A stretch of 64,000 nucleotides of DNA from Actinomycetes bacterium (GTDB lineage Bacteria; Actinomycetota; Acidimicrobiia; Acidimicrobiales; GCA-2861595): NCBI GenBank assembly GCA_023264975.1, contig JAHFUS010000008.1:7219-71218 (forward strand). Reading direction: 5' to 3'. Position 1 is the first letter of the stretch, and each line of letters opens with the position of its first letter. The position numbers were made by a program, and so were the translations under genes. Below are positions 1 to 64,000 of the stretch, piece after piece. The notes beneath the pieces are model-generated. The model did not search any database, had not been told where the DNA came from, and worked only from the letters and a program-made list of their open reading frames with translations.

Positions 1-806
1 ACGCGCGAGAGCAGCGGAGGCGGCGGGGCGAGCGGGTCGCCCTGGTGTTCCAGGAGCCGATGACCCGGCTCGACCCGCTGCAACGGGTCGAGGCGCACTT
101 CGTCGAGACCATCCGCGCCCATCGCCCCAAGGTCTCCCGCCGGGAGGCGAAGGCGACGGCCCGCCGGGCGCTGGCGGGCGTGCGTATCTCCCCCACCCGG
201 GCTCGCAACTACCCACACGAGTTCTCCGGCGGCATGCGCCAGCGCATCATGATCGCCCTGTCGATCGTGCTGGAGCCGGCGGTGCTGATCGCCGACGAGC
301 CGACCACCAGCCTCGACGTGATCGTCGAGGCGCAGATCCTCGAGATCCTCGACGAGCTCCGGGCCCGGCTCGAGATGGGGCTCCTCTTGATCACCCACAA
401 CCTCGGCATCGTGGCCGAGAGCTGCGACCGGATGGCCGTGATGTACGCCGGCAAGATCGTGGAGGTGGGACCGGTCGACACGGTCTTCGCCAGCCCCCGC
501 CATCCCTACACCGAGGGCCTGCTGACCAGCGTCATCAGCCTCGACACCACCCGGCTGTCGTCCATCCCGGGGACGCCGCCCGACCTGCTGAGCCCGCCGC
601 CCGGCTGCCGCTTCGCCCGCCGGTGCCCGTTCGCCATGGAGGTCTGCCGCGAGGTGGAGCCCCGCCTGACGGCCGCGGGCATCGGCTCCCAGGTGGCATG
701 CCATCTCCATGCCGGCGCCGACCCGCGTAACCCCGACGGGGCATGGGTGCCCGAAGGCCGGCGGACCAGCCTCGACGACCCGCCGCTGCCGGCGGTGCGA
801 CGGTGA
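1..806 (+). CDS. Oligopeptide/dipeptide ABC transporter ATP-binding protein (OppD/DppD-like), 5' partial
   Basis: The frame is open to the window edge. Motifs: ABC signature FSGGMRQRIMIA, Walker B LIADEPTTSLD, H-loop ITHNLG, and an Opp-type C-terminal Cys motif GCRFARRCPF...VACHL. Confidence 0.85.
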   Translation, partial: AREQRRRRGERVALVFQEPMTRLDPLQRVEAHFVETIRAHRPKVSRREAKATARRALAGVRISPTRARNYPHEFSGGMRQRIMIALSIVLEPAVLIADEPTTSLDVIVEAQILEILDELRARLEMGLLLITHNLGIVAESCDRMAVMYAGKIVEVGPVDTVFASPRHPYTEGLLTSVISLDTTRLSSIPGTPPDLLSPPPGCRFARRCPFAMEVCREVEPRLTAAGIGSQVACHLHAGADPRNPDGAWVPEGRRTSLDDPPLPAVRR

Positions 807-2101
807 CCGCCCAGGCGACGGACCTGCCGGGACCGGCCGCGCTGGTGCGCCTGCGGGGCGTGAGCACCCACTTCCCCGTGCGATCGGGGTTCTTCGGCTC
901 CCTGGTGGGATCGCCGTCGGCCTGGGTGAAGGCGGTCGACGGCGTGGACCTCGACATCTACCCGGGCGAGGTATTCGGCGTGGTGGGCGAGAGCGGCAGC
1001 GGGAAGACCACGCTGGGCCGTACCATCCTGCGGCTCGTCGAGCCTATGGCGGGGAGCGTGGAGTACGACGGCGAGGACATCGCCCACTGGAACGAGGCCC
1101 GGCTGCGGCCCCTGCGCCGCCAGATCCAGCTGGTGTTCCAGGACCCGAACGCGGCGCTCAACCCGGCCATGACCATCGGTGAGGGGGTGGCGCACCCGCT
1201 GCGCATCCACGGGCTCGCCACCTCGCGAGCCGACGCCCGCCGCCAGGCGGCCGAGATGCTCGAGCGGGTGGGCATCGCCCCCGCCGGCGCCTTCCTCGAC
1301 CGCTATCCCGACGACCTGTCGGGAGGCCAGAAGCAGCGGGTCGTCATCGCCCGCGCCCTTATCACCCGGCCCCGACTCGTCGTGGCGGACGAGCCGGTGG
1401 CGATGCTCGACATGAGCGTTCGGGCCATGATCCTCGAGCTCATGCTCGACCTCCAGCGGGAGTTCGGGCTGACCTACGTCTTCATCACCCACGACCTCGC
1501 CACCGCCAAGTTCGTGTGTGACCGCATCGCCATCATGTACCTCGGGAAGGTGGTGGAGACCGGCGCCGCCGCACCCATCTACGCCCGGCCCGCCCATCCA
1601 TACACGACGTCACTCCTCGGCGCCGTACCCCGGCCCGACCCCAGCCGGCGGACGCGCACGAAGGAGCTCCCGGCGGGCGAGGTCCCCGACGCCGTCGACC
1701 CACCCCGGGGCTGCCGGTTCCATCCCCGTTGTCCGAAGGCCTTCGAGCCGTGCGGGTGGGAGGGACGGGATGTGCGGGACCTGTTCGAGGCCCGGTGGGC
1801 GGCGGACCCCACCGCCCACGAGCGGGAATCGCCGATCGTCGGACCACTCGGAAGGGTGTCGGTGTCACCCGACGCCGCCGTCTTTCCCCGCGGCGGAGAG
1901 CGCTTGCGCGGCCTTCTGGAGCAGCTGCGGGCCGAGGCCCCCGACAGCGGGATATGGAGCGCGGTGAGGTCGATCTCGACCGACGGCGGCGCGGTGGTGG
2001 TCCGCTTCGGTCCAGGCCCCGAGCCGGCGCTGCAGGACGTCGATCACCGCCAGGTCGCGTGCCACCTCCACGGGGTGACCGAAGCCGGCGCCGGGAGGTG
2101 A
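803..2101 (+). CDS. Oligopeptide/dipeptide ABC transporter ATP-binding protein (OppF/DppF-like) with an insertion in the C-terminal Cys-rich domain
   Basis: GTG at 803 overlaps the upstream stop (GTGA, 803-806). Motifs: Walker A GESGSGKTT, signature LSGGQKQR, Walker B VVADEPVAMLD. About 100 residues separate GCRFHPRCP..EPC from VACHL. Confidence 0.85.
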   Translation: MTAQATDLPGPAALVRLRGVSTHFPVRSGFFGSLVGSPSAWVKAVDGVDLDIYPGEVFGVVGESGSGKTTLGRTILRLVEPMAGSVEYDGEDIAHWNEARLRPLRRQIQLVFQDPNAALNPAMTIGEGVAHPLRIHGLATSRADARRQAAEMLERVGIAPAGAFLDRYPDDLSGGQKQRVVIARALITRPRLVVADEPVAMLDMSVRAMILELMLDLQREFGLTYVFITHDLATAKFVCDRIAIMYLGKVVETGAAAPIYARPAHPYTTSLLGAVPRPDPSRRTRTKELPAGEVPDAVDPPRGCRFHPRCPKAFEPCGWEGRDVRDLFEARWAADPTAHERESPIVGPLGRVSVSPDAAVFPRGGERLRGLLEQLRAEAPDSGIWSAVRSISTDGGAVVVRFGPGPEPALQDVDHRQVACHLHGVTEAGAGR

Positions 2102-2139
2102 CCCGAGGGGGGAGATCAGGCGGTGTCGCGGCGCCACAG

Positions 2140-5100
2140 CTATTGCAACGACACGATCGTGATGTCCGGGGCAACGGCGGAATCGAGGGAGTAGCCGACC
2201 CAGCCGAGATAGCGCTTGCCCGCATCAAGGCCACGCCACTTGGCGGTCAGTTGCGTGGGCGCGGCCTGCGCGACGGTGGTTGGGCTCGGGGAGACGGTCA
2301 GGTTGCCGGCGTCGACCGTTCCGATGACCCACGATGTGTACTTGTAAGAACCGCCGCTGCCTGTCTCGTAGCCGTTGACGTAAGCGGTGTACGTGCCCGG
2401 TACCGGGTTGCGCACGGTCACCTGCTCGTCGGCGTCTGCCGATGCGCTGTAGTCGAAGAACACGCCGTCCTTGTAGACGTACAGATCCAGGTCGTCGTTG
2501 TTGCTCGTGGTATCGACGTCGAACCGGAGCACCGAGGCTCCTGCCGCCGCCGACACGACGACTGTGTAGGACTTGGTCGAGGCGCCCACACTGGGTGCGC
2601 GAAGATCGAACGGCCCCGTCGCCACCGAATCGCTGGTCGGCGTCGACCCCACCAGGCCAGTCACCGAAGACGTCAGCGTTCCAGTGACACCCGGCGTCAC
2701 ATTGAACTGCTGCGATCCGGAGCCTGAGCCGACCGCACCGGTGATCTCCCGTGGAGCCGAGATGGCCACCGGTCGAACGGCCACCGGAATTCGCACTCGG
2801 TGGGTGCTGCCTTGAAACGTGATCTTGCCCTTGGCGTACTGGCCGAGCCTTCCGTCGGCATAGGTGATCGCCAATGACACGGTCCGCGAGGCACCCGCGG
2901 CCAACGTGAACGTGGAGGGAGTGGCCACGATCGAGAGGCCCGGCACGCCGGCGCTCACCGTGTAGGACTCGGACGAGGAGGAAACGTTCGTCACGGCGCG
3001 GGTGACGGTCCGGCTCCCAGCCATCGCGCCGATGGCGATGGACGCCTGGTTGAGATCTGGGCCGTCGAGCGGTGTCAGGGTGTCGTTGGGCGGCAGGAAG
3101 CGCACCCCGAGTGACACCATGTAGCGGCGCCAATCCACCGCAGCCGCGTCGAACACCAGCCCCGGGTCGAGAGCACCGTTCGGTTGGACGAAGCCGGCGC
3201 CCTGGTCGAACGGGTCGTCGGTCGACACGTGATCGCGAGTGGTCGTCATCAGCGCGGACTTGACCGCTGCCGGCGACCACGTGGGGTGCTTGGCCCGAAC
3301 GAGCGCAGCAAGACCTGCAATGTGCGGGGAGGCCATCGACGTACCTGAGAGGTAGTCGTAGCTCCGGCCGAAGTGGAACGGCGGCGCAACGGCAGCGACG
3401 ACGTCGACGCCCGGCGCCGAGATGTCCGGCTTGAGGATGTCGCCGCCCGTGGTTGTTGACGGACCACGCGACGAGAACGCCGCCACCTCGGGAACCTGCG
3501 TGGTCGACTCGCCCGGGTTCACGGCCGTGATCGCACCCGTGGCCGAGGAACCCTGGGCCGCTATATATGCCAGGATGGCGGTTCGAGCGACGTCGGGCAC
3601 ATGGACCGTCGGAACCGCGTGGAAGTCACCGTTGAGCGAGTTCGGGCTCGTGTTGGTGAGCACCATCCCGGCGCCCCCCGCCCGCTTCACCTCAAAGCTC
3701 TTGGCGATGCGGGCAATGACACCGCGGTCGCACTGGACGAGCTTTCCGGCGGTCTTGACCGGGTCGAGCGAACCGGGGTAACAGAGAGCGGCGTCGTGTG
3801 CGCTCGCAGTTGCGGTCCTGGCCGACAGCGAGGTCACGAGGGGCTTGACCGGAAGCGTTGCCGTGGTGGACGCCCCGACGAACCGCTTCCCGTTGCCAAG
3901 CTCGATCGCCTTCTCGGAGATGCGGAACGTGCTCGCCGCAACCGTGGTCAGCCAGGGGCTGGGGTGGTCGAGCGTGCTTGCGTCCGGTCCGCTGTTGCCA
4001 GCCGAGTTGGCCACGAAAACGTTGCTGTTCGCAGCAGCGCGGTAGGCCTGCTCGACCGCGCTCAGAACGCTGCTCTCGGTGCTGCCACCGACGGAGTAGT
4101 TGATGACGTCGACGCCGTCGGCAACAGCGTCGTTGATGGCTGCGACGGAATCGGTGTTGAAGCAGCCGTCATCTCCACCTGGCGCCGCCGTCCAGCAGAT
4201 CTTGTAGGCCGCGACGCGGGCGCCTGGCGCCATGCCGGACGCGGTCCCCTGGGGAGCGCCGTCGATACTGACTCCGGGAACACGGTTTCCGGCAGCGGTT
4301 GAGGCCGTGTGGGAGCCGTGACCGTCGCCATCACGTGGGGAGAGGTATTCCTCGTGGGCGATGTTCTTCTTGCCGAAGCCGCTGACGTAGTAGCGCGCCC
4401 CGATCAGCTTGTCGTTGCAGTTCTGCGAGCTGAAGAGCTCGCCTTGGACACAGGCGCCGAACCACTTGCCGCGCAGCCCTGTCGCCTCGACCGGATGACC
4501 GGCCGTGTCGCGCTTGAGCTCGCCGCCGGCAAATGAAGGGCTCTCTGGCCAGATGCCGGTGTCGATGACGCCGACGATGATGCTCCGTCCGGCCGTAGTG
4601 TTGCCGCCGAGCTGGCTCCAGGCTCCTCCTGTGGCGCCGAGCCCGAGGAACTCCGGCGAGTAGGTCGTGGTGATCTTCGCCAGAGCGTCCTTCTCGAGCG
4701 AAACGACGTCCTTGGCGCCCGAGAGCTTGCGAGCCTGCGAAGAACTCAGCTCGACGGCGACGCCGTTGTTGGTGACCGAGTAGTCGTAGAGCTTTGTGGC
4801 GCCGACTGCAGCCAAGGCGGCATCGTGGATCTGCGCGAGACGTCCGCGGTAGCGGATGACCTCGCCCCGGGTCGGGTCGAGCTTGTGTCCGGGTGCCGGG
4901 CGCGTGGGCGCGTACCCGGCGATACCGCCCTCGTAGGAGGCGGCTGGCTCATCGGCAAAGGTGACGATGTAGCGGCCCGCGGTGACGGCCTTGTCGTCGG
5001 CCGCGGCCTTCGACGACGGTGCGGCGTCCGGTTCGGCGGATGCGGTCGGCGTTGTCGCGGCGAGGCCGGCGATGGCAAGCGCCGCCGCCGCGGCTGCCGC

Positions 5101-5142
5101 CAAAGAGCGCCGGCTGCCCGCTAATCGAGGGATCGATGGCAC
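2140..5142 (-). CDS. Secreted subtilisin-like serine protease (S8 family; I9 propeptide, PA-type insert, C-terminal pre-peptidase-type domain)
   Basis: GTG start with AAGGA about 8 nt upstream. Signal peptide ends ...PTASA. Triad motifs: VGVIDTGI (Asp), GHGSHTASTAAG (His), SGTSMASPHIAG (Ser). C-terminal DLDLYVY...GTYTAYVNGY. Confidence 0.9.
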   Translation of the reverse strand: MPSIPRLAGSRRSLAAAAAAALAIAGLAATTPTASAEPDAAPSSKAAADDKAVTAGRYIVTFADEPAASYEGGIAGYAPTRPAPGHKLDPTRGEVIRYRGRLAQIHDAALAAVGATKLYDYSVTNNGVAVELSSSQARKLSGAKDVVSLEKDALAKITTTYSPEFLGLGATGGAWSQLGGNTTAGRSIIVGVIDTGIWPESPSFAGGELKRDTAGHPVEATGLRGKWFGACVQGELFSSQNCNDKLIGARYYVSGFGKKNIAHEEYLSPRDGDGHGSHTASTAAGNRVPGVSIDGAPQGTASGMAPGARVAAYKICWTAAPGGDDGCFNTDSVAAINDAVADGVDVINYSVGGSTESSVLSAVEQAYRAAANSNVFVANSAGNSGPDASTLDHPSPWLTTVAASTFRISEKAIELGNGKRFVGASTTATLPVKPLVTSLSARTATASAHDAALCYPGSLDPVKTAGKLVQCDRGVIARIAKSFEVKRAGGAGMVLTNTSPNSLNGDFHAVPTVHVPDVARTAILAYIAAQGSSATGAITAVNPGESTTQVPEVAAFSSRGPSTTTGGDILKPDISAPGVDVVAAVAPPFHFGRSYDYLSGTSMASPHIAGLAALVRAKHPTWSPAAVKSALMTTTRDHVSTDDPFDQGAGFVQPNGALDPGLVFDAAAVDWRRYMVSLGVRFLPPNDTLTPLDGPDLNQASIAIGAMAGSRTVTRAVTNVSSSSESYTVSAGVPGLSIVATPSTFTLAAGASRTVSLAITYADGRLGQYAKGKITFQGSTHRVRIPVAVRPVAISAPREITGAVGSGSGSQQFNVTPGVTGTLTSSVTGLVGSTPTSDSVATGPFDLRAPSVGASTKSYTVVVSAAAGASVLRFDVDTTSNNDDLDLYVYKDGVFFDYSASADADEQVTVRNPVPGTYTAYVNGYETGSGGSYKYTSWVIGTVDAGNLTVSPSPTTVAQAAPTQLTAKWRGLDAGKRYLGWVGYSLDSAVAPDITIVSLQ

Positions 5143-5382
5143 GCGAAGTCCTTTCGGGAGACCGGAACCAAGGGCGCAACTCCCTCAGACATCGCATCTG
5201 TTCGGGCCTGAGCGCCTTGGGCGGCGGTAGCCGACACGGCCGCCGGTGGTGAACAACTCGACGGCGCGGGGTCGGCCGTCGACGTCCATTGTATCCCTTT
5301 TGGTGCCGTCCGTTCCTCCTGCGTGACGTTGCAAGAGCGCTGCCGGTTGCCGGGGCCGTGAGGTGCGACAGCCGACCGAGGG

Positions 5383-6021
5383 CTACCGGCAGTCCACGCA
5401 GAGCTCGGAGCCGGGTACGAACTGCCCGGGCGCCTTGTGCATCCGGCACGTCGGGCAGACCCGCGTGAGGTCCGGCTTGCTCCTCGGGGCGGTGACCGCC
5501 TTCGGCTTGGTGGCACGGGGCGTGCGGGCGGGCGCCGTCCGGTTCGTCCTGGCCGTCGCCGGCCGCGCGGGGGCGACGGGGGGAAGCGGCTCCGCCGGCA
5601 GGGGGAAGGGCGGGTCGGCGAGCATCAGGTCGCCCTCGAGGAAGGCGTCGTCGACCTCCTCGGGCACGTCCTGGTACCAGTTGCCCGTCTCGAAGCGCGT
5701 CGGGATGCGGCCTTCGGTGCGGAAGTACTGGTTGGGCCGGGACCCGGCCCCGAGCCGGTACCCGACGACCCAGCGCCGGCCCTTGGTCCATCGCACCAGG
5801 TACAGTTCGGGATTGCGCCACACGCCGGCTGCCACGCCGGTCGGCCCGTAGGCGGCGGCGCCCACGGGCGACGCCTCCTCCACCAGGCCCAGGGTGCGAA
5901 GTACCGCGCTGCCGGGGTCGCCCTTCACCGGCTCGATAAGGCTGATTCGCCGGCCTTCGATGTCGACGGCGAGCTTTTGACTGCGCAGGGTCTCCACCGC
6001 ATCCGCCATCGCGTCGTCCAC
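5383..6021 (-). CDS. Hypothetical protein with Pro/Ala/Arg-rich linker and C-terminal CxxC...CxxC zinc ribbon
   Basis: 212-aa ORF that no other supported gene overlaps. C-terminus is VCPTCRMH...LCVDCR. I recognise no family for the N-terminal ~130 aa. Confidence 0.5.
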   Translation of the reverse strand: MDDAMADAVETLRSQKLAVDIEGRRISLIEPVKGDPGSAVLRTLGLVEEASPVGAAAYGPTGVAAGVWRNPELYLVRWTKGRRWVVGYRLGAGSRPNQYFRTEGRIPTRFETGNWYQDVPEEVDDAFLEGDLMLADPPFPLPAEPLPPVAPARPATARTNRTAPARTPRATKPKAVTAPRSKPDLTRVCPTCRMHKAPGQFVPGSELCVDCR

Positions 6022-6172
6022 CCCCTCATGTTGCCCGCCGCACCGGGCCCGTGACCATGTGGGCCGCGTCGGCGCTGGTCAGGGCGTGCAGAGGTCGGCC
6101 GGCGAATCGAGGCAGCGGAGGCGGCGGCGGGCGGTCCCGAGCGCCGGGGCCAGGCTCAGGGGCGGAGTCGGC

Positions 6173-6916
6173 TCAGGAGTGGTCGCCCGGGCCGAGCAGG
6201 ATCTCGATATGGGAGGCGGGCATGTCCCGCGACACGACGGCCGCTGCGACGTCGGTCAGCTTGACGTTGTGCCCACGAGCGTAGGAACGCAGCCGCCGGA
6301 AGGCCTCGTCCACCCCAACGCCCGCCCGCTCCGCGATGACGCCTTTGGCCTGTTCGATGGTGATGCGACTGTCCAGGGCGCCCTGGAGCTGCGTAGTCAG
6401 CCGGTTGGCGTCGTCGGCCGCCCGGTCCTGCAGCAGCGCGATGGTGGCGGCGTGGGCGAACGCCTGGGCGAGGGCGACGTCAGCGGTGGCCAGCGGTCCG
6501 GCCTCGCCCATGAAGAGATTGAGGGTCCCGAGCACGGTGTCGCGGACCCCCATCGGAAACGCGTGCACCGATGGCAGCCCAGCCTCGACGGCCTTGGGCC
6601 CGAAGACGGGCCAGGGGCTGTTGGTCCCCAGATCGCCATGGACCACCGCTTTCCCGGTCCGGAACGCGTCGAGGCAGGGGCCTTCGTCGTTCTGGATCTG
6701 GAACAGCTCGAGCAAGTTGGCCCGCTCGCTCGACGCGGCGACGACATGAAGGTTTGGGTGGACGTCAGCGAGCAGGATCCCCGTCGCCGAGGCGCCGAGG
6801 AGGTCCACGCAGCGGCCGCTCAACATGGTCATCACGTCGATGACGTCGAAGTCCTCGACGAGGGTGTCGGCCAACTGCACGAAGGTGTCAGCTAGCAGCT
6901 CTTCACGGCTTGCCAC
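6173..6916 (-). CDS. GAF domain + ANTAR domain RNA-binding antiterminator-type regulator
   Basis: N-terminal GAF-like region (EGPCLDAFRTGKAV). C-terminal ANTAR pattern: ALDSRITIEQAKGVIAERAGVGVDEAFRRLRSYARGHNVKL. Confidence 0.85.
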   Translation of the reverse strand: MASREELLADTFVQLADTLVEDFDVIDVMTMLSGRCVDLLGASATGILLADVHPNLHVVAASSERANLLELFQIQNDEGPCLDAFRTGKAVVHGDLGTNSPWPVFGPKAVEAGLPSVHAFPMGVRDTVLGTLNLFMGEAGPLATADVALAQAFAHAATIALLQDRAADDANRLTTQLQGALDSRITIEQAKGVIAERAGVGVDEAFRRLRSYARGHNVKLTDVAAAVVSRDMPASHIEILLGPGDHS

Positions 6917-7163
6917 GTCGCACTTCCTTTCCTTGTACCCGCCACGATTCTACGGCGGTTCCCAGCGAGGGATGGGGCGGCGCGGAATCGTTCGGCGCCC
7001 AGGCAGCATGTCGGCGGCCTTGCGCCGTGTCGGCCGCGAAACAGCCGACCGATGAGGAACCCTGGCCTGCCCACCTCCAGATACCGCGGAGCCGGCGGTG
7101 GGGGTGCACTCCGACGAGAAGCCGTCTGCTGCCCTTTGAGGGACCGGGCCTACCCTGCGTGCG

Positions 7164-8054
7164 ATGACCCTGGAACCGCCCGACGACCTGGCCCGCCGAC
7201 TCCCAGTTGAGGCGGATCGGCGGGGCGGGAGCATCGACGACGTCGGGTCCGAGATCCTCGCCGCCGGGCTCCCGCCCGAAGACCTGGAACGACCGGCGGC
7301 TGAGGGGATCGGCTTCAGTGGGATCGCAACCGCAAGGGACCACGGCGCTGGGGTCGACAGCCGCACCGTGGGGGTGCGGGCTGCGCTGATAGGTATCGAA
7401 TCCGGGCAATCGTCATGGAACCAGGTATGTGTGGCGTGCGCCGAAGCGCTGTTGGTCACCGGCGCCGGCATCATCCTCCTGGCCGGCGGCGAGCAGCGCA
7501 CTTCGCTCGGGATGTCCGACGAGGTGGCGGGAGTAATCGAGGAGGCCCAGTTCACCCTGGGCGAGGGCCCGTGCGTGGACGCCGCCCGCTCGTCCGCCCC
7601 GGTGCACGCCCCGGACCTGGCCGGTCCGGGGCAGACGAGCTGGCCGACGTTCTCGGCCCGGGCGGTCGACGCCGGCGTGGCGGCCATCTTCGCCCTGCCC
7701 CTCAAGGTGGGTTCCGCCAGACTCGGGGCCATGAACCTGTACCGGGACCGCCCGGGACCGCTGTCCCACGAGCAACTGGAGGCCGCCCTGGCGATAGCGG
7801 ACGTGATGACCCATGCCATCCTTGCCCTGCAGGCGAATGCCCCGGCCGAGGCCCTGGCCGCCGGCCTGGTCGACGTCGGGTTCCGCGCCCAGGTCCACCA
7901 GGCGACGGGGCGGGTCAGTGCCCAGCTCGGCGTCGGCGTCGCCGAGGCACTGGTTCGACTGCGGGCCTTCGCCTACGCGCAGGATCGCCCCATCGACGAG
8001 GTGGCGGCCATGGTGGTGTCCGGCACCCTCCGCTTCGACGACGACTCGCCCTGA
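7164..8054 (+). CDS. GAF domain + ANTAR domain regulator (paralogue of 6173-6916) with ~80-aa N-terminal extension
   Basis: GAF-like LGEGPCVDAARSSAPV. ANTAR pattern FRAQVHQATGRVSAQLGVGVAEALVRLRAFAYAQDRPI. The start codon is uncertain. Confidence 0.8.
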   Translation: MTLEPPDDLARRLPVEADRRGGSIDDVGSEILAAGLPPEDLERPAAEGIGFSGIATARDHGAGVDSRTVGVRAALIGIESGQSSWNQVCVACAEALLVTGAGIILLAGGEQRTSLGMSDEVAGVIEEAQFTLGEGPCVDAARSSAPVHAPDLAGPGQTSWPTFSARAVDAGVAAIFALPLKVGSARLGAMNLYRDRPGPLSHEQLEAALAIADVMTHAILALQANAPAEALAAGLVDVGFRAQVHQATGRVSAQLGVGVAEALVRLRAFAYAQDRPIDEVAAMVVSGTLRFDDDSP

Positions 8055-8244
8055 GCCCCCGGCGTGATTATCGACGCCCGGCGCGAGGACAGCTTCTGAA
8101 GGGGGCGACCGAGGGCCTCGGCGGCAGCCGCCAAGGTCATGCCGATGCGCACCGGACCGAGGCCGCGCAGGTCGAGTCGGAGGCGGTCGGGGGCGATGGC
8201 GGTGGTGGGCGACGACGACGCCACCGAGGCGGTGGCGACGTGGT

Positions 8245-9222
8245 TCAGGGGTTGCGCATCATGAGCCGGAGCCTGGGCCCGAGCCAGGGCTTGCGGCCCC
8301 AAGCCAGCAGCTTCCCGGTGGCGATGGCGGTCCACTGGCTCTGGCGGTCCCACATCACGTCGAGCAAGGCGACGGGGTCGGCCAGGATGTAGCAGTCGAC
8401 CCGGCGGGTGTGCGGCTCAGCCACCGTGACGGCGCCGTCGTCGAACAGGAATTGAGCACGACCGCCGCCACGGAGACGAACCTCGTAGGTGGCCCGTACA
8501 CCGGCTGCCTTCTCCTGGTCCACCATCGAGCGCGGGTCGAGTTGGGAGATGACGGGGAGGAGGAAGCCCTGGATGGCCAGCGCGGCATGACGGCGGTTGC
8601 CGGGCCACGGCCGCCCTGCGGCTCGGGCGATGTCGGCGCCGTGCATGACCGTCTCGTTGAGCAGGTGGCAGGTGAAGGTGCACTGGTCGACGGTGGTGCC
8701 GGCCACCATCCACGGCGAGCGGTCGTCCCCCGACCGGCTCTCGCATTCACCGAAGTATTCGGCCGCCCGCGCCTCGATCCGGTCGGCCAGCACTTTCGGG
8801 TCTCGCTCGGGGTCATTGCCCACCGCCTCCGTCGTGGTGGCGCCCAACTCCCATACGTCGGCGATCAGCGACTCCCCGTTCCGGCCGCCATGGTCGGGCA
8901 GGACTTCGAAGACGCGCGACAGGTCGCGCCGGGCCATGGCGGGTACGGCCACCCAGGCCTGCGACAGGTGCATGGCCACGCCGCCGAGGTCCCAGTCGCC
9001 GACGGCGTGGCCGTGCGGGTCGCCTACCGAGCGGAGGAGGGCGACGACCCGGGACACCTCGGAACGGAGGGCGGCCTTCGCCGCGGACCACTCCACCGCG
9101 TACGCGCTCGCCACCGATGCCCCCTTGGCTGCCGGTGCCCGGCCGGAAGGCCGCCAAGCTACCCGCGGGCCAGCCGAAACCGTGCATTGGCTCTCGTCCT
9201 GAGCGGAAACGGGGCGTACCAT
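8245..9222 (-). CDS. DinB/maleylpyruvate-isomerase N-terminal domain (mycothiol-dependent family) protein with SCP2-like C-terminus
   Basis: WDLGGVAMHLSQAW and CHLLNETVMHGADIARA resemble the metal-binding His helices of the TIGR03083-type family. C-terminal GKLLAWGRKPWLGPRL. The start is uncertain; GTG at 9114 is an alternative. Confidence 0.6.
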   Translation of the reverse strand: MVRPVSAQDESQCTVSAGPRVAWRPSGRAPAAKGASVASAYAVEWSAAKAALRSEVSRVVALLRSVGDPHGHAVGDWDLGGVAMHLSQAWVAVPAMARRDLSRVFEVLPDHGGRNGESLIADVWELGATTTEAVGNDPERDPKVLADRIEARAAEYFGECESRSGDDRSPWMVAGTTVDQCTFTCHLLNETVMHGADIARAAGRPWPGNRRHAALAIQGFLLPVISQLDPRSMVDQEKAAGVRATYEVRLRGGGRAQFLFDDGAVTVAEPHTRRVDCYILADPVALLDVMWDRQSQWTAIATGKLLAWGRKPWLGPRLRLMMRNP

Positions 9223-9305
9223 GACGGCAGGAACGAAAGAGGGTGAGGCCCACCGCTCTGTTCGCGAAGGCGTTCGTCGGGCCCGCCGACGGGAACGAGA
9301 GAACC

Positions 9306-9569
9306 ATGATCGGCTTCATCGTGTTCGGGCTGGTGGTCGGAGCGCTGGCCAGGCTCATCGTCCCGGGCAGGCAGGAACTCTCCATCGGCATGACCCTGGT
9401 CCTGGGCGTGGTGGGCTCGGTGATCGGCGGCATCGTCGCCAACGCCATCGGCACCGGCGACATCTTCGAGCTGAACTTCATCGGCTCGGTGGTGGCCATC
9501 GCCGCGTCGGTTGTGCTCATCGTCGGCGGAACGAGGGTCGGGGCGATCCGCCGGCGTTTCTCCCGCTGA
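9306..9569 (+). CDS. GlsB/YeaQ/YmgE (transglycosylase-associated) family small membrane protein
   Basis: MIGFIVFGLVVGALARLIVPG...GVVGSVIGGIVANAIG is a typical Gly-zipper three-helix pattern. I chose the ATG at 9306 rather than the longer ORF start at 9243. Confidence 0.8.
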   Translation: MIGFIVFGLVVGALARLIVPGRQELSIGMTLVLGVVGSVIGGIVANAIGTGDIFELNFIGSVVAIAASVVLIVGGTRVGAIRRRFSR

Positions 9570-9601
9570 CCCTGCGGGCCGCCTGCACTCCGATCCGGCG
9601 G

Positions 9602-10438
9602 TCAGAGGAACGAGTCGAGAACCTCGTTGATCCCGGCCAGCACCGGTCCGTCGCCCAGCGAGATGCCGGCGCCGGCGCGGTCGGCCTCAACGATCCCGGG
9701 GTCGTCGGGGACGATCCCGGCCAGGGGGATACCAAAGCCGCGGGCGGCGTCGTGGAAGGTGACGGGGTCGAGTTGGCGCCCCTTGTTGCCGACGAGGGCG
9801 ACCCGCTCGATCCCGTGCCTGGTCGCCATGGTGAACATCCGCTCAGCGGTGACGGAGGACTTGCGGCTCGGTTCCATCACGATCAGCAGCAGGTCGGTGT
9901 GCGCCACCGTGCCACTCGATCGCTCCAGGTGATCGAGGCCGGCTTCGAGGTCGAGCAGGGCGACGTCGGCCTCGCCGTCGAGCGCCGCTGCCAACAGGCC
10001 GCGCGAGGACGCGTGGGCCGGGCACCAGCATCCCCCGGGGTCGTCGCTGACGCGCATGGCGTGGAGGAGGGTGACGCCCGACGGCGTGGTGGTCCCGAAG
10101 CTGGTTACCAGCTGGTCGGTCGTGACGGCGCCGCCTCCCCAGCCGGCCACCAACGCCCGGGGCACCTCTCGCGCCTGGTCCACTGCGGCCTGCGAGAGCC
10201 CCAGGCTGATGCCCAGGTTCGGACTCACGTCGGTGTCGACGGCCAGCGTGCGCAGTCCCCGCGACGCGCAGGCCATGGCCACCAGCGCGGTGACGGTGGT
10301 CTTTCCCGAACCGGTCTTGCCCGTGACACCGACTCTGATGGCTCCGGCCTCCTGCGTGGCTGGCGTTGCAAGCTTGCGGCGGCGACCATAGCCAGTGTGT
10401 GCAAGGACGCGCTGTTCCGGGCGGGCACCGGGCTCCAT
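9602..10438 (-). CDS. CooC-type (MinD/ParA superfamily) nickel-insertion accessory ATPase
   Basis: Deviant Walker A GVTGKTGSGKTT, and the CxC metal motif PGGCWCPAH expected of CooC. The start is ambiguous. ATG at 10438 is used here. A strong AGGAGG lies 8 nt before an ATC at 10339, which would give the canonical (M)RVGVTGK N-terminus. Confidence 0.7.
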   Translation of the reverse strand: MEPGARPEQRVLAHTGYGRRRKLATPATQEAGAIRVGVTGKTGSGKTTVTALVAMACASRGLRTLAVDTDVSPNLGISLGLSQAAVDQAREVPRALVAGWGGGAVTTDQLVTSFGTTTPSGVTLLHAMRVSDDPGGCWCPAHASSRGLLAAALDGEADVALLDLEAGLDHLERSSGTVAHTDLLLIVMEPSRKSSVTAERMFTMATRHGIERVALVGNKGRQLDPVTFHDAARGFGIPLAGIVPDDPGIVEADRAGAGISLGDGPVLAGINEVLDSFL

Positions 10439-10808
10439 CGACGACTCCATCGACGACGCCCTCGACGTGTTCCCCCCGCTGCGCAGGCTGCTCGACCGGC
10501 CCGCCGGCCTGCTCTCCGGTGGCCAGGCCCAGCAGCTGGCGATCGCCCGGGCGTTGGTCTCGAAGGCCCAGGTGCTGGTGCTCGACGAGCCCACCGAGGG
10601 CATCCAGCCGTCGATCATCATCGAGATCGAGGACGCCATAGCCGGCCTGCACGCGGCGGGGATGACGATCCTGCTGGTGGAGCAGTACGTGGAGTTCGCC
10701 CTGCGTCTGGCGCAGCGTCACGCGGTGATGGACGGCGGCCTCATCGCCCACTCGGGCGACACGGCGTCGGTCGACCTGGCCACGTTCTCGGATCTGCTCG
10801 CCGTCTGA
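10395..10808 (+). pseudogene. 3' fragment of a urea/branched-chain-type ABC ATPase (UrtE/LivF-like); the Walker A half is missing
   Basis: It encodes only LSGGQAQQLAIARAL, VLVLDEPTEGIQPSII and LLVEQY (signature, Walker B, H-loop). The upstream DNA is occupied by the opposite-strand CooC-like gene, and no Walker A is present in any + frame. Confidence 0.7.
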
Positions 10809-10811
10809 GAA

Positions 10812-11693
10812 TCAGCCCAGCCGGTCGCGCAGCAGGGCGGCCGCCTCCAGGGGGTCGCCGTAGTTGAGGCGCCATGCCTGCGCCTTGCGGGCCAGGGTGG
10901 CGAGCAGGTGGAAGGACTCGGTCGGGTGCTTGTAGTGGTTGAACGAGCGCTGGAACAACCAGGTCATGGCCTCGCCCCGGGGCGCCGGCGTCAGCTCGCA
11001 TCCTCGGGCGTCGCCGTCGAGGGCCGGTTGGAGGTGGACGATATGGGCCAGGTCGAGGGGTGCCGTCACCGTGCGCGCGCCAATCTGGTCGGCGGTGATG
11101 GCGACCTCGCCGTCTCCGAGCTCGATGCCGGCGATGTCGTCGAGTGCCACGGCGTGGCGACTCCACGGTGAGAGGGCGAGGGCGCGCGGGTAGGGGACCG
11201 GACGCCTCGTGGCCGGGTCGACGCACAGGGCCTCGTCGGACACGTAGTCGAAGCCGGCCACAAGCCCGGCGGCGGCGAACGTCGTCTTGCCGGTGCCCGA
11301 CGGTGCCGGGAAGGCGATGGCCGACGAACCGGAAGCGACGACGCCGGCATGCACAGCCAAGCCGGCGAAGGCGTCGATGGCGGCCTCGTTGACGGCCGTG
11401 AGGACCGCCGCCAGAGCGACGCCCGGCGGACCCGACACGTCGAGCTCGCCGGTGGTGGCGTGCAGGCAGCGGTCGTGGCCGTGCCGCTCACATCCGTCGA
11501 CGACCGCGTACCGCTTGGCCGAAGCCGGCCCACCGGCGACCTTCGGGAACGCCTCGAACAGCTGCGCGATGGCGGCGGCCACCTCGTTCGACGTGCAGGT
11601 GATCCGGAACGCTGTGCCGAGCAACTCCCAGGTGACGTCGTGGACGGATTCCCCGACGACAGGGCCGGCGGTATCGCCCCTGCCCGGCGTCAC
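10812..11693 (-). CDS. HprK-related (HPr kinase-like) P-loop serine kinase of the RiPP-accessory type
   Basis: P-loop FPAPSGTGKTT followed by GFDYVSDEAL. The GTG start overlaps the PqqD stop (GTGA, 11693-11690). No HPr or PTS context is present. Confidence 0.7.
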   Translation of the reverse strand: MTPGRGDTAGPVVGESVHDVTWELLGTAFRITCTSNEVAAAIAQLFEAFPKVAGGPASAKRYAVVDGCERHGHDRCLHATTGELDVSGPPGVALAAVLTAVNEAAIDAFAGLAVHAGVVASGSSAIAFPAPSGTGKTTFAAAGLVAGFDYVSDEALCVDPATRRPVPYPRALALSPWSRHAVALDDIAGIELGDGEVAITADQIGARTVTAPLDLAHIVHLQPALDGDARGCELTPAPRGEAMTWLFQRSFNHYKHPTESFHLLATLARKAQAWRLNYGDPLEAAALLRDRLG

Positions 11694-11974
11694 CCCCCGG
11701 CCGGCATAAGCAGGCCGTCGTCGCGCAAACGGCCGACGGTGGCGGCCACCTCGGCCCGAATGGACTCGGGGGTGGCGCCGTAGGCGACGGCCAGGGCGGC
11801 GACCACCCCGTCGAGGGTGAGCTCGCCGTCGCTGAGGCGCCAGACGTCGGCCGCCGTGGCGTTGAGGACGTAGACCTGGCTCGAGTCGGGATGGAGGAGG
11901 GCGATGCTCTCGTCGACCTCGGTCTCGACCACGCCGTGAACGGCTGGCCCGACCCTCGCACCGGCGTCGTCCAC
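11690..11974 (-). CDS. PqqD-family peptide chaperone (RiPP recognition element)
   Basis: 94 aa. SIALLHPDSSQVYVLNATAADVWRLSDGELTLDGVVAALAVAYG...IRAEVAATVGRLRDDGLL matches the PqqD/RRE winged-helix pattern. GTG start. Confidence 0.75.
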   Translation of the reverse strand: MDDAGARVGPAVHGVVETEVDESIALLHPDSSQVYVLNATAADVWRLSDGELTLDGVVAALAVAYGATPESIRAEVAATVGRLRDDGLLMPAGG

Positions 11975-12034
11975 GGTGCCGAGGCTACCGCTGTGGGGCG
12001 GCGGTGGTCTGGCGGACGGCAGTCAGCAATACGA

Positions 12035-12063
12035 TTGACTCATATTGGAAGAATTGCTACGCT
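12035..12063 (+). promoter_or_regulatory. Candidate sigma-70-type promoter (TTGACT-N17-TACGCT) facing the Tat-signal mini-ORF
   Basis: Hexamers read directly: TTGACT at 12035-12040, TACGCT at 12058-12063, 17-nt spacer. They lie inside a ~54% GC island; adjacent coding sequence is visibly more GC-rich. Confidence 0.3.
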
Positions 12064-12137
12064 GAGCGGTCAAGCGACCATTTCCCTTATCGAGCGGAAA
12101 CTCTGCGTGTCGAGGAAGCAGTGCTCACCGGACGTGT

Positions 12138-12157
12138 CAGAAGTTCTCTGACTTCTG
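12138..12157. repeat. Perfect 7-bp inverted repeat CAGAAGT-N6-ACTTCTG in the divergent control region
   Basis: Read directly. It lies between the candidate promoter and the ATG at 12224, so it could be an operator or a 5'-UTR hairpin. Confidence 0.5.
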
Positions 12158-12223
12158 GTTTGAGACCCGGATTTCGGGGAATAGATATGCGATCAGTGGC
12201 AGTCAAACTACTGGGGGCGGTAC

Positions 12224-12412
12224 ATGGACGAGAAGCGTGACGGTGGGTTGTCCCGGCGGGACGCGCTGAAGAGGGGCGCCGTCGTTGCCAGTGCGGCGTG
12301 GATCGCGCCGGCAGTGATGGCGCTGCCTGTGAGCAGCGCTTCGGCTGACTCCCCGAGTGGGACGTCGACGAAGCCGAAGAAGACCAAGGTGCACCTGCTG
12401 GGGAACCGCTAG
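12224..12412 (+). CDS. 62-aa mini-protein with twin-arginine (Tat) signal and a 21-aa Ser/Thr/Lys-rich tail
   Basis: GGGGGCGG lies 4 nt before the ATG. SRRDALK fits the S/T-R-R-x-F-L-K consensus. A hydrophobic region ends in ASA, leaving DSPSGTSTKPKKTKVHLLGNR. Third-codon positions are GC-rich, consistent with coding. Confidence 0.5.
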   Translation: MDEKRDGGLSRRDALKRGAVVASAAWIAPAVMALPVSSASADSPSGTSTKPKKTKVHLLGNR

Positions 12413-12455
12413 CACCGAGCCGTTCGGCGGCTGCGCTCCACCGCCGCCGGCATCG

Positions 12456-13667
12456 TCAGTGCGTGTGGCGCCGCTCCTCGGCGGCGATGGCCTCGAGGAA
12501 CTCTTGGCGGTCCGCATCCGAGCCTTCGTCATGGCGAGGCGAGTTCAGGCTGGTCGGGTCCATGTCGGGAGCGAATGGCGCCAGCGACAGCCTCGCCCTC
12601 GGTGGTAGGGCGGCGCGCAGCCGGCGCCGGAACTCGATCGCGGTCGACGCCGTGCCGGCGCGGGCGGACCGGGACAGGAGCAGGGCGATGGAGCGGCTCC
12701 CGCCGGACCGGGCAGGCGGGGCGACCAGGTCCACCGCCCCGCCCGCCACCAGATAGGCGCGCCCGCCCGCCATCGCCTCGGGCACGCCCGCGGGCACGGG
12801 CACGGCGAGGACCCTCCGGGCCCGGCTCAAGGCGAGGGCGACCGCCGGCCCCATGCCCCAGGAGCGGGCGCGGGCGACCAGGTCGTCCCAGTTCGCACCG
12901 CCGGCGATGACCCGTTCCAGGTCCTTGAGCCACACCAACCGGTGCCCACCTGACAGCGTGGCGTGCGCGCCCAGGTGGACGAGGGTGTCGAGCGGGTCGA
13001 GTGTGCGTATGGCCGTCCCCCCCACCCGGGCCGGTCGTGCCCGTTCCGCCAACTCGGCCATCGACGGCCTGAAGGTCCGCCGCACGGCCGGTCCGGTGAA
13101 CAGGTGCCAGTGGAGGTCGAGGAGCGTTTCGTGGCGGAGCCGGAGCAGCACTTCGCCCACCTGGAGCTCGCGCAGGAGCCGCCAGTTGCGGTCGAGCAGG
13201 GTCGCGCCCTGCTCCCCGAGTGCGGTCAGGACGTCGCCCACGGCACTGGCGGGCACCACGACGTCGAGATCCGAGTACGAGCGGAGATCGGGCCGGGTGT
13301 AGTGCAGCTCGGCCAGGACCGGCCCCTTCACCACCAGCCACGACACGCCCAGGGCGTCGAGGGTAGGGCCCAGCTGGGCCAGGTCGCCGAGCGCCCGCAC
13401 GTGGCGGTCCACGCCGCGGTGGTGGGCGGCGGCCAGCCCGGCGAAGCGCCCGGCGCTGACGACCGGGGCCAGGCTGTGGTGCACGCATCCGCTGACACCG
13501 TGGAACTCGGCGGCGGCGGCCACCCGGTCAGGTCCGGCCAGGTCGGCCAGTGCCGCCACACCGTCCGGCGCCGTGGCCCAGTCGTGTTCGGTCACGCATC
13601 GCCGGAGGAGCCGGGCCGTCGCCGTGGCCGCGCCCAGCACTCGGGACCGGCGGGCCGGCCCCGTCAC
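12456..13667 (-). CDS. Nucleotidyltransferase family protein (uncharacterised NTP_transf_5 / PF14907 type)
   Basis: YSDLDVVVP and LLDLHWHLF motifs. GTG at 13667 overlaps the CHAT gene stop (GTGA, 13667-13664), so I prefer this start to the 466-aa ORF start. Confidence 0.75.
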   Translation of the reverse strand: MTGPARRSRVLGAATATARLLRRCVTEHDWATAPDGVAALADLAGPDRVAAAAEFHGVSGCVHHSLAPVVSAGRFAGLAAAHHRGVDRHVRALGDLAQLGPTLDALGVSWLVVKGPVLAELHYTRPDLRSYSDLDVVVPASAVGDVLTALGEQGATLLDRNWRLLRELQVGEVLLRLRHETLLDLHWHLFTGPAVRRTFRPSMAELAERARPARVGGTAIRTLDPLDTLVHLGAHATLSGGHRLVWLKDLERVIAGGANWDDLVARARSWGMGPAVALALSRARRVLAVPVPAGVPEAMAGGRAYLVAGGAVDLVAPPARSGGSRSIALLLSRSARAGTASTAIEFRRRLRAALPPRARLSLAPFAPDMDPTSLNSPRHDEGSDADRQEFLEAIAAEERRHTH

Positions 13668-15943
13668 GTCGCGGGAGCGGGAGCGGCGGCGGCGGCGGCC
13701 TCCGGCTCGGTGAGGCGCAGGTGGGCCCAGCAGTGCGCGGTGTAGACGAGCCCGAAGAGGTTGCCCGACGCCAGGAAGTCGAAGCGGGCGGCCTGGAGGG
13801 CGGCGCCGATCTGTGCGTCGGGCTGCAGGAGGGCAGCGAAGAAGGCCTCGGCCCACGCCATGGCCTGGAGTTGGGGCACCTTCACTTCGGTGCCGATCAC
13901 CCCGACCGCGTTGCCGCCCCCCACGAAGGCGTCGACGTACGACACCAGGGTGGCCGGCGTGATCTCGAGCGAGTGGCAGGCGTTGATGACGACGAGCGGC
14001 CGCACCCGGTCCCAGATGACCTTGTTCTCGGCGAAGCCGGCGTCGAAGAGGTCGATGAGCTCGGTGGCCGTGATCTGCTCACGGTCGCCGACGGACAAGA
14101 AGGTGTCCGGGCTGCCGACCTGGTCCTTGTCGCCGTGGCAGTAGAAGTAGACAACCGGCAGGTCGGCCGACAAGAGGCCGAGGATGTCCTTCTTGGCGGC
14201 GCTCTCCTGCACCAGCACCCCGGCGAAGCGGGACTCGAACAGCGACCGCAGCTTCTGCACGTGGGCGGCCAGCGCCTTCTGGTCGACCTTCCTCGACTCG
14301 CCGACGGCCACCACCGCCTCGGGCGCGACCGGTATCGACGCAGTGGGGTCCTTGGAGGATGCGGGGGCCTCGATCATCTGGGTGAAGCCCCAAAAGCCGA
14401 ACGGGCAGAGCAGGTCCTTGGTGTGAGGCACGTCACCCGCCCGGGGGCAGGTGTCTGTGGGCCCGGCGACAAGGGGGCTGCGCTCGTCCCACTCCGTCAC
14501 CAGGGGGCACACGGGCACGTCGCGGACGTCGTCCGGCAGGCCGATCTCGTAGAGGTAGTTCCACGGCACGGTGAAGCGGACGTTGCGGGGCCGGGCGATG
14601 TGCACGATGGGCCTGGGTGACGTACGACGCAGCTCGCCGAGCACGTCGCGCGCCTGGAGGAACAACTGGCGGTAGAGCTGGCGGCCGAGCGGGGCCAGCT
14701 CCCGCAGGTCGTCGACGAGGTCCTCCTTCGTGCGCATCCGCTGGTCGGCGGCCCGGTAGACAAGGGCCTTGCGCAGGTCGCCCACCAGCGGGCCGATGGT
14801 GTCGTCGGGCAGCGAGAAGGCGGTGGCCTCCGCCGGCATCTCGCCAGGGGGGCGCAGCACGATGCCGTGGGCACCCCCGTCGTTCGTGTTGGTGACGATG
14901 CTGAAGCGAGGCGTGTCGGGGATGGTCTCGAGGTCGTCGAGTGCGGCCGACGCTGTGTAGTCGGTGGTGATGGTGAAGCCACCCGGTCCATCGAGGTCGG
15001 TGACGAGGACCTGTGACTGCACCGGAGCGTCGCGGTAGTAGTAGCCGATGCGGGCCCGTGCCGGGCCGGCCGCCGGCACCCGGAGGGCGACGTCGATCCA
15101 CGGCTGACCGCTGTCCAGCGCGGTCGCCGGGCTGCCGTCGGCAGGCAGATGGAACGCCTGCTCCACCGAGCGCTGGTCCCGGTCGAGGTCGTCGAACGTC
15201 GTCGCCACTGCGAAGTCGGCGCTGGTCACCAACACCCGCAGTTCGAGGTCGCGCTTGGGGAGCACTTCGTCGGGGAAGGCGACGGGCCCGGTCACGTGGG
15301 TGCCTCGGTCGAGAGGGCCGATGCTGAGGCGGAGGCGGAGATCGGCATGGGGAACCAGGGGAAGCGCCTCGTCGAGCCGTTCGCCTCCGCTGTCGGCGAC
15401 GACCGCGTTCGCGTACCTGGTGCGGGCCCGGACGGCGCGGGCGGGCGAGGGGGACTGGGGGCCCGGGAGCGGCGCGGGCGGCTTGCTCCTCGGCTTGGCC
15501 GGTGCCGGAGATGCTGGTGGAGGCAGGTTGCGACGAACGGGAGGTGAAGGCGGTAGTGCTGCGTCGGGAGTGTGGGGCGCGCCGCCGGGAAGGGACCGCG
15601 GAACCGGCTCCGGGATGAAGAGCTCGCCGGTCGGCAAGGGGTCCTCGTACGGCGGGACCGGAGGGAGGGGAGCGCTCTGGGGCGGCGAAGCCCCGGGCGT
15701 CGCGGCCGCGGGCTGAGCGGACTCTGGCGGGTGGGCCGGCACCGGCGGCGCCGACGGCGGGCCGGGCGAAGGAGGGGCGCCGACGGCGGGGCCGTGGCGC
15801 CGGCCGAGACGCGGCAGCCGGAAGCGGGGGAGCCTGGACGGCCCGCCGACGGTGGTGGGGCCTCCGGTCGAGCCCGGCCCGCGGAACAGACCGGAGAGGG
15901 CGGCCCCCACCGCCCTGATCCTGGCCAGCAGCCACTCGACCAT
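13664..15943 (-). CDS. CHAT-domain (caspase-like) protease with N-terminal helix, ~140-aa proline-rich spacer and an unassigned middle region
   Basis: C-terminal ~200 aa carry the His motif VVYFYCHGD and the Cys motif LVVINACHS. They are preceded by LCPFGFWGF. I recognised no TPR, NACHT or SAVED sensor. Confidence 0.8.
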   Translation of the reverse strand: MVEWLLARIRAVGAALSGLFRGPGSTGGPTTVGGPSRLPRFRLPRLGRRHGPAVGAPPSPGPPSAPPVPAHPPESAQPAAATPGASPPQSAPLPPVPPYEDPLPTGELFIPEPVPRSLPGGAPHTPDAALPPSPPVRRNLPPPASPAPAKPRSKPPAPLPGPQSPSPARAVRARTRYANAVVADSGGERLDEALPLVPHADLRLRLSIGPLDRGTHVTGPVAFPDEVLPKRDLELRVLVTSADFAVATTFDDLDRDQRSVEQAFHLPADGSPATALDSGQPWIDVALRVPAAGPARARIGYYYRDAPVQSQVLVTDLDGPGGFTITTDYTASAALDDLETIPDTPRFSIVTNTNDGGAHGIVLRPPGEMPAEATAFSLPDDTIGPLVGDLRKALVYRAADQRMRTKEDLVDDLRELAPLGRQLYRQLFLQARDVLGELRRTSPRPIVHIARPRNVRFTVPWNYLYEIGLPDDVRDVPVCPLVTEWDERSPLVAGPTDTCPRAGDVPHTKDLLCPFGFWGFTQMIEAPASSKDPTASIPVAPEAVVAVGESRKVDQKALAAHVQKLRSLFESRFAGVLVQESAAKKDILGLLSADLPVVYFYCHGDKDQVGSPDTFLSVGDREQITATELIDLFDAGFAENKVIWDRVRPLVVINACHSLEITPATLVSYVDAFVGGGNAVGVIGTEVKVPQLQAMAWAEAFFAALLQPDAQIGAALQAARFDFLASGNLFGLVYTAHCWAHLRLTEPEAAAAAAPAPAT

Positions 15944-16210
15944 TCAGTCTCCGCCCAGCCATCTGGTGTCCTTCAGAACGGTGACCCCGAGGATCAGGTA
16001 GCCGAAGAAGCCGACGAAGAGGCCGATGCTGTACCAGGCGAACAGGCGGGCGCCGTCGAACATGGTCGTCACGGCTGCGCCGCCAACGGCGCCGATCACC
16101 GAGGCGATGTCGGAGATGGCCACCGCCTCTCTGGAGCGGCGCAACGTGCGGTAGGTCACCCAGCCGATCACCACGCCGAAGCACCACGCGCCAGCGGCTT
16201 GGGTCTGCAT
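15944..16210 (-). CDS. Small (88 aa) predicted three-helix membrane protein, first gene of the CHAT operon
   Basis: Three hydrophobic stretches: WCFGVVIGWVTY, IASVIGAVGGAAVTTMF, WYSIGLFVGFFGYLILGVTVL. Its stop is directly followed by the CHAT start (TGAATG, 15946-15941). Confidence 0.6.
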   Translation of the reverse strand: MQTQAAGAWCFGVVIGWVTYRTLRRSREAVAISDIASVIGAVGGAAVTTMFDGARLFAWYSIGLFVGFFGYLILGVTVLKDTRWLGGD

Positions 16211-16314
16211 TCGGCCAACCCCTGTTCTCCGCCCGCCAGGACGGTCGCCGTCAACGTAGCCTTGGCGGCGGCCGTCGACTCGGCCCGCCGGACGCCGGGT
16301 AGGGTGGCGCCCCT

Positions 16315-16881
16315 ATGGCGTCCCAGGCCACCTTCGCCGCCCAGGCGATGGAGCACATGGGGTCGCTCTACGGGGCCGCCCTGCGCATGACCAGGAACCC
16401 GGCCGACGCCGAGGACCTCCTCCAGGAGACCTACCTGAAGGCGTACCGGTCGTTCGCCACGTTCCAGGAGGGAACCAACCTCAAGGCGTGGCTCTACCGC
16501 ATCCTCACCAACACCTTCATCAACTCGTACCGGGCCAAGAAGCGCCGCCCCGAGCAGACCGACGTCGAAGACGTGGAGGACCTCTACCTGTACCACCGCC
16601 TCGGCGGCCTGGAGGCGGCGGCGGCCGGGCGCAGCGCCGAGGAAGAGGTGCTCGACAGTTTCACCGACGACGAGGTGAAGCAGGCGCTCGAAGCACTGCC
16701 GGAGCAGTTCCGGATCGCCGTCCTCCTCGCCGACGTGGAGGGGTTCTCCTACAAGGAGATCGCTGAAATGACCGACGTCCCGATCGGCACGGTGATGAGC
16801 CGCCTGCACCGGGGAAGAAGGGCGCTCCAGAAGACGTTGTTCGACTTCGGTATGGAGCGCGGCCTCGTAGGAGAGCGTTAG
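16315..16881 (+). CDS. sigH: ECF sigma factor, SigH/SigR (thiol-stress) type
   Basis: Region 2 [17 protein letters not shown]...WLYRILTN. Region 4 [32 protein letters not shown] anti-sigma gene follows immediately. Confidence 0.9.
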
Positions 16882-17165
16882 TGATGGACGAAACCGCCCA
16901 CCACAAGTGCGCGGTCGCCGTGGAGCGGCTCTACCACTTCCTCGACCACGAGCTCGACGACGCCAGCGCGGCCGACGTCCAGCGCCACCTCGACGACTGT
17001 CTGCCTTGTCTGGAAGCGTTCGACTTCGAGCTCTCGTTGCGCGTGATGATCGCTTGCAAGTGCCGCGACCAGGTGCCCGAGATGGTGTGGATCCGCATCT
17101 GGAAAGCCATCCAGGGCGAGGGCGGCCCCGAAGAAGGCAATGGGGGAATGCTTCCCTCCGAGTGA
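16881..17165 (+). CDS. rshA: Zinc-associated anti-sigma factor (RsrA/RshA type)
   Basis: HxxxCxxC motif HLDDCLPC plus upstream Cys (HHKCAV). The start overlaps the sigH stop. Confidence 0.85.
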   Translation: MMDETAHHKCAVAVERLYHFLDHELDDASAADVQRHLDDCLPCLEAFDFELSLRVMIACKCRDQVPEMVWIRIWKAIQGEGGPEEGNGGMLPSE

Positions 17166-17180
17166 CTGTTCGAGTGAGAG

Positions 17181-17372
17181 ATGGCGAACGAACGAGCTAT
17201 CCAAGGAACACCATTCAAGGGCGCCGACCGGCCGTCACGGTCCTTCGGAGCAGGCAGGGTCTGTAGAGAGCCGCATTGCGAGACCCGCCTGTCGATGTAC
17301 AACAGCGGGAAGTACTGCTACGAGCACGAGCCGATGTCCGTGCCTCGTACCCGGGGCAAGAAGATCGCCTAG
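17181..17372 (+). CDS. Small conserved-looking Cys/His (zinc-ribbon-like) protein
   Basis: 63 aa with CREPHC-x12-CYEH. It sits directly after sigH-rshA on the same strand. I cannot name a family. Confidence 0.5.
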   Translation: MANERAIQGTPFKGADRPSRSFGAGRVCREPHCETRLSMYNSGKYCYEHEPMSVPRTRGKKIA

Positions 17373-17423
17373 GCGACGGGGGCCGATCAGACGATCGGCC
17401 GACCCTGGACCTACCATCGACGG

Positions 17424-17558
17424 ATGGACCCCATCCTTGCCGCCAAGGTCTGGCATTACTGGATCGGCATCGCCATCCTCATGCCCGCACTGCTGGCCGT
17501 GCTGTTCACCGTCATCGGCTATCTCGTGAAGGTGACGAGCAAGAAGTACCCCCGGTAG
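17424..17558 (+). CDS. Possible 44-aa single-pass membrane peptide (below the ORF-track size cut-off)
   Basis: Translated by hand: MDPILAAKVWHYWIGIAILMPALLAVLFTVIGYLVKVTSKKYPR. Third-codon positions are GC-rich. Its stop is 3 nt before the next gene's GTG. Confidence 0.35.
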   Translation: MDPILAAKVWHYWIGIAILMPALLAVLFTVIGYLVKVTSKKYPR

Positions 17559-17561
17559 GCC

Positions 17562-18641
17562 GTGCGCTCTAGCCAGGCCATCAACTGGGAGCTGGCCGAG
17601 AAGGTGGCCGTCCGCGTGGCCGGCCGGGAGCCTTTGGCCGATTCGTACCACTACGCCTCGCTGGCGCCCGACTTCGCCGAGTTGACGGCCGAGGCGGAGG
17701 AACTGGTGGCGGCCGCCACCGGGCTTCGCTCCGCCGCCGGCCCCGCCCGGGCCCGCGTCACCGACCGGGCCGGGTGGGTCCATGCCAACATCGCGTCGTT
17801 CCAGCGCCTGCTGCGCCCGATCACCGACAAGCTCGGCCCCCGGCTGGCGTCGAGCCGCCTGGCCCCGGTGAGCCGGGCCGTCACCGGCGCCCAGCTCGGC
17901 ACGATGCTCGGCTGGATGTCGAGCCGGGTGCTCGGCCAGTACGACCTCCTGCTCATCGAGGAGGAGCGCCCGGAGGAGCAGGACATCGTCTACTTCGTGG
18001 GGCCGAACATCATCGGCCTCGAGAAGCGGTTCGGCTTCCCGCCTCGCGAGTTCCGCCTGTGGCTGGCGCTGCACGAGGTCACCCACCGGGTGCAGTTCAC
18101 CGGGGTGCCGTGGCTGCGGCCCCACTTCCTCTCGCTTGTCGAGGGGTGCCTCGGCGCTGTCGAACCCGACCCCAAGCGCTTCACCGAGGCCCTGCGCAGG
18201 GCCGTCGACGAGATGCGGGCGGGCAAGAACCCCCTGGCCGACGGCGGCCTCGTGGCCCTGTTGGCGGGCCCGGAGCAGAAGGCCATGCTCGACCAGGTTG
18301 GTGGGCTCATGAGCCTGCTGGAGGGCCATGGCGACGTCACCATGGACCGGGCCGGCGCCGAGCTCATCCCGAGTGCCGAGCGCTTCAGCAACGTGCTGCG
18401 CCAGCGCCGAGCCGAGGCCAAGGGCGCGGCCAGGTTCGTCCGCCAGCTGGTGGGCCTGGAGGCCAAGCTCAAGCAGTACGAGCAGGGCGAGAAGTTCATC
18501 GAGGCGGTCGAGGCGCAGGGCGGCACCGAACTGCTGGACCACGTGTGGCGGGGGCCCGAGTGGCTGCCCGACCTGGCCGAGATCCGCGAGCCGTCCGGGT
18601 GGATCGAGCGGGCCCGGGCCGCCTCGGCGGTCGTCGGGTAG
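17562..18641 (+). CDS. Zinc-dependent metalloprotease, DUF2342 family
   Basis: HExxH in WLALHEVTHRVQF. N-terminal INWELAEKVA is typical of this actinobacterial family. It sits next to tilS, as I remember for other Actinomycetota. Confidence 0.8.
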   Translation: MRSSQAINWELAEKVAVRVAGREPLADSYHYASLAPDFAELTAEAEELVAAATGLRSAAGPARARVTDRAGWVHANIASFQRLLRPITDKLGPRLASSRLAPVSRAVTGAQLGTMLGWMSSRVLGQYDLLLIEEERPEEQDIVYFVGPNIIGLEKRFGFPPREFRLWLALHEVTHRVQFTGVPWLRPHFLSLVEGCLGAVEPDPKRFTEALRRAVDEMRAGKNPLADGGLVALLAGPEQKAMLDQVGGLMSLLEGHGDVTMDRAGAELIPSAERFSNVLRQRRAEAKGAARFVRQLVGLEAKLKQYEQGEKFIEAVEAQGGTELLDHVWRGPEWLPDLAEIREPSGWIERARAASAVVG

Positions 18642-18653
18642 GTTCGACGAGCC

Positions 18654-19397
18654 GTGGCACGCGTCCTGGTGGTGGACGACGAGGCGGTCATCCGCCGCCT
18701 GGTGCGTCTCAGCCTCGAGCAGGACGGGCACGGGGTCACCGAAGCGGCCGACGGTGTGGAGGCCCTGCTGGCGATCGGCCCCGACGGGCCCGACGTGATG
18801 GTGCTCGACCTCACCATGCCCCGCCTCGACGGGTGGGAGGTGCTGGGCCGCCTCAACGCCGGCGGCCGGTCGTCCGACCTGCCGGTGATCGTGCTCACCG
18901 CCGTCGATGCCGAGGTCGACCGCATCCGCGGTGGCGTCGAGGGCGCCGTGCGCTACCTCACCAAGCCGTTCAGCCCCGACGATCTGCGCAAGCAGGTCCG
19001 GGAGGCCACGGACACGCCCGCATCGGAGCTGCGCCGCCGCGCCGCCGTCGAGGCCCTCGAGCGCATGGCCGCCCTGGAGCGGGGCGCCGCCGGGGGCGGT
19101 CCCCCGCCCGCCTCCCGTCCCCATGTGGCCCGCCTCGGTGGTCCGGTCCCCTCGGCCGGCCCCCGCACCGGCGCCCGGCGCCTCGGCTCCCACCAGGTGC
19201 TGGCCCTGTCCGACCGCCAGCGTGAGCTGCTCGAGGCGGTGTCCTCCACGCCGACCGTGCTGGAGGCGGCCGAACGCCTGGGGGTGAGCCGGTCCAACGT
19301 GTACGCCAGCCTGCACCGCATCGCCCGCCGGCTGGCGGTGGACTCGGTGGCCGAGCTCGTCGTGCTGGCCCGCCAGGGTCGGGGCGACGCTGCCTGA
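18654..19397 (+). CDS. Response regulator (receiver domain + C-terminal HTH)
   Basis: VLVVDDE...MVLDLTMPRLDG...YLTKPF receiver motifs. C-terminal LSDRQRELLEAV...LGVSRSNVYASLHRIARRL. Confidence 0.85.
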   Translation: MARVLVVDDEAVIRRLVRLSLEQDGHGVTEAADGVEALLAIGPDGPDVMVLDLTMPRLDGWEVLGRLNAGGRSSDLPVIVLTAVDAEVDRIRGGVEGAVRYLTKPFSPDDLRKQVREATDTPASELRRRAAVEALERMAALERGAAGGGPPPASRPHVARLGGPVPSAGPRTGARRLGSHQVLALSDRQRELLEAVSSTPTVLEAAERLGVSRSNVYASLHRIARRLAVDSVAELVVLARQGRGDAA

Positions 19398-19416
19398 CGG
19401 GCCGGCGGCGCCGGCC

Positions 19417-20331
19417 CTGCTCGACCGGTGCTCGTTCCCTCCGGCAGGGACGGCGCTTTCGTGCGCGGTCTCCGGCGGGGCCGACTCGCTGGCCCTGCTG
19501 GTGCTGGCCACTGCGGCCGGTTGCGACGTCACCGCCCACCATGTCGACCACGGTCTGCGCCCCGGCTCGACCGAGGAGGCCCTGGTGGTGGCGGCGGCGG
19601 CGGACCGGTTCGGCGCCCGCTTCGAGGCCCACCGCGTCACCGTCGCCGCCGGGCCCAACCTCGAGGCCCGCGCCCGCGCCGCCCGCCTGGCCGCACTCCC
19701 GTCCGGCGCCGCCACCGGCCACACGGCGGACGACCAGGCCGAGACGATCCTGCTCAACCTCCTGCGGGGCGCCGGCCTCGACGGCCTGGCCGGCATGCGC
19801 CCTGGTCCGGCCAAGCCGATCCTCGCCCTCCGGCGGGCCGAGACCCAAGGCCTGTGCAGGGGCTTGGGCCTCGAGCCTGTGCGGGACCCTTCGAACGAAG
19901 ACCCCGCCCATCGCCGCAACCGCATCCGCCACGAGGTCCTGCCCCTGCTGGACGACGTCGCCCAGCGCGACGTGGTGGCCGTCCTCGTCCGCCAGGCCGC
20001 CCTGCTGCGCGACGAGGCGGACCTCCTCGACGAGCTGGCCGCCGGCGCCGATCGGTCCGACAGCCGGGCGCTGGCCGCCCTGGCGCCGGCCGTGGCCCGC
20101 CGGGTCGTCCGCCGCCTCCTGGCCGGTGACCACCCGCCGGGAGCGGCGGCAGTGGAGCGTGTCCTGGCCGTGGCCCGCCACGAGGCGGCCGCCTGCGAGG
20201 TCGAGGGCGGCCGCACGGTGCGCCGCTCGGCCGGCCGCCTGTCGGTTGACGACACACCGCCCGGGGACGGTCCCGCGTCACGGGACCGGGCTTGGAGAGC
20301 GGTTGAGGGGCACAGCCCCCCGACCGTCTAG
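19417..20331 (+). CDS. tilS: tRNA(Ile)-lysidine synthetase
   Basis: The PP-loop SGGADSLALL lies upstream of the first canonical start (GTG 19501) in the same open frame. GHTADDQAETILLNLLRG. The start is set provisionally at CTG 19417 (see findings). Confidence 0.8.
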   Translation: MLDRCSFPPAGTALSCAVSGGADSLALLVLATAAGCDVTAHHVDHGLRPGSTEEALVVAAAADRFGARFEAHRVTVAAGPNLEARARAARLAALPSGAATGHTADDQAETILLNLLRGAGLDGLAGMRPGPAKPILALRRAETQGLCRGLGLEPVRDPSNEDPAHRRNRIRHEVLPLLDDVAQRDVVAVLVRQAALLRDEADLLDELAAGADRSDSRALAALAPAVARRVVRRLLAGDHPPGAAAVERVLAVARHEAAACEVEGGRTVRRSAGRLSVDDTPPGDGPASRDRAWRAVEGHSPPTV

Positions 20332-20340
20332 CTTCGACGT

Positions 20341-20916
20341 ATGGCCGACGAACCGGGCTCCGCCGCCGACCCGAACCTGGGCAAGGTCGTGGTCACCCAG
20401 GCCGAGCTGGAAGCCCGCATCGCCGAGCTGGGCGAGCAGCTGACGGCCGACTACGAGGGCCGGGCGCCCCTCCTCGTCGGCGTGCTGAAGGGTGCTTTCG
20501 TGTTCATGAGCGACCTCGCCAGGGCGATCCGCCTGCCCCTGGAGTTCGACTTCATGGCCGTGTCGTCGTATGGCAGCGCCACGAAGACGAGCGGGGTCGT
20601 CCGGATCGTCAAGGACCTCGACCTCGACCTCACCGGGCGTCACGTGCTCCTGGTGGAGGACATCGTCGACAGCGGGCTCACGCTGTCCTACCTGCGCCGG
20701 AACCTGGCCGCTCGGGGGCCGGCCACCCTGGAGGTGTGCGCACTCCTGGTGAAGGACGGGCTGCAGCGGTCGGACCCCGAGCTTCGCTACGTGGGCTTCA
20801 CCATCCCGCCCGAGTTCGTGGTGGGGTACGGGCTCGACGTGGCCGAGCGCTACCGGAACCTGCCGTACGTGTGCGCATACGTCGGCGACACAGGCACAGG
20901 TACCCTGCAAGGGTGA
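20341..20916 (+). CDS. hpt: Hypoxanthine phosphoribosyltransferase
   Basis: [16 protein letters not shown] and the PRPP motif [14 protein letters not shown]. Confidence 0.9.
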
Positions 20917-20956
20917 CTTCCGCTTCCTGCGCCCGCTCCGACCGCTCCGTTCCCTG

Positions 20957-22939
<1,983 letters not shown>

Positions 22940-22943
22940 CCCG

Positions 22944-23516
22944 GTGACGGAGGTCGACCGGGGGCGAATCCAGGAGGCGGTGCGGGAGATCCTCGCGGCC
23001 ATCGGCGAGGATCCCGAGCGGGACGGTTTGCGGGACACGCCGGCGCGGGTGGCCGACATGTACGCCGAGATCATGTCCGGCCTCCACACCGAGCCCCGTG
23101 AGGTGCTCGACGTCACCTTCGAGGCGGGCCACGACGAGATGGTCATGGTGCTCGACATCCCGCTCTACAGCCTGTGCGAGCACCACCTGGTGCCCTTCAT
23201 GGGGAAGGCCCACGTGGCTTACATCCCGAACGTCGACGGCCGCATCACCGGCCTGTCGAAGCTGGCCCGGCTAGTGGAGGGCTACGCCCTGCGCCCGCAG
23301 GTGCAGGAGCGTCTCACCACCCAGATCGCCGATGCCATGGAGGCCGTCCTCCAGCCCCGCGGCGTGCTGGTCTCGCTCCAGGCCGAGCACCTGTGCATGT
23401 CGATGCGGGGTGTCAAGAAGCCCGGGACCACCACGGTGACGCAGGCCGTACGGGGGCTGTTCCGGGACGACCTCCGCACCCGGGCCGAGGCGATGGCCTT
23501 CATCCACGGGCGGTAA
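22944..23516 (+). CDS. folE: GTP cyclohydrolase I
   Basis: [22 protein letters not shown] and [13 protein letters not shown] motifs. Confidence 0.95.
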
Positions 23517-23573
23517 GGGCAGCCGTTCAGGCGGGGCAGTGGCCGGCGCCGGCGATGGGCGGCTCGTCGATCG

Positions 23574-23606
23574 GCGGACGTCGCGACAAAGTTCGTCCGT
23601 ATTTTT
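23574..23606 (+). terminator. Possible intrinsic terminator after folE
   Basis: CGGACG (23574-79) pairs with CGTCCG (23593-98) across a 13-nt loop, followed by TATTTTTT. The stem is short, so this is tentative. Confidence 0.35.
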
Positions 23607-23786
23607 TCGGCTGGTCGGTGCTCCTCTTCTGTGCCGGTCCCCGGGGGGCGGCAACGAAGGGGGGATCGCCGGAAGGGCCGGGCAATGGCGCCCGGTCCTT
23701 CGGCGCGTCCACCGAACGGCGCGAACGAGAGGCCGCGGCGGGCGCCGGCGGGCGCCGGCGGGCGGCGGCGGGTACGGTCGCCGGCC

Positions 23787-25214
23787 ATGGCGCGGCGCTA
23801 CGACCTGGTGATCGTCGGCATGGGGTCGGGCGGGATGGTGGCGGCCGAGTTCGCGGCCAAGCTGAAGCTGAAGGTGGCGGTGGTCGAGCAGGGGCGGGTG
23901 GGCGGCGACTGCCTGTGGACCGGGTGCGTGCCCTCGAAGGCGCTGCTGGCGTCGGCCAAGGTGGCCCACCACCTGCGCACGGCCGACCGGTGGGGCCTTC
24001 CGGCCACCGATCCCGCCATCGACACGGCGGCCGTGTGGAGGCGCATCCGGGCCGTCCAGCACGACATCGCGGCCACCGACGACAACCCGGAGCGCTTCCA
24101 GGCCCTAGGCATGGAACTGATCACCGGCACGGCCCGCATCAGTGGGCCCCACAGGGTCGAGGTGGGCGGGCGCACCCTGCAGACCCGCTACGTCCTGCTC
24201 TGCACGGGCAGCAGGCCGGCCACGCCCCCCATCCCCGGTCTGGCCGAGGCCCGGTACCTCACCAGCGAGAACGTGTTCGAGATCGACAGGGCGCCGGCCC
24301 GGGTCGTCGCCATCGGCGGCGGTCCGATCGCCATCGAGCTGGCCCAGGGCCTCACCCGGCTCGGGGTGAAGGTCACCGTCCTCCAGAAGGGGCCCGGCAT
24401 CCTGCCCCGCGACGAGCCCGAGCTGGTGGCCATCCTCACCCGGCGGCTGCGGGCCGAGGGCGTCGACCTGCGCCTCGACGTCGACATCGAGCGGGTTGCG
24501 GTCACCGACGACGGCGCCAAGGTGGTGCACGGCACCCAGGCCGGCGAGCCCACGTCGTGGGAGGCCGACGAGCTGCTCGTGGGCGTGGGCCGGCGGCCCA
24601 ACGTCGAAGGGCTGGGCCTTGAGGACGTCGGCGTCGATATCGGGCAACGGGGCGTGAAGGTCGACGACCGCATGCGCTCGACCGTGCCGTCGATCTATGC
24701 GGCGGGCGACGTGGCCGGGCGGTTCCTGTTCACCCATTCGGCCGGCCACGAGGCGGTCCGGGCTGTCCGCGACATGTTCTTCCCCGGCCGTGGCACGGTG
24801 AGCGACCTGGTGCCGTGGTGCACGTTCACCGACCCCGAGCTGGCCCACGCCGGGCTCACCGAGGGCGAGGCCAGGAAGGTCCATGGGGAGGTGCAGGTCC
24901 ACCGGATGGACCTGTCCCACTCGGACCGGGCCAGGGCCGACGGGGACGCCGAGGGCCGCATCGTGGCCGTCTGCGGCCCGAAAGGACGCCTGGTGGGTGC
25001 CGGCATCCTGGCCGCCGGCGCCGGCGAGATGATCCACGAGCTGGCCCTGCTCATAAAGGACGAGCGGCCCCTAACCGACCTTTCCAGCCTCATCCACGTG
25101 TACCCGACGCTGTCCACGTCGATCGGGCAGCTGGCGGCCGAGGGGACCTTCGCGTCTGCCCTGCGGCTCGCCTGGGTCACCCGTCTCACCCGGCTGTGGC
25201 CGTTCGGGCGGTGA
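23787..25214 (+). CDS. FAD-dependent pyridine nucleotide-disulfide oxidoreductase (dihydrolipoyl dehydrogenase / mercuric reductase-like family)
   Basis: ATG at 23787 gives YDLVIVGMGSGG (FAD fold), the redox-active GGDCLWTGCVPSK, an NAD fold VVAIGGGPIAIE, and the C-terminal interface HVYPTLS. Confidence 0.85.
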   Translation: MARRYDLVIVGMGSGGMVAAEFAAKLKLKVAVVEQGRVGGDCLWTGCVPSKALLASAKVAHHLRTADRWGLPATDPAIDTAAVWRRIRAVQHDIAATDDNPERFQALGMELITGTARISGPHRVEVGGRTLQTRYVLLCTGSRPATPPIPGLAEARYLTSENVFEIDRAPARVVAIGGGPIAIELAQGLTRLGVKVTVLQKGPGILPRDEPELVAILTRRLRAEGVDLRLDVDIERVAVTDDGAKVVHGTQAGEPTSWEADELLVGVGRRPNVEGLGLEDVGVDIGQRGVKVDDRMRSTVPSIYAAGDVAGRFLFTHSAGHEAVRAVRDMFFPGRGTVSDLVPWCTFTDPELAHAGLTEGEARKVHGEVQVHRMDLSHSDRARADGDAEGRIVAVCGPKGRLVGAGILAAGAGEMIHELALLIKDERPLTDLSSLIHVYPTLSTSIGQLAAEGTFASALRLAWVTRLTRLWPFGR

Positions 25215-25270
25215 ACATCCCCCGCTGGGGGCGACTCCGGCGGGGCGGCTGGCCGGTACGCTCGACCCCG

Positions 25271-26038
25271 ATGGCCCCCCTCGTGATGGGCGTGCTCAAC
25301 GTGACCCCTGATTCGTTCTCCGACGGCGGGCGTTTCGTCGACCCCCGGCGGGCGGTGGCCCACGGCCTCGCATTGGCCGCCGAAGGGGCGGACGTGGTCG
25401 ACGTGGGCGGCGAGTCCACCCGCCCCGGAGCGGCGCCGGTCGACGAGGCCGAGGAACTGCGCCGGGTGCTCCCCGTGGTGGAGGCGCTGGCCCCTCACGT
25501 GCGGGTGTCGATCGACACCACCAAGGCGGCGGTGGCGGCGGCCGCCCTGGAGGCGGGCGCCACCCTGGTGAACGACGTCTCCGCGTCACTGCACGACGTG
25601 GCGGCGGCTGCGGGCGCCGGATGGGTGGCAATGCACCGCCAGGGCGACCCCCGGTCCATGCAGGTGGCACCTGCCTACGACGACGTGGTGGCCGATGTGG
25701 TCGCCTTCCTCGTCGAGCGGGCGGAGGCGGCCCGGCAGGCCGGCGTCACCGAGGTCTGGGTCGACCCCGGCATCGGCTTCGGCAAGCTGGCCCGTCACAA
25801 CCTCCTTCTGCTGCGCCATCTCGACGTGTTGGTCGCCACCGGCCTCCCGGTCGTGGTGGGCACCAGCCGCAAGTCGTTCCTCGGCGCCCTCGCCGGCGGC
25901 ACACCCCCCGATGACCGCCTGGAGGGCTCCCTGGCCACCGCCGTGGTGGCCATGGCGAGCGGCGCCTGCATGGTGCGGGTGCACGACGTGGCCGCCACCG
26001 TGCAGGCCGCCCGCCTCGTGGGGGACGTGGCGGCATGA
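25271..26038 (+). CDS. folP: Dihydropteroate synthase
   Basis: MGVLNVTPDSFSDGG, DVGGESTRPG, DPGIGFGK motifs. ATG at 25271 lies within the longer ORF. Confidence 0.9.
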   Translation: MAPLVMGVLNVTPDSFSDGGRFVDPRRAVAHGLALAAEGADVVDVGGESTRPGAAPVDEAEELRRVLPVVEALAPHVRVSIDTTKAAVAAAALEAGATLVNDVSASLHDVAAAAGAGWVAMHRQGDPRSMQVAPAYDDVVADVVAFLVERAEAARQAGVTEVWVDPGIGFGKLARHNLLLLRHLDVLVATGLPVVVGTSRKSFLGALAGGTPPDDRLEGSLATAVVAMASGACMVRVHDVAATVQAARLVGDVAA

Positions 26039-26529
26039 GGGGCAAGTGGGCGGCGGGGCTGCCCCCCCGCAACTTCACCTGGATCATCAGGGACTCTCTC
26101 GCCGTGAGCGAGCGGCCGGGCGGCTACGCCCGCAACCACCGCCGGGTCCGCCGCCAGGAGGAGATCATCTGGCTGCGGGAGCAGGGCTTCAGCCGGGTCG
26201 TCTCCCTGCTGGGCTCGCCCCACAACCTGCACGCATACGACGAATTGGGCGTCACCTGGGCGCACATCCCGTTCAGCACCCTCGACGAGCCCCGCACGGT
26301 CCTGCCCGAGCTCTACGGCCGGCTCCAGGGGTGGCTGGCGGCGGGCGAGAAGGTCCTCGTCCACCAGGAGGACCTGGGGGACCGCATCATGGGCGTCATG
26401 GCCGGGTACCTGCTCGTCACCAAGATGATCGAGACAGGGCCCCAGGCCATCGCCGTGGTGGAGCGCATCGTGGCGCGCCAGATGGGTCCCGACGGCCGCC
26501 AGCTGGTCGCCCTCGCCCCCACCCTCTAG
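26035..26529 (+). CDS. Dual-specificity-phosphatase-fold protein lacking the catalytic Cys (HQEDLGDR in place of HCxxGxxR)
   Basis: ATGA overlap with the folP stop (26035-26038), and its stop abuts the folB GTG. Its layout matches the DSP fold: ...WAHIPFSTLDEP... (general-acid region) followed by GEKVLVHQEDLGDRIMGVMAGYLL. Confidence 0.6.
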   Translation: MRGKWAAGLPPRNFTWIIRDSLAVSERPGGYARNHRRVRRQEEIIWLREQGFSRVVSLLGSPHNLHAYDELGVTWAHIPFSTLDEPRTVLPELYGRLQGWLAAGEKVLVHQEDLGDRIMGVMAGYLLVTKMIETGPQAIAVVERIVARQMGPDGRQLVALAPTL

Positions 26530-26910
26530 GTGCCGCCAGTGCCCGCCGGCGACGTGATCGAGTTGCGGGGACTGCGGGTCCTCAGCCGCCACGGCTGCCT
26601 CCCCGAGGAGAAGGAGCGGGACCAGCCCTTCGAGGTCGACCTCGACATCCACCTCGACCTGTCAGGAGCCGGGCAGTCGGACGACCTGGGCGACACGCTG
26701 GACTATGGCGGGATCGCCGTGGCGGCGGCGGCCATCGTCGCCGGCCCGCCAGCCCACCTGCTCGAGCGGGTGGCCGAGCGCATCGCCGGCGCCGTGCTCG
26801 CCGACGCCCGGGTGACGGCCGTCACCGTCGCCGTGCGCAAGCTGCGCCCACCCGTGCCGGTCGACCTGGCCACCGCCGGTGTGCGCATCACCCGGCACCG
26901 GCCGGCCTAG
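26530..26910 (+). CDS. folB: Dihydroneopterin aldolase
   Basis: IELRGLRVLSRHGCLPEEKERDQPFEVDLDI...DLGDTLDYG pattern. GTG start directly after the preceding stop. Confidence 0.85.
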   Translation: MPPVPAGDVIELRGLRVLSRHGCLPEEKERDQPFEVDLDIHLDLSGAGQSDDLGDTLDYGGIAVAAAAIVAGPPAHLLERVAERIAGAVLADARVTAVTVAVRKLRPPVPVDLATAGVRITRHRPA

Positions 26911-26924
26911 CGGGCGGCGGCGGC

Positions 26925-27371
26925 GTGCGGGTCTTCGTCGCTCTCGGCTCCAACCTGGGCGACCGCCGAGCCCACCTGTGCGCCGCGGTGGAAGGCCTTC
27001 CCGGCGTCGTCGCGGTGTCCGGCGTCTACGAGACCGACCCGGTCGGCGGCCCCGGCGGGCAGCCGCCATACCTGAACGCCGTGGTCGAGCTGGAGACCGA
27101 TCTGTCGCCGCGGGCGCTGCTCGGCATCGGCCAGGGCCTGGAGGCGGCGGCCGGCCGGGTGCGGGATACGCGGTGGGGGCCCCGCACGCTCGACGTCGAC
27201 ATCCTGCTGGTGGGCGACCTCACCGTCGACGAACCCGACCTCACCGTGCCGCACCCGCGCCTGCGCGAGCGGGCGTTCGTGCTCGTCCCCCTTCACGATG
27301 TGGCGCCCGATCTGGTGGGGCGCCGCCCTGTCGACGGGTCGGTCCGGCCCGCCGGCCGGCTGGAGTCGTAG
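26925..27371 (+). CDS. folK: 2-amino-4-hydroxy-6-hydroxymethyldihydropteridine pyrophosphokinase
   Basis: VFVALGSNLGD, WGPRTLDVDILL, VPHPRLRERAFVLVPL motifs. GTG at 26925 lies within a spurious longer ORF. Confidence 0.9.
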   Translation: MRVFVALGSNLGDRRAHLCAAVEGLPGVVAVSGVYETDPVGGPGGQPPYLNAVVELETDLSPRALLGIGQGLEAAAGRVRDTRWGPRTLDVDILLVGDLTVDEPDLTVPHPRLRERAFVLVPLHDVAPDLVGRRPVDGSVRPAGRLES

Positions 27372-27425
27372 GAGCGAACGCACCCGTTTCGGTGGTGGTT
27401 TCAGATGTCCTGCCGATGAGACATC

Positions 27426-29609
27426 GTGGGATTCCGCCAATCCACCGGCCCGGCCCGCGAGCAGCGGCCGGCGGGCCCGGTTGCCGCGCCGGTCGGCACC
27501 GTACCGCCGGCTGCGAACGGGCCCGACGAGCGGCATGCGCTGCGTCTGGCCAACCACCGCCTCCGCCTGGCCCTCGACGCGGCGGACGACGCCTTCGTCG
27601 GCATGGACGCCGCCGGCTGCATCACGGAGTGGAACCGGACGGCGGAGGCGATGTTCGGCTGGCGGGTCGAGGAGGTGGCCGGCCGCGATCTGGCGGACAC
27701 GATCGTGCCCGCCCGCCACCGGGAGGCGCACCGGAAGGGCTTGTCCCGGTACCTCGCCACTGGGCAGACCACGCTGCTCGGCCGGCGTGTCGAGATCACC
27801 GCCGTCCACCGCGACGGGCGTGAGTTCCCTGTCGAGGTCGCCATCCGGGCGGTCGACGGCGGCCCGGACGGCTGCAGCTTCTTCGCCTATGTCCAGGACA
27901 TCTCGGAGCGGTTGGCGCAGCGGGATGCATTGCGCGAGAGCGAGACAAGGCACCGCGTCCTGGCCGAGCGGCTTGTCGCCGCACAGCAGATCGCCGGGAT
28001 CGGCAGCTGGGAATGGGACGTGCCGGCCAATTCGGTGACGTGGTCAGAGGAGCTGTGCCGGATCTTCGGCGTGCCCACGGGTAGCCACCCGAGCACATAC
28101 GACGACTACCTGGCCGCCGTGCACCCCGAGGACAGGCGCGGCACTGACGCCACGATCCGCCTCGCCCATGAGACCGGCCAGGCCTTCAGCTTCGACCATC
28201 GCGTCGTGCACCCGGACGGCACCGTTCGGATCGTCCACTCGCAGGGCGACGTGACCATGGGCGACGACGGCACGGCGCTGCGCCTCGCCGGGACGGCGCA
28301 GGACGTCACCGACAGCGTGGCTGCGGCCGTCGCACTGCGCGACAGCGAGCGCGCCCTGGCCGAGGCGCAGCGAATCGCCCGGCTGGGAAGCTGGGAGTGG
28401 GACCTTGCGTCCGGCCGCGGGACCTGGTCCGCCGAGCTGTACAGCATGCTGGCACTGGACCCGGGGACCGCAGGGGTCGAACCGGAGGACTTCGTCGCCG
28501 CTTACCGGCGCTATCTGGATGCGGTCCATCCGGAGGACCGGGCCGAGGCCGAGTCGGCCATCGGCACCGCCATCGAGACGCGCCAGGAGTACGCCTTCGA
28601 CCACCGCCTGGTGGGGACCGACGGCGCCGTTACCTGGGTCCAAGGCCGCATACGGGCGGAAGTCGACGACGACGGCGTCCCGAGCCGGGTGCACGGAACG
28701 GCGGTGGACATCACCGAGCGGGTCGCTCTCGAGCAGAAGCTGACGGCCCTCGCGCTGTTCGACGACCTCACCGGCCTCCACAACCGCCGAGGTTTTGTCA
28801 CCCTGGCCGACCACCACCTTGCCCTGGCCGCGCGCACCGGCCGGCCGGTTCCCCTGCTGTTCGTCGACATGGACGAGATGAAGACCATCAACGACACGTT
28901 CGGCCACAACGAGGGGGACCGGGCGCTGGTGGAAGTGGCAGCGTTCCTGCGGTCCGCCCTGCGCGCCTCGGACCTGGTGGCCCGTGTCGGTGGCGACGAG
29001 TTCTGCATCCTCATGGTCGACGACGGCTCGGGGTCCGCCACCGACGTCGAGCGGGTCGCGGACGGCCTCCGCGCCGGCCCCCCCCGGGGCGGCCGGGCCT
29101 ACCCGCTTACCCTGAGCGTGGGCGTGGCCGGGCTCGAGCCGGGGGCGGGGATCTCTGTCGAGGACCTGATGGGCCGCGCCGACGGGGCCATGTACGAGGA
29201 CAAGAGCGCCCCCCGCCGTCGGGTCCGCGTGCTCGTGGTGGAGGACGACCCCAGCCTGCGGCGCCTGGCCGAGCTGAGCCTGCGGTTCACCTATGACGTC
29301 ACCGCCGCCACGGGCGCCGCTGCGCTGGCCGAAGCGGCCGAGCAGGTACCCGACCTCGTGCTGCTCGACCTCAACCTGCCCGACCTGCACGGCACGGAGG
29401 TGCTCCGGCGGATGCGGGAGGTGCCGGGCGGCGATCGGATGTCGGTGATCGTGATGACGGCGGCGGCCGGTCCGACCACCGAGCTGGAGAGCCTGCACGG
29501 CGGCGTCGACGACTTCGTCACCAAGCCCCTCGACCTCGGGATTCTCGAGGCCCGGATGAGGAACGTCCTCCAGCGCTCGACGACCCGACCCCGACGGTTT
29601 TGGGGCTGA
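27426..29609 (+). CDS. Triple PAS/PAC - GGDEF diguanylate cyclase with C-terminal receiver domain
   Basis: Three PAS/PAC repeats (W-x-W and HPED motifs recur). The GGDEF active site is RVGGDEFCIL. The C-terminal receiver is VLVVEDDP...LLDLNLPDLHG...FVTKPL. Confidence 0.85.
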   Translation: MGFRQSTGPAREQRPAGPVAAPVGTVPPAANGPDERHALRLANHRLRLALDAADDAFVGMDAAGCITEWNRTAEAMFGWRVEEVAGRDLADTIVPARHREAHRKGLSRYLATGQTTLLGRRVEITAVHRDGREFPVEVAIRAVDGGPDGCSFFAYVQDISERLAQRDALRESETRHRVLAERLVAAQQIAGIGSWEWDVPANSVTWSEELCRIFGVPTGSHPSTYDDYLAAVHPEDRRGTDATIRLAHETGQAFSFDHRVVHPDGTVRIVHSQGDVTMGDDGTALRLAGTAQDVTDSVAAAVALRDSERALAEAQRIARLGSWEWDLASGRGTWSAELYSMLALDPGTAGVEPEDFVAAYRRYLDAVHPEDRAEAESAIGTAIETRQEYAFDHRLVGTDGAVTWVQGRIRAEVDDDGVPSRVHGTAVDITERVALEQKLTALALFDDLTGLHNRRGFVTLADHHLALAARTGRPVPLLFVDMDEMKTINDTFGHNEGDRALVEVAAFLRSALRASDLVARVGGDEFCILMVDDGSGSATDVERVADGLRAGPPRGGRAYPLTLSVGVAGLEPGAGISVEDLMGRADGAMYEDKSAPRRRVRVLVVEDDPSLRRLAELSLRFTYDVTAATGAAALAEAAEQVPDLVLLDLNLPDLHGTEVLRRMREVPGGDRMSVIVMTAAAGPTTELESLHGGVDDFVTKPLDLGILEARMRNVLQRSTTRPRRFWG

Positions 29610-31534
29610 CCGCCGTGGCCAGGGCCGGCCGACCCACCTTCATCCGGCAGGTGGCGCGCCAGCGCCTGGCGCTCGTCGCCTTAGCCGCCGGTCTCCTCCT
29701 GACCGCCACCGCCAGCCTGGCGTTCGCCGGCAACGTGGCCAGGGACCGCCAGGCCGAGCTGGGCGGCCTGGCCGTGCAGGCCCGCACCGCCATCGAGCGG
29801 CGGGTCGCCTCCTACGCCGAGCCGCTCTACGGGATGAGCGCCGTCCTCGGCGGCCCGCAGCCGGCCGACCGGGCTGCGTTCCATCGCTACGTGGACCTGG
29901 CGGGGACGGGTCGGCGCCAGCCCGGCCTGCTGGCCTACACCTTCAACCGGCGCGTACCGGCCGGCGAGGTCGCCGCCTTCGAGGCGTCCGTCCGGTCGGA
30001 CGACAGCCTCGAGCCCGGTGGTAACGCCGGGTTCGACGTCCACCCCGACGCCGAGGCGGGGGCCGACCGGGTGGTAATCGAGTTGGTCGAGCCGTGGGCG
30101 GGCAACGAGATGATCCTCGGTTACGACGTCGCCAGCGATCCGGAGCGCCGCGCGGCGGTCGAGGCGGCACGCGACAGTGGCCGGCTGGTCGCCACGACGC
30201 CGGTCCGCCTGATGCAGGAGGACGGCAACACAGGCTTCCTCCTCAATTTCCCCGTCTACCGCACGGTCGGCGTGCCGGGTACGGCGCCCGCCCGGCGCCG
30301 CCACTTCGTCGGTGTGGTCACAGCCGCCGTGAGCCTGGACCAGATGCTCACCGGCGTTGCTGGGGGGGCACCGGCGGCGCCGACGGCGCGCATCCGCATC
30401 CGCATTACCGATGTCGGCGCGACCCTTGACCCGCGCAGCAACGCCGAACCGGAGGGGGTGCTCGTATTCGACAGCGCCACGTCCGGCGCCACCGCGGCCG
30501 GCGGCGGGCGGGCGTCGGCCGCGGTCGCCGACCTCAACGTCGGGGGGCGCCGCTGGCGCCTGGTCGCCACGCCCGAGCGGCCGCTCGGCTCCGGGCAGGT
30601 GGCGCAACTCCCGTGGGTCGCGGGGATCGGCGGTGGCGTGCTCAGCGTCGTGCTCGCCTGCCTCCTCGCCTCGCTGTCAGGGTCGAAGCTCCGGGCGGTG
30701 GCGCTGGCCGCCGGCATGACGACCAACCTGCGGCGCCAGGAGGACGAGCTGCGGCGCGCCAACCGCCACATGGCCGAGTCGAATGCGGCCTTGGCGGCCG
30801 CCGACCGGGCCAAGGACGCATTTCTCGGCACCATGTCGCACGAGCTGCGCACGCCACTGACCGCCATCGCCGGCTTCGCCCGGCTTCTGGACGGCCGCTG
30901 GGACGGCCTCGACGCGGACGAGCGGCGTGAGTCGCTCACCCAGATCATCCGCAGCGCTGGAACCCTCGGAAACCTGGTCGACGACCTCCTCGAGTTCAAC
31001 CGCACGGGCGACCAGGCGCCGGCCCTGGTGCTCGAGCCCGTCGACATCGCGCGGGCCGTGCGCGAGGCGGTCGAGGTGCTGCGACCACTGACGGCGACGC
31101 ACCACATCAACCTCGACACGGCCGATGCGACGGCGCTGGCCGACCCGATCGCCCTCTCCCGGATCCTGACCAACCTGGTCACCAACGCGGTCAAGTTCTC
31201 GCCCGAGGGGACGACCGTGACCGTCGCGACCCGGGCTCTCGGCGACGATGCGGTGCTCGAGGTGGGCGACCAGGGGCCGGGCATCCCCGCCGACCAGCGG
31301 GACGTGGTGTTCGAGCGGTTCTACCGGGCGGAGGACAAAGCCCGGCCGAGGCGACCCGGTACCGGGATCGGCCTCGCCGTGGTGAAGGACCTGGCAGAGC
31401 GCCAGGGCGGCTCCGTGCGCATCCTCGACGGAGCCGGTGGCGGCGCCGTCTTCCGGGTGGAGTTGCCGATGGCCCCGGGTCCGGTCGCGGCATCCCTGGG
31501 GCGCGAGGCCACGCACCAGGAGGACTTCGTTTGA
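29600..31534 (+). CDS. CHASE-domain sensor histidine kinase
   Basis: An extracytoplasmic ~300 aa lies between two TM helices and carries ELVEPWAGNEMILGYDVASDPERRAAVEAARDSGRLVATTPVRLMQ (CHASE-like). HisKA MSHELRTPL. HATPase N/G boxes LVTNAVKFS and GTGIGLAVV. The start (TTG 29600 or GTG 29615) abuts or overlaps the upstream stop. Confidence 0.85.
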   Translation: MGLTAVARAGRPTFIRQVARQRLALVALAAGLLLTATASLAFAGNVARDRQAELGGLAVQARTAIERRVASYAEPLYGMSAVLGGPQPADRAAFHRYVDLAGTGRRQPGLLAYTFNRRVPAGEVAAFEASVRSDDSLEPGGNAGFDVHPDAEAGADRVVIELVEPWAGNEMILGYDVASDPERRAAVEAARDSGRLVATTPVRLMQEDGNTGFLLNFPVYRTVGVPGTAPARRRHFVGVVTAAVSLDQMLTGVAGGAPAAPTARIRIRITDVGATLDPRSNAEPEGVLVFDSATSGATAAGGGRASAAVADLNVGGRRWRLVATPERPLGSGQVAQLPWVAGIGGGVLSVVLACLLASLSGSKLRAVALAAGMTTNLRRQEDELRRANRHMAESNAALAAADRAKDAFLGTMSHELRTPLTAIAGFARLLDGRWDGLDADERRESLTQIIRSAGTLGNLVDDLLEFNRTGDQAPALVLEPVDIARAVREAVEVLRPLTATHHINLDTADATALADPIALSRILTNLVTNAVKFSPEGTTVTVATRALGDDAVLEVGDQGPGIPADQRDVVFERFYRAEDKARPRRPGTGIGLAVVKDLAERQGGSVRILDGAGGGAVFRVELPMAPGPVAASLGREATHQEDFV

Positions 31535-32688
31535 GCGGGCGCCGGCCGCTCCGACTGCGCCGGCCCATCGGGTCGCGTCTCGCCCCGGTCCTCCTCGCCC
31601 TGGCGCTGACCGCTCCGGCATGCGCCGGCTACGGGGACGGCGCGATCGACGAACACCGGGCGACGGTGAAGGTGGGGTTCGTGTTCGTCGGGTCCCGGGA
31701 CGACCTCGGCTACAACCAGGCGGCCTGGGAGGGGAGCGAGGCGGTGGCGGAGGCCTTTCCCGACGTCGAGGTGCTGCGGGCCGAGCACGTGCCCGAGACC
31801 GAGAAGGCCGAGCAGGTCATGGAGCGCATGATCAACCAGGGGGCCAGCATCCTGTTCCCCACCAGCTTCGGCTACTTGGACGCCGCCGTGGCCGTCGCCC
31901 GCCGCCACCCCGAGGTGGTCGTCGTCCACCAGGGAGGGGTCGAGCCGTCGCCCGGCCTCGCCAACCTGGGGACGTACTTCGGGGCCGTCTACGAGCCGGT
32001 GTACGAGGCGGGCATCGCCGCCGGCGCGGCCACCCGGACCGGCCGGCTGGGTTTCGTGGCCGCCTTCCCCATCCCGGCCACCTTCAACAACGTGAACGCC
32101 TTCACCCTCGGGGCCCGTTCCGTGAACCCGAGCGTCACCACTTCGGTGATCTTCACCGGGTCGTGGTGCAACCCCGCCTCTCAGGTGAAGGCCACCAGGG
32201 CCCTCCTCCGCCTGGGGGCCGACGTGCTGACCCAGCACCAGGACTGCACCCGCACGGTGCTCGAGGCCGCGGAGCGGGCCGGGGTCTCGTCGGTCGGGTA
32301 CCACTACGACGGGTCCGAGGTGGCGCGCCGGGGCTGGTTGGCGGGCTCGGCGTGGGACTGGCGCGGCCTGTTCGTCGACATCGTGCGCACGGTGGGCTCC
32401 GGCGCCTTCGCCCGCAGCCCCTACGGGAGGGACTTCCGCGGGAGCCTTCGCACCGGCGACAACCCGTTCGTCCTCACCGAACTCGGGCCCACTGTCGCCG
32501 GCGCCACCCGCGTCCGCGTGGCCGAGGCCGAGCAGCGGTTCCGCGACGGCGGGTCACCGTTCACCGGGCCAGTCGTCGATAGCTACGGGGTCGAGCGCAT
32601 CGCCGCCGGGGTCGTGTTGAGCCAGGCCGAGATCGACAGCATGGACTGGTTCGTGGCCGGCGTGGAGGGCGACCTGCCGGAGCGGTAG
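31531..32688 (+). CDS. BMP-family (PnrA/Med-like) substrate-binding protein, putative lipoprotein
   Basis: The TTG start overlaps the kinase stop (TTGA). Signal ...LALTAPACAG. KVGFVFVGSRDDLGYNQAAWEG...FPTSFGYLDAAVAVARRHPEV matches the BMP family pattern. Confidence 0.8.
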   Translation: MSGRRPLRLRRPIGSRLAPVLLALALTAPACAGYGDGAIDEHRATVKVGFVFVGSRDDLGYNQAAWEGSEAVAEAFPDVEVLRAEHVPETEKAEQVMERMINQGASILFPTSFGYLDAAVAVARRHPEVVVVHQGGVEPSPGLANLGTYFGAVYEPVYEAGIAAGAATRTGRLGFVAAFPIPATFNNVNAFTLGARSVNPSVTTSVIFTGSWCNPASQVKATRALLRLGADVLTQHQDCTRTVLEAAERAGVSSVGYHYDGSEVARRGWLAGSAWDWRGLFVDIVRTVGSGAFARSPYGRDFRGSLRTGDNPFVLTELGPTVAGATRVRVAEAEQRFRDGGSPFTGPVVDSYGVERIAAGVVLSQAEIDSMDWFVAGVEGDLPER

Positions 32689-32784
32689 CCCGAAGGCCGG
32701 CCGGCGGGCCGGGGGCGGTACGATCGGCTCCACGGACGGCATCCCGGAAGGGGGCCGGAACGGAAGGGCCCGGCTCTGCGCGAC

Positions 32785-33609
32785 ATGAACCTGCTCGACA
32801 CCATCCCGGCGCTGCGCAAGGCGCTCGACGCCGAGCGGGCGGCCGGCGGCACCGTCGGCCTGGTCCTCACCATGGGAGCGCTGCACGAGGGTCACCTGTC
32901 GCTGGTGCGCCGGGCCGCCGCCGAGTGCGACGTGGTGGCTGTCACCGTCTTCGTCAACCCCCTCCAGTTCGGGCCGCACGAGGACCTCGCCGCCTACCCC
33001 CGCCGGCTGGAAGACGACGCCGCCCTGTCTGAGGGGGCCGGCGCCTCCTACGTGTTCGCCCCGTCTGTGGAGGAGATGTTCCCGGACGGCACGCTGACGA
33101 TTGTGCACGTGGCCGAAGTCGGCGACGGGCGCGAGGGCCGTGCCCGGCCGGGGCACTTCGACGGCGTGGCCACGATTGTGGCCAAGCTGTTCGCCGTGGC
33201 CGGCCCGTGCCGGGCGTACTTCGGCGAGAAGGACCACCAGCAGCTGGAGGTGGTGCGCCGCATGGCCGCGGACCTCTCCTTTCCGGTACAGATCGTGGCC
33301 TGCCCCACGGCGCGGGAGGCGAACGGACTGGCCCTGTCGAGCCGCAACGCGTACCTGTCACCGGCCGAGCGGGCGGCCGCCCCGGTCGTCCACCGGGCCC
33401 TGCTGGCCGGGCGGGCGTTGGTGGAGCGGGGCGTCACCGATCAGGCCGCCGTCGGCGCGGCCATGGCGGAGGTCCTAGCCACCGAGCCCGCCGCCCGCCT
33501 CGACTACGCAGAGGCGTTGGCCGGCGCCGACGGGAAGGTGCGGCTCTTCGTGGCCGCCCGCATCGGCACCACCCGCCTGATCGACAACCTGGAGGCCACC
33601 GCCCCGTGA
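32785..33609 (+). CDS. panC: Pantoate--beta-alanine ligase
   Basis: [37 protein letters not shown] motifs. Confidence 0.95.
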
Positions 33610-33968
33610 GACGCCAGATGCTGAAGTCCAAGATCCACCGGGCCACCGTCACCGACGCCAACGTCGACTACGTGGGGTCCGTCACCATCGACGCCGGCCT
33701 GCTGCGGCGGGCCGATATCCTCGAGCACGAGCAGGTGCACGTGGTCGACGTGGACAACGGCGCCCGACTCGTCACCTACGCCCTCGCCGGCGGGCCGGGG
33801 GAGCTGTGCCTCAACGGGGCCGCCGCCTGCCTCGTCGAGCCCGGTCACCGGGTGATCGTGATCAGCTACGCGGAGTACGACGACGCCGAGGTCGACGCCC
33901 ACCAGCCGATCGTTGTCCACGTCGACACCTCCAACAAACCCACCGCCCCGGCCGCCGCCGGCCGGTAG
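33606..33968 (+). CDS. panD: Aspartate 1-decarboxylase
   Basis: (V)[28 protein letters not shown] includes the G-S self-cleavage site. GTG overlaps the panC stop (GTGA). Confidence 0.9.
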
Positions 33969-33981
33969 ATTCTCCCCGACG

Positions 33982-35559
33982 GTGGATATCGACCTGCTGG
34001 TGCTGGGTTCCGGGGTGGCCGGTCTTTCGGCCGCCGTGCGGGCGGCGGTGGCCGAGCCAGGCCTGCGGGTGGGAGTGCTCACCAAGGCCGAGCTGGCCCA
34101 GTCTGCCACCCGCTGGGCCCAGGGCGGGGTGGCCGCCGTGCTCGGCGGCGACGAGGACTCCACCGACCTCCACCTGGCCGACACCCTGGCCGCCGGCGCC
34201 GGCCTGTGTGACGTCGACGCCGTGCGGGTGCTGGTGGACGAGGGCCCCGGCCGGGTGAACGAGCTCATCGCCCTCGGGGCCGTGTTCGACCGGGACCACA
34301 AGGGCGCCCTCCAGCTGGCACGGGAGGGCGGCCACTCGGTGGCCCGGGTCGTTCATGCCGGCGGGGCGGCCACGGGCGCCGAGATCGAGCGGGCCCTGGT
34401 GGACGCCGTGCGGGAGACCGCCGCCGCCGTCCTGGAACGCTGGTTCGCCCTCGACCTGCTGGTGGAGGGCGGCCGCTGCCGGGGCGTGGCGGCGCTCGAC
34501 GAGCACGGTCGGCACCGGGAGGTGCGGGCCACCCATGTGCTCCTGGCCACCGGGGGAGCGGGCCAGCTCTACTCGGTGACCACCAACCCGTTGGAGGCCA
34601 CGGGCGACGGCCTGGCCATGGCCCTGCGGGCCGGCGTGGCGGTGGCCGACGTCGAGTTCATGCAGTTCCACCCAACAGCCCTCCACCACCCCGCCATGCC
34701 GCGGCCGCTGCTGTCCGAGGCCCTGCGGGGCCACGGTGCCCTCCTGCGGGACGCCGATGGCGAGCGCTTCGTGGACGAGCTGCGGCCGCGCGACCAGGTC
34801 AGCCGGGCCATGACCGAGCGCCTGCTGGAGCAGGGAGTCGAGCACCTCTGGCTCGACGCCACCGGCCTCGAGCGCTTCGACGAGCGCTTCCCCACCATCG
34901 CCGCCTCGGTGCGCAAGGTCGGCCTCGACCCCACCACCGACTGGCTGCCGGTGGCGCCGGCCGCCCACTACCTGTCCGGCGGCGTCCTCACCGACCTCCA
35001 CGGCGCCACCGCCCTTCCCGGCCTGTGGGCGTGCGGTGAGGTGGCGTGCACCGGCGTCCACGGCGCCAACCGGCTGGCGTCCAACTCGCTGCTCGAAGGC
35101 ATGGTCTTCGGCCCCCGCGTGGTGGAGGCCGTGCTGGCCGGCGTGGACGGGCCGTCGGCCACCGGCGCACTGCGCGACGTTCTCGGCGGCGAAGTCCTCG
35201 GCGGGACCGCCGCTCCCGCCCTCTCCCTCGGGCCTCTGGTCGGCGAAATGGCGCCGGCGCGGACCGGATGGGCTGACCAGAGCGGGTCGGGAGAGCTCGA
35301 GAAGACCCGCTCGGTGCTGCAGCACGCCATGACCGAGGGTGCGGGTGTCCTGCGCTCGGCGTCCTCCCTGGCCGAGACGGCGGCCGTGCTGGACCGGCTG
35401 GGCGACGTGTCGGGCGACCCGGAGCTGGCCAACCTGCACGTGGTGGCTCGGGCCTTGGTGCTGGCCGCCACCGCACGCCAGGAGTCCCGCGGCTGCCACG
35501 GGCGGACCGACTTCCCCGAGCCCCGCCCCGCGCTGGCCCACCGACTCGTGATCGGATGA
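33982..35559 (+). CDS. nadB: L-aspartate oxidase
   Basis: DLLVLGSGVAGLSAA FAD fold, HPTAL, GGV.TD, ACTGVHGANRLASNSLLE. I prefer GTG 33982 to ATG 33913, which would overlap panD by 56 nt. Confidence 0.9.
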   Translation: MDIDLLVLGSGVAGLSAAVRAAVAEPGLRVGVLTKAELAQSATRWAQGGVAAVLGGDEDSTDLHLADTLAAGAGLCDVDAVRVLVDEGPGRVNELIALGAVFDRDHKGALQLAREGGHSVARVVHAGGAATGAEIERALVDAVRETAAAVLERWFALDLLVEGGRCRGVAALDEHGRHREVRATHVLLATGGAGQLYSVTTNPLEATGDGLAMALRAGVAVADVEFMQFHPTALHHPAMPRPLLSEALRGHGALLRDADGERFVDELRPRDQVSRAMTERLLEQGVEHLWLDATGLERFDERFPTIAASVRKVGLDPTTDWLPVAPAAHYLSGGVLTDLHGATALPGLWACGEVACTGVHGANRLASNSLLEGMVFGPRVVEAVLAGVDGPSATGALRDVLGGEVLGGTAAPALSLGPLVGEMAPARTGWADQSGSGELEKTRSVLQHAMTEGAGVLRSASSLAETAAVLDRLGDVSGDPELANLHVVARALVLAATARQESRGCHGRTDFPEPRPALAHRLVIG

Positions 35560-35593
35560 GCCCTCCGTACCGAGAAGGCCCGGGAGCGGGTCC

Positions 35594-36442
35594 GTGAGCC
35601 CGTTCGACCCTCCCCTGGCGGCCGTGCGCGAGGTGGTCGCCCGTGCCCTGGCCGAGGACCTGCTGCCCCTCGGCGACCTCACCGCCGGCCTGGTCGACCC
35701 GTCGGCCAGAGGCTCGGGCGCCGTCGTGGCCCGGACCGCCGGCGTGCTGGCCGGCTCCTTGTGCGTCACGGAGACCTACGCGCAGGTGGACCCGGCGGCG
35801 TCGGTGCGCTTCGTGCTGGCCGACGGCTCGTCGCTGGCGGCCGGCACCAAGGTGGCGGAGCTCGACGGTCCGCTCGCCTCCCTGCTGTCCGGGGAGCGGA
35901 CGGCGCTCAACCTGCTGTGCCACCTGTCGGGCGTGGCCTCGCTGACCAGGCAGTTCGTCGGCGCCGTGGGCGCCTCGTCCACCCGGGTGCTCGACACCCG
36001 CAAGACGCTCCCCGGCCTCCGCGCCCTGCAGAAGGCGGCCGTGCGGGCGGGCGGGGGCCACAACCACCGGGGGAGCCTGTCGGAGATGGTGCTGGTGAAG
36101 GACAACCACCGGGCCGCCCTCGGCGTCGTCGACGCGGTGGCGACGGCCCGCCGGCGCTGGCCCTTTCGGGCTGTCGAGGTGGAGTGCGACACGGTCGAGC
36201 AGGTCGAGGAGGCCGTCGCCGCCGGCGCCACCGCCGTGCTGCTCGACAACATGAGCCCGGCCGAGGTGCGTCGGTGCGTCGACCTGGTGGCGGGCCGGGC
36301 CCTTACCGAGGCATCGGGCGGCGTCACCCTCGACACCGCGGCCGCCTATGCAGCGACCGGTGTCGACTTCGTGTCGGTGGGGGCACTCACCATGTCGGCC
36401 CCCTCACTCGACCTCGGCCTCGATCTCGGCGGTGGCGGCTGA
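35594..36442 (+). CDS. nadC: Nicotinate-nucleotide pyrophosphorylase (carboxylating)
   Basis: LAEDL..GDLT, TRKT.PGLR, KDNH, LDNM motifs. Confidence 0.9.
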   Translation: MSPFDPPLAAVREVVARALAEDLLPLGDLTAGLVDPSARGSGAVVARTAGVLAGSLCVTETYAQVDPAASVRFVLADGSSLAAGTKVAELDGPLASLLSGERTALNLLCHLSGVASLTRQFVGAVGASSTRVLDTRKTLPGLRALQKAAVRAGGGHNHRGSLSEMVLVKDNHRAALGVVDAVATARRRWPFRAVEVECDTVEQVEEAVAAGATAVLLDNMSPAEVRRCVDLVAGRALTEASGGVTLDTAAAYAATGVDFVSVGALTMSAPSLDLGLDLGGGG

Positions 36443-37216
36443 GTGCTCCTCGCCATCGACACGGGCAACACCCAGACGGTCCTCGGCCTGTTCGACGGCG
36501 CCGAACTGGTGTCGAGCTGGCGCATCGCCACCAATGCCGATCGCACGTCGGACGAACACGCCCTGGTGGTGAACCAACTCCTCGACCTGGAGGGTTACCC
36601 GCCCGACGACGTCGTCACCGGCATCGCCATCGCGTCCACCGTCCCCGCCCTCACCGCCACGTTGCGCGCCATGACGGCCCGCTGGTTCGACGTGCCGACC
36701 GTGGTGCTGGAGCCGGGCGTGAAGTCGGGAGCGGCGATCCTCGCCGACAACCCCAAGGAGGTCGGCGCCGACCGGGTGGCCAACACGGTCGCCGTGCACA
36801 CCCTTTTCGGTGGGCCGGCGGTGGTGGTCGACTTCGGCACGTCCACCAACTTCGACGCCGTGTCGGCCAAGGGCGAGTACCTGGGCGGCGCCATCGTCCC
36901 CGGCATCGAGATCAGCCTCGACGCCCTGTTCGGGCGGGCCGCCGCCCTGCGCCGGGTCGAGCTGGTGGAGCCCCGCAACGTGATCGGAAGGACCACGGTG
37001 GAGTGCATCCAGTCGGGCGCCCTCTACGGCTACACCGACCTGGTGGACGGCATGTGCCGGCGCATGCGGGCCGAGTTGGGTGGGGCCACGGTGGTGGCCA
37101 CCGGCGGGCTGAGTGGACTCATCAGCCCCCTGTCCGACACGATCGACCACCACGAGCCCTGGCTGACCCTTCACGGGCTGCGGCTCGTCTTCGAGCGCAA
37201 CACGACCGACAAGTAG
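36443..37216 (+). CDS. coaX: Type III pantothenate kinase
   Basis: LLAIDTGNT, VVVDFGTSTNFD, GGAIVPG motifs. Confidence 0.9.
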   Translation: MLLAIDTGNTQTVLGLFDGAELVSSWRIATNADRTSDEHALVVNQLLDLEGYPPDDVVTGIAIASTVPALTATLRAMTARWFDVPTVVLEPGVKSGAAILADNPKEVGADRVANTVAVHTLFGGPAVVVDFGTSTNFDAVSAKGEYLGGAIVPGIEISLDALFGRAAALRRVELVEPRNVIGRTTVECIQSGALYGYTDLVDGMCRRMRAELGGATVVATGGLSGLISPLSDTIDHHEPWLTLHGLRLVFERNTTDK

Positions 37217-37221
37217 GCCCT

Positions 37222-38631
37222 GTGTCCCCAGCCGACGTCCCCTACCGCTACGACCGCGACCGCACCGCCGCGTCCCTGCACGCCGAGTTCGACGGGCTGG
37301 AGCCGGGCGCCGAGACGGGCGTCACCGTGTCGGTGGCGGGCCGCCTCATGCTGCGCCGCGACCAGGGCAAGGTGGCCTTCGGCACCCTCCAGGACTCCAC
37401 CGGACGCGTCCAGCTCTTCGCCAGGGCCAACACCACGCCGTCGTACGACGGCTTCTGCGCCCTGTCGCTCGGCGACTGGACCGGTGTGAAGGGCCAGGTC
37501 GTGAAGACCCGCAAGGGCGAGCTGAGCGTCACCGTCGACGAGTGGACGGCGCTGGCCGAGGCCCGCCGCTCCTTCCCCGACAAGTGGCACGGAATCACCG
37601 ACACCGACACCCGCTACCGCCAGCGTTACGTCGACCTGTGGGTCACCGACGAGGCCCGCGCCGCCCTCCAGCTGCGCAGCCGGGCCGTCAGCCTGCTGCG
37701 CCGCTTCCTGGAGGACCGGGGCTTCATCGAGGTGGAGACGCCGATCTTCCACCCCATCCCGGGTGGGGCCACGGCCAAGCCGTTCGTCTCCCACCACAAC
37801 GCCCTCGACATGGACCTGTACCTGCGGATCGCCACCGAGCTGTACCTGAAGCGGCTGGTGGTGGGTGGCTTCGAGAAGGTCTTCGAGGTGGGCCGCACGT
37901 TCCGCAACGAGGGCCTGTCGCCCCGCCACAACCCCGAGTTCACCATGCTGGAGCTTTACGAGGCATACGCGGACTACGGCGACATGATGCGCATCACCGA
38001 GGAGCTGGTGGCCCACCTGGCCACCGAGGTGCGCGGCACCACCAGGCTCACCTACGGCGGGCGCGAACTCGACCTCACGCCGCCGTGGCGGCGCGCGACC
38101 CTCACCGAGCTGGTGGAGGAGCACGCCGGCGTGCACATCGACGTCGACACGCCGATCGACGACCTTCGCGCCATCGCCTCGGCCTCGGGGGTGGAGGTGG
38201 ACGAGGCGTGGGGTCCCGGGAAGCTGGTGCTGGAGGTCTACGAGACGACCACCGAGTCCGAGCTCTGGGGCCCGGTCTTCGTGTGCGACTACCCCAAGGA
38301 GGTCTCGCCGCTCGCACGGGCCCACCGGTCCAAGCCCGGCCTGGCCGAGCGCTTCGAGGCCATCGTCGCCGGCCGCGAGCTGGCCAACGCTTTCAGCGAG
38401 CTGGTCGACCCGGACGACCAGCGGGCCCGCTTCGAGGACCAGGCCCGGGCCAAGGCGGCGGGCGACGACGAGGCCATGGAGCTCGACGAGGACTTCCTGC
38501 GCGCCCTCGAGTACGGCATGCCCCCAACGGGCGGCCTCGGCATCGGCATCGACCGCCTGGTCATGCTCCTCGCCGACGCCCACCACATCCGCGACGTCCT
38601 CCTGTTCCCCACGCTGAGGCCGGAGCAGTAG
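37222..38631 (+). CDS. lysS: Lysine--tRNA ligase (class II)
   Basis: OB-fold N-terminus (VSVAGRLMLRRDQGKVAFGTLQD). Class II motifs FRNEG, ELANAFSEL, GGLGIGIDRLVM. GTG 37222 lies within a spurious 956-aa ORF. Confidence 0.95.
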   Translation: MSPADVPYRYDRDRTAASLHAEFDGLEPGAETGVTVSVAGRLMLRRDQGKVAFGTLQDSTGRVQLFARANTTPSYDGFCALSLGDWTGVKGQVVKTRKGELSVTVDEWTALAEARRSFPDKWHGITDTDTRYRQRYVDLWVTDEARAALQLRSRAVSLLRRFLEDRGFIEVETPIFHPIPGGATAKPFVSHHNALDMDLYLRIATELYLKRLVVGGFEKVFEVGRTFRNEGLSPRHNPEFTMLELYEAYADYGDMMRITEELVAHLATEVRGTTRLTYGGRELDLTPPWRRATLTELVEEHAGVHIDVDTPIDDLRAIASASGVEVDEAWGPGKLVLEVYETTTESELWGPVFVCDYPKEVSPLARAHRSKPGLAERFEAIVAGRELANAFSELVDPDDQRARFEDQARAKAAGDDEAMELDEDFLRALEYGMPPTGGLGIGIDRLVMLLADAHHIRDVLLFPTLRPEQ

Positions 38632-38648
38632 CAGTTCTCGTCGGTGAA

Positions 38649-38669
38649 ACGGCGCGAAATCCGCGCCGT
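38649..38669. terminator. Hairpin between convergent lysS and the polyprenyl synthase gene
   Basis: ACGGCGCG-aaatc-CGCGCCGT, an 8-bp perfect stem. There is no clear U-tract. Confidence 0.4.
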
Positions 38670-38692
38670 CCTGCCGACAAGAACGGCTGGCC

Positions 38693-39670
38693 TTATCCCG
38701 TGACGTCCTCCAGGAGCCTGTGGCCGAGTTGGGCCATGGCGGTCGTGACAGGGCCCGAGGGGAAGGTGGCAGCCGCTTCGGCCGCCTGGTCGGCGTAGCG
38801 CCGGCCGACACAGCAGGCGGCGGCGATGCCGTCGCTGGCCTTGACGATGTCGCGGGCCTTGTCCCGCTCGGGGCCGTCGAGGGGCTTGCCGAGCAGGGCC
38901 CGCAGCTCGCCGCCCGCCTCCGTCTCGGCCAGGGCCACGATCACCGGCAGGGTGTAGGTGCCCTGCACCAGGTCCTGGCCGGCCGCCTTGCCGAGCGACT
39001 CGTCGGTGCCGATCACGTCGAGGATGTCGTCGCGGATCTGGAACACCATGCCGAAGGCGAGGCCGTAGGCGGTCAGGGCGTCGATGGCGGGGCGGTCGAG
39101 GCCGGCGGTGATGCCGCCGATGCGGCACGACGCCGACATGAGCGACGCCGTCTTGCCGGCGATGGAGGAGAGGTAGGCCTGCTCGGTGCGGGCCACGTCG
39201 AAGGCGGTGCGAAGCTCGCCCACCTGGCCCTCGCACAGGCGGCCGATGGTGGCGGCCAGGAGACCGGCCACGTCGTTGCCGAGCGAGGCGGCGATCTCCG
39301 ACGCACGGGCCAGGAGGAAGTCGCCGGCCAGGATGGCCACCAGGTTCCCCCACCGGGAGTTCACGGTCTCCACGCCACGGCGGCTCGTGCCCTCGTCCAT
39401 CACGTCGTCGTGGTAGAGCGACCCGAGGTGCACCAGTTCGACCGAAACGCCCCCCTGGACCACGTCGGGCGTGGCCTCCACGCCGCCGGCCGCGGCCGCC
39501 ATGAGGGCGAGGGCGGGACGTAGGCGCTTGCCGCCGGCGGTGATGAGGTGACCGGCCACCTGGGAGAGGAACGGGTCCTCGGCCACCACCGAGCGGTGGA
39601 GCGCCTCCTCCAGCCCGGCGAGGTCGTCCCCCAGCCGGGGAAGGTTCAGCAGCTCGGCGATGTTGACCAT
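38693..39670 (-). CDS. Polyprenyl diphosphate synthase (trans-IPPS, GGPP/long-chain type)
   Basis: First DDxxD: SLYHDDVMDE. Second: FQIRDDILD. GKxxGxD present as GKAAGQDL. Confidence 0.9.
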   Translation of the reverse strand: MVNIAELLNLPRLGDDLAGLEEALHRSVVAEDPFLSQVAGHLITAGGKRLRPALALMAAAAGGVEATPDVVQGGVSVELVHLGSLYHDDVMDEGTSRRGVETVNSRWGNLVAILAGDFLLARASEIAASLGNDVAGLLAATIGRLCEGQVGELRTAFDVARTEQAYLSSIAGKTASLMSASCRIGGITAGLDRPAIDALTAYGLAFGMVFQIRDDILDVIGTDESLGKAAGQDLVQGTYTLPVIVALAETEAGGELRALLGKPLDGPERDKARDIVKASDGIAAACCVGRRYADQAAEAAATFPSGPVTTAMAQLGHRLLEDVTG

Positions 39671-39796
39671 CGGCTAAGACCGTACGCCACGTCGCCGATC
39701 AACAGACAACCGACGACGAGGGCCCGATCGCCCTCGATCCGAACCCCTGGGTAGACTTGGAACCCGGACCACTCACTCCACCTAGGAGGCGGTCAC

Positions 39797-42295
39797 TTGT
39801 TCGAACGCTTCACCGATAGGGCCCGCAGGGTTCTCGTGCTGGCGCAGGAGGAAGCGCGCCTGCTCAACCACAACTTCATCGGCACCGAGCACATTCTCCT
39901 CGGCTTGATCCACGAGGGCGAGGGGGTGGCGGCCAAGGCTCTCGAATCACTCGGGATCTCCTTGGAAGCGGTACGCGAGAAGGTGGAGGAGACGATCGGC
40001 CCGGCCGGATCATCCACCACCGGGTCGCCACCGTTCACGCCCCGGGCTAAGAAGGTGCTCGAGCTGTCGCTGCGAGAAGCCCTGCAGCTGGGCCACAACT
40101 ACATCGGCACCGAGCACATGCTCCTCGGCCTCGTCCGCGAAGGCGAGGGTGTGGCGGCCCAGGTGCTGGTCAACCTGGGGGCCGACCTGTCCCGGGTCCG
40201 CCAGCAGGTCATCACCCTGCTGTCCGGCTACGCCGGCGGCAAGGAGGGCGCCACCACCAGCGGCGCCACCGGCGCCGGCAGCGCGGAGACGCCTTCGGGC
40301 TCGCCCGTGCTCGACCAGTTCGGCCGTAACCTCACCACCCAGGCCCGGGAGAAGAAGCTCGACCCGGTCATCGGGCGTGAGCGCGAGATCGAGCGGGTCA
40401 TGCAGGTGCTGTCCCGGCGCACCAAGAACAACCCGGTGCTCATCGGCGAGCCCGGTGTGGGCAAGACGGCCATCGTCGAGGGCCTCTCCCAGCGCATCGT
40501 GGCCAACGACGTGCCCGACACGCTCAAGGGCAAGCAGCTCTACACCCTCGACCTGGGCGCACTGGTCGCGGGGTCCCGTTACCGCGGCGACTTCGAGGAG
40601 CGCCTGAAGAAGGTGCTGAAGGAGATCCGCACCCGCGGCGACATCATCCTGTTCATCGACGAGCTGCACACGCTCGTGGGTGCAGGGGCGGCCGAGGGTG
40701 CCATCGACGCGGCGTCGATCCTCAAGCCCATGCTGGCGCGGGGCGAGCTGCAGACCATCGGCGCCACCACCCTCGACGAGTACCGCAAGCACCTGGAGAA
40801 AGACGCCGCCCTCGAGCGCCGCTTCCAGCCCATCAAGGTGGAGGAGCCCACGCTGGCCCACACCATCGAGATCCTGAAGGGCCTGCGCGACCGCTACGAG
40901 GCGCACCACAGCGTCACCATCACCGACCAGGCCCTGGTGGCCGCCGCCAACCTGGCCGACCGCTACATCTCCGACCGCTTCCTGCCCGACAAGGCCATCG
41001 ACCTCATCGACGAGGCGGGCTCACGGCTGCGCATCCGGCGCATGTCCACGCCCACCGACTACAAGCAGCTCGAGGAGGAGATCGCCAAGGCCCGCAAGGA
41101 GAAGGAGCAGCACATCGAGCACCAGGCCTTCGACCTGGCCAAAAGCGCCTCGGAGAGGGAGAAGGGCCTGCTGGTGCGCCGCGAGGCCAAGGAGGTCGAG
41201 CTGCGGGCCGCCGGCGACAACCTGTTCGACGTCGTCGACGAGGAGGTCATCGCCGAGGTCCTGGCCAACTGGACGGGCATCCCGGTGACCCAGCTCACCG
41301 AGGAGGAGACGGCCAAGTTGCTGCGCATGGAGGAGGACCTCCACCGGCGCATCATCGGCCAGGAGGACGCCATCTCGGCGCTCTCCCGGGCCATCCGCCG
41401 CACCCGGGCCGGCCTCAAGGACCCCAAGCGCCCCAGCGGCTCGTTCATCTTCCTGGGCCCGACAGGCGTGGGGAAGACGGAGCTGGCCAAGGCCCTGTCG
41501 GAGTTCCTGTTCGGGGACGAGTCGGCGCTGATCCAGCTCGACATGTCCGAGTACATGGAGAAGCACACCGTCTCCCGCCTGGTCGGCTCGCCCCCGGGTT
41601 ACGTCGGCTACGAGGAGGGCGGCCAGCTCACCGAGGCCGTGCGGCGCAAGCCGTTCTCCATCGTTCTGTTCGACGAGATCGAAAAGGCCCACCCCGACGT
41701 GTTCAACACCCTCCTGCAGATCCTCGAGGACGGGCGCCTCACCGACGCCCAGGGCCGCTCGGTGGACTTCAAGAACACCGTGCTGATCATGACCTCGAAC
41801 CTGGGCACGGCCGACCTGCGCAAGGCGTCGATCGGCTTTGCCAAGACGAGCGAGTCGGTCACCTACGAGCGCATGAAGGAGAAGGTCAACGACGCCCTGA
41901 AGCAGCACTTCAGGCCCGAGTTCCTGAACCGCATCGACGAGGTCATCGTCTTCCACGAGCTCACCAAGGACGAGGTCACCCAGATCGTCGACCTGATGAT
42001 CAAGCGGGTCCGCGAGCAGCTCGAGGGCCAGGGGCTCGGCTTCGAGCTCACCCAGGAGGCCAAGCTGTACCTGGCCGACAAGGGTTACGACCCCACGCTG
42101 GGCGCCCGGCCGCTGCGCCGGGCCATCCAGACCTACATCGAGAACCCGCTCTCCGAGCGGATCCTGGTGAAGGAGTTCGCGGCCGGCATCACCATCGTGG
42201 TCGAGGTGGAGGACGGGGAACTGGTCTTCCGGTCCATCGAGCCCCTCGAGCCCCCGCCGGTCGAGCTGGCCGGTACCGGTTCCGGGTCCGAGTAG
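39797..42295 (+). CDS. clpC: ATP-dependent Clp protease ATP-binding subunit ClpC
   Basis: TTG start 8 nt after AGGAGG. Clp_N repeats ([12 protein letters not shown]...). Two AAA modules (GEPGVGKTA; GPTGVGKTE) and a UVR-like linker. Confidence 0.95.
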
Positions 42296-42317
42296 CCGGC
42301 GCAGGCGCCAGGCGCGC

Positions 42318-42350
42318 AAGAGGCCCCCGCCGGGAAGGCGGGGGCCTCTT
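42318..42350. terminator. Strong GC hairpin, bidirectional terminator between clpC and the convergent metalloprotease gene
   Basis: AAGAGGCCCCCGCC-gggaa-GGCGGGGGCCTCTT (14-bp perfect stem), followed by a T-containing tail. Confidence 0.6.
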
Positions 42351-42374
42351 GTCGTTCGGAGTGAGGGTGCCGGG

Positions 42375-43154
42375 CTACTCGGCCCAGGTCACGAAGGTGA
42401 ACACCTGCTCGCCGTTGCCGAGGTCCCGGGCGAACAGCGAGGGCTTCCCGTCCCTCGAGTACCGGACGGCGGTGCCCCACTCGGCCCGGCTGTTGCCGGC
42501 GCCGGCGGCTGAGGGGCTGGCTGCCGCCGCTCCCACGGTGGTCGTGCTGTCAACGTGGGCGTAGATGCTCACCAACTGGTCGTAGTCGTGGGTGTTGGGC
42601 GCCACGTTCGAGGGCGGCCCGAGGGGGTTGCTCGTGTAGTCCATGCACGTGCCCAGGTTGGTGTTGGTCTGGTTCTCGTCCTGGTGGCCCAAGCCGAACG
42701 TGTGGCCCACCTCCTGGCACATGACCATGCGCCGCCACTCGGCCTTGTTGTAGCTCGACGTGTTGAAGTAGCTGTCGTTCACCTTGACGGCGCCCTTGGT
42801 GATGTGGTCCCCGCTGGCCCAGATCTGGGCCAGGCCCAGCCAGCCGTTGTTGCCGTAGGTGGCGTTGCAGACCTCGACCCGGCCGGTCGGGGGAGTGCAG
42901 CGCTTGAGGTTCGTCACGGTCCCGGTCGCCTTGCTCGTGTCGAGGACGCTCGACCCGCTCCAGTCGGTCGACGCCTGGTCCAGGTACGGGTCCCACGCGG
43001 AGGAGACGTTGTCGCCCAGCGTGAGGGTGAAGGTGGTGCCGGTCCTCGCCCAGTGGTAGTTGGCCCAGGCGTGGTCGGCGGCGGCGGGGCCGGCGGCCGT
43101 GCCGGCCAGGGCGGCGGTGGCGGCGAGGGGGAGGATCAGGCGGCGGAGGCGCAT
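42375..43154 (-). CDS. Secreted metzincin-type zinc metalloprotease (snapalysin/matrixin-like)
   Basis: Signal peptide MRLRRLILPLAATAALAG. Extended zinc motif HTFGLGH in QEVGHTFGLGHQDE. Confidence 0.8.
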   Translation of the reverse strand: MRLRRLILPLAATAALAGTAAGPAAADHAWANYHWARTGTTFTLTLGDNVSSAWDPYLDQASTDWSGSSVLDTSKATGTVTNLKRCTPPTGRVEVCNATYGNNGWLGLAQIWASGDHITKGAVKVNDSYFNTSSYNKAEWRRMVMCQEVGHTFGLGHQDENQTNTNLGTCMDYTSNPLGPPSNVAPNTHDYDQLVSIYAHVDSTTTVGAAAASPSAAGAGNSRAEWGTAVRYSRDGKPSLFARDLGNGEQVFTFVTWAE

Positions 43155-43336
43155 GAGCGGTTCGTCCTTTGTGGGGTGCAGCGGGTGATGGTCCAGTCAG
43201 CGAGTCATCGGCAGCTTTGCGATTCGCGAGAGCGCGGAGTGCCCACCGTGATACGAACCACCGCAGCAACTGATACACGGCCCCGGCCGGGAATCCAAGG
43301 GTCATCTGCCCGTATGTCACGAGCGCGACGGGCCCT

Positions 43337-44146
43337 TTGACCGTCGGTAGCCTCAACGCCGTGGGCGACGCCGGTGGTCGACAGGTGTCCCCTCGCCACC
43401 TGCTTGCCGCCCGCGTCCTCGCCGCCGCCGTGGCCCTGATCGCCCTGGGTGCCTGCCGGGCCGACCTTTCGGTCGAGGTGGAGGCGACCGCCGGGGGCAG
43501 GGGCCACATCCGCGCCGTCCTCACCCTGGACAAGGAGGCCGCCGCCCAGGTGCCGGACCTGGCGCAACAGCTGCGGGTGGAGGACCTCGAGCGGGCCGGC
43601 TGGGACATCGACGGCCCGGGCCCGACCGACGGGGGGGGCGTGACCCTGCGGGTCTCCAAGCCCTTCTCGTCGCCTACCGGCGCCGCCCGGGCGATCGAGG
43701 AGTTGAGCGGGGCCGGCGGCCCGTTCTCGACCCTGCGCCTGACCAGGGAGCGCGGCCTGTGGAAGACGAAGACGGCGTTGCGGGGGACCGTCGACCTCAC
43801 CGCCGGCCTCGGGGCGTTCGGCGACGACGCCCTCACTGCGACACTGGGGGCGCCCAACCTGGGGCTCGACCCGGCGGCGGTGGAGCGGGAGTTGGGCAAG
43901 CCCCTTCCCGAGGCTGTGCGGGTCGAGTTGATCGGGCGGCTGCCGGGCACCGTCAGGTCGAACGCCCCGTCGTCCCGCGACGGCGCCGGCGTATGGCCCG
44001 TCGTTCTCGGCGCCACATCGGCCGTGACGGCCTCGTCGGAAGTGTGGAACGTGCTCACGCTGGCCTTCGCCGGGCTGGCGGCGGTGAGCGGGCTCGCCCT
44101 TCTTGTCGTCCTTGTCAGGCGTAGTCGATTTTTTTCGTGGCTGTGA
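43337..44146 (+). CDS. LppM-like (DUF3153-type) lipoprotein with C-terminal TM anchor
   Basis: N-terminal hydrophobic segment with lipobox-like LIALGAC. C-terminal helix LTLAFAGLAAVSGLALLVVLV followed by basic residues. The family assignment is from memory of LppM architecture. Confidence 0.5.
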   Translation: MTVGSLNAVGDAGGRQVSPRHLLAARVLAAAVALIALGACRADLSVEVEATAGGRGHIRAVLTLDKEAAAQVPDLAQQLRVEDLERAGWDIDGPGPTDGGGVTLRVSKPFSSPTGAARAIEELSGAGGPFSTLRLTRERGLWKTKTALRGTVDLTAGLGAFGDDALTATLGAPNLGLDPAAVERELGKPLPEAVRVELIGRLPGTVRSNAPSSRDGAGVWPVVLGATSAVTASSEVWNVLTLAFAGLAAVSGLALLVVLVRRSRFFSWL

Positions 44147-44223
44147 CCAAAGGCCCTGGTGCCGCCGCGCCCACGCGCCACACTTCGTGACAGGGCGCCC
44201 ACGCCGGGGCGCAGCTCGGGGGG

Positions 44224-45276
44224 ATGACGATGCGGGGAACGTCAAGGGTTGCCACACGCGCGCTGTTGGCGGTCGCTGTGACGGGAGCGCTGCTGGTCAG
44301 CGGGCTGTCCGGGCCGGCCAGCTCAGCCGAGGAGCAGGTGGCCGGCGACCACGGCCACGGCGCAGCCCAAAAGCACCGCTCGCACGGTCCCGACGGCATC
44401 GCCCTCGACCGCCAGGACCTGGTGGCGGCGCCGTTCGCGGCCGACGCCGAGGTGCCCTGGGCGTCCCCCGAGTACGACGGCGCCGCCTACACGAGCGACC
44501 GTCCGGACGTGGCCGGCCGGGCCGGCCTGGCCATGGTGCACGCGATCTACGTGTACGCCAGGGAGATGTCGAGCCGATTCCCGACCTTCGGCGCCATGTT
44601 CCAGGCCGACATGCGCGACGCCTCCAGGCTGCTCCAGACGCAGTACGGCCGCGGCATCCGCTTCGACGAGCGGCCGGACACCCGTGGCGGCGGCCGGCCC
44701 ACCGTGGTCGACGTCACCGTCGTCCACAGCCGGTACCGCTCCGCCCAGCTGGGCGCCGCCAACCAGTTCGACGTGGTAGCCGGCGAGCTGGCGGCCGACG
44801 GCCGGTTCTCCAACCCCGACAAGAAGTACGTCGTCTTCCTCGACGCCCCCTCGCAGTACTGCGGCCAGGGGGAGCTGTGGCAGGACACCCGGCGCAACGC
44901 CGGCAACGCCAGCGAGCAGCGCACCATCGCCATCGTCTACCGGCCCTACGACCCGAACACCGCCACCACCGGCGGGTTCTGCCGGGGCCGCACCCTGCGT
45001 CACGAGCTCGGGCACAACCTCGGGGCGCTGCAGAACGTGGCGCCGCACGCCTTCGACGGCGCCCACTGCGCCGACAGCGCGGAGGACACCATGTGCTACA
45101 CGTTCGCCAACACCCCGGACACCGGTGCGGCAGTGTTCGACTACGGCAACGACGACTACTGGGACCCCATCGCCGCCGGCGGCACCACCAAGCTCCCGTG
45201 GTGGACGGTGAACCTGTCGAGGTTCGTCTGCCCCCCCGGCGGCGACTGCAGCAGGCCGAACATCCCGGAGTTCTGA
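44224..45276 (+). CDS. Secreted putative zinc metalloprotease (HExxH)
   Basis: Signal peptide ending ...SGPASSA. HELGHNLGA followed by further His/Asp residues and several Cys. Confidence 0.65.
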   Translation: MTMRGTSRVATRALLAVAVTGALLVSGLSGPASSAEEQVAGDHGHGAAQKHRSHGPDGIALDRQDLVAAPFAADAEVPWASPEYDGAAYTSDRPDVAGRAGLAMVHAIYVYAREMSSRFPTFGAMFQADMRDASRLLQTQYGRGIRFDERPDTRGGGRPTVVDVTVVHSRYRSAQLGAANQFDVVAGELAADGRFSNPDKKYVVFLDAPSQYCGQGELWQDTRRNAGNASEQRTIAIVYRPYDPNTATTGGFCRGRTLRHELGHNLGALQNVAPHAFDGAHCADSAEDTMCYTFANTPDTGAAVFDYGNDDYWDPIAAGGTTKLPWWTVNLSRFVCPPGGDCSRPNIPEF

Positions 45277-45450
45277 CGGGGTCGGGAGGCCACGATCGGA
45301 CGACCCTGGTCATGAGCGAGGCGGAGCAGTACGTGACGCCAGGTAGTGGTAGCGGCGGGCACTCGAGGGGCGCCCGTCGTGTTGAACGGGGTCTGACTCG
45401 GTTGCTCCCCGCGGCGGCGCGGTCACACCCACTCCGTAGGCTGGCCGCCG

Positions 45451-46824
45451 ATGGCCCGCCTCAGGACTGTGCACCGCTGCCGGGAGTGCGGGGCGGGGTC
45501 GGCGCAGTGGAGTGGGCGGTGCCCGGGGTGCGGGGATTGGAACACGCTGGTCGAGGAGGTGGAGGGCCCGTCGCCCCGGCGGGCGGCGGCGGCGGGAGTG
45601 GCCGGCGGCGACCGGCCGGTGCTGGTGGCCGACGTGGAGATGGCCGAGTGGCGGGCCCGGCCCACCGGCATCGGTGAGCTCGACCGGGTGCTGGGGGGCG
45701 GGCTGGTGCCGGGGTCCGCCACGTTGGTGGGGGGCGAGCCGGGGATCGGGAAGTCGACCCTGCTGCTCCAGGCGGCGGCGGCCATGGCTGCCGCCGGGGC
45801 CCGGTGCCTGCTGGTGTCGGCCGAGGAGTCCAAGCAGCAGGTGCGGTTGCGGGCCGAGCGCCTGGGCGCACTGGAGGCCGGCCTGTGGCTGGTGTCGCAG
45901 ACGTCGCTGGGAGGGATCGTGGCGGCGGTGGACGAGGTGAAGCCCGACGTCCTGGTCGTCGACTCGATCCAGACCGTGTTCGACCCCGAGATCGGCTCGG
46001 CACCGGGCTCGGTGGTGCAGGTGCGGGAGTGCGCCCACCAGTTGGTCGGGCTGGCCAAGCAGCGGGGCCTCGCCACCGTGCTGGTCGGCCACGTCACCAA
46101 GGACGGCGCACTCGCCGGCCCACGGGTCCTCGAGCACGTGGTCGACACCGTGCTGTCCTTCGAGGGTGAGCGCCACCATTCCCTGCGCCTCCTGCGGGCG
46201 GCCAAGCACCGCTTCGGCCCCGCCGGCGAGCTCGGCCTGTTCGAGATGGCGGGTGGGGGTCTGGTGGGCGTCCCCGATCCGGGCGCCCTCTTCCTGGGCG
46301 ACCGGCGGCCGGGCGTGCCCGGGTCGGTCGTCGTGCCGGCCATGGAGGGCCAGCGACCGCTGCTGGTGGAGGTGCAGGCGCTGGTGACCAGGAACGAGGC
46401 GCCCAACCCCCGTCGGTCGGCCCAGGGCCTCGACGCCGGCCGGGTGTCGCTCGTGCTGGCCGTGCTGGGGGAGCGGGCGGGCGTCCCGCTGAGCAGGTAC
46501 GACGTGTACGCGTCGGCCGTGGGCGGCGTGCGCATCGTGGAGCCGGCTGCCGACCTGGCCGTGGCGCTGGCCCTCGCCTCGGCCGCCACCGGCCGGCCCC
46601 TGCCATCCGACCTGGTGGCATGCGGCGAGATCGGCCTGGCCGGCGAGCTGCGCCGGGTGGGCCACGCCGAGCGGCGCCTGTCGGAGGCGGCGCGCCTCGG
46701 GTTCCGCCGGGCCGTCGTGGCCGCCTCCGCCCCCGACGGCCCCGCTGGGCTGGAGGTGGTCAAGCTGGCGTCCCTCGACGAGGCCCTCAGGCTGGTCGGT
46801 CTCGCAGGGCCCTCACAGAAGTAG
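45451..46824 (+). CDS. radA: DNA repair protein RadA
   Basis: N-terminal zinc finger CRECG...CPGC, Walker A GEPGIGKST, KNRFG-type motif AKHRFGP, Lon-like C-terminal domain. Confidence 0.95.
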   Translation: MARLRTVHRCRECGAGSAQWSGRCPGCGDWNTLVEEVEGPSPRRAAAAGVAGGDRPVLVADVEMAEWRARPTGIGELDRVLGGGLVPGSATLVGGEPGIGKSTLLLQAAAAMAAAGARCLLVSAEESKQQVRLRAERLGALEAGLWLVSQTSLGGIVAAVDEVKPDVLVVDSIQTVFDPEIGSAPGSVVQVRECAHQLVGLAKQRGLATVLVGHVTKDGALAGPRVLEHVVDTVLSFEGERHHSLRLLRAAKHRFGPAGELGLFEMAGGGLVGVPDPGALFLGDRRPGVPGSVVVPAMEGQRPLLVEVQALVTRNEAPNPRRSAQGLDAGRVSLVLAVLGERAGVPLSRYDVYASAVGGVRIVEPAADLAVALALASAATGRPLPSDLVACGEIGLAGELRRVGHAERRLSEAARLGFRRAVVAASAPDGPAGLEVVKLASLDEALRLVGLAGPSQK

Positions 46825-46833
46825 AATCCGCTC

Positions 46834-47907
46834 GTGCTCAGCCGGCGCAGTACGGCGATGACCGAGGCGCTGGGCGCCGTCGCCCCGGGCCGCCCGCTCA
46901 GGGAGGGCCTCGACCGCATCCTGCAGGCCAACATGGGCGCCCTCATCGTGGTGGGCGACGGTCCCGACGTGTTGGCTATCTGCTCCGGCGGTTTCCTGCT
47001 CGACGCCGAGTTCAGCCCCCAGCGGCTGTCCGAGCTGGCCAAGATGGACGGAGCCATCATCCTGGCGTCCGACGCCAGCCGTATCGCCCGGGCCAACGTC
47101 CACCTGGTGCCCAACCCCAACGTGCCCACGTCGGAGACGGGCACCCGGCACCGCACGGCCGAGCGGGTGGCCAGGTCGGTCGACGTGCCGGTGATCTCGG
47201 TGTCCGAGGACATGTCGATCATCGCCGTGTACCGCCAGGACACCAAGCACCCGCTCGAGCCGGCGCCCCGCCTGGTCAACCGGGCCAACCAGGCCCTGCA
47301 GACCCTGGAGCGCTACAAGACCCGTCTCGACGCCGTGAGCGGGGCCTTGTCGGCCCTCGAGGTCGAGGACCTGGTGACGGTGCGCGACGTGGTCACCGTG
47401 CTGCAGCGGGCTGAGATGGTGGGGCGCATCGCCGAGGAGATCGACGGCTACATCGTCGAGCTCGGCACCGACGGCCGTCTCGTCCTGCTCCAGCTCGAGG
47501 AGCTCATGGGCGGCGTGGCCGACGAGCGCCGGCTGGTGATCAAGGACTACTTCCAGGACAGGCTCCGGTGGAAGCTGGAGGAGGCGCTGGAGGCGCTGTC
47601 GAGCCTGAGCACCGAGGACCTGCTCGACCTCAAGACGGTCGTCACCGTGTTGCACCTGCCCGAGCCGTCCAGCGAGATGGAGGCCGGCGTGCAGCCGCGC
47701 GGCTACCGGCTGCTGTCGAAGATCCCCCGCCTGCCGGACCAGATCATCGAGAACATCGTGGTCCGCTTCGGCGGCCTGCAGAAGGTGCTGCGGGCCAGCA
47801 TCGAGGAGCTCGACGACGTGGACGGGGTGGGCGAGGTACGGGCCCGCGCCATCAAGGAAGGCCTCTCCCGCCTGGCCGAGACGTCAATCCTCGACCGCTA
47901 TGCCTGA
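46834..47907 (+). CDS. disA: DNA integrity scanning protein DisA (diadenylate cyclase)
   Basis: DAC domain GALIVVGD...DGAII...GTRHRTAER, with a C-terminal HhH (VDGVGEVRARAI). Confidence 0.95.
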   Translation: MLSRRSTAMTEALGAVAPGRPLREGLDRILQANMGALIVVGDGPDVLAICSGGFLLDAEFSPQRLSELAKMDGAIILASDASRIARANVHLVPNPNVPTSETGTRHRTAERVARSVDVPVISVSEDMSIIAVYRQDTKHPLEPAPRLVNRANQALQTLERYKTRLDAVSGALSALEVEDLVTVRDVVTVLQRAEMVGRIAEEIDGYIVELGTDGRLVLLQLEELMGGVADERRLVIKDYFQDRLRWKLEEALEALSSLSTEDLLDLKTVVTVLHLPEPSSEMEAGVQPRGYRLLSKIPRLPDQIIENIVVRFGGLQKVLRASIEELDDVDGVGEVRARAIKEGLSRLAETSILDRYA

Positions 47908-47924
47908 GTTTCGCCCTCACTCGC

Positions 47925-48072
47925 TTCGCTCCGTTCGGGCGAGTCTGGCGGTGCTGTGGCGACCGGCGGAGCCGGCCGCCACCGCGCTGATTCCTTTCTT
48001 GCCGCCCGCCTGGGGGGCCGCCTTCGGCGGCGTCTGCGGCCGGCGGCACCCCTGGCGGACCACCCCCTTCTG
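47925..48072. repeat. Single copy of a hairpin-rich intergenic repeat family (related to 50388-50600)
   Basis: By eye, GGTGCTGTGGCGACCGGCGGAGCCGGCCGCCACCGCGCTGA (47949-47990) aligns with 50489-50530, and TGGGGGGCCGCCTTCGGCGGCGTCTGCGGCCGGCGGCA (48011-48048) aligns with 50559-50596. Confidence 0.5.
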
Positions 48073-48717
48073 GTGAGCCGGGTCACGCTTTCTTCCGGGA
48101 CTCCTGCCGAGCTTGTGCAGCCTCCCGGCGATCCGGTGCGGGGGTTGGTTCTGGTGCCGGACATCATGGGGTTGCGGCCGCTCTTCGACGGGATGTGTGC
48201 CCGGTTGGCCGAGGAGCACGGGTGGGCGGTGTGCGCGCCCGAGCCGTTCCCCGGCCGGGAGCACCTGCCGATCGAGCAGCGCGATATCGGGTCGAACGAC
48301 GACGAGGCGGTGCTGGGGGACCTGGTGGCCGCCGCCGACCTGCTCGACGTGGAGCCGGTGGCCGTGCTCGGGTTCTGCCAGGGCGGGATGTGGGCGTTGA
48401 AGGCGGCGAGCACGGGCCGGTTCGACAGGGCGGTGGCGTTCTATGGACTGCTCCGCGTGCCGTGGGCCCGCCCCGGTCACGCTCAGCCGCTCGAGTTCCT
48501 CACCAGGCCGGGCACCGCTCCTGTCCTGGCCATCGCCGGCGGTCGGGACCTGCTGGTCCCGGTGGGCGATGTCGACGCGCTGGCGGAAATACCGGGGGTC
48601 GAGGTGGTGTTCTACCCGGAGGGCGAGCACGGCTTTGTCCACGACCCGGCACGGTCCACCCACCGGCCCGACGACGCCGCCGACGCGTGGCGCCGGGTCC
48701 TCGCGTTCCTCGCCTGA
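48073..48717 (+). CDS. Dienelactone hydrolase family protein
   Basis: GLVLVPDIMGLRPLFDGMCARLAEEHGWAVCAPEPF is the typical DLH N-terminus. Nucleophile region GFCQGG. I chose GTG 48073 so that the repeat element stays intergenic. Confidence 0.75.
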   Translation: MSRVTLSSGTPAELVQPPGDPVRGLVLVPDIMGLRPLFDGMCARLAEEHGWAVCAPEPFPGREHLPIEQRDIGSNDDEAVLGDLVAAADLLDVEPVAVLGFCQGGMWALKAASTGRFDRAVAFYGLLRVPWARPGHAQPLEFLTRPGTAPVLAIAGGRDLLVPVGDVDALAEIPGVEVVFYPEGEHGFVHDPARSTHRPDDAADAWRRVLAFLA

Positions 48718-48804
48718 GGGCGACGGCTGCGTTTCGGTTGTCCGGTCCGGGCGATTCCCGGTACCCTGCGTTCATCCCCCCTTCATCTCTTCCTCTGGAG
48801 AGGT

Positions 48805-49293
48805 ATGCCTGAAACTGCGTTCGATGTCGGTGACAAGGTCGTCTACCCGCACCACGGGGCGGCGGTGATCGAGAAGCGAGAGAAGAAGGAAGCCTTCGGT
48901 GAGACCAGGGAGTACCTGGTCTTGAAGCTGGCCTACGGCGATCTCACGCTGATGGTGCCCTGTGACAACACCGACGAGGTCGGGCTCCGCGAGGTCATCA
49001 ACGACGAAGAGGTGGAAGAGGTCTTCGCAGTCCTTCGCAAGAAGGAAGCGCGGATGCCCACGAATTGGTCGCGCCGCTACAAGAACCACGTCGAGAAGCT
49101 GAAGTCGGGCGACATCTACCAGGTCGCCGAGGTAGTGCGGAACCTCTCCATCCGCGACAAGGACAAGGGCCTGTCGGCCGGCGAGAAGCGAATGCTCACC
49201 CGCGCCCGGCAGATCCTCGTGTCCGAGCTCACCTTCGCCATCGGCGTCTCCGAAGAGGAAGCTGAGCAGAAGCTCAACGAAGCACTCCCGTAG
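48805..49293 (+). CDS. carD: CarD-family RNA polymerase-binding transcription regulator
   Basis: FDVGDKVVYPHHGAAVIEK...RRYKNHVEKLKSGD. GGAGAGG RBS. Confidence 0.95.
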   Translation: MPETAFDVGDKVVYPHHGAAVIEKREKKEAFGETREYLVLKLAYGDLTLMVPCDNTDEVGLREVINDEEVEEVFAVLRKKEARMPTNWSRRYKNHVEKLKSGDIYQVAEVVRNLSIRDKDKGLSAGEKRMLTRARQILVSELTFAIGVSEEEAEQKLNEALP

Positions 49294-49304
49294 ATCGGGG
49301 GTCT

Positions 49305-50417
49305 TTGTTACAGGCCTCTGTCCGGGAGGTCGATACGAGCGCAGTGTTCGTAGAAGTCGTCCGCCTCTTCATCGTCTTGCTGACGACGGCGGCGGGCTTT
49401 GCCATCGGCAGGGACCCGTCGGCCGTCGACGCCGGTAACGGGGCGATCCTCGGCGCCACCCTCGGCGCCTGTGTGGGCTACGTGGCGGGCGGCGTCCTGG
49501 GGCGCCTGCTCGACCACGGCCTCGGCATGGCCGAGCGCCGTTTCGAGCGCACGCCGGCCCACCAGCTGCTGGCCGGCGGGGTCGGCGCCATCGTGCTGGG
49601 CGGACTGGCCGGCGTGGTCGTGCTGCCGGCCGCCCTGGTGTTCCCGCCGCAGATCGGCTGGTCGGCAGTGGGGCTGGTGGTGTGGGTCGGGGCCTTCCTC
49701 GGCTACCGCATCGGCGCCCGCAAGAGCGACGAGCTGCTGGCCATGGCCGGCCTGTCGTCGCAGCCGCTCCTGCGTACGACCCAGTACGGCTCGCCGGAGT
49801 CGCCCGCCGTCCTGATCGACGCCACGACGGTCGCCGACGGGCGCGTGCTCGCCGTGGTGCGGGCCGGCTTCCTGCGCGACGCCCTGGTCGTGCCGCGCTT
49901 CGTCCTCGACCACCTCCGGGCCATCGCCGAGATCGAGGACCCTGTGCGCAGTCGCCGGGGCCGGCGCGGGCTCGAGATGCTCGAGGCGCTGCGGCTCCAA
50001 CCGGAGGTGACGCTGCACGTGCTGGAGGACGAGCTGCCCGAGCACGACGACGCCCACGCCAAGCTGGTGGCCCTGGCCCGCCGCTCCAACAGCGCGCTGC
50101 TCACCCTCGACGAGGCGCTCCAGCGCACGGCCGAACTGCAGGGCGTGCGGTGTCTCAGCCTGCGCCGGCTGGGGGAGGGCATGCGCCCCGTCTACCTGCC
50201 CGGCGAGGCGGCCCGCCTCCCCATCGTGCGCGAGGGCAAGGAGGCCGGGCAGGGCGTCGGCTTCCTCGACGACGGCACCATGGTGGTCGTCGGCGGCGCC
50301 CGGGAGCTCGTGGGCCAGGAGGTGGACGTGCGCATCACCAGCAAGGTGGAGACGTCGGTGGGGCGGATGCTCTTTGCATCCCTCGATTCGGAACCGGAGG
50401 TTCCGAATCGAACTTGA
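49305..50417 (+). CDS. PIN/TRAM domain membrane protein (YacL-like)
   Basis: N-terminal TM helices, a PIN-like core (VLIDATTVADGR...LLTLDEAL), and a C-terminal TRAM (GQEVDVRITSKVETSVGRMLFA). The last ~10 codons are encoded by the repeat element. Confidence 0.8.
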   Translation: MLQASVREVDTSAVFVEVVRLFIVLLTTAAGFAIGRDPSAVDAGNGAILGATLGACVGYVAGGVLGRLLDHGLGMAERRFERTPAHQLLAGGVGAIVLGGLAGVVVLPAALVFPPQIGWSAVGLVVWVGAFLGYRIGARKSDELLAMAGLSSQPLLRTTQYGSPESPAVLIDATTVADGRVLAVVRAGFLRDALVVPRFVLDHLRAIAEIEDPVRSRRGRRGLEMLEALRLQPEVTLHVLEDELPEHDDAHAKLVALARRSNSALLTLDEALQRTAELQGVRCLSLRRLGEGMRPVYLPGEAARLPIVREGKEAGQGVGFLDDGTMVVVGGARELVGQEVDVRITSKVETSVGRMLFASLDSEPEVPNRT

Positions 50418-50600
50418 TGGTGCTGCGGACGGCCGGCGAGCCGGCCGTCCTTTCGGCTCGGAACCGGAGGTTCCTCGCCGAGTTGATCGTGCTGGAGGAC
50501 GACCGGCAAGCCGGCCGTCCTCCGCGCTGACAGCTCATCGACTGCGGGCCGCCAGCCGTGGGGGGCCGCCTGCGGCGGCGTCGGCGGCCGGCGGCAAACC
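50388..50600. repeat. Two tandem ~70-bp units plus a shared tail of a hairpin-rich repeat family
   Basis: TCGGAACCGGAGGTTCC occurs at 50388 and again at 50458 (70-nt period). Each unit also carries a GGACG(G/A)CCGGC..GCCGGCCGTCC hairpin. The tail TGGGGGGCCGCC.GCGGCGGCGTC.GGCGGCCGGCGGCA is shared with the 48.0 kb copy. Confidence 0.6.
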
Positions 50601-50665
50601 CAGCCCCGTCCCACTCGCCCGGCGTCCCTTCTCGTGCTCTCGCCAAGTTCGGGCGATGATGCGGT

Positions 50666-51766
50666 GTGCTTGTTTGGACGATCGTCTTGGCTGCGGGGAC
50701 TGGGTCGCGGTTCGGGGGGGCTAAGCAGTATGCGTCGCTCGGGGGGCGGCGGGTGCTCGACTGGTCGCTGGATGCGGCCCGGGCGGCGGGGGACGGGGTC
50801 GTGCTCGTGGTGCCGGCGGGCGAGGTGGAGCGGCCGGAGGCGGCTGATGCCGTGGTGGCGGGGGGCGACACCCGCTCGGGTTCGGTGCGCAAGGGGCTGG
50901 GCGCGGTGCCGGACGGCGCCGACGTGGTGGTTGTCCACGACGCGGCCCGCCCGCTGGCCGGCCCTGTGCTGTTCCGGGCCGCCGTCGAGGCGGTGCGCAG
51001 GGGCGCCGCCGGCGCGGTGTGTGCCGTTCCCGTCACGGACACGGTGAAGCGGGTGACGGGGTCCACCGTGGTGGCCACCCTGGACCGCGCCGAGCTGTGG
51101 GTCGTGCAGACGCCGCAGGCATTCGACGCCGGGGCGCTACGGGCGGCCCACGCCGGCGGGGGCGAGGCGGGTGACGACGCCGCCCTGCTGGAGGCGGCCG
51201 GTGAGGAGGTGGTCGTCGTGCCCGGCGATCCCCGCAACCTGAAGCTCACCGGCCCCGATGACCTGGTGGTGGCCGAGGCTCTCGGTGGATCACCTGCGGT
51301 ACGCATCGGGCAGGGCTACGACGTGCACGCCTTCAGCGACGACCCGGCCCGCCCCCTGGTTCTCGGTGGCGTGGTGTTCGAGGGCGAGCGGGGCCTCAGC
51401 GGCCACAGCGACGCCGACGTGGTGGCGCATGCCGTCGCCGACGCCGTACTCGGCGCCGCCGGGCTGGGCGACCTGGGCCGTCACTTCCCCGACACCGACC
51501 CGGTCTGGGCCGGCGTTGACAGCCTGGTGCTGCTGGCCGAGGTGGTGCGCCGGGCGTCCGATGCCGGCTGGCGCCCGGCCAACGCCGACTGCACAGTGGT
51601 GTGCGAGCGGCCCCGCCTGGCGCCCCGGCGCGACGACATGGAGGCCCGCCTGGCCGCCGTCCTGGCCGCGCCGGTCAACGTCAAGGCGGCTCGGGCGGAA
51701 GGCCTCGGCGCCCTCGGGCGGGGTGAGGGCATCGCCTGCTCGGCCGTCGTCCTGGTGGGCCGGTGA
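50666..51766 (+). CDS. ispDF: Bifunctional 2-C-methyl-D-erythritol 4-phosphate cytidylyltransferase / MEcPP synthase
   Basis: IspD: VLAAGTGSRFG, VVVHDAARP. IspF: RIGQGYDVHAF, GHSDADVVAHA. Confidence 0.9.
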   Translation: MLVWTIVLAAGTGSRFGGAKQYASLGGRRVLDWSLDAARAAGDGVVLVVPAGEVERPEAADAVVAGGDTRSGSVRKGLGAVPDGADVVVVHDAARPLAGPVLFRAAVEAVRRGAAGAVCAVPVTDTVKRVTGSTVVATLDRAELWVVQTPQAFDAGALRAAHAGGGEAGDDAALLEAAGEEVVVVPGDPRNLKLTGPDDLVVAEALGGSPAVRIGQGYDVHAFSDDPARPLVLGGVVFEGERGLSGHSDADVVAHAVADAVLGAAGLGDLGRHFPDTDPVWAGVDSLVLLAEVVRRASDAGWRPANADCTVVCERPRLAPRRDDMEARLAAVLAAPVNVKAARAEGLGALGRGEGIACSAVVLVGR

Positions 51767-52641
51767 CGCCGCCGCCGGGTCGGCGACCGGCGGGAGGCGG
51801 CCAGCCGCCCCGGGGCCGGCGCCCGTCCGCCGGCGTGCCCGCCCGTCGTGGCTCGCCGCCGGGTGCACCGTCGCGCCGCGGCGGCCGGTCAGCGCTGCAG
51901 GGGATCGGCGGCGAGCAGGTCGAGGGCCGCCACGCCGTGCGCGAGCTGCTGGCCGCCGGCCGCCGGCGGGTGCGCGAGGTGCTGGTGGCCGACGGCATGG
52001 ACCCGTCCGCCCTCGTCACCGAGATCCTCGACCTGGCCGCCGGCGCCCGTGTTCCGGTGCGCCGGGTCACCCGCGCCCGACTCGACGCGGCGGCCGCTAC
52101 TGATGCGCCCCAGGGCGTGGTGGCCAGGGCCGAGGCCCTTACGGAGGCGGACCTCGACGACCTGGTTCGCACCGTGGCCGGGCGCACGCCGTTCCTCCTC
52201 GCCCTCGACGGCGTCACCGACCCCCACAACCTGGGTGCCCTGCTGCGCACCGCAGAGTGCGCCGGAGCGACGGGCGCTGTGTTGCCGCGCCACCGGGCCG
52301 TCCACATCACCCCCACCGTCGCCAAGACGGCGGCAGGCGCCATCGAGCACCTGCCCCTCGCCGTCGTGCCCGGGCTGCCGGCCGCCCTCAACCATCTGCG
52401 CAAGGCGGGGGTGTGGACGGTCGGGCTCGACCAGGACGCCCGCCAGAGTGTCTACGACCTGGAGCTGGGCGCCGAGCCCGTGGCCCTGGTCCTGGGCGCG
52501 GAGGGGAGTGGCCTGTCGCGGCTCGTCCTCCAGCGGTGCGACGTGGCCGTGCACATTCCTCAGAGAGGGTCGCTGCCGTCGCTGAACGTATCCGCCGCCG
52601 GCGCAGTGGCCTGCTTCGAACTGGCCCGCCGGCGGGCCTAG
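51763..52641 (+). CDS. rlmB: 23S rRNA (guanosine-2'-O)-methyltransferase RlmB (SpoU/TrmH family) with basic N-terminal extension
   Basis: The GTG overlaps the ispDF stop (GTGA). VEGRHAVRELL, LDGVTDPHNLGALLRTAE, VLGAEGSGLS, SLNVSAAGAV. Confidence 0.85.
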   Translation: MTPPPGRRPAGGGQPPRGRRPSAGVPARRGSPPGAPSRRGGRSALQGIGGEQVEGRHAVRELLAAGRRRVREVLVADGMDPSALVTEILDLAAGARVPVRRVTRARLDAAAATDAPQGVVARAEALTEADLDDLVRTVAGRTPFLLALDGVTDPHNLGALLRTAECAGATGAVLPRHRAVHITPTVAKTAAGAIEHLPLAVVPGLPAALNHLRKAGVWTVGLDQDARQSVYDLELGAEPVALVLGAEGSGLSRLVLQRCDVAVHIPQRGSLPSLNVSAAGAVACFELARRRA

Positions 52642-52725
52642 CGCCCGGCGGCAGGCACACGACCGATTTGGGCGGCGGGCGCTGATTTTGGCGCGCCCAC
52701 CCGCGCCTAAACGCCACTGTGACCA

Positions 52726-52754
52726 TTGACACTCGGGGTGCCCCTAGTTACAAC
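52726..52754 (+). promoter_or_regulatory. Candidate promoter TTGACA-N17-TACAAC upstream of the Spo0H-like sigma gene
   Basis: Hexamers read directly in a low-GC intergenic stretch ~80 nt upstream of ATG 52835. Confidence 0.35.
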
Positions 52755-52761
52755 TAACTAG
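52744..52761. promoter_or_regulatory. 18-bp palindrome CTAGTTA-caac-TAACTAG overlapping the candidate -10
   Basis: Perfect 7-bp arms read directly. Its position suggests an operator. Confidence 0.45.
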
Positions 52762-52834
52762 CTCTTTCCCGCAGGGCCGCTGCTCGAACCGCACGTTTCG
52801 GTCTTTCGTCACACCACAGCAGGAGCCCACGCCA

Positions 52835-53497
52835 ATGCCGGTCCGCTGCGACATCCCCTCCGCCGTCGTCACCGACGCCGACCTCGTCGAGCGTTATCAC
52901 GCCGGCGACACGGACGCCCTGCTGGTGCTGCTCGAGCGCTACCGGCGCTTCGCCGCCGTTCGGGCCCGCACCTACTTCCTGGCCGGTGGCGACTCCGACG
53001 ACATCGAGCAGGAAGGGATGATCGGGCTCTTCAAGGCGGCGCGCGACTTCCGGGGCGACCGTGAGTCGTCGTTCCGGGCCTTCGCCGAGCTGTGCATCAC
53101 CCGCCAGGTCATCAGCGCCGTGAAGTCGGCCACCCGGCACAAGCACCGCCCGCTCAACCAGTACGTGTCGCTCTCGGGCGTGCGGGGCGGCGACGACGCG
53201 GCCGAGCGCTCGGTCGAGGACCTGCTCGATCCCCATGCCGTCGCCGACCCGGCCGATGCGGTGATCTCCAACGAGCGCATGGCAGCCATGAAGCGCTCGA
53301 TCGGTGAGACACTCTCCGGGCTCGAGGTCGAGGTGTTGCGCCTCTATGTGGAGGGCAAGTCCTACCAGGAGATCAGCGCCCAGCTCGGCCGGCACGTGAA
53401 GTCGATCGACAACGCCCTCCAGCGCATCAAGCGCAAGCTCGAAGGTCACCTGAACGAGGGCGTCGCCCCCGAGGACCTGGTCCTCGCCCAGGGGTAG
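52835..53497 (+). CDS. Sigma-70 family sigma factor closely resembling Bacillus SigH (Spo0H)
   Basis: Long collinear matches to B. subtilis SigH as I remember it: RARTYFLAGGDSDDIEQEGMIGLFKAARDF, SFRAFAELCITRQVISAVKSATRHKHRPLN, SYQEISAQLGRHVKSIDNALQRIKRKL. Confidence 0.85.
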   Translation: MPVRCDIPSAVVTDADLVERYHAGDTDALLVLLERYRRFAAVRARTYFLAGGDSDDIEQEGMIGLFKAARDFRGDRESSFRAFAELCITRQVISAVKSATRHKHRPLNQYVSLSGVRGGDDAAERSVEDLLDPHAVADPADAVISNERMAAMKRSIGETLSGLEVEVLRLYVEGKSYQEISAQLGRHVKSIDNALQRIKRKLEGHLNEGVAPEDLVLAQG

Positions 53498-53542
53498 CGA
53501 CCGGCGGACCTGAGGTCCGGCCCGCGGTCGGCGCGCAGAGAG

Positions 53543-53616
53543 AGCCCGAGGTGGGAATCGAACCCACGACCTGACGCTTACAAGGCGCCTGCTCTGGCCG
53601 TCTGAGCTACTCGGGC
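53543..53616 (-). tRNA. tRNA-Thr (anticodon UGU)
   Basis: I folded a 74-nt cloverleaf by hand: acceptor GCCCGAG/CTCGGGC, D arm GCTC/GAGC, anticodon stem GGCGC/GCGTC with loop CTTGTAA, T arm GTGGG-TTCGATT-CCCAC. CCA is not encoded. Confidence 0.9.
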
Positions 53617-53684
53617 AACCGGAGGTGCAGCGTAGAGCGGGAGGGTCCTTGAACTGCGGTGAGTTGGCTGGCAGGCTGCCAGGG

Positions 53685-53945
53685 ATGTCCATCTCCGACC
53701 GCGACCGGGCGATCCTCGACTTCGAACGAACGTGGTGGACCCTGCCGGGGCCCAAGGAGCTGGCCATCCGCGAGCATCTCGGCCTGTCCGCCACGCGGTT
53801 CTACAAGATGCTCGGCGATCTGGTGGAGTCGCCGGACGCCCTCGCCTACGACCCGATGGTCGTCCGCCGCCTGCGGCTGAAGCGTGACCTGCGCCGGCGG
53901 GCCCGGTACGAAGGGCCCGCCAGCGGGCGGCCCCAGATCCGTTGA
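53685..53945 (+). CDS. DUF3263 domain protein
   Basis: MSISDRDRAILDFERTWW...GPKELAIREHLGLSATRFYKML is the characteristic DUF3263 pattern. ATG 53685 lies within the longer ORF. Confidence 0.7.
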   Translation: MSISDRDRAILDFERTWWTLPGPKELAIREHLGLSATRFYKMLGDLVESPDALAYDPMVVRRLRLKRDLRRRARYEGPASGRPQIR

Positions 53946-54586
53946 GGAACATGCGCCGCCCGGGTCAGTCAGGCGACGACGCCTCGTTCGGGCGCTCGGC
54001 GGGCATGCAGCCGGGCCGCGGCGCGGCCTTGCTCGTGGTGGCGGTGCTGCTCGGCGTGGTCCTGCTCAACGCGGCCGACGACGCGCCGCCCGACCGGGCG
54101 CCAGCGGGGTCCTCCGACAACGGGACCTCCGAGACGACCCTCCCCGCGGAGGTCAGCACCACGACGGTAGTCACCCTGCCGCCCCGTGCGCCGGCCGACG
54201 TGAAGGTCATCGCCGCCAACGGCACGGACACCAAGGGCGTGGCCCGCAAGGCCACCGACCTGTTGAAAGCAAGCGGCTACAACGTGTTGTCGCCCACCGA
54301 CACCACCGCCAAGGCAGCGGCCAGCAACGTGTACTTCGTGGGTGACTACCAGCGCGAGGCGGAGGCGGTCGCCGCCGGCCTGAGCCTGCCTGTGACCAGC
54401 GTCCAGCCCTTCCCGACGGCGCCGCCGCCCATCGCCGACGCCCGGGGCGCCAGCGTCATCGTCGTCATCGGCTCCGACCTGGCCTCGACCCTCGGAGGGT
54501 CGACAACGGCGTCGACGGCGGCCGGCGCCACCAGCACCACCACGGCGGCGCCGGGCGCCACGACGTCCACCACCAAGAAGCCCTGA
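53942..54586 (+). CDS. LytR C-terminal (LytR_C) domain membrane-anchored protein
   Basis: TTGA overlap with the upstream stop (ATG 53951 is an alternative). One TM helix, then VKVIAANGTDTKGVARKATDLLKASGY...VYF, then a Thr/Ala-rich tail. Confidence 0.7.
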   Translation: MRNMRRPGQSGDDASFGRSAGMQPGRGAALLVVAVLLGVVLLNAADDAPPDRAPAGSSDNGTSETTLPAEVSTTTVVTLPPRAPADVKVIAANGTDTKGVARKATDLLKASGYNVLSPTDTTAKAAASNVYFVGDYQREAEAVAAGLSLPVTSVQPFPTAPPPIADARGASVIVVIGSDLASTLGGSTTASTAAGATSTTTAAPGATTSTTKKP

Positions 54587-54598
54587 CCGCGGGCCGCG

Positions 54599-55390
54599 TC
54601 AGCCGGCGCGGCGGGTCGTGGCCGTCACGTCGACCTCGAGCGTCCCCGGCACCGCCACGCCCGCCACCCCGGCGGGCGGCAGCAGGGTGACCGCGTACCG
54701 GCCCGTACTGCGGGACTCGACGGCATGGACCTGGTCGTCGTCGAGGTCGTAGGAGACCACGGCCGCGGTGTCGAGCGACCCCTCCAGGGCGAGGCGCCCT
54801 CCCGTGTCGCCGGCCGTCTGGCGCACCGGCAGCCGGTAGCGGCTGTCCACCCGTGCCACCCGCCGCCCGCCGTCCACGCCGAGCGCCACCAACCGCCCCC
54901 GGCCCGTGACCCGTGCCGCGGACGAAGCGGAAGGCAACGCCACCGGCTCGTCGATCTCCCACGTCTCGCCCGGGGCGAGCGCCCGCCGGGGCGGCGCCGC
55001 AGCCGACGCAGGCAGTATCTCCGACAACCCCAGGTCGCCCAGGGCGTCCGCCGGCAGTCCCTCGATCCGCTCCACCCCCACAAGCTGCCCGGCCCGGTCG
55101 AACCGCACCAAGAACGTCGAGGGAGCAACTCCCTCCTGCGACAACCGGACCTCGACCTCAGCCCCCTCCGCCCCCGACGACAGCACGCGGTGGCGAGCCG
55201 TCAGGGTCGAGGACGCCTCCCGCCGCCTGGCAGCTTCGTCGCCGATCCGGGTGACCGTGACGGCGCGCACCGAGGTCCGGTAGGTCACAACCTCGCCGAC
55301 GGCCGGCCGGTACGAGATCCTGACCGTCCCCGGCGAGCAAGCAGGAAGCGCGACCAGCCCCAGAACCCCCACCCACCGGAGCGCGCGCAC
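54599..55390 (-). CDS. Hypothetical lipoprotein
   Basis: Signal with lipobox LVALPAC. The rest looks beta-rich. I recognise no family. Confidence 0.55.
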   Translation of the reverse strand: MRALRWVGVLGLVALPACSPGTVRISYRPAVGEVVTYRTSVRAVTVTRIGDEAARRREASSTLTARHRVLSSGAEGAEVEVRLSQEGVAPSTFLVRFDRAGQLVGVERIEGLPADALGDLGLSEILPASAAAPPRRALAPGETWEIDEPVALPSASSAARVTGRGRLVALGVDGGRRVARVDSRYRLPVRQTAGDTGGRLALEGSLDTAAVVSYDLDDDQVHAVESRSTGRYAVTLLPPAGVAGVAVPGTLEVDVTATTRRAG

Positions 55391-55458
55391 AACCCATCCC
55401 TACCCCATCAACCGACCATCTCGCCGCGGGGAGGATCGGCGCAGGTACGTTCACCCGG

Positions 55459-56238
55459 GTGGAAGAGCTGTTCGCAGCATTCAGGAGCGAGCCGGGAACC
55501 GCAGGCATCCTCAGCGACTTCGACGGGACCCTCGCCCCGATCGTCGACGACCCGGATGCCTCCAGACCCCTGCCGGAGGCCGTCGACCTCCTCCACCTCC
55601 TGGCCACCACCTACGGGCGGGTCGCCGTCATCTCGGGCAGGCCCGCCGCCTTCTTGTCCACCCACCTCCGACTGGCGGAGGGCGACGGCCTGATGGCCAT
55701 CGGTCTCTACGGCATGGAGATGGCCGGCGGCGGTCAGGTAACCGTCGACCCCCGCGTGCTTTCGTGGCTGCCCGTCGTCGACGAGGTGGCGTGCCTGGCC
55801 GAGGAGCAGGCCACCGCCGGCGTGTACGTGGAGCGCAAGGGCCTGTCGGTCACGCTGCACTACCGCACCACGCCGTCAGCCGCGGCGTGGGCGACGGAGT
55901 GGGCGGCCGCCCAGGCCGGGCGCACCGGGCTCATCCGCCACCCGGCCCGCATGTCGGAGGAGTTGCGGCCGCCGCTGCCGGTGGACAAGGGCACCGTCGT
56001 GGCCCAGCTGGCCGCGGGGCTCCGGCGCGTCTGCTTCGTGGGTGACGACGTGGGCGACCTGCCGGCGTTCGCCGCCCTCGACGAGCTGGCGTCCTCGGGG
56101 GCCATCACCGCCGTGAAGGTCGGCGTGCTCAGTGAGGAGGCGCCGCCCGAGTTGCTGGCCGGCGCCGATGTGGTGGTGGACGGCCCGGGAGGGGTCGTCG
56201 ACCTCCTCAGTCGCCTGCTCCCCCCGACGCCGGCGTAG
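55459..56238 (+). CDS. otsB: Trehalose-6-phosphate phosphatase
   Basis: HAD motif I LSDFDGTLAP, VISGR, and a late GDDVGD motif. Confidence 0.85.
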   Translation: MEELFAAFRSEPGTAGILSDFDGTLAPIVDDPDASRPLPEAVDLLHLLATTYGRVAVISGRPAAFLSTHLRLAEGDGLMAIGLYGMEMAGGGQVTVDPRVLSWLPVVDEVACLAEEQATAGVYVERKGLSVTLHYRTTPSAAAWATEWAAAQAGRTGLIRHPARMSEELRPPLPVDKGTVVAQLAAGLRRVCFVGDDVGDLPAFAALDELASSGAITAVKVGVLSEEAPPELLAGADVVVDGPGGVVDLLSRLLPPTPA

Positions 56239-57604
56239 CCACCGCCAGCTGGTCGTCGAGCCAGTCCTGGGGCGTGCGCCGGGTGGCTGCCCTGTGCAGG
56301 ATGGCGGCCCGGGCGGCCCGCTCCTCGGCCGGCATGGAGAGCGCCTCGGACAGGGCGGCCGCCGTGCCCGAGATGTCGAAGGGGTTCAGGCCCAGGGCTC
56401 CGTGGGCCAGCACGTCCCAGGCGCCCGCCTCCGTGCTCAGGGCCAGGACACCGTCGCGCTCGTTCAGCACGGGGCCTTCGAGGGCGACCAGGTTCATGCC
56501 GTCGCGTACCGGGTTCACCAGGAGCACGTCGTAGCGGCGCAGCGCCGCCACCGAGCGGGGGAACGAGTCGCTCATGTCGAGCAGCACCGGGGTCCATGAC
56601 GGTGTCGACCAGGTGGTGTTGAGCCGTTCGACGAACGCCTCGACCTCGGCCCGGTAGGCCAGGTACTCGGGCAGGCCGTCCCTCGACGGGTACACGGAGG
56701 CGGCGAACACGACCCGCTCGCGCCAGTGCGGCTCCTCCTCGAGCAGCGCCTCGAAGGCGAGGAAGCCCCGCAGCAGGTTCTTGGAGAGCTCGATGCGGTC
56801 CACCCGCACGATGAGATGGCGGTCGCCCACCCGCTCCTCGAGGTGTTGCAACTCGGCGGTCGACTCGGGCGACGCCGCCACCACGGCCAGCTCGGTGGCG
56901 TCGATGGCGGCGGGCGACACGAACGTCGCCGGCGTGGTGCCGAGCACGGCCCGGGCGCACGCCTCGAAGGCGTGCGACCAACGCTCCGAGTGGAACCCGC
57001 TGGCGCCATGGCCGGCCATGGCCGCAAGGAGCTCGGTTGCGACCGCGTCGGGCAGCACCCGAAGGGTGGACGGCTCGCAGAACGGCGTGTGGTGGAAATA
57101 CCCGGTGCGCAGGTCGGGCCGCAGCCTGGCCACCGCCGCGCCCACCAGAGGCAGCTGGTAGTCGTGCACGAGCACGGTGCCGCCCTCGGGCGCTTCGGCT
57201 GCGACGGCGGCCGCGAACGAGTGGTTCACGTCGCGGAAGGTGGCCCACGCCTCGTGCCAGCGCCTGTCGATGCGGGGGCGCCGGGGCAGGTCGTAGAGGC
57301 CGTGGTTGAGGAACCAGAGGGTGGCGTTTGCGATGACGTCGTAGAACTGGCGGTAGGCGGCCGGGTCGATGGCCAGCGAGCACAGGCGGAAGCCCTCGGC
57401 CTCGACCGCCCCCTTGGACGCTGCCAGCCGGTCGGCGTCGGTGATGGCGGCGGCGACCCACGTGGCGCCCGTGCCGACGACCGCCGGACCGAGGCTGGAC
57501 ACCAGGCCGCCCGCCCCCCGCCGGGTCACCAGCTCGCCGTCCGCACCGGTGCTGAAGGACAGCGGACCACGGTTCGAAACGACGACCAGGTCGGGGTGGC
57601 CCAT
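56207..57604 (-). CDS. otsA: Alpha,alpha-trehalose-phosphate synthase (GT20)
   Basis: ATG 57604 gives MGHPDLVVVSNRGP...GGLVS...LWFLNHGLYD...VHDYQL...FHHTPF...NPVRDGMNLVA. The longer ORFs on this strand are 5' artefacts. Confidence 0.9.
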   Translation of the reverse strand: MGHPDLVVVSNRGPLSFSTGADGELVTRRGAGGLVSSLGPAVVGTGATWVAAAITDADRLAASKGAVEAEGFRLCSLAIDPAAYRQFYDVIANATLWFLNHGLYDLPRRPRIDRRWHEAWATFRDVNHSFAAAVAAEAPEGGTVLVHDYQLPLVGAAVARLRPDLRTGYFHHTPFCEPSTLRVLPDAVATELLAAMAGHGASGFHSERWSHAFEACARAVLGTTPATFVSPAAIDATELAVVAASPESTAELQHLEERVGDRHLIVRVDRIELSKNLLRGFLAFEALLEEEPHWRERVVFAASVYPSRDGLPEYLAYRAEVEAFVERLNTTWSTPSWTPVLLDMSDSFPRSVAALRRYDVLLVNPVRDGMNLVALEGPVLNERDGVLALSTEAGAWDVLAHGALGLNPFDISGTAAALSEALSMPAEERAARAAILHRAATRRTPQDWLDDQLAVATPASGGAGD

Positions 57605-57624
57605 GCCGGTGCAACGATACCCGT

Positions 57625-58641
57625 GTGCCCCGTGTGGTCGCCGCTCCTGACAAGTTCCGTGGCACGGCGTCGGCGCGCCAGGTCGCAGCGGCCATCGCGG
57701 CAGCGGCCGCAGCCGCCGGCTGGGCGTGCGACGAGGCGCCCGTCGCAGATGGCGGCGAGGGCACCCTCGACGCCATCGGCGGCCGCGTGCGCTCCTCCCG
57801 CGTGCGCGGGCCGCTGGGCGAGGCGGTGGAGGCGGAGTGGCGACTGCTGTCGTCCCTGCCCGGGACGGTGGTTGGCAGCGGGCCCATGGCACTGATCGAG
57901 ATGGCCAGGGCGACGGGGCTCGACCTGGCCGGCGGGCCCGAGTGGAACGACCCAATGCGGGCGTCCACCGAGGGCGTCGGCGACCTGATCCTGGCCGCCG
58001 TGGCGGCCAAGGCCCGGCGGGTGGTGGTGGCCGTCGGCGGCTCGGCATCCACCGACGGCGGGCTCGGCTGCCTCAACGCGCTCCGGCCACGGGGCCGGCT
58101 GGCGGGCGTCGACCTGGTGGTGGCGTACGACGTCACCACGACCTTCGTCGGCGCGGCCGCCGAGTTCGCGCCGCAGAAGGGCGCCACGCCGGCGCAGGTA
58201 GCGCTTCTCGGCCGCCGGCTGGAACGGCTGGCCCAGGTTTACCTCGACGAGTACGGCGTCGACGTGCGGTCCATCCCCGGCGCGGGTGCGGCCGGGGGCC
58301 TGGCCGGCGGGCTGGCCGCCGTGGGCGCCACCCTCCTTCCCGGTTTCGACTTCGTGGCCGACACCATCGAGCTGGCCGAGCGCATCGAGGGCGCCGACCT
58401 GGTCGTGACCGGCGAAGGCTTTCTCGACGAGCACTCCTTCGACGGCAAGGCGGTCGGCGGCGTGGTCGAGCTGGCCGAGGAGGCGGGCGTTCCGGTGCTC
58501 GTTGTGGTGGGGGAGGCGTTCGACTCCGGCCCCGTCCCCGCCGTCTCCCTGGTGGAGCGCTTCGGCCGCACGCGCGCCTTCGAGGACACCCTCGCCTGCG
58601 TCGAGGAAGCCGTCTCGGCGCACCTGTGGGCGTTACCCTGA
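57625..58641 (+). CDS. glxK: Glycerate kinase
   Basis: VVAAPDKFRGT...ADGGEGT...VTGEGFLDEHSFDGKAVGGV pattern. Confidence 0.85.
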   Translation: MPRVVAAPDKFRGTASARQVAAAIAAAAAAAGWACDEAPVADGGEGTLDAIGGRVRSSRVRGPLGEAVEAEWRLLSSLPGTVVGSGPMALIEMARATGLDLAGGPEWNDPMRASTEGVGDLILAAVAAKARRVVVAVGGSASTDGGLGCLNALRPRGRLAGVDLVVAYDVTTTFVGAAAEFAPQKGATPAQVALLGRRLERLAQVYLDEYGVDVRSIPGAGAAGGLAGGLAAVGATLLPGFDFVADTIELAERIEGADLVVTGEGFLDEHSFDGKAVGGVVELAEEAGVPVLVVVGEAFDSGPVPAVSLVERFGRTRAFEDTLACVEEAVSAHLWALP

Positions 58642-58645
58642 CGCG

Positions 58646-59863
58646 GTGATAGAGCGGGTCCGACGGGCGGGCCAGGTGTCATGGGCGGCGGTGGGTGTGG
58701 CCACGCTGCTGGCCGTCGTCGGGATCGTCCTGTGGACCGTGCGGGTGATCTTCCCGCCCCTGGTCCTGGCCGGCGCCATCGTCTTCCTCCTCAACCCGGT
58801 GGTCACCGGTCTCCAGCACCGGGGCGTGCCGCGGGCGGCCGGCGCCGGCATCGCCTACCTCGGCGTCATCGGGCTCGTGGTGCTGGCCGGCGCCCTGGTC
58901 TACCCCATCGCCGCCGACCAGGCACGCGAGCTGGGTGACGACTGGCCCGTGATCAAGATGAAGGCCGAGAACTGGATCGACGACGCGGTCGAGACGTCGC
59001 AGGGGACCTTCCTGGAGTTCACCCGCGCCGACCTCGAGGACGCCCTCGGCAACAAGAACACGACCTTCCGCCAGCAGCTCGACCAGGCGCGCGACCTGGG
59101 GCTGAAGATCTTCCACATCCTGCTGATCCTCCTGCTGGCGCCGATCATCGCCTTCTACCTGCTGGTGGACGCCCCCCGTGTCCGGGAGGTGATTCGGTCC
59201 CTTGTACCGCCGGGGGCCAAGGCCGAGGTCGACCATGTGGCCCACCGGCTCAACCGCGCCATCGGCGGCTTCTTCCGGGGCCAGCTGGTGGTGGCCACCA
59301 TCGTCGGCGTGATGTGTTCCGTCGGGCTGCTCATCATCGGCCTGCGCTTCTGGTTCCTGGTCGGGATGATCGCCGGCCTGTTCAACATCGTGCCGCTCAT
59401 CGGACCGTGGGTCGGCGGCGTGCCCGGCATCGTCATCGCCCTCACCACCGGCACACCCCTCCAGGCCGTCGGCGTGGTCGTGGTGATGGTGACGGCCCAG
59501 CAGATCGACAACCACTTCATCACGCCCCAGGTGATGCAGCGGGTAGTCCAACTCCACCCCGCAGCGGTGATCCTCGCCCTCCTCGCGGGAGGCTCACTGG
59601 GAGGCTTCTTCGGCCTCCTCCTCGCCGTGCCCCTCGCCGCCGTGCTGAAGATCATCTGCGGCCACGTCTGGCGGACCCACATCCTCGACGAACCCTTCGA
59701 GCAAGCCGTCGCGGAGGAGGAGGCCGCAGAGGGCGACGGGCCCATCGAGGACGCCGTCGATCTCGATCGCAATGCCGGGCAGGCCACCGATCCCCTCCGA
59801 CAACCACTGTCGGGCCCGGGCCCTCCTGGCCGACGGCCACCAGTTCCGGCGCCGCCGCCCTAG
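58646..59863 (+). CDS. AI-2E family transporter (PerM/UPF0118) with Pro-rich C-terminal tail
   Basis: Multiple TM helices. Conserved NIVPLIGPWVGGVP and IDNHFITPQVM motifs. GTG 58646. Confidence 0.85.
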   Translation: MIERVRRAGQVSWAAVGVATLLAVVGIVLWTVRVIFPPLVLAGAIVFLLNPVVTGLQHRGVPRAAGAGIAYLGVIGLVVLAGALVYPIAADQARELGDDWPVIKMKAENWIDDAVETSQGTFLEFTRADLEDALGNKNTTFRQQLDQARDLGLKIFHILLILLLAPIIAFYLLVDAPRVREVIRSLVPPGAKAEVDHVAHRLNRAIGGFFRGQLVVATIVGVMCSVGLLIIGLRFWFLVGMIAGLFNIVPLIGPWVGGVPGIVIALTTGTPLQAVGVVVVMVTAQQIDNHFITPQVMQRVVQLHPAAVILALLAGGSLGGFFGLLLAVPLAAVLKIICGHVWRTHILDEPFEQAVAEEEAAEGDGPIEDAVDLDRNAGQATDPLRQPLSGPGPPGRRPPVPAPPP

Positions 59864-59896
59864 CGGCCCGGAAGGCGAGGGAGGGACGGCCCATTC

Positions 59897-60859
59897 CTAC
59901 GCCGTGCGCAAGCCGCCGGAGGAGGACGAGGCAAGAGAAGCCAACTCCGCCACACAGGGACCGGCACCGGCCCGCGACAGGACCGTCCGCAACACGGCCT
60001 CAGCCTGAGGACCGAGTTCGGCCAAGGGCCGGTTCCGGTGCACCCGCCGCCCCAGGTCCACCTGCACCATCGACCCCAGCCCGTACCGCCCGGCCACGTC
60101 CGCCAGCAGGGCGATGTCGACCCCGTAGCCCCGCACGAACGGCACCTGTTCGAGCACGTCCCGCCGGCCGGCGCATTCACCGGCCAGCGGCTGGGTGAAG
60201 CCGGCCAGCGCCGGCAGCAGCACCCGAAGGGCCGGCTTGGCCATCAGCTCGGTGACCCGCCCGCCCTCGCCGTCGCGGCCGTCGAAGGGCCGGTCGTAGA
60301 AGGCCTTCACGAAGGTGACGGCGGCGTCGGCCAGCAAGGGCCCGACCAGCCCCACCACGAAGGCAGTGGCGAACGAGCGCACGTCGGCGTCGCAGTACAC
60401 GACGAGGTCTCCGTCCGACGCGGCCAGGCCGGCCTGCATGGCCTCGCCCTTGCCGCCCCCTCCGCCCGGCACCACGCGGGCGCCGGCCGCCCGTGCCGCC
60501 GCCGCCGTGGCATCCGTGGAGCCGTCGTCGACCACCACTATCTCGTCCACCAGCCGGTGCTGCAAGCACAGGCGTCTGTGCACGGCGGCCACGATGGGGC
60601 CGACCGTCGCCTCCTCGTCCCTCGCCGGGAGACACACCGAAACCCGCCGGCCGCCCTTCACCGCCGCCAGGGCGGCGGCGTCGAACGACGACCCGGGCAC
60701 CGTCGCCGGACCGCGGCCGGGGAGGGGAGGGACGGTCGCCACGCCCCCATCTTCCTCGATCCGGCCGCGGCCGCCGGTCGATGGTTTGCCAAGATGACGG
60801 CCGGCGGTCGACAATGGAGCCGTCATCCAGAGCGGTCGAGGGACCGGGCCCAGCGACAC
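59897..60859 (-). CDS. gpgS: Glucosyl-3-phosphoglycerate synthase-like GT-A glycosyltransferase (GT81)
   Basis: VSVCLPARDEE, IVVVDDGSTD, GKGEAM, VYCDADV motifs. The start is uncertain. Confidence 0.7.
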   Translation of the reverse strand: MSLGPVPRPLWMTAPLSTAGRHLGKPSTGGRGRIEEDGGVATVPPLPGRGPATVPGSSFDAAALAAVKGGRRVSVCLPARDEEATVGPIVAAVHRRLCLQHRLVDEIVVVDDGSTDATAAAARAAGARVVPGGGGGKGEAMQAGLAASDGDLVVYCDADVRSFATAFVVGLVGPLLADAAVTFVKAFYDRPFDGRDGEGGRVTELMAKPALRVLLPALAGFTQPLAGECAGRRDVLEQVPFVRGYGVDIALLADVAGRYGLGSMVQVDLGRRVHRNRPLAELGPQAEAVLRTVLSRAGAGPCVAELASLASSSSGGLRTA

Positions 60860-60890
60860 CGCGGCAACCAGCGGGCTTTCAGCCCATCAG

Positions 60891-62183
60891 GTGCCAATGC
60901 CCGGAACGATGAGGAGGAATCACGTCGTGCCGTCCCCACCTGGCCCCTACGTCACGGGCCTCACCTGTCGCGAGTGCGGCCGTCCGTACCCGGCCGAGGC
61001 CCTGCACGTGTGCGAGTACTGCTTCGGCCCGCTCGAGGTGGCCTACGACTACGAGGCCATCGCGTCGGTCACCAGCCGGGAGCGCATCGCCGCCGGCCCC
61101 ACAAGCATGTGGCGCTACGCCGACCTGCTGCCGGCCGAGTCCACCGATCCGGTGAGCCTGGGCGCCGGCTTCACGCCGCTCGTGCGAGCAGACCGCCTGG
61201 CGGCCGAGCTCGGCCTCGGTGAGCTGTGGGTGAAGAACGACACCCTCAACCCGACCGGGTCGTTCAAGGACCGGGTGGTGTCGGTGGCGCTCACTAAGGC
61301 CCGCGAGCTGGGCTTCAAGGTGGCGGCGTGCGCCTCCACCGGCAACCTGGCCAACTCGGTCGCCGCCCATGCCGCCCACGCCGGCATGCAGTCGATCGTC
61401 TTCATCCCATCGGACCTGGAGGAGGCCAAAATCGTCACCACCGCCGTCTACGGCGGCCGGCTGGTGGCGGTCGAGGGCAACTACGACGACGTGAACCGCC
61501 TCTGCGCCGAACTGGCCGGCGAGCACCCCACGTGGGCGTTCGTCAACGTCAACATCCGCACCTACTACGCCGAGGGCTCCAAGACGCTGGCCTTCGAGGT
61601 GGCCGAGCAGCTCGGGTGGATGGTGCCGGACCACGTCGTGGTGCCCGTCGCCTCGGGCAGTCAGCTGGTCAAGGTCCACAAGGGCTTCGACGAGCTGCAC
61701 AAGGTCGGATTGCTCGATGAGGAGCCGCATGTGCGGGTGTCGGGCGCCCAGGCGGCCGGGTGCTCGCCGGTCGCCACCGCCTTCTTGGAGAAGAGCGACC
61801 TCATCCGGCCCCAGAAGCCGAAGACCATCGCCAAGTCGTTGGCCATCGGCAACCCGGCCGACGGCTGGTACGCGCTCGACGTCATCCGCTCCACCGGCGG
61901 CGGTGTCGGGTCGGTGACCGACGAGGAGATCGTGGAGGGCATCCGCCTCCTGGCCCGCACCGAGGGGATCTTCGCCGAGACGGCGGGCGGCGTCACCATC
62001 GCCACGCTGGCCAAGCTGGCCGCCTCGGGCGTGGTGCGGCCCGACGAGCGGGTGGTGGCCTACGTCACCGGCCTCGGCCTCAAGACGATCGACGCCGTCA
62101 GCCCCCATGTCGGGCCGACCGTTACGATTCCGCCCAGCATGGAGGCGTTCGCGGCCTTCATGGAGACGGAGAGCGGTCGATGA
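60891..62183 (+). CDS. Threonine synthase-family PLP enzyme with N-terminal zinc ribbon
   Basis: CRECG...CEYCFGPLEV ribbon. PLP lysine motif NPTGSFKDR. ASTGNLANS. Translationally coupled to a ThiS/MoaD-like gene. Confidence 0.85.
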   Translation: MPMPGTMRRNHVVPSPPGPYVTGLTCRECGRPYPAEALHVCEYCFGPLEVAYDYEAIASVTSRERIAAGPTSMWRYADLLPAESTDPVSLGAGFTPLVRADRLAAELGLGELWVKNDTLNPTGSFKDRVVSVALTKARELGFKVAACASTGNLANSVAAHAAHAGMQSIVFIPSDLEEAKIVTTAVYGGRLVAVEGNYDDVNRLCAELAGEHPTWAFVNVNIRTYYAEGSKTLAFEVAEQLGWMVPDHVVVPVASGSQLVKVHKGFDELHKVGLLDEEPHVRVSGAQAAGCSPVATAFLEKSDLIRPQKPKTIAKSLAIGNPADGWYALDVIRSTGGGVGSVTDEEIVEGIRLLARTEGIFAETAGGVTIATLAKLAASGVVRPDERVVAYVTGLGLKTIDAVSPHVGPTVTIPPSMEAFAAFMETESGR

Positions 62184-62458
62184 GCGTCAACGTACGGATC
62201 CCCACCCAGCTGCGCACCCTCACCGGCGGCGCCGGCGACGTGAGCCTCGACGGGGCGACCGTGGGCGAGCTACTCGCCGCCCTCGACGCCGCCCATCCCG
62301 GCTTCGGCGAGCGTCTCTTCGATGACGACCGCAAGCTGCGTCGCTTCGTCAACGTGTTCGTGGCCGACGAGGACGTGCGCTTCCTCCAGGGGCTGGACAC
62401 GCCGGTCGCAGCGGGACAAACGGTGTCGATCGTGCCGGCGGTGGCGGGCGGCATCTGA
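62180..62458 (+). CDS. MoaD/ThiS-family sulfur-carrier-like protein ending in GG-Ile
   Basis: ATGA overlap with the upstream stop. 92 aa with a beta-grasp-like pattern. The C-terminus VPAVAGGI was read from the DNA (ggc ggc atc tga). Confidence 0.75.
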   Translation: MSVNVRIPTQLRTLTGGAGDVSLDGATVGELLAALDAAHPGFGERLFDDDRKLRRFVNVFVADEDVRFLQGLDTPVAAGQTVSIVPAVAGGI

Positions 62459-62511
62459 CTCCCCACCCCCTGGGCGCTCAACCGGCGGCGCCCCCGTGCC
62501 GATAGCGGATC

Positions 62512-62982
62512 ATGGCCGAGGTGCTGATCGTCGACGACGACGATGACATCCGGGCGATCCTGGCGTTCACGCTGGAGGACGCCGGGTTCGAGGTGCGGGA
62601 AGCGGCCGACGGCAACCAGGCGGTGGCCGCCCTGGAGGCGAAGGCCCCGGACTGCCTCGTCCTCGATGTGATGATGCCGGTTTTCGACGGGTTCGGCGTG
62701 CTACGCACGCGGCGCCAGTCGAACCTGGCGCCCGATGCCCGGGTCATCCTCCTTACCGCCCGCACGGCCGAGCGCGACTTCGTGCGGGGCTGGGAGCTCG
62801 GCGCCGACGAGTACCTCACCAAGCCCTTCGACCCCGACGAGCTGGTGGTGACCGTGCTCAGGCTCCTCAAGAGCTCGCCCGCCCAGCTCAACGAGCGCCG
62901 GGAGTCGGAGCTGAAGAAGGCCGAGCTGCTCGAACGGCTCGAATCCGCCTTCAACCGGCCGGGGGCCACCCCGCTGTCCTGA
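62512..62982 (+). CDS. Single-domain response regulator with short coiled tail
   Basis: VLIVDDDDD...LVLDVMMPVFDG...YLTKPF receiver motifs. No output domain. Confidence 0.85.
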   Translation: MAEVLIVDDDDDIRAILAFTLEDAGFEVREAADGNQAVAALEAKAPDCLVLDVMMPVFDGFGVLRTRRQSNLAPDARVILLTARTAERDFVRGWELGADEYLTKPFDPDELVVTVLRLLKSSPAQLNERRESELKKAELLERLESAFNRPGATPLS

Positions 62983-63126
62983 TCTCCCCGGCCGGGGCCC
63001 CCAACGAAGTCCCGAGCGAGCCGGAGGCGAGACCAGGGACCCCGGCCTCCTCCCCGAAGCGGGGTCCCCATCCCCGCTCGGCGCCGTTGTCCTGCGTCAC
63101 CTCGACCGGGGTCTGCACGTGGTGTT

Positions 63127-63153
63127 CTGGCACTCGCTTGCGTTGAGTGCCAA
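63127..63153. promoter_or_regulatory. CIRCE-like inverted repeat (degenerate copy)
   Basis: CTGGCACTC-N9-GAGTGCCAA, compared with the consensus TTAGCACTC-N9-GAGTGCTAA. Confidence 0.6.
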
Positions 63154-63165
63154 CGGGTCGTAGCA

Positions 63166-63192
63166 TTAGCACTCAGATACCGAGAGTGCTAA
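63166..63192. promoter_or_regulatory. CIRCE element (HrcA operator), perfect consensus
   Basis: TTAGCACTC-agataccga-GAGTGCTAA, ~75 nt upstream of the groEL ATG. Confidence 0.85.

Positions 63193-64000
<808 letters not shown>

Follow-up and report, generated by a model that had tools for sequence, protein, structure and literature searches.

The region from position 10812 to 16210 of the window, by which we mean the whole 64,000-nucleotide stretch of DNA analysed, carries six genes that, on balance, we take to be two independent modules lying side by side: a CHAT protease pair and a four-gene modification cassette with the chemistry proposed below. The cassette, whose PqqD-family protein, HprK-like kinase and PF14907 protein are found again at some 35 further Actinomycetota loci, is widespread and apparently undescribed. 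Its 62-codon Tat-signal ORF, which an earlier note on this DNA had treated as a bystander, is its key gene, a conserved fourth component and probable substrate. The protease pair, Module B (13664-16210, minus strand), is rare and consists of the genes for a membrane protein and a CHAT protease; in relatives, an N-terminal helix tethers the protease to the membrane.

Results

Gene content of the locus

All six ORFs lie where the earlier note had placed them, and an independent gene caller returned the same six genes on an identical Logan contig; with Pfam and NCBIfam profile searches, this confirmed the ORFs, domains and overlapping junctions described there (Table 1). The GTGA at 11693-11690, in which the GTG start of the kinase gene overlaps the PqqD stop, was read straight from the sequence. 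The TGAATG at 15946-15941, where the stop of the 88-aa protein abuts the CHAT start, and the GTGA at 13667-13664, where the GTG start of the PF14907 gene overlaps the CHAT stop codon, were derived from the ORF coordinates.

Table 1. Features of the locus, with positions in the window.
Feature	Position	Strand	Basis or remark
HprK/PEPCK-fold P-loop kinase-like protein, 293 aa	10812..11693	-	TIGR04352 below cut-off; fold model
PqqD-family peptide-binding protein (RRE-type chaperone), 94 aa	11690..11974	-	PF05402
Spacer	11975-12223		56% GC, presumed promoter/regulatory region; hairpin at 12136-12152
Tat-signal precursor/substrate gene (probable), 62 aa	12224..12412	+	TIGR01409 match; homologous signals beside kinase
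PF14907 nucleotidyltransferase-fold protein, 403 aa	12456..13667	-	PF14907 profile match
CHAT (separase/caspase-fold) protease, 759 aa, separate module	13664..15943	-	PF12770; fold model
88-aa protein, three hydrophobic segments, separate module	15944..16210	-	Constant CHAT partner; hydropathy

The spacer has a GC content of 56.2%, compared with 71.7% for the whole window. The AT-rich divergent region of the earlier note is thus real in its composition, but it does not separate two minus-strand operons: with the plus-strand Tat ORF on one side and the minus-strand PqqD operon on the other, the divergent pair is the Tat ORF and PqqD. A scan of the spacer, which was not designed for Actinomycetota promoters, found no sigma-70 consensus promoter. 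The urtE-like ABC-ATPase gene comes after the kinase gene and is, as had been noted, a remnant, reduced to residues 112-227.

The absence of the lasso core enzymes was also upheld. Ten of the twelve remaining large ORFs in the window were searched with Pfam; they have unrelated domains throughout and include no Asn-synthetase-like protein. In three related loci, precomputed Pfam annotation shows neither a lasso protease nor a lasso cyclase within 10 kb.

The cassette enzymes

Profile searches bore out three of the domain assignments, with matches above the cut-offs to PF05402 for the PqqD-family protein (58.4 bits, E=8.8e-16; cut-off 23.4), to PF14907 (120.2 bits, E=1.5e-34; cut-off 31.2) and to PF12770 for the CHAT protein (30.5 bits; cut-off 24), but the kinase had no Pfam match and its match to NCBIfam TIGR04352 (HprK_rel_A; 66 bits, E=2.7e-18) fell under the 200-bit cut-off. 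The AF2 model of the kinase (pLDDT 91.7) had ATP-dependent PEP carboxykinases as its best PDB matches, followed by HprK/P, and His115, the Walker A motif S132-G-T-G-K136-T-T and Y150-V-S-D-E154 are kept in all 39 kinase sequences.

The earlier note had named the Asp residues of the nucleotidyltransferase as a point to be checked; D133 and D135, which form a Pol-beta-type DxD nucleotidyltransferase motif, are present in 25/25 homologues, as are K114-G115 and H186, and D184 is present in 24/25. Hydropathy analysis detected no transmembrane segment in the cassette enzymes and no hydrophobic segment in the PqqD-family protein, which is predicted to be cytoplasmic; as far as their sequences can tell, the enzymes look active and cytoplasmic.

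The cassette recurs as a unit and the CHAT pair is separable from it

The loci compared all come from uncultured Actinomycetota, and genomes were scanned with a single peptide pattern (YVSDEALC). Across 40 kinase loci, the PqqD gene was present in 37, directly upstream of the kinase gene, a signal-bearing gene in 37 and PF14907 in 29; the median gap between the signal ORF and the kinase ORF was 201 bp. Many of the 11 loci lacking PF14907 are short contigs, and two with long flanks, L023 and L032, are without an intact copy, L032 having fragments only. In the simplest arrangement (L031), signal peptide, PqqD, kinase and PF14907 follow one another on one strand with 4-nt overlaps. The association also holds in reverse: when 27 metagenome loci were picked by the signal alone, PqqD and/or the kinase was found in 18, and the other nine were contigs of 1.2-2.6 kb or had the signal at the contig edge; the signal-only search thus retrieved the enzymes on every contig of sufficient length. 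Glycosyltransferases of the GT4 families are the commonest neighbours of the cassette (13 of 115 neighbouring ORFs), and in L016, L033, L050 and L059 PF14907 is fused to a GT4 glycosyltransferase.

The gene-neighbourhood comparison suggested by the earlier note therefore shows PqqD, kinase and PF14907 to co-occur, with CHAT joining them only in the window's clade. Neither the CHAT family nor the 88-aa partner occurs in the roughly 35 other cassette loci, and 20 of the 21 genome loci identified through the kinase lack any homologue of the two. CHAT was present in only 5/40 kinase loci, all belonging to the window's clade (76-100% CHAT identity). The 25 Pfam families that occur most often in the 115 neighbouring ORFs do not include CHAT, so that at most one of these ORFs can carry it; protease families are likewise missing from those 25. 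Conversely, six of 11 CHAT loci lack the cassette, and the pair of 88-aa protein and CHAT occurs without it in 5/10 loci (L002, L003, L004, L005 and L007), at CHAT identities of 36-62% in the alignment. PF14907 thus tracks PqqD and the kinase across loci, not CHAT.

In L005 (65% CHAT identity), CHAT lies 18 bp from an intact urtE-like gene with no gene between, and in L008, L009, L010 and L055 the cassette lies exactly between the two. Most likely, the ancestor of the window's clade gained the cassette by insertion at the junction of CHAT and the urtE-like gene. The overlap of the PF14907 start with the CHAT stop is shared by the window, L009 and L010 (L008 has a 45-bp gap), so that within this clade the two genes are probably co-transcribed, and a lineage-specific functional link between CHAT and the cassette is conceivable there.

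A conserved Tat signal on variable cargo

The 62-aa ORF passes TIGR01409 TAT_signal_seq (17.3 bits; cut-off 16.7), and 23 of 27 signals match this model. Its landmarks are R11-R12, W26, P29, an A-x-A site at A39-S40-A41 and then the invariant Ser45 (codon 12356-12358); if signal peptidase cuts after A41, a Lys-rich mature tail of 21 aa (D42-R62) would result. Related Tat-type signals of ~42 residues adjoin the kinase in 37/40 kinase loci, which does not fit the idea of a bystander. Their consensus is [ST]RR-x-x-LK[RK]GA…[WF]-x-x-P-x-V-Q…A-x-A-x-x-x-S, and among 61 distinct sequences the RR pair, Pro26 and Ser42 (the Ser four residues past A-x-A) are invariant and Ala38 is kept in 60. The signal HMM gave no other match at E<1 in 510 kb of six-frame translation; this HMM was trained on sequences later counted with it, and the independent evidence is the initial single-sequence search and the metagenome test.

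Beyond the signal, the cargo varies widely, with tails of 21 aa at one extreme and sortase-type and Cys-rich proteins at the other, and its members are unrelated to one another apart from the shared signal. The C-terminus of some cargo proteins combines LAxTG or LPFTG with a membrane helix, an arrangement that makes sense only for exported proteins. Across substrate classes, the mature parts share no further conserved residue, and the C-terminal residue of the short peptides is not Ser.

The CHAT protease and its partner

The CHAT family is rare, with only 18 relatives among 5.8 billion protein clusters. The protein carries a short hydrophobic stretch near its N-terminus. A Pro-rich linker then leads to a pair of Ig-like beta-sandwiches, and a helical region separates these from the caspase-like domain. 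Its dyad, His603 (codon 14137-14135) and Cys656 (codon 13978-13976), whose conservation the earlier note had also marked for checking, is invariant in 19/19 sequences, by which measure the protease is catalytically intact. The AF2 model (pLDDT 84.5) matched Csx29, the separase protease domain, gingipain and caspases in Foldseek. In relatives, an N-terminal membrane helix leads into Arg-rich sequence, a layout that would place the protease in the cytoplasm. The 88-aa protein lies directly upstream of CHAT in 10/11 CHAT loci, including loci without the cassette, and the two stay together down to 36-38% identity.

Discussion

We propose the following model for Module A (12224-12412, plus strand; 10812-11974 and 12456-13667, minus strand), which would be self-contained with four components. 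It builds on the gene content, the two-way co-occurrence, the invariant residues and the folds that we observed; the modified residue, the chemistry and the order of steps we infer from sequence and by analogy. The small gene would encode a peptide with a specialised Tat export signal as its N-terminus. The cytoplasmic PqqD-family protein would bind this signal, much as an RRE binds a RiPP leader, and offer the invariant Ser to the HprK/PEPCK-fold kinase, yielding phosphoserine, which the PF14907 enzyme may then extend with a hexose or nucleotide-derived group; PsmK and PsmN of pseudomycoidin provide the precedent. The Tat pathway takes substrates already completed in the cytoplasm, and the finished product would leave by this route. 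Finally, an ordinary signal peptidase would cut off the signal, so that no dedicated protease is needed. It is the invariance of the Ser that suggests it as the modified residue; it could instead serve signal-peptidase or Tat recognition.

The closest parallel is lasso-peptide tailoring (PadeK of paeninodin; PsmK and PsmN, with the B1 RRE, of pseudomycoidin), which likewise combines a PqqD-type protein, an HprK-like kinase and a DxD nucleotidyltransferase, often with glycosyltransferases nearby, and targets a Ser of a ribosomal precursor, as we propose here. PsmK places a phosphate on a Ser of the pseudomycoidin precursor. Addition of one or two hexoses to this phosphate requires PsmN, an uncharacterised nucleotidyltransferase that carries a D134/D136 motif and that its authors consider to be either a new type of glycosyltransferase or a substrate supplier (PMC6993621). 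In contrast to lasso clusters, we found neither an Asn-synthetase-like cyclase nor a transglutaminase-like protease, the N-terminal element is a Tat export signal in place of a lasso leader, the conserved Ser adjoins the signal whereas the phosphorylated Ser of the lasso precedents is C-terminal, and the substrates include full-size proteins.

The computationally defined HPr-rel-A system of TIGRFAMs/NCBIfam (TIGR04352 kinase A and TIGR04353 PqqD family chaperone) likewise couples, outside lasso clusters, an HprK-related kinase to a peptide chaperone of the PqqD family. Its models are the best NCBIfam matches of the window kinase, but the window proteins fall far under the curated cut-offs (66 vs 200 bits and 25 vs 35 bits). 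The HPr-rel-A system is found mainly in Proteobacteria, in the vicinity of exopolysaccharide genes.

Bufferins are MNIO-modified RiPPs whose Sec signal peptides are removed by ordinary signal peptidase (PMC11626156). They resemble the cassette substrates in bearing a general-secretion signal in place of or beside a dedicated leader, and in that a small, folded, Cys-rich protein can serve as the precursor (PMC11626156). However, their signal is Sec-type where that of the cassette is Tat-type, their enzymes, MNIO and DUF2063, are different, and their signal peptide is dispensable for modification (PMC11626156), whereas in the cassette substrates the signal is the sole conserved part.

The earlier note was right in its domain calls and the missing lasso core, and probably in an undescribed peptide-modification route, but its two proposals for CHAT are not supported, and the six genes do not behave as one system. 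That they form a single RiPP-like pathway, in which CHAT replaces the lasso leader peptidase and trims a phosphorylated or nucleotidylated peptide, appears very unlikely to us. The junction of the PF14907 and CHAT genes makes co-transcription likely, the six-gene block is kept down to 76% CHAT identity, with a different upstream context in L008, and the CHAT dyad appears intact; yet the cassette does without CHAT in about 35 loci, CHAT and its partner do without the cassette in five, no protease family is among the 25 commonest of the neighbouring ORFs, the substrate has its own canonical A-x-A signal-peptidase site, and CHAT, to judge from its relatives, would sit in the cytoplasm whereas the Tat signal is cleaved outside. 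We find it scarcely credible that PF14907 makes a nucleotide signal that activates CHAT, on the pattern of SAVED-CHAT or CBASS-type defence: PADLOC gave no match to any of the six proteins, the N-terminal part of CHAT is modelled as Ig-like beta-sandwiches with no SAVED or nucleotide-sensor domain detected, PF14907 keeps company with PqqD and kinase, the CHAT pair also occurs without any nucleotidyltransferase, and the sole characterised relative of the latter acts on a phosphopeptide and not as a signal synthase. What would favour such signalling is that the two genes adjoin and overlap, that the CHAT pair of L002 sits in a mobile element, and that the predicted CHAT fold is similar to that of Csx29, a member of the type III-E CRISPR protease complex. 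The window CHAT does share the caspase-like fold and His/Cys dyad with Csx29, SAVED-CHAT and separase, Csx29 and the separase protease domain being its best structural matches, but unlike defence CHATs it has no TPR, SAVED or CRISPR partner, and it is set apart by its constant 88-aa partner with three hydrophobic segments and by the Ig-like sandwiches behind a Pro-rich linker.

Two further alternatives concern the cassette itself. PqqD could be a Tat proofreading or escort chaperone comparable to TorD and DmsD, with the kinase and nucleotidyltransferase acting elsewhere, for example on an envelope glycopolymer or a regulator. The export signal is itself the conserved element on very variable cargo of up to roughly 300 residues, glycosyltransferases and a WecA-like polyprenyl-phosphate transferase recur in the neighbourhood, and some loci have GerE or response-regulator genes. 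We nevertheless think this unlikely, as the Ser past the cleavage site is invariant in 61/61 signals though it lies outside a canonical Tat signal, the same three enzyme families jointly act on a peptide Ser in lasso clusters, and the simplest loci are four genes in one translationally coupled operon without glycan genes. It is similarly improbable that the cassette modifies its substrates at another residue or with another chemistry, such as direct Ser/Thr nucleotidylylation or a change in the variable tail, the invariant Ser only tuning cleavage. The absence of any other conserved mature residue across substrate classes argues against this, as does the lack of a terminal Ser in the short peptides; the DxD motif of PF14907, the two roles considered for PsmN (PMC6993621) and the C-terminal Ser that lasso kinases target would speak for it.

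We therefore favour two modules, with a cassette that acts next to the signal. As the same signal stands on cargo from 21-aa tails to sortase-anchored Pro-rich and Cys-rich proteins, a defined exported set would be marked. If so, the cassette tags defined exported proteins near their new N-terminus.

Gene content of the locus and its flanks

The six ORFs that the earlier note described in the region are all present, with the overlapping junctions it reported, and a gene caller predicted the same six genes on an identical public contig. The window is part of a 73-kb metagenome contig of Acidimicrobiales type. Searches with HMMs placed the PqqD, PF14907 and CHAT proteins in their proposed families; the kinase had no Pfam hit and only a match below cut-off to TIGR04352. 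Within the AT-richer spacer between the Tat ORF and the PqqD operon lies the hairpin GTCAGAAGTTCTCTGAC, which may be an operator or a terminator-like element. A sigma-70 promoter scan of this divergent spacer, not designed for Actinomycetota promoters, gave no match.

Features of the six-gene region and its flanks (window coordinates)
Feature	Position	Strand	Evidence or comment
S8 subtilase, 1000 aa	2143-5142	minus	PA, fn3_6 and PPC domains; lower-GC stretch (0.67)
urtE-like ABC ATPase, truncated	10395-10808	plus	residues 112-227 only
HprK-like protein, 293 aa	10812-11693	minus	TIGR04352 match, E=2.7e-18, below cut-off
PqqD, 94 aa	11690-11974	minus	PF05402, 58.4 bits
Spacer between Tat ORF and PqqD operon	11975-12223		56% GC vs 72% for the window
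Hairpin	12136-12152		within the spacer
Tat ORF, 62 codons	12224-12412	plus	TIGR01409 narrowly passed
PF14907 protein, 403 aa	12456-13667	minus	Pfam, 120.2 bits (cut-off 31.2)
CHAT protein, 759 aa	13664-15943	minus	PF12770, 30.5 bits (cut-off 24)
Hydrophobic protein, 88 aa	15944-16210	minus	ORF
ECF-type sigma factor, zf-HC2 anti-sigma factor, conserved 63-aa protein	16315-17372	plus	divergent from the 88-aa gene

The urtE remnant that the earlier note had recognised is real: the gene is truncated in the window only and intact in the related loci L010, L009/L055 and L005. Similarity between the window and its relatives ends at ~10447 (breakpoint near 10446), which points to either a rearrangement or an assembly join. 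On the other side, ~2.8 kb of additional DNA in L010, the nearest relative (L010 2700-5518, against window 16296-16303), separates the sigma-factor gene from the sequence upstream of the 88-aa gene. The sigma factor, anti-sigma factor and 63-aa protein have the same arrangement in L009; it is found neither in L008 nor in the distant CHAT loci. The large S8 subtilase of the window has a parallel in L032, where a large S8 protease also adjoins signal-bearing genes.

Cassette enzymes

The kinase family retains His115, the Walker A motif S-G-x-G-K-T and Y-x-S-D-E, with Walker A and SDE present in 39/39 sequences. Using the AF2 model of the window protein (pLDDT 91.7), Foldseek returned ATP-dependent PEP carboxykinases first (E=3e-5) and then HprK/P (E=4e-3 to 3e-2), at probabilities of 0.93-0.99. 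On the basis of the Walker A loop and the modelled fold, the protein is a putative kinase of the HprK/PEPCK-fold P-loop family. Judged by profile matches among 1.84 billion proteins, the subfamily is not rare: 702 representatives of clusters at 50% identity pass E<=1e-30, and 20,844 pass the looser threshold of E<=1e-3. In the PF14907 protein, K-G, D133-x-D135 and H186 are conserved in 25/25 sequences and D184 in 24/25, and in the CHAT protein His603 and Cys656 are invariant in 19/19; the catalytic residues on which the earlier note had staked its assignments are thus conserved. None of the three cassette enzymes has a membrane segment, and PDB sequence searches with the kinase, PF14907 and CHAT proteins gave no significant match.

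Co-occurrence of the cassette genes

Searching genomes with an alignment of kinase homologues yielded 21 loci from Acidimicrobiia, Microthrixaceae, Mycobacteriales and other Actinomycetota MAGs. In nearly every one of them PqqD directly precedes the kinase, and in most PF14907 is close by; this CHAT family with its partner occurs in L010 only. A six-frame ORF search with the window proteins gave an unexpected result, namely that homologues of the Tat ORF adjoin PqqD and the kinase in nearly all of these 21 loci.

The reverse test searched a metagenome collection for the signal, with the pattern RR[DE]ALK[RK]GA alone as query and a 6-sequence alignment as its basis. It returned 186 matching stretches, 27 of which were confirmed as signal relatives. 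PqqD and/or the kinase is adjacent in 18/27; the other nine signals lie on contigs of 1.2-2.6 kb or at a contig edge, and CHAT was found only in L055, a close relative of the window.

Altogether the kinase is present in 40/57 non-redundant loci, accompanied by PqqD in 37, by at least one signal-bearing ORF (up to three) in 37, by PF14907 in 29 and by CHAT in 5. In L031, a locus on a 2.5-Mb Microthrixaceae contig, the four cassette genes lie on the same strand as a single operon, overlapping by 4 nt and accompanied by no other biosynthetic gene. Hence, of the association across genomes that the earlier note had expected, the part linking PqqD, kinase and PF14907 holds, and the part linking CHAT to them is confined to the window's clade. 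In L032 (5549-8597), PF14907 and GT4 genes are detectable upstream of two PqqD genes as fragments only, which suggests that these genes have decayed at a locus that retains the kinase and two substrates.

A conserved Tat-type signal with variable cargo

The earlier note mentioned the 62-codon Tat ORF in passing; the ORF exists, and with homologues at nearly all cassette loci it is the key gene of the locus, which had been overlooked. A word-indexed database search with the 62-aa peptide gave 3 close matches only, and the family was found by local phmmer against six-frame ORFs of the collected loci. Homology is limited to ~42 N-terminal residues with the consensus G-[LIV]-[ST]-R-R-[DE]-x-L-K-[RK]-G-A-x-x-G-G-x-x-x-[WF]-x-x-P-x-V-Q-x-x-x-M-x-x-A-x-A-x-x-x-S, in which 61/61 distinct signal sequences share both Arg, the Pro and the closing Ser, and 60/61 also have the last Ala of A-x-A. 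The window peptide scores 17.3-18.3 bits against TIGR01409 (cut-off 16.7), a model matched by 23/27 family members at E<=0.1 (best E=5e-6); by its RR motif, hydrophobic region, A-x-A site and TIGR01409 match it is a predicted Tat signal peptide. No NCBIfam or Pfam model is more specific for the signal than this generic one. A signal HMM run on 510 kb of six-frame translations found nothing else at E<1, a count that is not independent because the HMM was built from these same sequences. A strict regular expression for generic Tat signals gave 11 candidates, of which 10 belong to the signal family itself, the pattern being too strict to serve as a specificity control.

The cargo parts behind the signal are mutually unrelated and fall into four groups. 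The first comprises tails 21-40 aa long with a high content of Gly, Asn, His or Lys, such as that of the window (DSPSGTSTKPKKTKVHLLGNR); the second, Pro-rich segments that end in LAxTG or LPFTG followed by a membrane helix and a charged tail, as in a sortase-type anchor; the third, Cys-rich proteins of 120-290 aa that start with TSPxC-x-YC[IL]KW and end with ISHIELIxxCC; and the fourth, other proteins, one of them with a CarboxypepD_reg domain. Pfam searches of ten signal-bearing cargo proteins found this domain in one, a weak CARDB match in another and otherwise nothing. Past the signal, the cargo proteins have a single feature in common, the invariant Ser that stands four residues behind A-x-A. 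The sortase signals and Cys-rich domains of the cargo indicate that the signal-bearing proteins are indeed exported. The Cys-rich family is present in L013, L016, L023, L032, L033, L039, L040, L042, L054 and L059, often as two to four tandem paralogues, and four members scanned (from L023, L032 and L033) matched no Pfam family.

Glycosyltransferases at cassette loci

PF14907 is fused to a GT4 glycosyltransferase in four loci (L016 6450-8678, L033 6480-9107, L050 3430-5292 and L059 3660-5666), and beside these fusions lie a GT4-GNAT (acetyltransferase) protein and a WecA-like Glycos_transf_4 protein. The loci with the fusion also carry two PqqD genes and several Cys-rich signal-bearing proteins. 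GT4 families are the commonest neighbours overall (13/115 neighbouring ORFs), and no protease, Asn-synthetase-like or radical SAM family is found among the 25 most frequent families of these 115 ORFs. This link to sugars is independent of the lasso precedent.

The CHAT module

The CHAT family is a rare one: 5.8 billion protein clusters contain 18 relatives. Its 88-aa partner, a protein with three hydrophobic segments that is better conserved than the protease itself, has a homologue immediately upstream of the CHAT gene in 10/11 loci, down to 36% alignment identity. Among CHAT loci, PF14907, PqqD and the kinase occur only in the window's clade (L010 at 94%, L009 and L055 at 87% and L008 at 76% identity). 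In L005 (65% identity), CHAT lies 18 bp from an intact urtE-like ABC-ATPase gene, whereas in L008, L009, L010 and L055 the urtE-like gene comes after the kinase, so that the 3.2-kb block from PF14907 to the kinase is a clean insertion or deletion between CHAT and urtE. In L002 (5279-9873), the small-protein/CHAT pair adjoins genes for a TrwC and TraI-type relaxase and helicase and a phage-type integrase and is thus on a mobile element. In L003 (7849-11010, P0016), a CHAT homologue has a long N-terminal extension, to which JGI gives the name eukaryotic-like Ser/Thr kinase, with the 88-aa partner still upstream.

The AF2 model of CHAT residues 165-759 (pLDDT 84.5) comprises two Ig-like sandwiches, a helical region and a caspase-like domain, and its best Foldseek matches are Csx29, the separase protease domain, gingipain and caspases. 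From its Pfam score, His/Cys dyad and modelled fold, the protein is a CHAT/caspase-fold protease. In several relatives the N-terminus is a clear membrane helix, after which come an Arg-rich sequence and a Pro-rich linker; this suggests a membrane-tethered cytoplasmic protease. Our guess is that the module has a role in conflict or stress response.

Discussion

The earlier note proposed that lasso-accessory-like genes and the CHAT protease form a new peptide-modification route or, as its second possibility, that the nucleotidyltransferase and the protease form a nucleotide-signal module resembling SAVED-CHAT systems. Its idea of an undescribed modification route is supported; its inclusion of CHAT is not, since the protease is found in so few kinase loci. 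We reject a single six-gene system because the CHAT pair and the cassette are separable across loci; as judged from gene neighbourhoods, CHAT is a neighbour of the modification cassette and not a component of it. Gene adjacency, even with overlapping stop and start codons, is misleading here, and the smallest gene is the informative one. The SAVED-CHAT or CBASS-like alternative takes its appeal from a nucleotidyltransferase adjacent to a CHAT protease, but that nucleotidyltransferase is a PF14907 protein which co-varies with PqqD and the kinase rather than with CHAT. Furthermore, Pfam finds no SAVED or other nucleotide-sensor domain in the window CHAT protein, the model contains only Ig-like sandwiches and a helical region besides the protease domain, and PADLOC returned no hits; we reject this alternative also.

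A lasso-peptide cluster would be expected to contain a B1-type PqqD-like RRE, and the window does encode a PF05402 protein, but it scores below the lasso-specific NCBIfam models (34.1 bits against a cut-off of 70, and 20.8 against 80). As the earlier note observed, there is no Asn-synthetase-like macrolactam synthetase (lasso C) in ten of the twelve other large window ORFs, which carry unrelated Pfam domains; nor is there a lasso C protein within 10 kb in L031, L032 and L033 or among the frequent neighbour families. Likewise, neither the precomputed Pfam annotation of L031-L033 nor the set of recurrent neighbour families includes a transglutaminase-like leader peptidase (lasso B2). With neither cyclase nor protease found in the ORFs and neighbourhoods covered, we do not class the locus as a lasso cluster. 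Nor is it a curated member of HPr-rel-A or SynChlorMet, given that scores lie below cut-off for both. For HPr-rel-A, the kinase reaches 66.1 bits on TIGR04352 (cut-off 200) and PqqD 25.3 bits on TIGR04353 (cut-off 35). For SynChlorMet, some homologues show a weak match to the ScmC model PF27840, but the window proteins score 12.6 bits for ScmC (cut-off 125) and 34.2 for ScmD (cut-off 100), and no radical SAM/SPASM partners occur in the neighbourhoods of L031-L033 or among the frequent neighbour families.

Nonetheless, it is only in lasso clusters that there is an experimental precedent for joint action of these families. In the pseudomycoidin precursor, PsmK phosphorylates a Ser, and PsmN, an uncharacterised nucleotidyltransferase with D134/D136, is required to attach one or two hexoses to the phosphate (PMC6993621). 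By analogy, the cassette would work most like the PsmK/PsmN tailoring step, uncoupled from lasso formation and joined to a Tat signal. The nearest precedent for RiPP precursors with a general-secretion signal is that of the bufferins, whose signals are Sec-type, in contrast to the Tat-type signal of the cassette, and were dispensable for modification (PMC11626156). Our literature searches (on the themes PqqD/HPr kinase/nucleotidyltransferase and twin-arginine/RRE) returned lasso-cluster papers only, and no description of the cassette.

To the co-occurrence, invariant residues and folds observed here we add a proposal in five steps, for which we infer the target residue, the chemistry and the order from the PsmK/PsmN precedent, the sugar links and the lack of frequent protease or cyclase families. 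PqqD would bind the Tat signal in the cytoplasm, the kinase would phosphorylate the invariant Ser, and the PF14907 protein would extend the phosphate. The completed product would then be exported by Tat, and signal peptidase would cleave it at A-x-A. We therefore suggest, tentatively and with rather less than even confidence, that this is an undescribed system that marks proteins and peptides in Acidimicrobiia and other Actinomycetota. In such a system, the Tat signal doubles as a RiPP-type leader read in the cytoplasm by a PqqD-family RRE, and the kinase and PF14907 protein, the latter sometimes fused to a glycosyltransferase, put a phospho-linked group on the invariant Ser, residue 4 of the exported product. 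The products would include peptides as short as 21 aa as well as sortase-anchored and Cys-rich surface proteins.

If true, this would be a new phosphoglycosylation route for secreted proteins and not a natural-product pathway. RRE-type peptide-binding proteins guide RiPP enzymes that act on short leaders. Should one of them recognise a Tat export signal and direct both a kinase and a nucleotidyltransferase to secreted proteins of full size, RRE-guided chemistry would reach beyond natural products to the modification of envelope proteins. That the substrate is completed in the cytoplasm would also account for the use of Tat by the signal-bearing proteins. PF14907 is a common lasso accessory for which we know of one partial functional study only; its function could be tested directly in a simple cassette of four genes and one invariant target residue. 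Finally, soil and wastewater Actinomycetota, Microthrixaceae among them, are poorly studied, and the cassette would give them a further route of surface modification.

Follow-up and report, generated by a model that had tools for sequence, protein, structure and literature searches.

A probable LPP-type module of four genes in an actinobacterium, proposed to phosphorylate a small peptide destined for export

A locus of an Acidimicrobiia-like actinobacterium carries a complete four-gene module of the LPP (linear polyphosphorylated peptide) type, which, with a probability of about 0.7, phosphorylates a small exported peptide. The locus lies in a stretch of 64,000 nucleotides that was analysed as a whole (hereafter the window). 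A discrete PqqD-family RRE and an HprK-like kinase form the intact core of the module, which is completed by a PF14907 nucleotidyltransferase and a precursor gene on the opposite strand (Table 1). The computed basis of this reading comprises the genes present, their conservation and co-localisation, the spacing of the motifs, the folds and the intactness of the catalytic motifs; the biochemical steps, the residue that is modified and the route of export are all inferred from it. The locus is most likely an actinobacterial LPP variant in which a twin-arginine export signal serves as the leader.

Table 1. Features of the module, with positions counted from the first letter of the window
Feature	Position	Strand	Basis
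HprK-like P-loop kinase (LppK/PsmK analogue), 293 aa	10812–11693	-	TIGR04352, motifs, AF2, Foldseek
Discrete PqqD-family RRE (lasso B1/LppB analogue), 94 aa	11690–11974	-	PF05402, E 8.8e-16
Divergent intergenic region between the PqqD–kinase operon and the precursor gene, 249 bp	11975–12223	.	Shine-Dalgarno-like GGGGGCGG at 12213–12220
Precursor gene, 62 aa	12224–12412	+	TIGR01409, orthologues, codon changes, family motif statistics
PF14907 (NTP_transf_5) nucleotidyltransferase (LppN/PsmN analogue), about 403 aa	12456–13667	-	PF14907, E 2.2e-34

A preliminary description of this DNA had reported a PqqD gene joined by a GTGA overlap to a kinase with the P-loop PAPSGTGKTT, and these observations stand. 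The 94-residue ORF gives a clear PF05402 match, and the P-loop occupies residues 129–138 of the kinase. The forward-strand letters tcac at 11690–11693 read GTGA on the reverse strand, and so the stop codon of the PqqD gene and the GTG start codon of the kinase gene overlap by 4 nt. The convergent truncated ABC gene was also described correctly: the kinase stop codon ends at 10812 and the ABC ORF at 10808, leaving a gap of 3 bp, and the product of this gene (urtE, encoding a urea-transporter ATPase) matches only residues 112–231 of the intact 231-residue UrtE of the closest relative. Synteny with the relatives breaks at window position 10446/7, placing a rearrangement scar 366 bp downstream of the kinase stop codon. 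The view of the two genes as an orphan pair, with the kinase as the only coupled partner, has to be given up. It had overlooked the nucleotidyltransferase, which lies upstream on the same strand and adjoins the pair in 29 of the 48 related loci. A CHAT gene lies upstream of the nucleotidyltransferase gene, and its stop codon overlaps the nucleotidyltransferase start. The CHAT protease and an 88-residue membrane protein, both encoded upstream, are not counted as parts of the module, since only the window and the related loci L001 and L002/L003 have them beside the cassette, whereas L004 and the other loci do not. The source environment of the bacterium is groundwater. Among the assembled contigs of three metatranscriptomes from the same study, none lies on 10700–16300, and the locus is present in DNA runs only; as this comparison covers contigs alone, it does not speak against transcription.

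The precursor ORF had been put forward as one of two candidate substrates, and it is the one that is conserved. Orthologues are found in L001, L002 and L004, and a comparison of 39 codons between the window and L002 gives 16 synonymous and 3 non-synonymous changes, with none at second codon positions. This ORF is a real gene under purifying selection. The other candidate, a 39-codon ORF at 12087–12206 on the reverse strand, is rejected: its conservation ends with the nearest relative, since it has 65% amino-acid identity against 92.5% nucleotide identity to L001 and is absent from L002 and L004. An alignment of four relatives shows that the sequence (G/A)GGGGCGG(G/T) is kept just 5' of the ATG, whereas the rest of the intergenic region diverges. 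With no Rfam match and an RNA fold z-score of -0.8, nothing in this region points to a structured RNA or a riboswitch, and it has no match to a sigma-70 consensus promoter.

The N-terminus of the precursor holds all the elements of a Tat signal, namely a twin-arginine motif (SRRDALK, S10 to K16, with R11 and R12; consensus S/T-R-R-x-F-L-K), a hydrophobic stretch (residues 19–36) and an AxA site (A39-S40-A41), and it matches the TIGR01409 TAT_signal model with 17.3 bits, above the cut-off of 16.7 bits. The same N-terminus carries a WxxPxV motif of the lasso/LPP RRE-binding type, WIAPAV, at residues 26–31 (W26, P29 and V31; the W codon is at 12299–12301), and a conserved Ser45 (codon 12356–12358) lies at position W+19. 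The predicted mature peptide, DSPSGTSTKPKKTKVHLLGNR, has 21 residues and ends in Arg. The motif [W/F/Y]xxPx[V/I/L/M] is present in the leaders of 50 of 50 homologues, and the frequencies counted from the aromatic residue are 100% for P+3, 90% for A+13, 98% for A+15 and 96% (48/50) for S+19; since the leader HMM was built from matches to the 62-residue ORF of the window, these percentages are partly selected for. Identity is 43% in the leader and 10% across the next 20 residues. Conservation drops sharply directly after the conserved Ser, which is the only near-invariant residue outside the leader. Short peptides, LPxTG-anchored Pro-rich proteins and Cys-rich domains of 100–280 aa all begin with this leader. 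At least eight homologous substrates end in LPxTG or LAxTG followed by a hydrophobic stretch and a basic tail, which are sortase-type sorting signals. Since these substrates carry no other signal peptide, the N-terminus would have to serve as the export signal in the leader family.

The four genes resemble the LPP clusters, which were described in May 2026 as lppA-K-B-S-D-N of Paenibacillus alginolyticus DSM5050 and are said to be restricted to Bacillota (Popov et al., Nat Commun 2026, PMC13381572). An LPP cluster has genes for an RRE, an HprK-like kinase and an NTP transferase but none for a cyclase, and the precursors of 35–200 aa have a conserved N-terminus, YxxPxVLxHQxIxFETxxS, and variable C-termini (PMC13381572). 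The residue that LppK polyphosphorylates is Ser3 of the core, 18 residues past the Tyr, and crystal structures have shown that [Y/W]xxP is the RRE-binding motif (PMC13381572). The LPP leader peptidase is a homologue of signal peptidase I, and this archaeal-type (SipW-like) enzyme, LppS, is the feature that led to the discovery of the family (PMC13381572). The locus in the window shares with these clusters the discrete RRE, the HprK-like kinase and the PF14907-type NTP transferase as well as the absence of a macrolactam synthetase. It also shares precursors ranging from peptides to proteins of about 200 aa that combine an aromatic-xx-P-x-V motif in a conserved N-terminus with hypervariable C-termini, and a conserved Ser 18–19 residues past the aromatic residue and 3–4 residues past the leader cut. 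Leader removal by signal-peptidase-I-type chemistry, predicted here, would be a further likeness. RRE-guided phosphorylation, which the preliminary description had proposed as the main chemistry, thus gains an experimental precedent by analogy, as the enzyme set is the same and the leader motif similar.

The differences from LPP concern the leader, the export genes and the host. The leader in the window has the form of a twin-arginine signal with an AxA site and does not share the VLxHQxIxFET part of the LPP leader; its aromatic residue is Trp instead of Tyr, and the Ser is at W+19 instead of Y+18. The host belongs to the Actinomycetota (Acidimicrobiia) and not to the Bacillota, the precursor gene is usually divergent from the RRE–kinase operon, and the substrates include LPxTG-anchored and Cys-rich domain proteins. 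Neither a dedicated SipW-like LppS nor an MsbA-like exporter LppD is encoded at the locus. No LppS-like peptidase is found between 8245 and 17165 or among the called genes of L001–L004, and no peptidase is among the ten largest recurrent neighbour clusters in the 48 loci, for which singleton neighbours are partly listed. The sole ABC gene near the module is the truncated urtE, and no ABC_membrane neighbour is present in L001–L004. Regular expressions for motifs of TatA, signal peptidase I and sortase, a weak test, gave nothing credible in the window.

A nucleotidyltransferase gene of the NTP_transf_5 family, a small ORF on the other strand and the genes for PqqD and the kinase recur together in L001, L002/L003 and L004, the kinases of which have 84%, 66% and (by BLASTP) 46% identity to that of the window, respectively. 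When the 62-residue ORF of the window alone or the leader HMM is used for the search, at least one leader ORF is found in 39 of the 48 core loci and in 1 of 34 distant loci. All 48 core leader matches lie within 1.6 kb of the kinase gene, a zone that makes up 29% of the bases searched, and the leader ORFs vary in order and strand relative to the kinase. This distribution argues against the view that the precursor is an ordinary secreted Tat protein, syntenic by chance, and that the other three proteins act elsewhere, on a peptide encoded at another place or on a non-peptide target such as a cell-envelope polymer. The recurrent neighbours in related loci include family-2 glycosyltransferases, NAD-dependent epimerases, methyltransferases and polysaccharide deacetylases, as that view would have it, and LPP clusters, too, sit in polysaccharide loci (PMC13381572). 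The leader, however, holds the [Y/W]xxPx[V/L] motif that is bound by discrete RREs, and the steep loss of conservation past the conserved Ser speaks against this view as well, so that a mere neighbourhood is improbable.

The closest sequence matches of PqqD among solved structures are the lasso B1 proteins TbiB1 and TfuB1, and PqqD proper ranks behind them. Two NCBIfam models match PqqD with scores under their cut-offs, lasso_PqqD_Strm (34 bits) and PqqD_rel_X (TIGR04353; E 2.3e-5, 25.3 bits; cut-off 35 bits), and the best match of the kinase is TIGR04352 HprK_rel_A (E 2.7e-18, 66.1 bits), below the 200-bit cut-off. The HPr-rel-A kinase A (TIGR04352) and PqqD peptide chaperone (TIGR04353) are a catalogued RRE–kinase pairing. 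Since the scores are far below the curated cut-offs (66 against 200 bits and 25 against 35 bits), the pair in the window represents a divergent sister branch of HPr-rel-A and not an equivalog.

The kinase has its motifs in the HprK/P-type order, namely H115-A116-G, the Walker A motif P129-x2-S-G-x-G-K-T and Y150-V-S-D-E-A-L-C157, and the motif columns, including Walker A and S-D-E, are invariant in 31 homologues. Searches of solved structures with the single sequence and with a 31-sequence profile find nothing significant, HprK/P included, and the best profile match is the P-loop of PEPCK (E 0.11). Foldseek comparisons of an AF2 model (pLDDT 91.9) retrieve PEPCK (E 1.7e-5) and the C-terminal domain of HprK/P (3tqf, 1kkl and 2qmh; probability 0.93–1.0). 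Since the sequence searches of solved structures gave nothing significant, the relation to HprK is taken from the fold comparison, and the term HprK-like rests on the motif order, the sub-threshold family match and the fold. The preliminary description had named a grouping with housekeeping HprK/P as an outcome that would speak against its reading. The kinase has no Pfam match, neither Hpr_kinase_N nor Hpr_kinase_C appearing even at E ≤ 10, and it shares with HprK/P only the P-loop arrangement and the weak structural likeness to the C-terminal domain. Together with the failure to match solved HprK/P structures by sequence, the translational coupling to an RRE and a kinase family that is always beside PqqD and leader ORFs, this leaves hardly any room for a housekeeping HprK/P that controls carbon catabolism through HPr. 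The kinase family comprises 156 homologues at E ≤ 1e-3 in a word-indexed search, and the wider family 684 clusters at 50% identity in a profile search at E ≤ 1e-30. In a kinase tree with lasso-linked loci as outgroups, which only approximates a phylogeny against LppK, PadeK, PsmK, ThcoK, TIGR04352 seed members and bona fide HprK/P, the kinase of the window falls into a starred clade (SH-aLRT 95) with L001, L002 and L004, all leader-linked, and L018, a locus at a contig edge. The leader-linked label is clustered on the tree, with 10 changes against 23 expected and 0 of 500 shuffles as low.

The nucleotidyltransferase retains G115-P116 and D133-x-D135, and K114, G115, P116, R129, D133, D135, D184, H186, H235 and D249 are invariant in 18 homologues. 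Its AF2 model (pLDDT 91.0) has a Pol-beta-like nucleotidyltransferase fold, as Foldseek retrieves the tRNA nucleotidyltransferase toxin MenT1, the antibiotic adenylyltransferases ANT(2'')-Ia and LnuA and the ribitol-phosphate transferase FKRP. With intact motifs and predicted folds, both the kinase and the nucleotidyltransferase look active. Since no activity of LppN was detected in the only LPP study (PMC13381572), the role of the nucleotidyltransferase is the weakest step of the proposed pathway. This result, the variety of the nucleotidyltransferase fold matches and the fact that the kinase is closest in fold to PEP carboxykinases and not to protein kinases allow for another chemistry on the same substrate, in which Ser45 would not be polyphosphorylated: the P-loop protein may activate the donor of the nucleotidyltransferase or modify another residue, or the nucleotidyltransferase may nucleotidylate the peptide directly. 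Such a chemistry is unlikely in view of PadeK, PsmK and LppK, which are all the characterised members and each phosphorylate a Ser of a precursor peptide, and of the near-invariant Ser, which keeps a constant spacing from the RRE motif and so mirrors Ser3 of LPP.

The same three accessory genes are also part of paeninodin-type lasso clusters. As proposed for the locus in the window, an HprK-family kinase phosphorylates a precursor Ser in the lasso systems of paeninodin (PadeK) and pseudomycoidin (PsmK/PsmN), a PF14907-family enzyme acts only on the phosphorylated form, and the RRE that recognises the [Y/W]xxP leader is a split one of the B1 type (PMC6993621). The locus differs from them in having neither an Asn-synthase-like cyclase (C) nor a transglutaminase-like B2 protease, and the target Ser of the lasso precursors is C-terminal whereas Ser45 is near the leader junction. 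The preliminary description had suspected the operon to be a remnant of a larger cluster, and a decayed lasso cluster that has lost its cyclase and B2 protease, perhaps together with the truncation of urtE, and has left non-functional accessory genes behind would agree with the scar at 10446/7 and with the Asn-synthase-like genes near the distant kinase relatives L054, L066, L078, L079 and L081. Homology with the relatives, however, runs through the whole module up to 10447, and so the scar lies outside the module. All four genes are full-length with intact motifs, and the module recurs with unrelated flanks, those of L004 being completely different, and in about 40 loci without an Asn-synthase-like cyclase. 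No lasso cyclase is found among the 48 related loci, ORFs with the PP-loop motif SGG[LIVMF]DS are absent from the core loci L001–L050 and found only in distant loci, and no recurrent neighbour cluster is cyclase- or protease-like. Decay from a lasso cluster is therefore very improbable.

These observations lead to a probable scheme for the LPP-type module. The substrate would be the 62-residue product of the precursor gene, the N-terminal 41 residues of which would double as a RiPP leader and a twin-arginine signal peptide. The RRE would bind the W26-P29-V31 motif in the hydrophobic part of the signal and hand the bound precursor to the kinase, which would phosphorylate Ser45, the fourth residue past the predicted AxA cut, once or several times. 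By analogy with PsmN, the PF14907 enzyme may then draw on an NDP-activated donor to add a further group, either a hexose or a phospho-alcohol, to the phosphate. PsmK phosphorylates a Ser and PsmN, of the same nucleotidyltransferase family, adds a hexose only to the phosphorylated peptide (PMC6993621). The general Tat pathway would export the modified precursor and signal peptidase I would cut off its leader, the two standing in for the SipW-like LppS and the ABC exporter LppD of the Bacillota systems and releasing a cationic phospho-peptide of 21 residues.

A more far-reaching proposal, which we hold tentatively and at somewhat less than even odds, is that the Tat signal is the RiPP leader and that the RRE proofreads its export by the general Tat and signal peptidase I route. 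As an export-proofreading chaperone, the RRE would keep the precursor cytoplasmic until the kinase and the nucleotidyltransferase have decorated Ser+4. REMPs such as TorD, DmsD and NapD are cytoplasmic proteins that bind Tat signals before export while the cargo matures. Their fold is not related to that of the wHTH RRE, and they oversee cofactor insertion, not covalent peptide modification, and so the likeness to PqqD is a functional analogy only. In the literature, no precedent was found for an RRE that binds within the hydrophobic core of a signal peptide, searches on HprK-related kinases, PF14907/NTP_transf_5 or Tat together with PqqD turned up no Tat-leader system, and the RRE-Finder paper does not mention kinases. 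Since the leader is shared by peptides, LPxTG proteins and Cys-rich domains, the system would be a general pre-export phospho-(glyco)sylation route, which may serve secreted and cell-wall proteins of Actinomycetota beyond peptide natural products.

This locus and about 40 related loci point to a sister system to LPP in Acidimicrobiia and other Actinomycetota, in which the dedicated leader peptidase and exporter are absent and the leader resembles a Tat signal peptide. If this is true, RiPP leader recognition would be tied to general protein export, and Ser45 and the 21-residue product would provide a defined target residue and a short product to test. The module would also offer a second, simpler context in which to seek the reaction of the PF14907 enzyme, and, on the same condition, RiPP-type machinery would seem able to act on folded secreted proteins and on sortase substrates.

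The PqqD–kinase pair and the precursor and nucleotidyltransferase genes beside it (table below) probably, at about 0.7, constitute a phosphorylation module resembling those of the linear polyphosphorylated peptides (LPPs), with a Tat-type leader on its precursor. As stated in the preliminary description, the PqqD stop and the GTG start of the kinase gene overlap in GTGA (bases 11690-11693, tcac on the plus strand), the kinase has a P-loop, and 3 bp separate its end from the stop of the convergent truncated ABC gene. The pair is not the orphan it had been called, since the PF14907 nucleotidyltransferase gene upstream on the same strand had been overlooked. The module enzymes seem functional, judged from kept motifs and predicted folds.

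Features of the module and its flanks (window positions)
Feature	Position	Strand	Remarks
MinD/CooC-like P-loop ATPase	9602-10639	opposite strand	left of breakpoint; unrelated
ABC ORF, truncated urtE	10395-10808	+	UrtE C-terminal half only, TIGR03410 E 8.6e-42
P-loop kinase	10812-11693	-	293 aa; P-loop PAPSGTGKTT
PqqD	11690-11974	-	94 aa; Pfam PF05402 E 8.8e-16
Precursor ORF, 62 codons	12224-12412	+	between nucleotidyltransferase and PqqD, opposite strand; product MDEKRDGGLSRRDALKRGAVVASAAWIAPAVMALPVSSASADSPSGTSTKPKKTKVHLLGNR
PF14907 (NTP_transf_5) nucleotidyltransferase	12456-13667	-	E 2.2e-34; upstream of PqqD, same strand
CHAT (caspase-like) protein	13664-15943	-	759 aa; stop overlaps NTP_transf_5 start
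Predicted membrane protein	15944-16210	-	88 aa; precedes CHAT gene

The window kinase has no Pfam match even at E ≤ 10 and matches the NCBIfam model TIGR04352 ('HprK-related kinase A') with E 2.7e-18 and 66 bits, below the cut-off of 200 bits. PqqD matches the partner model TIGR04353 weakly (25 bits; cut-off 35). Some kinase homologues (P0010, P0012, P0013 and others) carry the precomputed Pfam accession PF27840.1. Residues invariant in 31 homologues are H115-A116, S132, G133, G135 and K136 of Walker A, and Y150-V-S-D-E-A-L-C157, and the motifs run in the order H-x-G, GxSGxGK[ST], acidic motif, which is also the order in HprK/P. The AlphaFold2 model of the kinase (pLDDT 91.9) resembles ATP-dependent PEP carboxykinases (E 1.7e-5, TMq about 0.5) as well as the HprK/P C-terminal domain (3tqf, 1kkl and 2qmh; probability 0.93-1.0, TMt 0.39-0.52). 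At the sequence level, no search matched a solved HprK/P structure significantly. By its predicted structure, the kinase is a member of the PEPCK/HprK P-loop superfamily and not a close relative of HprK/P; that it is a housekeeping HprK/P, whose motif order it shares and whose C-terminal domain its model weakly resembles, is barely conceivable.

The C-terminal Ser of pseudomycoidin is phosphorylated by PsmK, in which D158/D159, equivalent to the acidic motif of the window kinase, are required for activity, and the PF14907 protein PsmN attaches one or two hexoses only once the peptide has been phosphorylated (PMC6993621). The window nucleotidyltransferase keeps K114-G115-P116, D133-x-D135, D184 and further invariant residues, and the fold of its model (pLDDT 91.0) matches MenT1, ANT(2'')-Ia, LnuA and the ribitol-phosphate transferase FKRP; PsmN was modelled on the same family, ANT(2'')-Ia (PMC6993621).

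Judged from its codon changes, the precursor ORF is a genuine gene. Over 39 codons aligned with L002 (L001 to L084 are loci carrying relatives of the window kinase, L001 being the nearest), 22 base differences include 18 at third and 0 at second positions, with 16 synonymous versus 3 non-synonymous codon changes, and the small opposite-strand ORFs of L001, L002/L003 and L004 are its orthologues. This purifying pattern and the orthologues uphold the first of two substrate candidates proposed earlier; the second, a 39-codon ORF (12087-12206, minus strand), is not conserved, having no counterpart in L002/L004 and a protein agreement with L001 of 65%, lower than the 92.5% of the DNA. Of the region upstream, only a Shine-Dalgarno-like GGGGGCGG directly 5' of the precursor ATG is well conserved. 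A perfect 7-bp inverted repeat, CAGAAGT-N6-ACTTCTG (12138-12157, plus strand), about 70-85 nt 5' of the ATG, could be an operator or hairpin; it is only partly retained in L001 and L002 and was flagged by a terminator scan though upstream of the gene.

With 17.3 bits, the precursor scores above the cut-off of the NCBIfam Tat-signal model (16.7). Among 50 non-redundant members of the family, chosen by similarity to the window leader, [W/F/Y]xxPx[V/I/L/M] lies 15-16 residues after the twin arginines (W in 88%, P in 100%), Ala occupies +13 from the aromatic residue in 90% and +15 in 98%, giving an AxA signal-peptidase-I site, and Ser stands exactly at +19 in 48. The corresponding window residues are W26, P29, V31, A39-S-A41 and Ser45. 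Mean pairwise identity among these 50 members is 43% over W-10 to W+19 and 10% over the following 20 residues. The C-terminal parts are highly diverse: 8 are short Gly/His/Lys-rich tails, the window clade among them, 23 are domains of 65-280 aa with four or more Cys, and at least 8 belong to Pro-rich proteins in which LPxTG/LAxTG, followed by a hydrophobic stretch and a terminal basic tail, forms a sortase-type sorting signal. The last appear to be sortase substrates bearing the same RRE-motif leader. Sortase substrates have to get across the membrane, and no other signal is present in these proteins, so the N-terminus common to the family would have to act as an export signal. Leader ORFs of the LPxTG/LAxTG type adjoin PqqD in L010, L027, L030, L031, L034, L036, L040, L045, L047 and L067. 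Two or three leader proteins per locus, with Cys-rich domains of 100-280 aa, occur in L006-L008, L011-L013, L016, L019, L024, L028, L041 and others; some end in ISH[VI]E[FL][IVL]..CC, and such multi-leader loci often have two PqqD genes.

A word-indexed search found 156 kinase homologues, nearly all of which come from metagenome bins of Acidimicrobiia or Actinomycetota, and a profile of 31 homologues matched 684 50%-identity clusters at E ≤ 1e-30 and 7,201 at E ≤ 1e-10. The order NTP_transf_5, small opposite-strand ORF, PqqD, kinase is common to L001, L002/L003 and L004 (kinase identity 84%, 66% and 46%), and in L004 the flanking genes are entirely different. A one-genome-per-species scan yielded 80 further loci, and phmmer with the 62-aa window ORF alone found similar N-termini next to PqqD in about 40 of them. 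A leader HMM made from these phmmer hits found at least one leader ORF in 39 of the 48 core loci (kinase E < 1e-18) and in only 1 of 34 distant loci; of the nine core loci without one, several have the kinase at a contig edge. None of the 48 core leader hits is more than 1.6 kb away from the kinase, and this zone makes up just 29% of the sequence searched. In a maximum-likelihood tree, a supported clade (SH-aLRT 95) unites the window kinase with those of the leader-linked loci L001, L002 and L004 and of the contig-edge locus L018; across the tree, leader linkage is strongly clustered (10 changes vs 23 expected; 0 of 500 shuffles as low). That the precursor ORF and the enzyme genes are neighbours rather than partners is improbable. 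L013 has an additional divergent kinase copy (8773-9810), and in the distant loci L053, L060 and L078 PqqD-like and kinase matches within one long stop-to-stop ORF suggest RRE-kinase fusion proteins.

Among solved structures, the window PqqD matches the lasso B1 proteins TbiB1 and TfuB1 best in sequence (E 0.03-0.05), and PqqD proper less well. The PP-loop motif SGG[LIVMF]DS of Asn-synthase-like cyclases occurs in no ORF of L001-L050. ORFs with it are confined to distant loci whose kinase matches are weak (L054, L066, L078, L079, L081, L083 and L084); the motif is also present in L073, in an ORF whose sequence looks more like NAD synthetase than a cyclase. Clustering of 292 neighbour proteins of the 48 core loci, from crude GC3-based gene calls, gave recurrent groups of NTP_transf_5 (29 loci), further leader proteins, PqqD, LuxR-type regulators, epimerases, family-2 glycosyltransferases, methyltransferases, polysaccharide deacetylases, ABC ATPases and Mfd, and no recurrent cyclase, B2 protease, signal peptidase or ABC exporter. 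When the nearest relative's intact UrtE (231 aa) was compared with the window by tblastn, only residues 112-231 aligned, and nucleotide synteny with relatives ends at 10446/7, which looks like a rearrangement scar; since homology with relatives spans the whole module down to 10447, this scar lies just outside it. A lasso remnant is thus very improbable, and the earlier suggestion of a remnant of a larger cluster was wrong. The urtDCBA and urease accessory genes 3' of urtE in L001 and L002 are absent from the window. Confinement of the CHAT and 88-aa membrane protein pair beside the cassette to the window, L001 and L002/L003, and not L004 or other loci, makes it look like an independent module that became joined to the operon. 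A 2.8-kb stretch of L001 (700-3518), between the ECF sigma factor and 88-aa membrane-protein genes, encodes a 685-aa Astacin/BTRD1 protein and a 113-aa ORF and is missing from the window (site 16296-16303).

LPP clusters, defined by Popov et al. (Nat Commun 2026; PMC13381572), encode a discrete RRE, LppB, the HprK-like kinase LppK, the uncharacterised NTP transferase LppN, the SipW-like signal peptidase I LppS and the MsbA-like exporter LppD, without a cyclase. Their precursors (35-200 aa) combine a conserved N-terminus (YxxPxVLxHQxIxFETxxS) with C-termini that vary greatly; in crystal structures the RRE binds [Y/W]xxP, LppK attaches as many as four phosphates to core Ser3, LppS requires the RRE and prefers phosphorylated precursor, and LppN was inactive in a heterologous host (PMC13381572). 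[quoted passage not shown] However, its leader is a Tat-type signal peptide, and it lies in Actinomycetota, whereas LPPs and paeninodins, of unknown function, are restricted to Bacillota according to the authors (PMC13381572). Because two defining genes, LppS and LppD, are absent, it is not an LPP member by the published definition.

By analogy, the module probably works like an LPP system, and we infer its chemistry and export route as follows. PqqD would bind W26-P29-V31 of the precursor, the kinase would (poly)phosphorylate Ser45, and the NTase-fold enzyme would extend the phosphate; Tat would export the product and signal peptidase I would cut after A41, releasing DSPS(P)GTSTKPKKTKVHLLGNR. 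A different chemistry on the same substrate is unlikely, and the RRE-guided phosphorylation first proposed for the pair, with the first candidate ORF as substrate, is probably right. The LPP-like module would then be a variant of a recently described kind, and the finding would gain importance if a Tat signal indeed doubles as an RRE-recognised leader.

Follow-up and report, generated by a model that had tools for sequence, protein, structure and literature searches.

A 62-codon Tat-signal gene as the putative precursor of a PqqD, HprK-like kinase and PF14907 nucleotidyltransferase module in Actinomycetota

Why would a twin-arginine (Tat) signal stand in front of a cargo of only 21 residues? 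The question is raised by a very small gene in a 64,000-nucleotide stretch of DNA from an Actinomycetes bacterium, the whole of which we call the window. A sequence-only reading had described an ORF at 12224–12412 with an upstream GGGGG, the motif SRRDALK, a hydrophobic region, an ASA cleavage motif and a 21-residue tail, and every one of these elements is in place. It had also described the ORF as divergent from genes for a PqqD-family protein and an HprK-like kinase and convergent with a nucleotidyltransferase gene, an arrangement that the Pfam-annotated neighbours confirm. In the absence of biochemical data, the best explanation is that this mini-gene encodes the precursor of a four-gene module, consisting of the precursor itself, a PqqD-type RiPP recognition element (RRE), an HprK-like Ser kinase and a PF14907 nucleotidyltransferase. 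Its features, in window coordinates, are these:

10812–11693, minus strand: HprK-like P-loop kinase, 293 aa; its start overlaps the PqqD stop
11690–11974, minus strand: PqqD-family RiPP recognition element, 94 aa (Pfam PF05402, 8.8e-16)
11975–12223, no strand: intergenic region between the divergent genes, with a GC content of 56% (whole window, 72%)
12213–12217, plus strand: Shine-Dalgarno-like GGGGG, 6 nt 5' of the precursor ATG, read from the sequence
12224–12412, plus strand: putative precursor gene MDEKRDGGLSRRDALKRGAVVASAAWIAPAVMALPVSSASADSPSGTSTKPKKTKVHLLGNR, 62 aa plus stop (ATG at 12224, stop at 12410–12412)
12224–12346, plus strand: leader and predicted Tat signal peptide, residues 1–41 (from the leader-profile search and the conservation table)
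12251–12271, plus strand: twin-arginine motif S10-R-R-D-A-L-K16 (from family conservation; TIGR01409 above cut-off)
12299–12316, plus strand: W-I-A-P-A-V, residues 26–31, candidate RRE-binding motif inside the hydrophobic region (from conservation and the lasso/LPP motif match)
12338–12346, plus strand: A39-S-A41, predicted signal peptidase I site, with cleavage inferred after A41
12347–12409, plus strand: predicted core or mature peptide DSPSGTSTKPKKTKVHLLGNR, 21 aa
12356–12358, plus strand: Ser45, fourth residue (+4) of the predicted mature peptide and putative site of phosphorylation (phosphorylation inferred)
12456–13667, minus strand: PF14907 (NTP_transf_5) nucleotidyltransferase (Pfam 2.2e-34); start probably GTG at 13667, frame open to 13856

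On comparative evidence, the 62-codon ORF is a real gene and not a fragment. Its GC3 is 0.84 in frame, compared with 0.57–0.60 in the other two plus-strand frames, and the neighbouring genes have GC3 values of 0.90–0.92. An antisense ORF (12203–12532) was considered as the gene and rejected, its GC3 being only 0.65. The orthologue in G002, another species of the same genus (a MAG labelled Acidimicrobiales), is 63 aa long and has neighbours identical in type. Between the two, residues 5–48 carry eight synonymous changes and one non-synonymous change, which points to strong purifying selection on the leader. The last 14 residues show no synonymous changes, five non-synonymous ones and a one-codon indel, and hence the tail, which in the window has a net charge of +4 and six Ser/Thr among its 21 residues, would seem free to vary except in composition. 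Conservation at syntenic loci, a point on which the sequence-only reading had staked itself, is borne out: the ORF and its synteny are kept in one other species of the genus and in one other genus, and its length and stop position are maintained between species. Close relatives from metagenomes are 59 and 66 aa long, the latter gene-called in three independent metagenome assemblies with identical synteny. Within the divergent intergenic region a scan for sigma-70 promoters found no consensus match; the sole hairpin in the scan was a weak terminator-like one at 12136–12152, and Rfam returned only chance-level matches on 11800–12600.

The encoded protein looks like a Tat substrate in its first 41 residues. 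The NCBIfam model TAT_signal_seq (TIGR01409) scores 17.3 bits against a cut-off of 16.7, and the Pfam TAT_signal model gives no match at E ≤ 0.01. The hydrophobic stretch spans residues 18–36 (19 residues, mean Kyte-Doolittle value 1.8). Residues 10–16 fit the textbook Tat consensus [ST]RRxxLK, and AxA is a signal peptidase I site.

A profile built from 13 leaders was searched against 1.84 billion representative proteins and matched 2332 representative clusters at E ≤ 1e-3, 424 of them at E ≤ 1e-10; all of the family members that were looked up are named "hypothetical protein." A broader alignment (A1) had no stretch conserved enough for a locus scan, and narrower alignments were used. Matches of the narrower scans in Bacteroides and Haloarcula were generic Tat-signal matches only and were set aside. 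Conservation was tabulated for 150 sequences, the query and 149 of the 150 best matches out of the 2332 clusters. In these best 150 of 2332, the Tat-type positions are nearly fixed ([ST]10 in 149/150, R11 and R12 in 150/150 each, L15 in 141/150, K16 in 137/150, and A39 and A41 in 149/150 each), as are G18 (150/150) and G23 (141/150). The same 150 of 2332 carry W26 and P29 without exception, V, I or M at position 31 in all 150, and Q32 in 145.

We know of no role for W-x-x-P-x-[VI] as a feature of Tat signals. The W-x-x-P-x-V of the leader matches a motif of another kind, [Y/W]xxPx[L/V/I/F/A], which the discrete recognition elements of lasso peptide and linear polyphosphorylated peptide (LPP) systems bind as a β-strand (PMC13381572). 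A second unexpected position lies four residues past AxA, where Ser45 is Ser in 141 and Thr in two more of the best 150 of 2332. This is the only one of these counts that is largely free of bias, since the search profile already contained RR, W, P and AxA. As far as alignment can tell, a conserved Ser four residues after the cleavage site is unexplained by export alone. The earlier suggestion that a Ser/Thr-rich tail would suit a Ser kinase thus retains its Ser target and loses the tail at large, the target being likely only S45 (141/150).

What follows the leader is very variable. Proteins of 150–600 aa share this N-terminus, and the cargoes range from 16 to about 590 aa, with a median predicted mature length of 121 aa in the best 150 of 2332. 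The long forms have a median of six Cys, and some carry DUF7467. It had been anticipated that an alignment of the first ~45 residues to longer Tat proteins would mark the gene as a fragment; formally, that alignment exists, but it reflects a leader shared by cargoes of 16 to ~590 aa and not a truncation.

At the short end, 19 of the 150 clusters (the best 150 of 2332, clustered below 50% identity) have a mature part of 16–45 aa. Their tails are Cys-free and rich in Gly, Lys, Arg and Pro; 13 of the 19 start xxPSG, and P44-S45-G46 is invariant across 13 aligned mini forms. The window's 21-aa peptide is typical of this class, in which there are shorter examples of 16, 18 and 20 aa.

For the PqqD-family protein, an AF2 model (pLDDT 83.6) has its best PDB fold matches in the lasso RREs TbiB1 (5V1U/5V1V) and TfuB1 (6JX3), with TM scores of 0.76–0.85 and an rmsd of ~2 Å; these structures, which were solved with YxxP leader peptides, are also its top PDB sequence matches. 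All of the 11 orthologues compared have N38, and each has an acidic residue (D or E) at position 75. In LppB, N33 and D70 hold the leader's kinked Pro and its aromatic residue in place (PMC13381572). By our reading of the TfuB1 alignment, and with no LppB alignment, N38 and position 75 would correspond to these two residues. The LppB/PbaB1 structures 9X8Z and 9X90 are absent from the PDB matches, so the comparison with LppB rests on the residues named in PMC13381572. Among NCBIfam models the kinase matches HprK_rel_A best (TIGR04352; 2.7e-18, 66 bits against a curated 200), and its Walker A motif SGTGKT (SGxGKT) is invariant. A sequence search of the PDB with the kinase found no match, and only the fold search was informative: the AF2 model (pLDDT 91.4) matches ATP-dependent PEP carboxykinase (PEPCK) and HprK/P, the best match being PEPCK rather than HprK. 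PEP carboxykinases and HprK/P have one common P-loop kinase fold. The PF14907 nucleotidyltransferase is called as 380–404 aa in orthologous loci and shares its Pfam family with LppN, the "NTP transferase" of LPP (LPP supplementary data).

Two further neighbours may be recorded here. An ABC piece beside the kinase (10395–10808) is a truncated urtE-type ATPase. Downstream of the nucleotidyltransferase, a CHAT protease gene and a gene for a small membrane protein are found in the window and at loci L045-47 and L071; the CHAT gene is absent from L040, L051, L056 and L072.

The leader is associated with HprK-like kinases well beyond this locus. The window's own genome has exactly three leader ORFs, each adjoining one of its three HprK-like kinase genes; the other two leader proteins are Cys-rich, about 170 and 240 aa long, and encoded on contig C102 in a cluster that holds two further PqqD genes. 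A "kinase, then leader protein" order recurs in genomes of the same family. At the order level (151 genomes), the leader profile matches 29 ORFs in 15 genomes and TIGR04352-like kinases occur in 41 genomes. A kinase is present in 13 of the 15 leader-positive genomes compared with 28 of the 136 others (Fisher p = 6e-7, genomes treated as independent). Ten of the 29 leader ORFs have a kinase gene no more than 1 kb away; the expected number is at most 0.15, which makes a ~70-fold excess (P ~2e-16, again treating genomes as independent). In Motilibacter deserti a natural PqqD-kinase fusion is flanked by two leader-bearing proteins, which by the Rosetta-stone argument suggests joint action of RRE and kinase on leader proteins.

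Among the mini forms, in 11 of the 12 informative contexts (the window, G002, G017/P0014, P0003, P0004, P0012, P0021, P0080, P0137, P0149 and P0111) the immediate neighbours are the kinase, PqqD and/or PF14907. P0150 and P0054 were left out as uninformative, their contigs being too short; the downstream neighbour in P0054 is not the nucleotidyltransferase. The exception is the G003/P0090 type, whose mini homologue lies at an unrelated locus, adjoining an ORF that we take to be aat (leucyl/phenylalanyl-tRNA-protein transferase), no family search having been made; G003, which is of the same genus, retains a PqqD-kinase pair elsewhere than its mini homologue. The sequence-only reading had placed the ORF where the precursor or substrate gene of the PqqD/kinase/nucleotidyltransferase set would be expected and had looked for homologous mini-ORFs beside PF14907 and PqqD genes. 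Such homologues do exist, and the first proposal draws support both from these 11 contexts and from the ten leader ORFs close to a kinase.

The leader-kinase association is not obligatory. No kinase lies within 8 kb of 17 of the 29 order-level leader ORFs, none was found in the few flanking kb read at loci L042-L044, and none was detected in two of the 15 leader-positive genomes of the order. With a leader so often lacking a nearby kinase, WxxP could be a lineage-typical trait of Tat signals and not a handle for an RRE. These leaders without kinases, together with the mini homologue of G003 away from its PqqD-kinase pair, are the support for the alternative that survives best, in which the gene encodes an ordinary small Tat-secreted or surface peptide, exported unmodified, and the PqqD, kinase and nucleotidyltransferase have another target or only regulate the peptide. 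We think this unlikely. It does not account for an adjacency so far above expectation or for the 11 informative mini forms that adjoin the enzymes; it leaves the module without a substrate, no other candidate substrate gene being found in it; and it explains neither W26 and P29, which never vary within the hydrophobic stretch, nor the 94%-conserved Ser after the cleavage site. Nor is there a partner Tat cargo gene nearby, and the suggestion of a hitch-hiker subunit was dropped.

That members of the family are exported is an inference from cargo. At L040 and L056 (uncultured Actinomycetota), the same nucleotidyltransferase/kinase/PqqD/precursor order is found with precursors whose C-terminus consists of LPFTG followed by a hydrophobic helix and basic residues; one of the two has only ~31 residues between AxA and LPFTG and is effectively a wall-anchored mini form. 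LPFTG-type sortase signals work only on exported proteins, so their occurrence on two homologues with the same gene order indicates that the family is exported. The genome encodes two TatC and at least two LepB of bacterial type. Its sole above-cut-off TIGR02228 (SipW-type) match is on another contig (C74:38140-38502), and no SipW-type signal peptidase is among the neighbours of the precursor. There is no MsbA-like exporter in the cluster; the TIGR02203 matches on C54 are to the ATPase domain only and more than 10 kb off. Small unstructured hydrophilic proteins are reportedly carried by Tat (Richter et al. 2007, JBC 282:33257, as listed in PMC9436932). If Tat does carry such polypeptides, a 21-residue cargo is unusual but not forbidden.

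Two other readings take the apparent signal for something else. In one, the sequence works in the cytoplasm alone, as a RiPP leader that mimics a Tat signal; RR and LK serve enzyme recognition, the peptide is no Tat substrate, and another protease (for instance CHAT) and another exporter complete the pathway. RiPP leaders are usually not export signals, and the CHAT protease and small membrane protein beyond the nucleotidyltransferase could fit such a role. This seems to us quite improbable, as the full Tat consensus, hydrophobic region and AxA stand at fixed spacing, same-order homologues carry sortase signals, the long forms are Cys-rich and of secreted type, and CHAT is missing from the four loci named above. 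In the other, the product is an uncleaved, signal-anchored membrane mini-protein (N-in, its basic tail either outside or re-entrant) whose role is to hold the PqqD-kinase pair at the membrane or to regulate it, not to serve as its substrate. The ~19-residue hydrophobic stretch could span a membrane and both of its flanks are basic, but AxA is retained in 149 of 150 (the best 150 of 2332), the same leader also heads large soluble Cys-rich and LPXTG-anchored cargoes, and a hypervariable tail is unlike an interaction surface; we give this possibility little weight. A decaying N-terminal remnant of a larger Tat substrate, one of the alternatives of the sequence-only reading, can be put aside as highly improbable: the leader does align with the N-termini of 150–600 aa proteins and the neighbouring urtE gene is truncated in the same genome, but the alignment reflects a modular leader, the short form recurs (19 of 150 clusters, at less than 50% identity) and has an invariant PSG motif of its own, the leader is under strong purifying selection, length and stop are kept between species, and GC3 is intact.

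The reading that we prefer, and consider probable though well short of secure, is that the product is a precursor on which PqqD docks and whose Ser45 is then phosphorylated, perhaps with further decoration by the nucleotidyltransferase, before Tat exports it and signal peptidase I cuts it, in what would be an actinobacterial, Tat-dependent variant of LPP. Every step of it is inferred (the binding, the kinase activity, the phosphorylation and its site, the export route, the cleavage and the product), and there are no chemical, transcript or peptide data. Residues 1–41 would have two jobs, as a Tat signal ([ST]RRxxLK, hydrophobic region, AxA) and as an RRE ligand through W26-x-x-P29-x-V31. The idea that a Tat-like sequence had been reused as a RiPP leader is upheld in part, by the WxxPxV motif; "merely Tat-like" is where it seems to fall short, the leader apparently working as a Tat signal and serving an RRE at the same time. 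PqqD would dock on WxxPxV in the cytoplasm and hand the precursor to the kinase, which would phosphorylate Ser45, possibly repeatedly; the nucleotidyltransferase may then extend the Ser45 phosphate with a further group. Release of the RRE would make the signal accessible to TatBC, and Tat, presumed to accept cargo that is small, unstructured and hydrophilic and cargo that has been modified in the cytoplasm, would export the peptide. Housekeeping signal peptidase I (LepB) would cut after ASA to give DSP(pS)GTSTKPKKTKVHLLGNR, a cationic phospho(glyco)peptide of 21 residues that is set free at the cell surface, where the basic tail (in relatives, an LPXTG anchor) may retain it at the anionic envelope. 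Tat and LepB would thus stand in for the dedicated exporter and the SipW-like leader peptidase of LPP in Bacillota.

More tentatively, and with somewhat less than even confidence, we propose a large unrecognised class in Actinomycetota in which the Tat signal may itself be a RiPP-type leader read by PqqD, marking tiny peptides and full-size secreted or wall-anchored proteins alike for phospho(glyco)sylation on Ser in the cytoplasm, ahead of export by Tat, with Tat and LepB serving as the RiPP exporter and leader peptidase. If true, RRE-guided modification would extend from peptides to a regulon of exported proteins. The precursor reading preferred above would explain the Tat signal on a 21-residue cargo: decoration would be cytoplasmic, and Tat accepts finished, bulky or charged cargo. 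On that reading LPP chemistry would leave Bacillota, its private exporter and peptidase replaced by housekeeping Tat and LepB. The pattern [ST]RRxxLK[RK]GA..GG...W..P.VQ...M..AxA...S offers genome miners a handle that picks out candidate substrates by the thousand, each of them annotated as a hypothetical protein. Members with LPXTG signals, together with links to polysaccharide genes, suggest a function in cell-surface assembly, which is testable in culturable relatives such as Motilibacter deserti. In the literature we found no paper linking twin-arginine signals with RREs, no precedent for an RRE binding a hydrophobic signal region and, apart from the studies of LPP and lasso peptides, nothing on PF14907/HprK-related systems.

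Four known systems invite comparison. REMPs such as TorD and DmsD are cytoplasmic chaperones that hold the Tat signal of a specific substrate until its maturation is finished. The likeness is one of functional analogy only, a small cytoplasmic protein acting on its substrate's Tat signal; REMPs have the all-helical TorD fold whereas the RRE is a winged helix, and they serve cofactor insertion whereas the process proposed here is a covalent Ser modification. Nearer in sequence is the NCBIfam "HPr-rel-A system," made up of a TIGR04352 kinase and a TIGR04353 PqqD, for which, to our knowledge, no precursor has been defined. TIGR04352 is the best family for our kinase, and our PqqD protein matches TIGR04353 (PqqD family peptide chaperone; 2.3e-5, 25 bits against a 35-bit cut-off). 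Both scores are, however, well below the curated cut-offs, in keeping with a related but distinct clade.

Phosphorylated lasso peptides are closer in chemistry. In the paeninodin (PadeK) and pseudomycoidin (PsmK/PsmN) systems an HprK-homologous kinase phosphorylates a Ser of the precursor, sometimes repeatedly; a nucleotidyltransferase adds hexose to the phosphate (one or two hexoses onto phospho-Ser in pseudomycoidin), and the RRE recognises a WxxP leader (PMC8498205; PMC13381572). Our locus has the same HprK-type kinase, nucleotidyltransferase and RRE with a WxxP leader. It differs in that the modified Ser would be N-proximal, not C-terminal, and in that export is inferred to be by Tat and not by ABC pumps. 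The pseudomycoidin nucleotidyltransferase presumably also belongs to PF14907, an inference that is unchecked. Neither an Asn-synthetase-like macrolactam cyclase nor a transglutaminase-like B2 protease was found in 5.4–20 kb of the window or in orthologous loci with Pfam calls. Lasso cores start with G, A, S or C and have D or E at positions 7–9, and the predicted core here, beginning DSPSGTSTKPKK, has no acidic residue at those positions. Lacking the cyclase, the B2 protease and a core of lasso type, the locus is not a lasso system.

The closest parallel is LPP, described from the lppA-K-B-S-D-N cluster of Paenibacillus alginolyticus DSM5050 and, by its authors' account, confined to Bacillota (Popov et al., Nat Commun 2026, PMC13381572). 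Its precursors are 35–200 aa long with a conserved N-terminus and a variable C-terminus; core Ser3 is phosphorylated by the kinase, and the leader is removed by a signal-peptidase-like enzyme (PMC13381572), LppS, whose cleavage efficiency is altered by the phosphorylation. The locus described here likewise combines a discrete PqqD-family RRE, an HprK-like kinase (a sub-threshold TIGR04352 match) and an NTP_transf_5 nucleotidyltransferase without a lasso cyclase, and its precursors are again very variable in length, conserved at the N-terminus and variable at the C-terminus. The leaders have [Y/W]xxPx[LVI] in common, though only that core. A Ser follows soon after the cleavage site in both (Ser3 in LPP, Ser+4 here), leader removal would in both cases fall to an enzyme of the type I signal peptidase kind (an inference here), and polysaccharide genes are often nearby, as in our C102 cluster and at L050. 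Unlike LPP, the present system is found in Actinomycetota, and in place of a soluble YxxPxVLxHQxIxFETxxS leader it has a full Tat signal with WxxPxV inside the hydrophobic region. The cluster has no dedicated SipW-like LppS and no MsbA-like LppD, and the cargo extends to folded Cys-rich domains and LPXTG-anchored proteins. Three defining parts of LPP are present here; three others, namely the YxxPxVLxHQ leader, a SipW-like peptidase and an MsbA-like exporter, are missing from the cluster, and for that reason the locus is not counted as a member. On present sequence evidence we file it as a locus that would work like LPP while differing from a member of it.

The source genome carries a second leader/kinase cluster outside the window, at 25500-32300 of contig C102 (locus L013 covers part of it), and it is larger than that of the mini-ORF. 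It includes proteins with the same leader, that is, a twin-arginine Tat signal with a WxxP motif in its hydrophobic region, followed by AxA. The cluster and a nearby gene pair on C102 comprise:

25524-26111, +, Cys-rich protein with the same Tat/WxxP leader
26147-26950, +, HprK-like kinase
27445-28203, -, Cys-rich protein with the same Tat/WxxP leader
about 28328-29107, -, HprK-like kinase
within 25500-32300, a 265-aa gene of unknown kind
within 25500-32300, two PqqD genes, of which one encodes a His-rich N-terminus
35.4-38.1 kb, MsbA-like pair

Upstream of the cluster, at 18.7-24.0 kb, the ORFs resemble CapD-like and Wzz/BY-kinase polysaccharide genes, a resemblance judged by eye with no family search.

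Leader-bearing ORFs also occur apart from the enzymes. In G003, a genome of the same genus as the source, the mini homologue (L004 1477-1719, ~81 aa, DRPSG... tail) lies on contig C36; judged by eye, the ORFs on its two sides resemble aat and a 5'-3' exonuclease. G003 has its PqqD-kinase pair on another contig (L021, C108), with neither a precursor nor a PF14907 gene beside it. Three leader-bearing paralogues of 138-164 aa stand in tandem at L007 (G024:C5:257152-260259), sharing the pattern DRRSLIKK...WVAPAV...AHA-QAS; no HprK-like kinase was detected in G024, a genome just 74% complete.

Two further loci keep the nucleotidyltransferase, kinase, PqqD and precursor gene order, and in their precursors (L040 5986-6417 and L056 3992-4354) a Ser/Gly-rich or short linker leads to LPFTG, a transmembrane segment and a basic sortase signal. 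The LPFTG takes the variant form LATTG in P0110, a representative protein cluster matching the leader profile.

Two neighbours of the mini-ORF's enzymes in the window vary among loci. The first is:

13664-16210, CHAT protease and 88-aa ORF, after the nucleotidyltransferase

The same pair follows the nucleotidyltransferase at L045-47 and L071. Because it is absent at L040, L051, L056 and L072, the pair probably forms a module of its own, one that accompanies the cluster in certain lineages. The second, adjoining the kinase, is an ABC ATPase piece (10395-10808), a truncated urtE-type gene. Relatives have intact genes at this place (two ABC ATPase genes at L021 2130-3592; two ATPase and two permease genes at L045 129-3694), and the source genome has thus lost most of this operon.

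The 1000-aa ORF at 2140-5142 (-) of the window has an RR-containing signal, GSRRSLAAAAAAALAIAGLAATTPTASA, without the WxxP motif. Judged by eye from a GTS motif and the overall sequence, with no family search, it appears to encode a subtilisin-like (S8) protease; on that identification its product is an ordinary secreted enzyme, a contrast case to the leader-bearing proteins.

PqqD is found in natural fusions elsewhere. At L012 387-1325 (G007:C375) one protein has its PqqD domain fused to a thioredoxin domain of TlpA-like type (WSPTCGFC) and to a tail rich in His; its gene has a kinase on one side and a leader-bearing Cys-rich protein on the other. Motilibacter deserti (NZ_JAANNP010000001, L041 5968-8365) has a PqqD-HprK-like kinase fusion (6517-7635, -) flanked by two proteins of ~180 aa, both with the same leader as the mini-ORF. 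This organism is culturable, and hence an experimentally accessible host of the leader/PqqD-kinase system.
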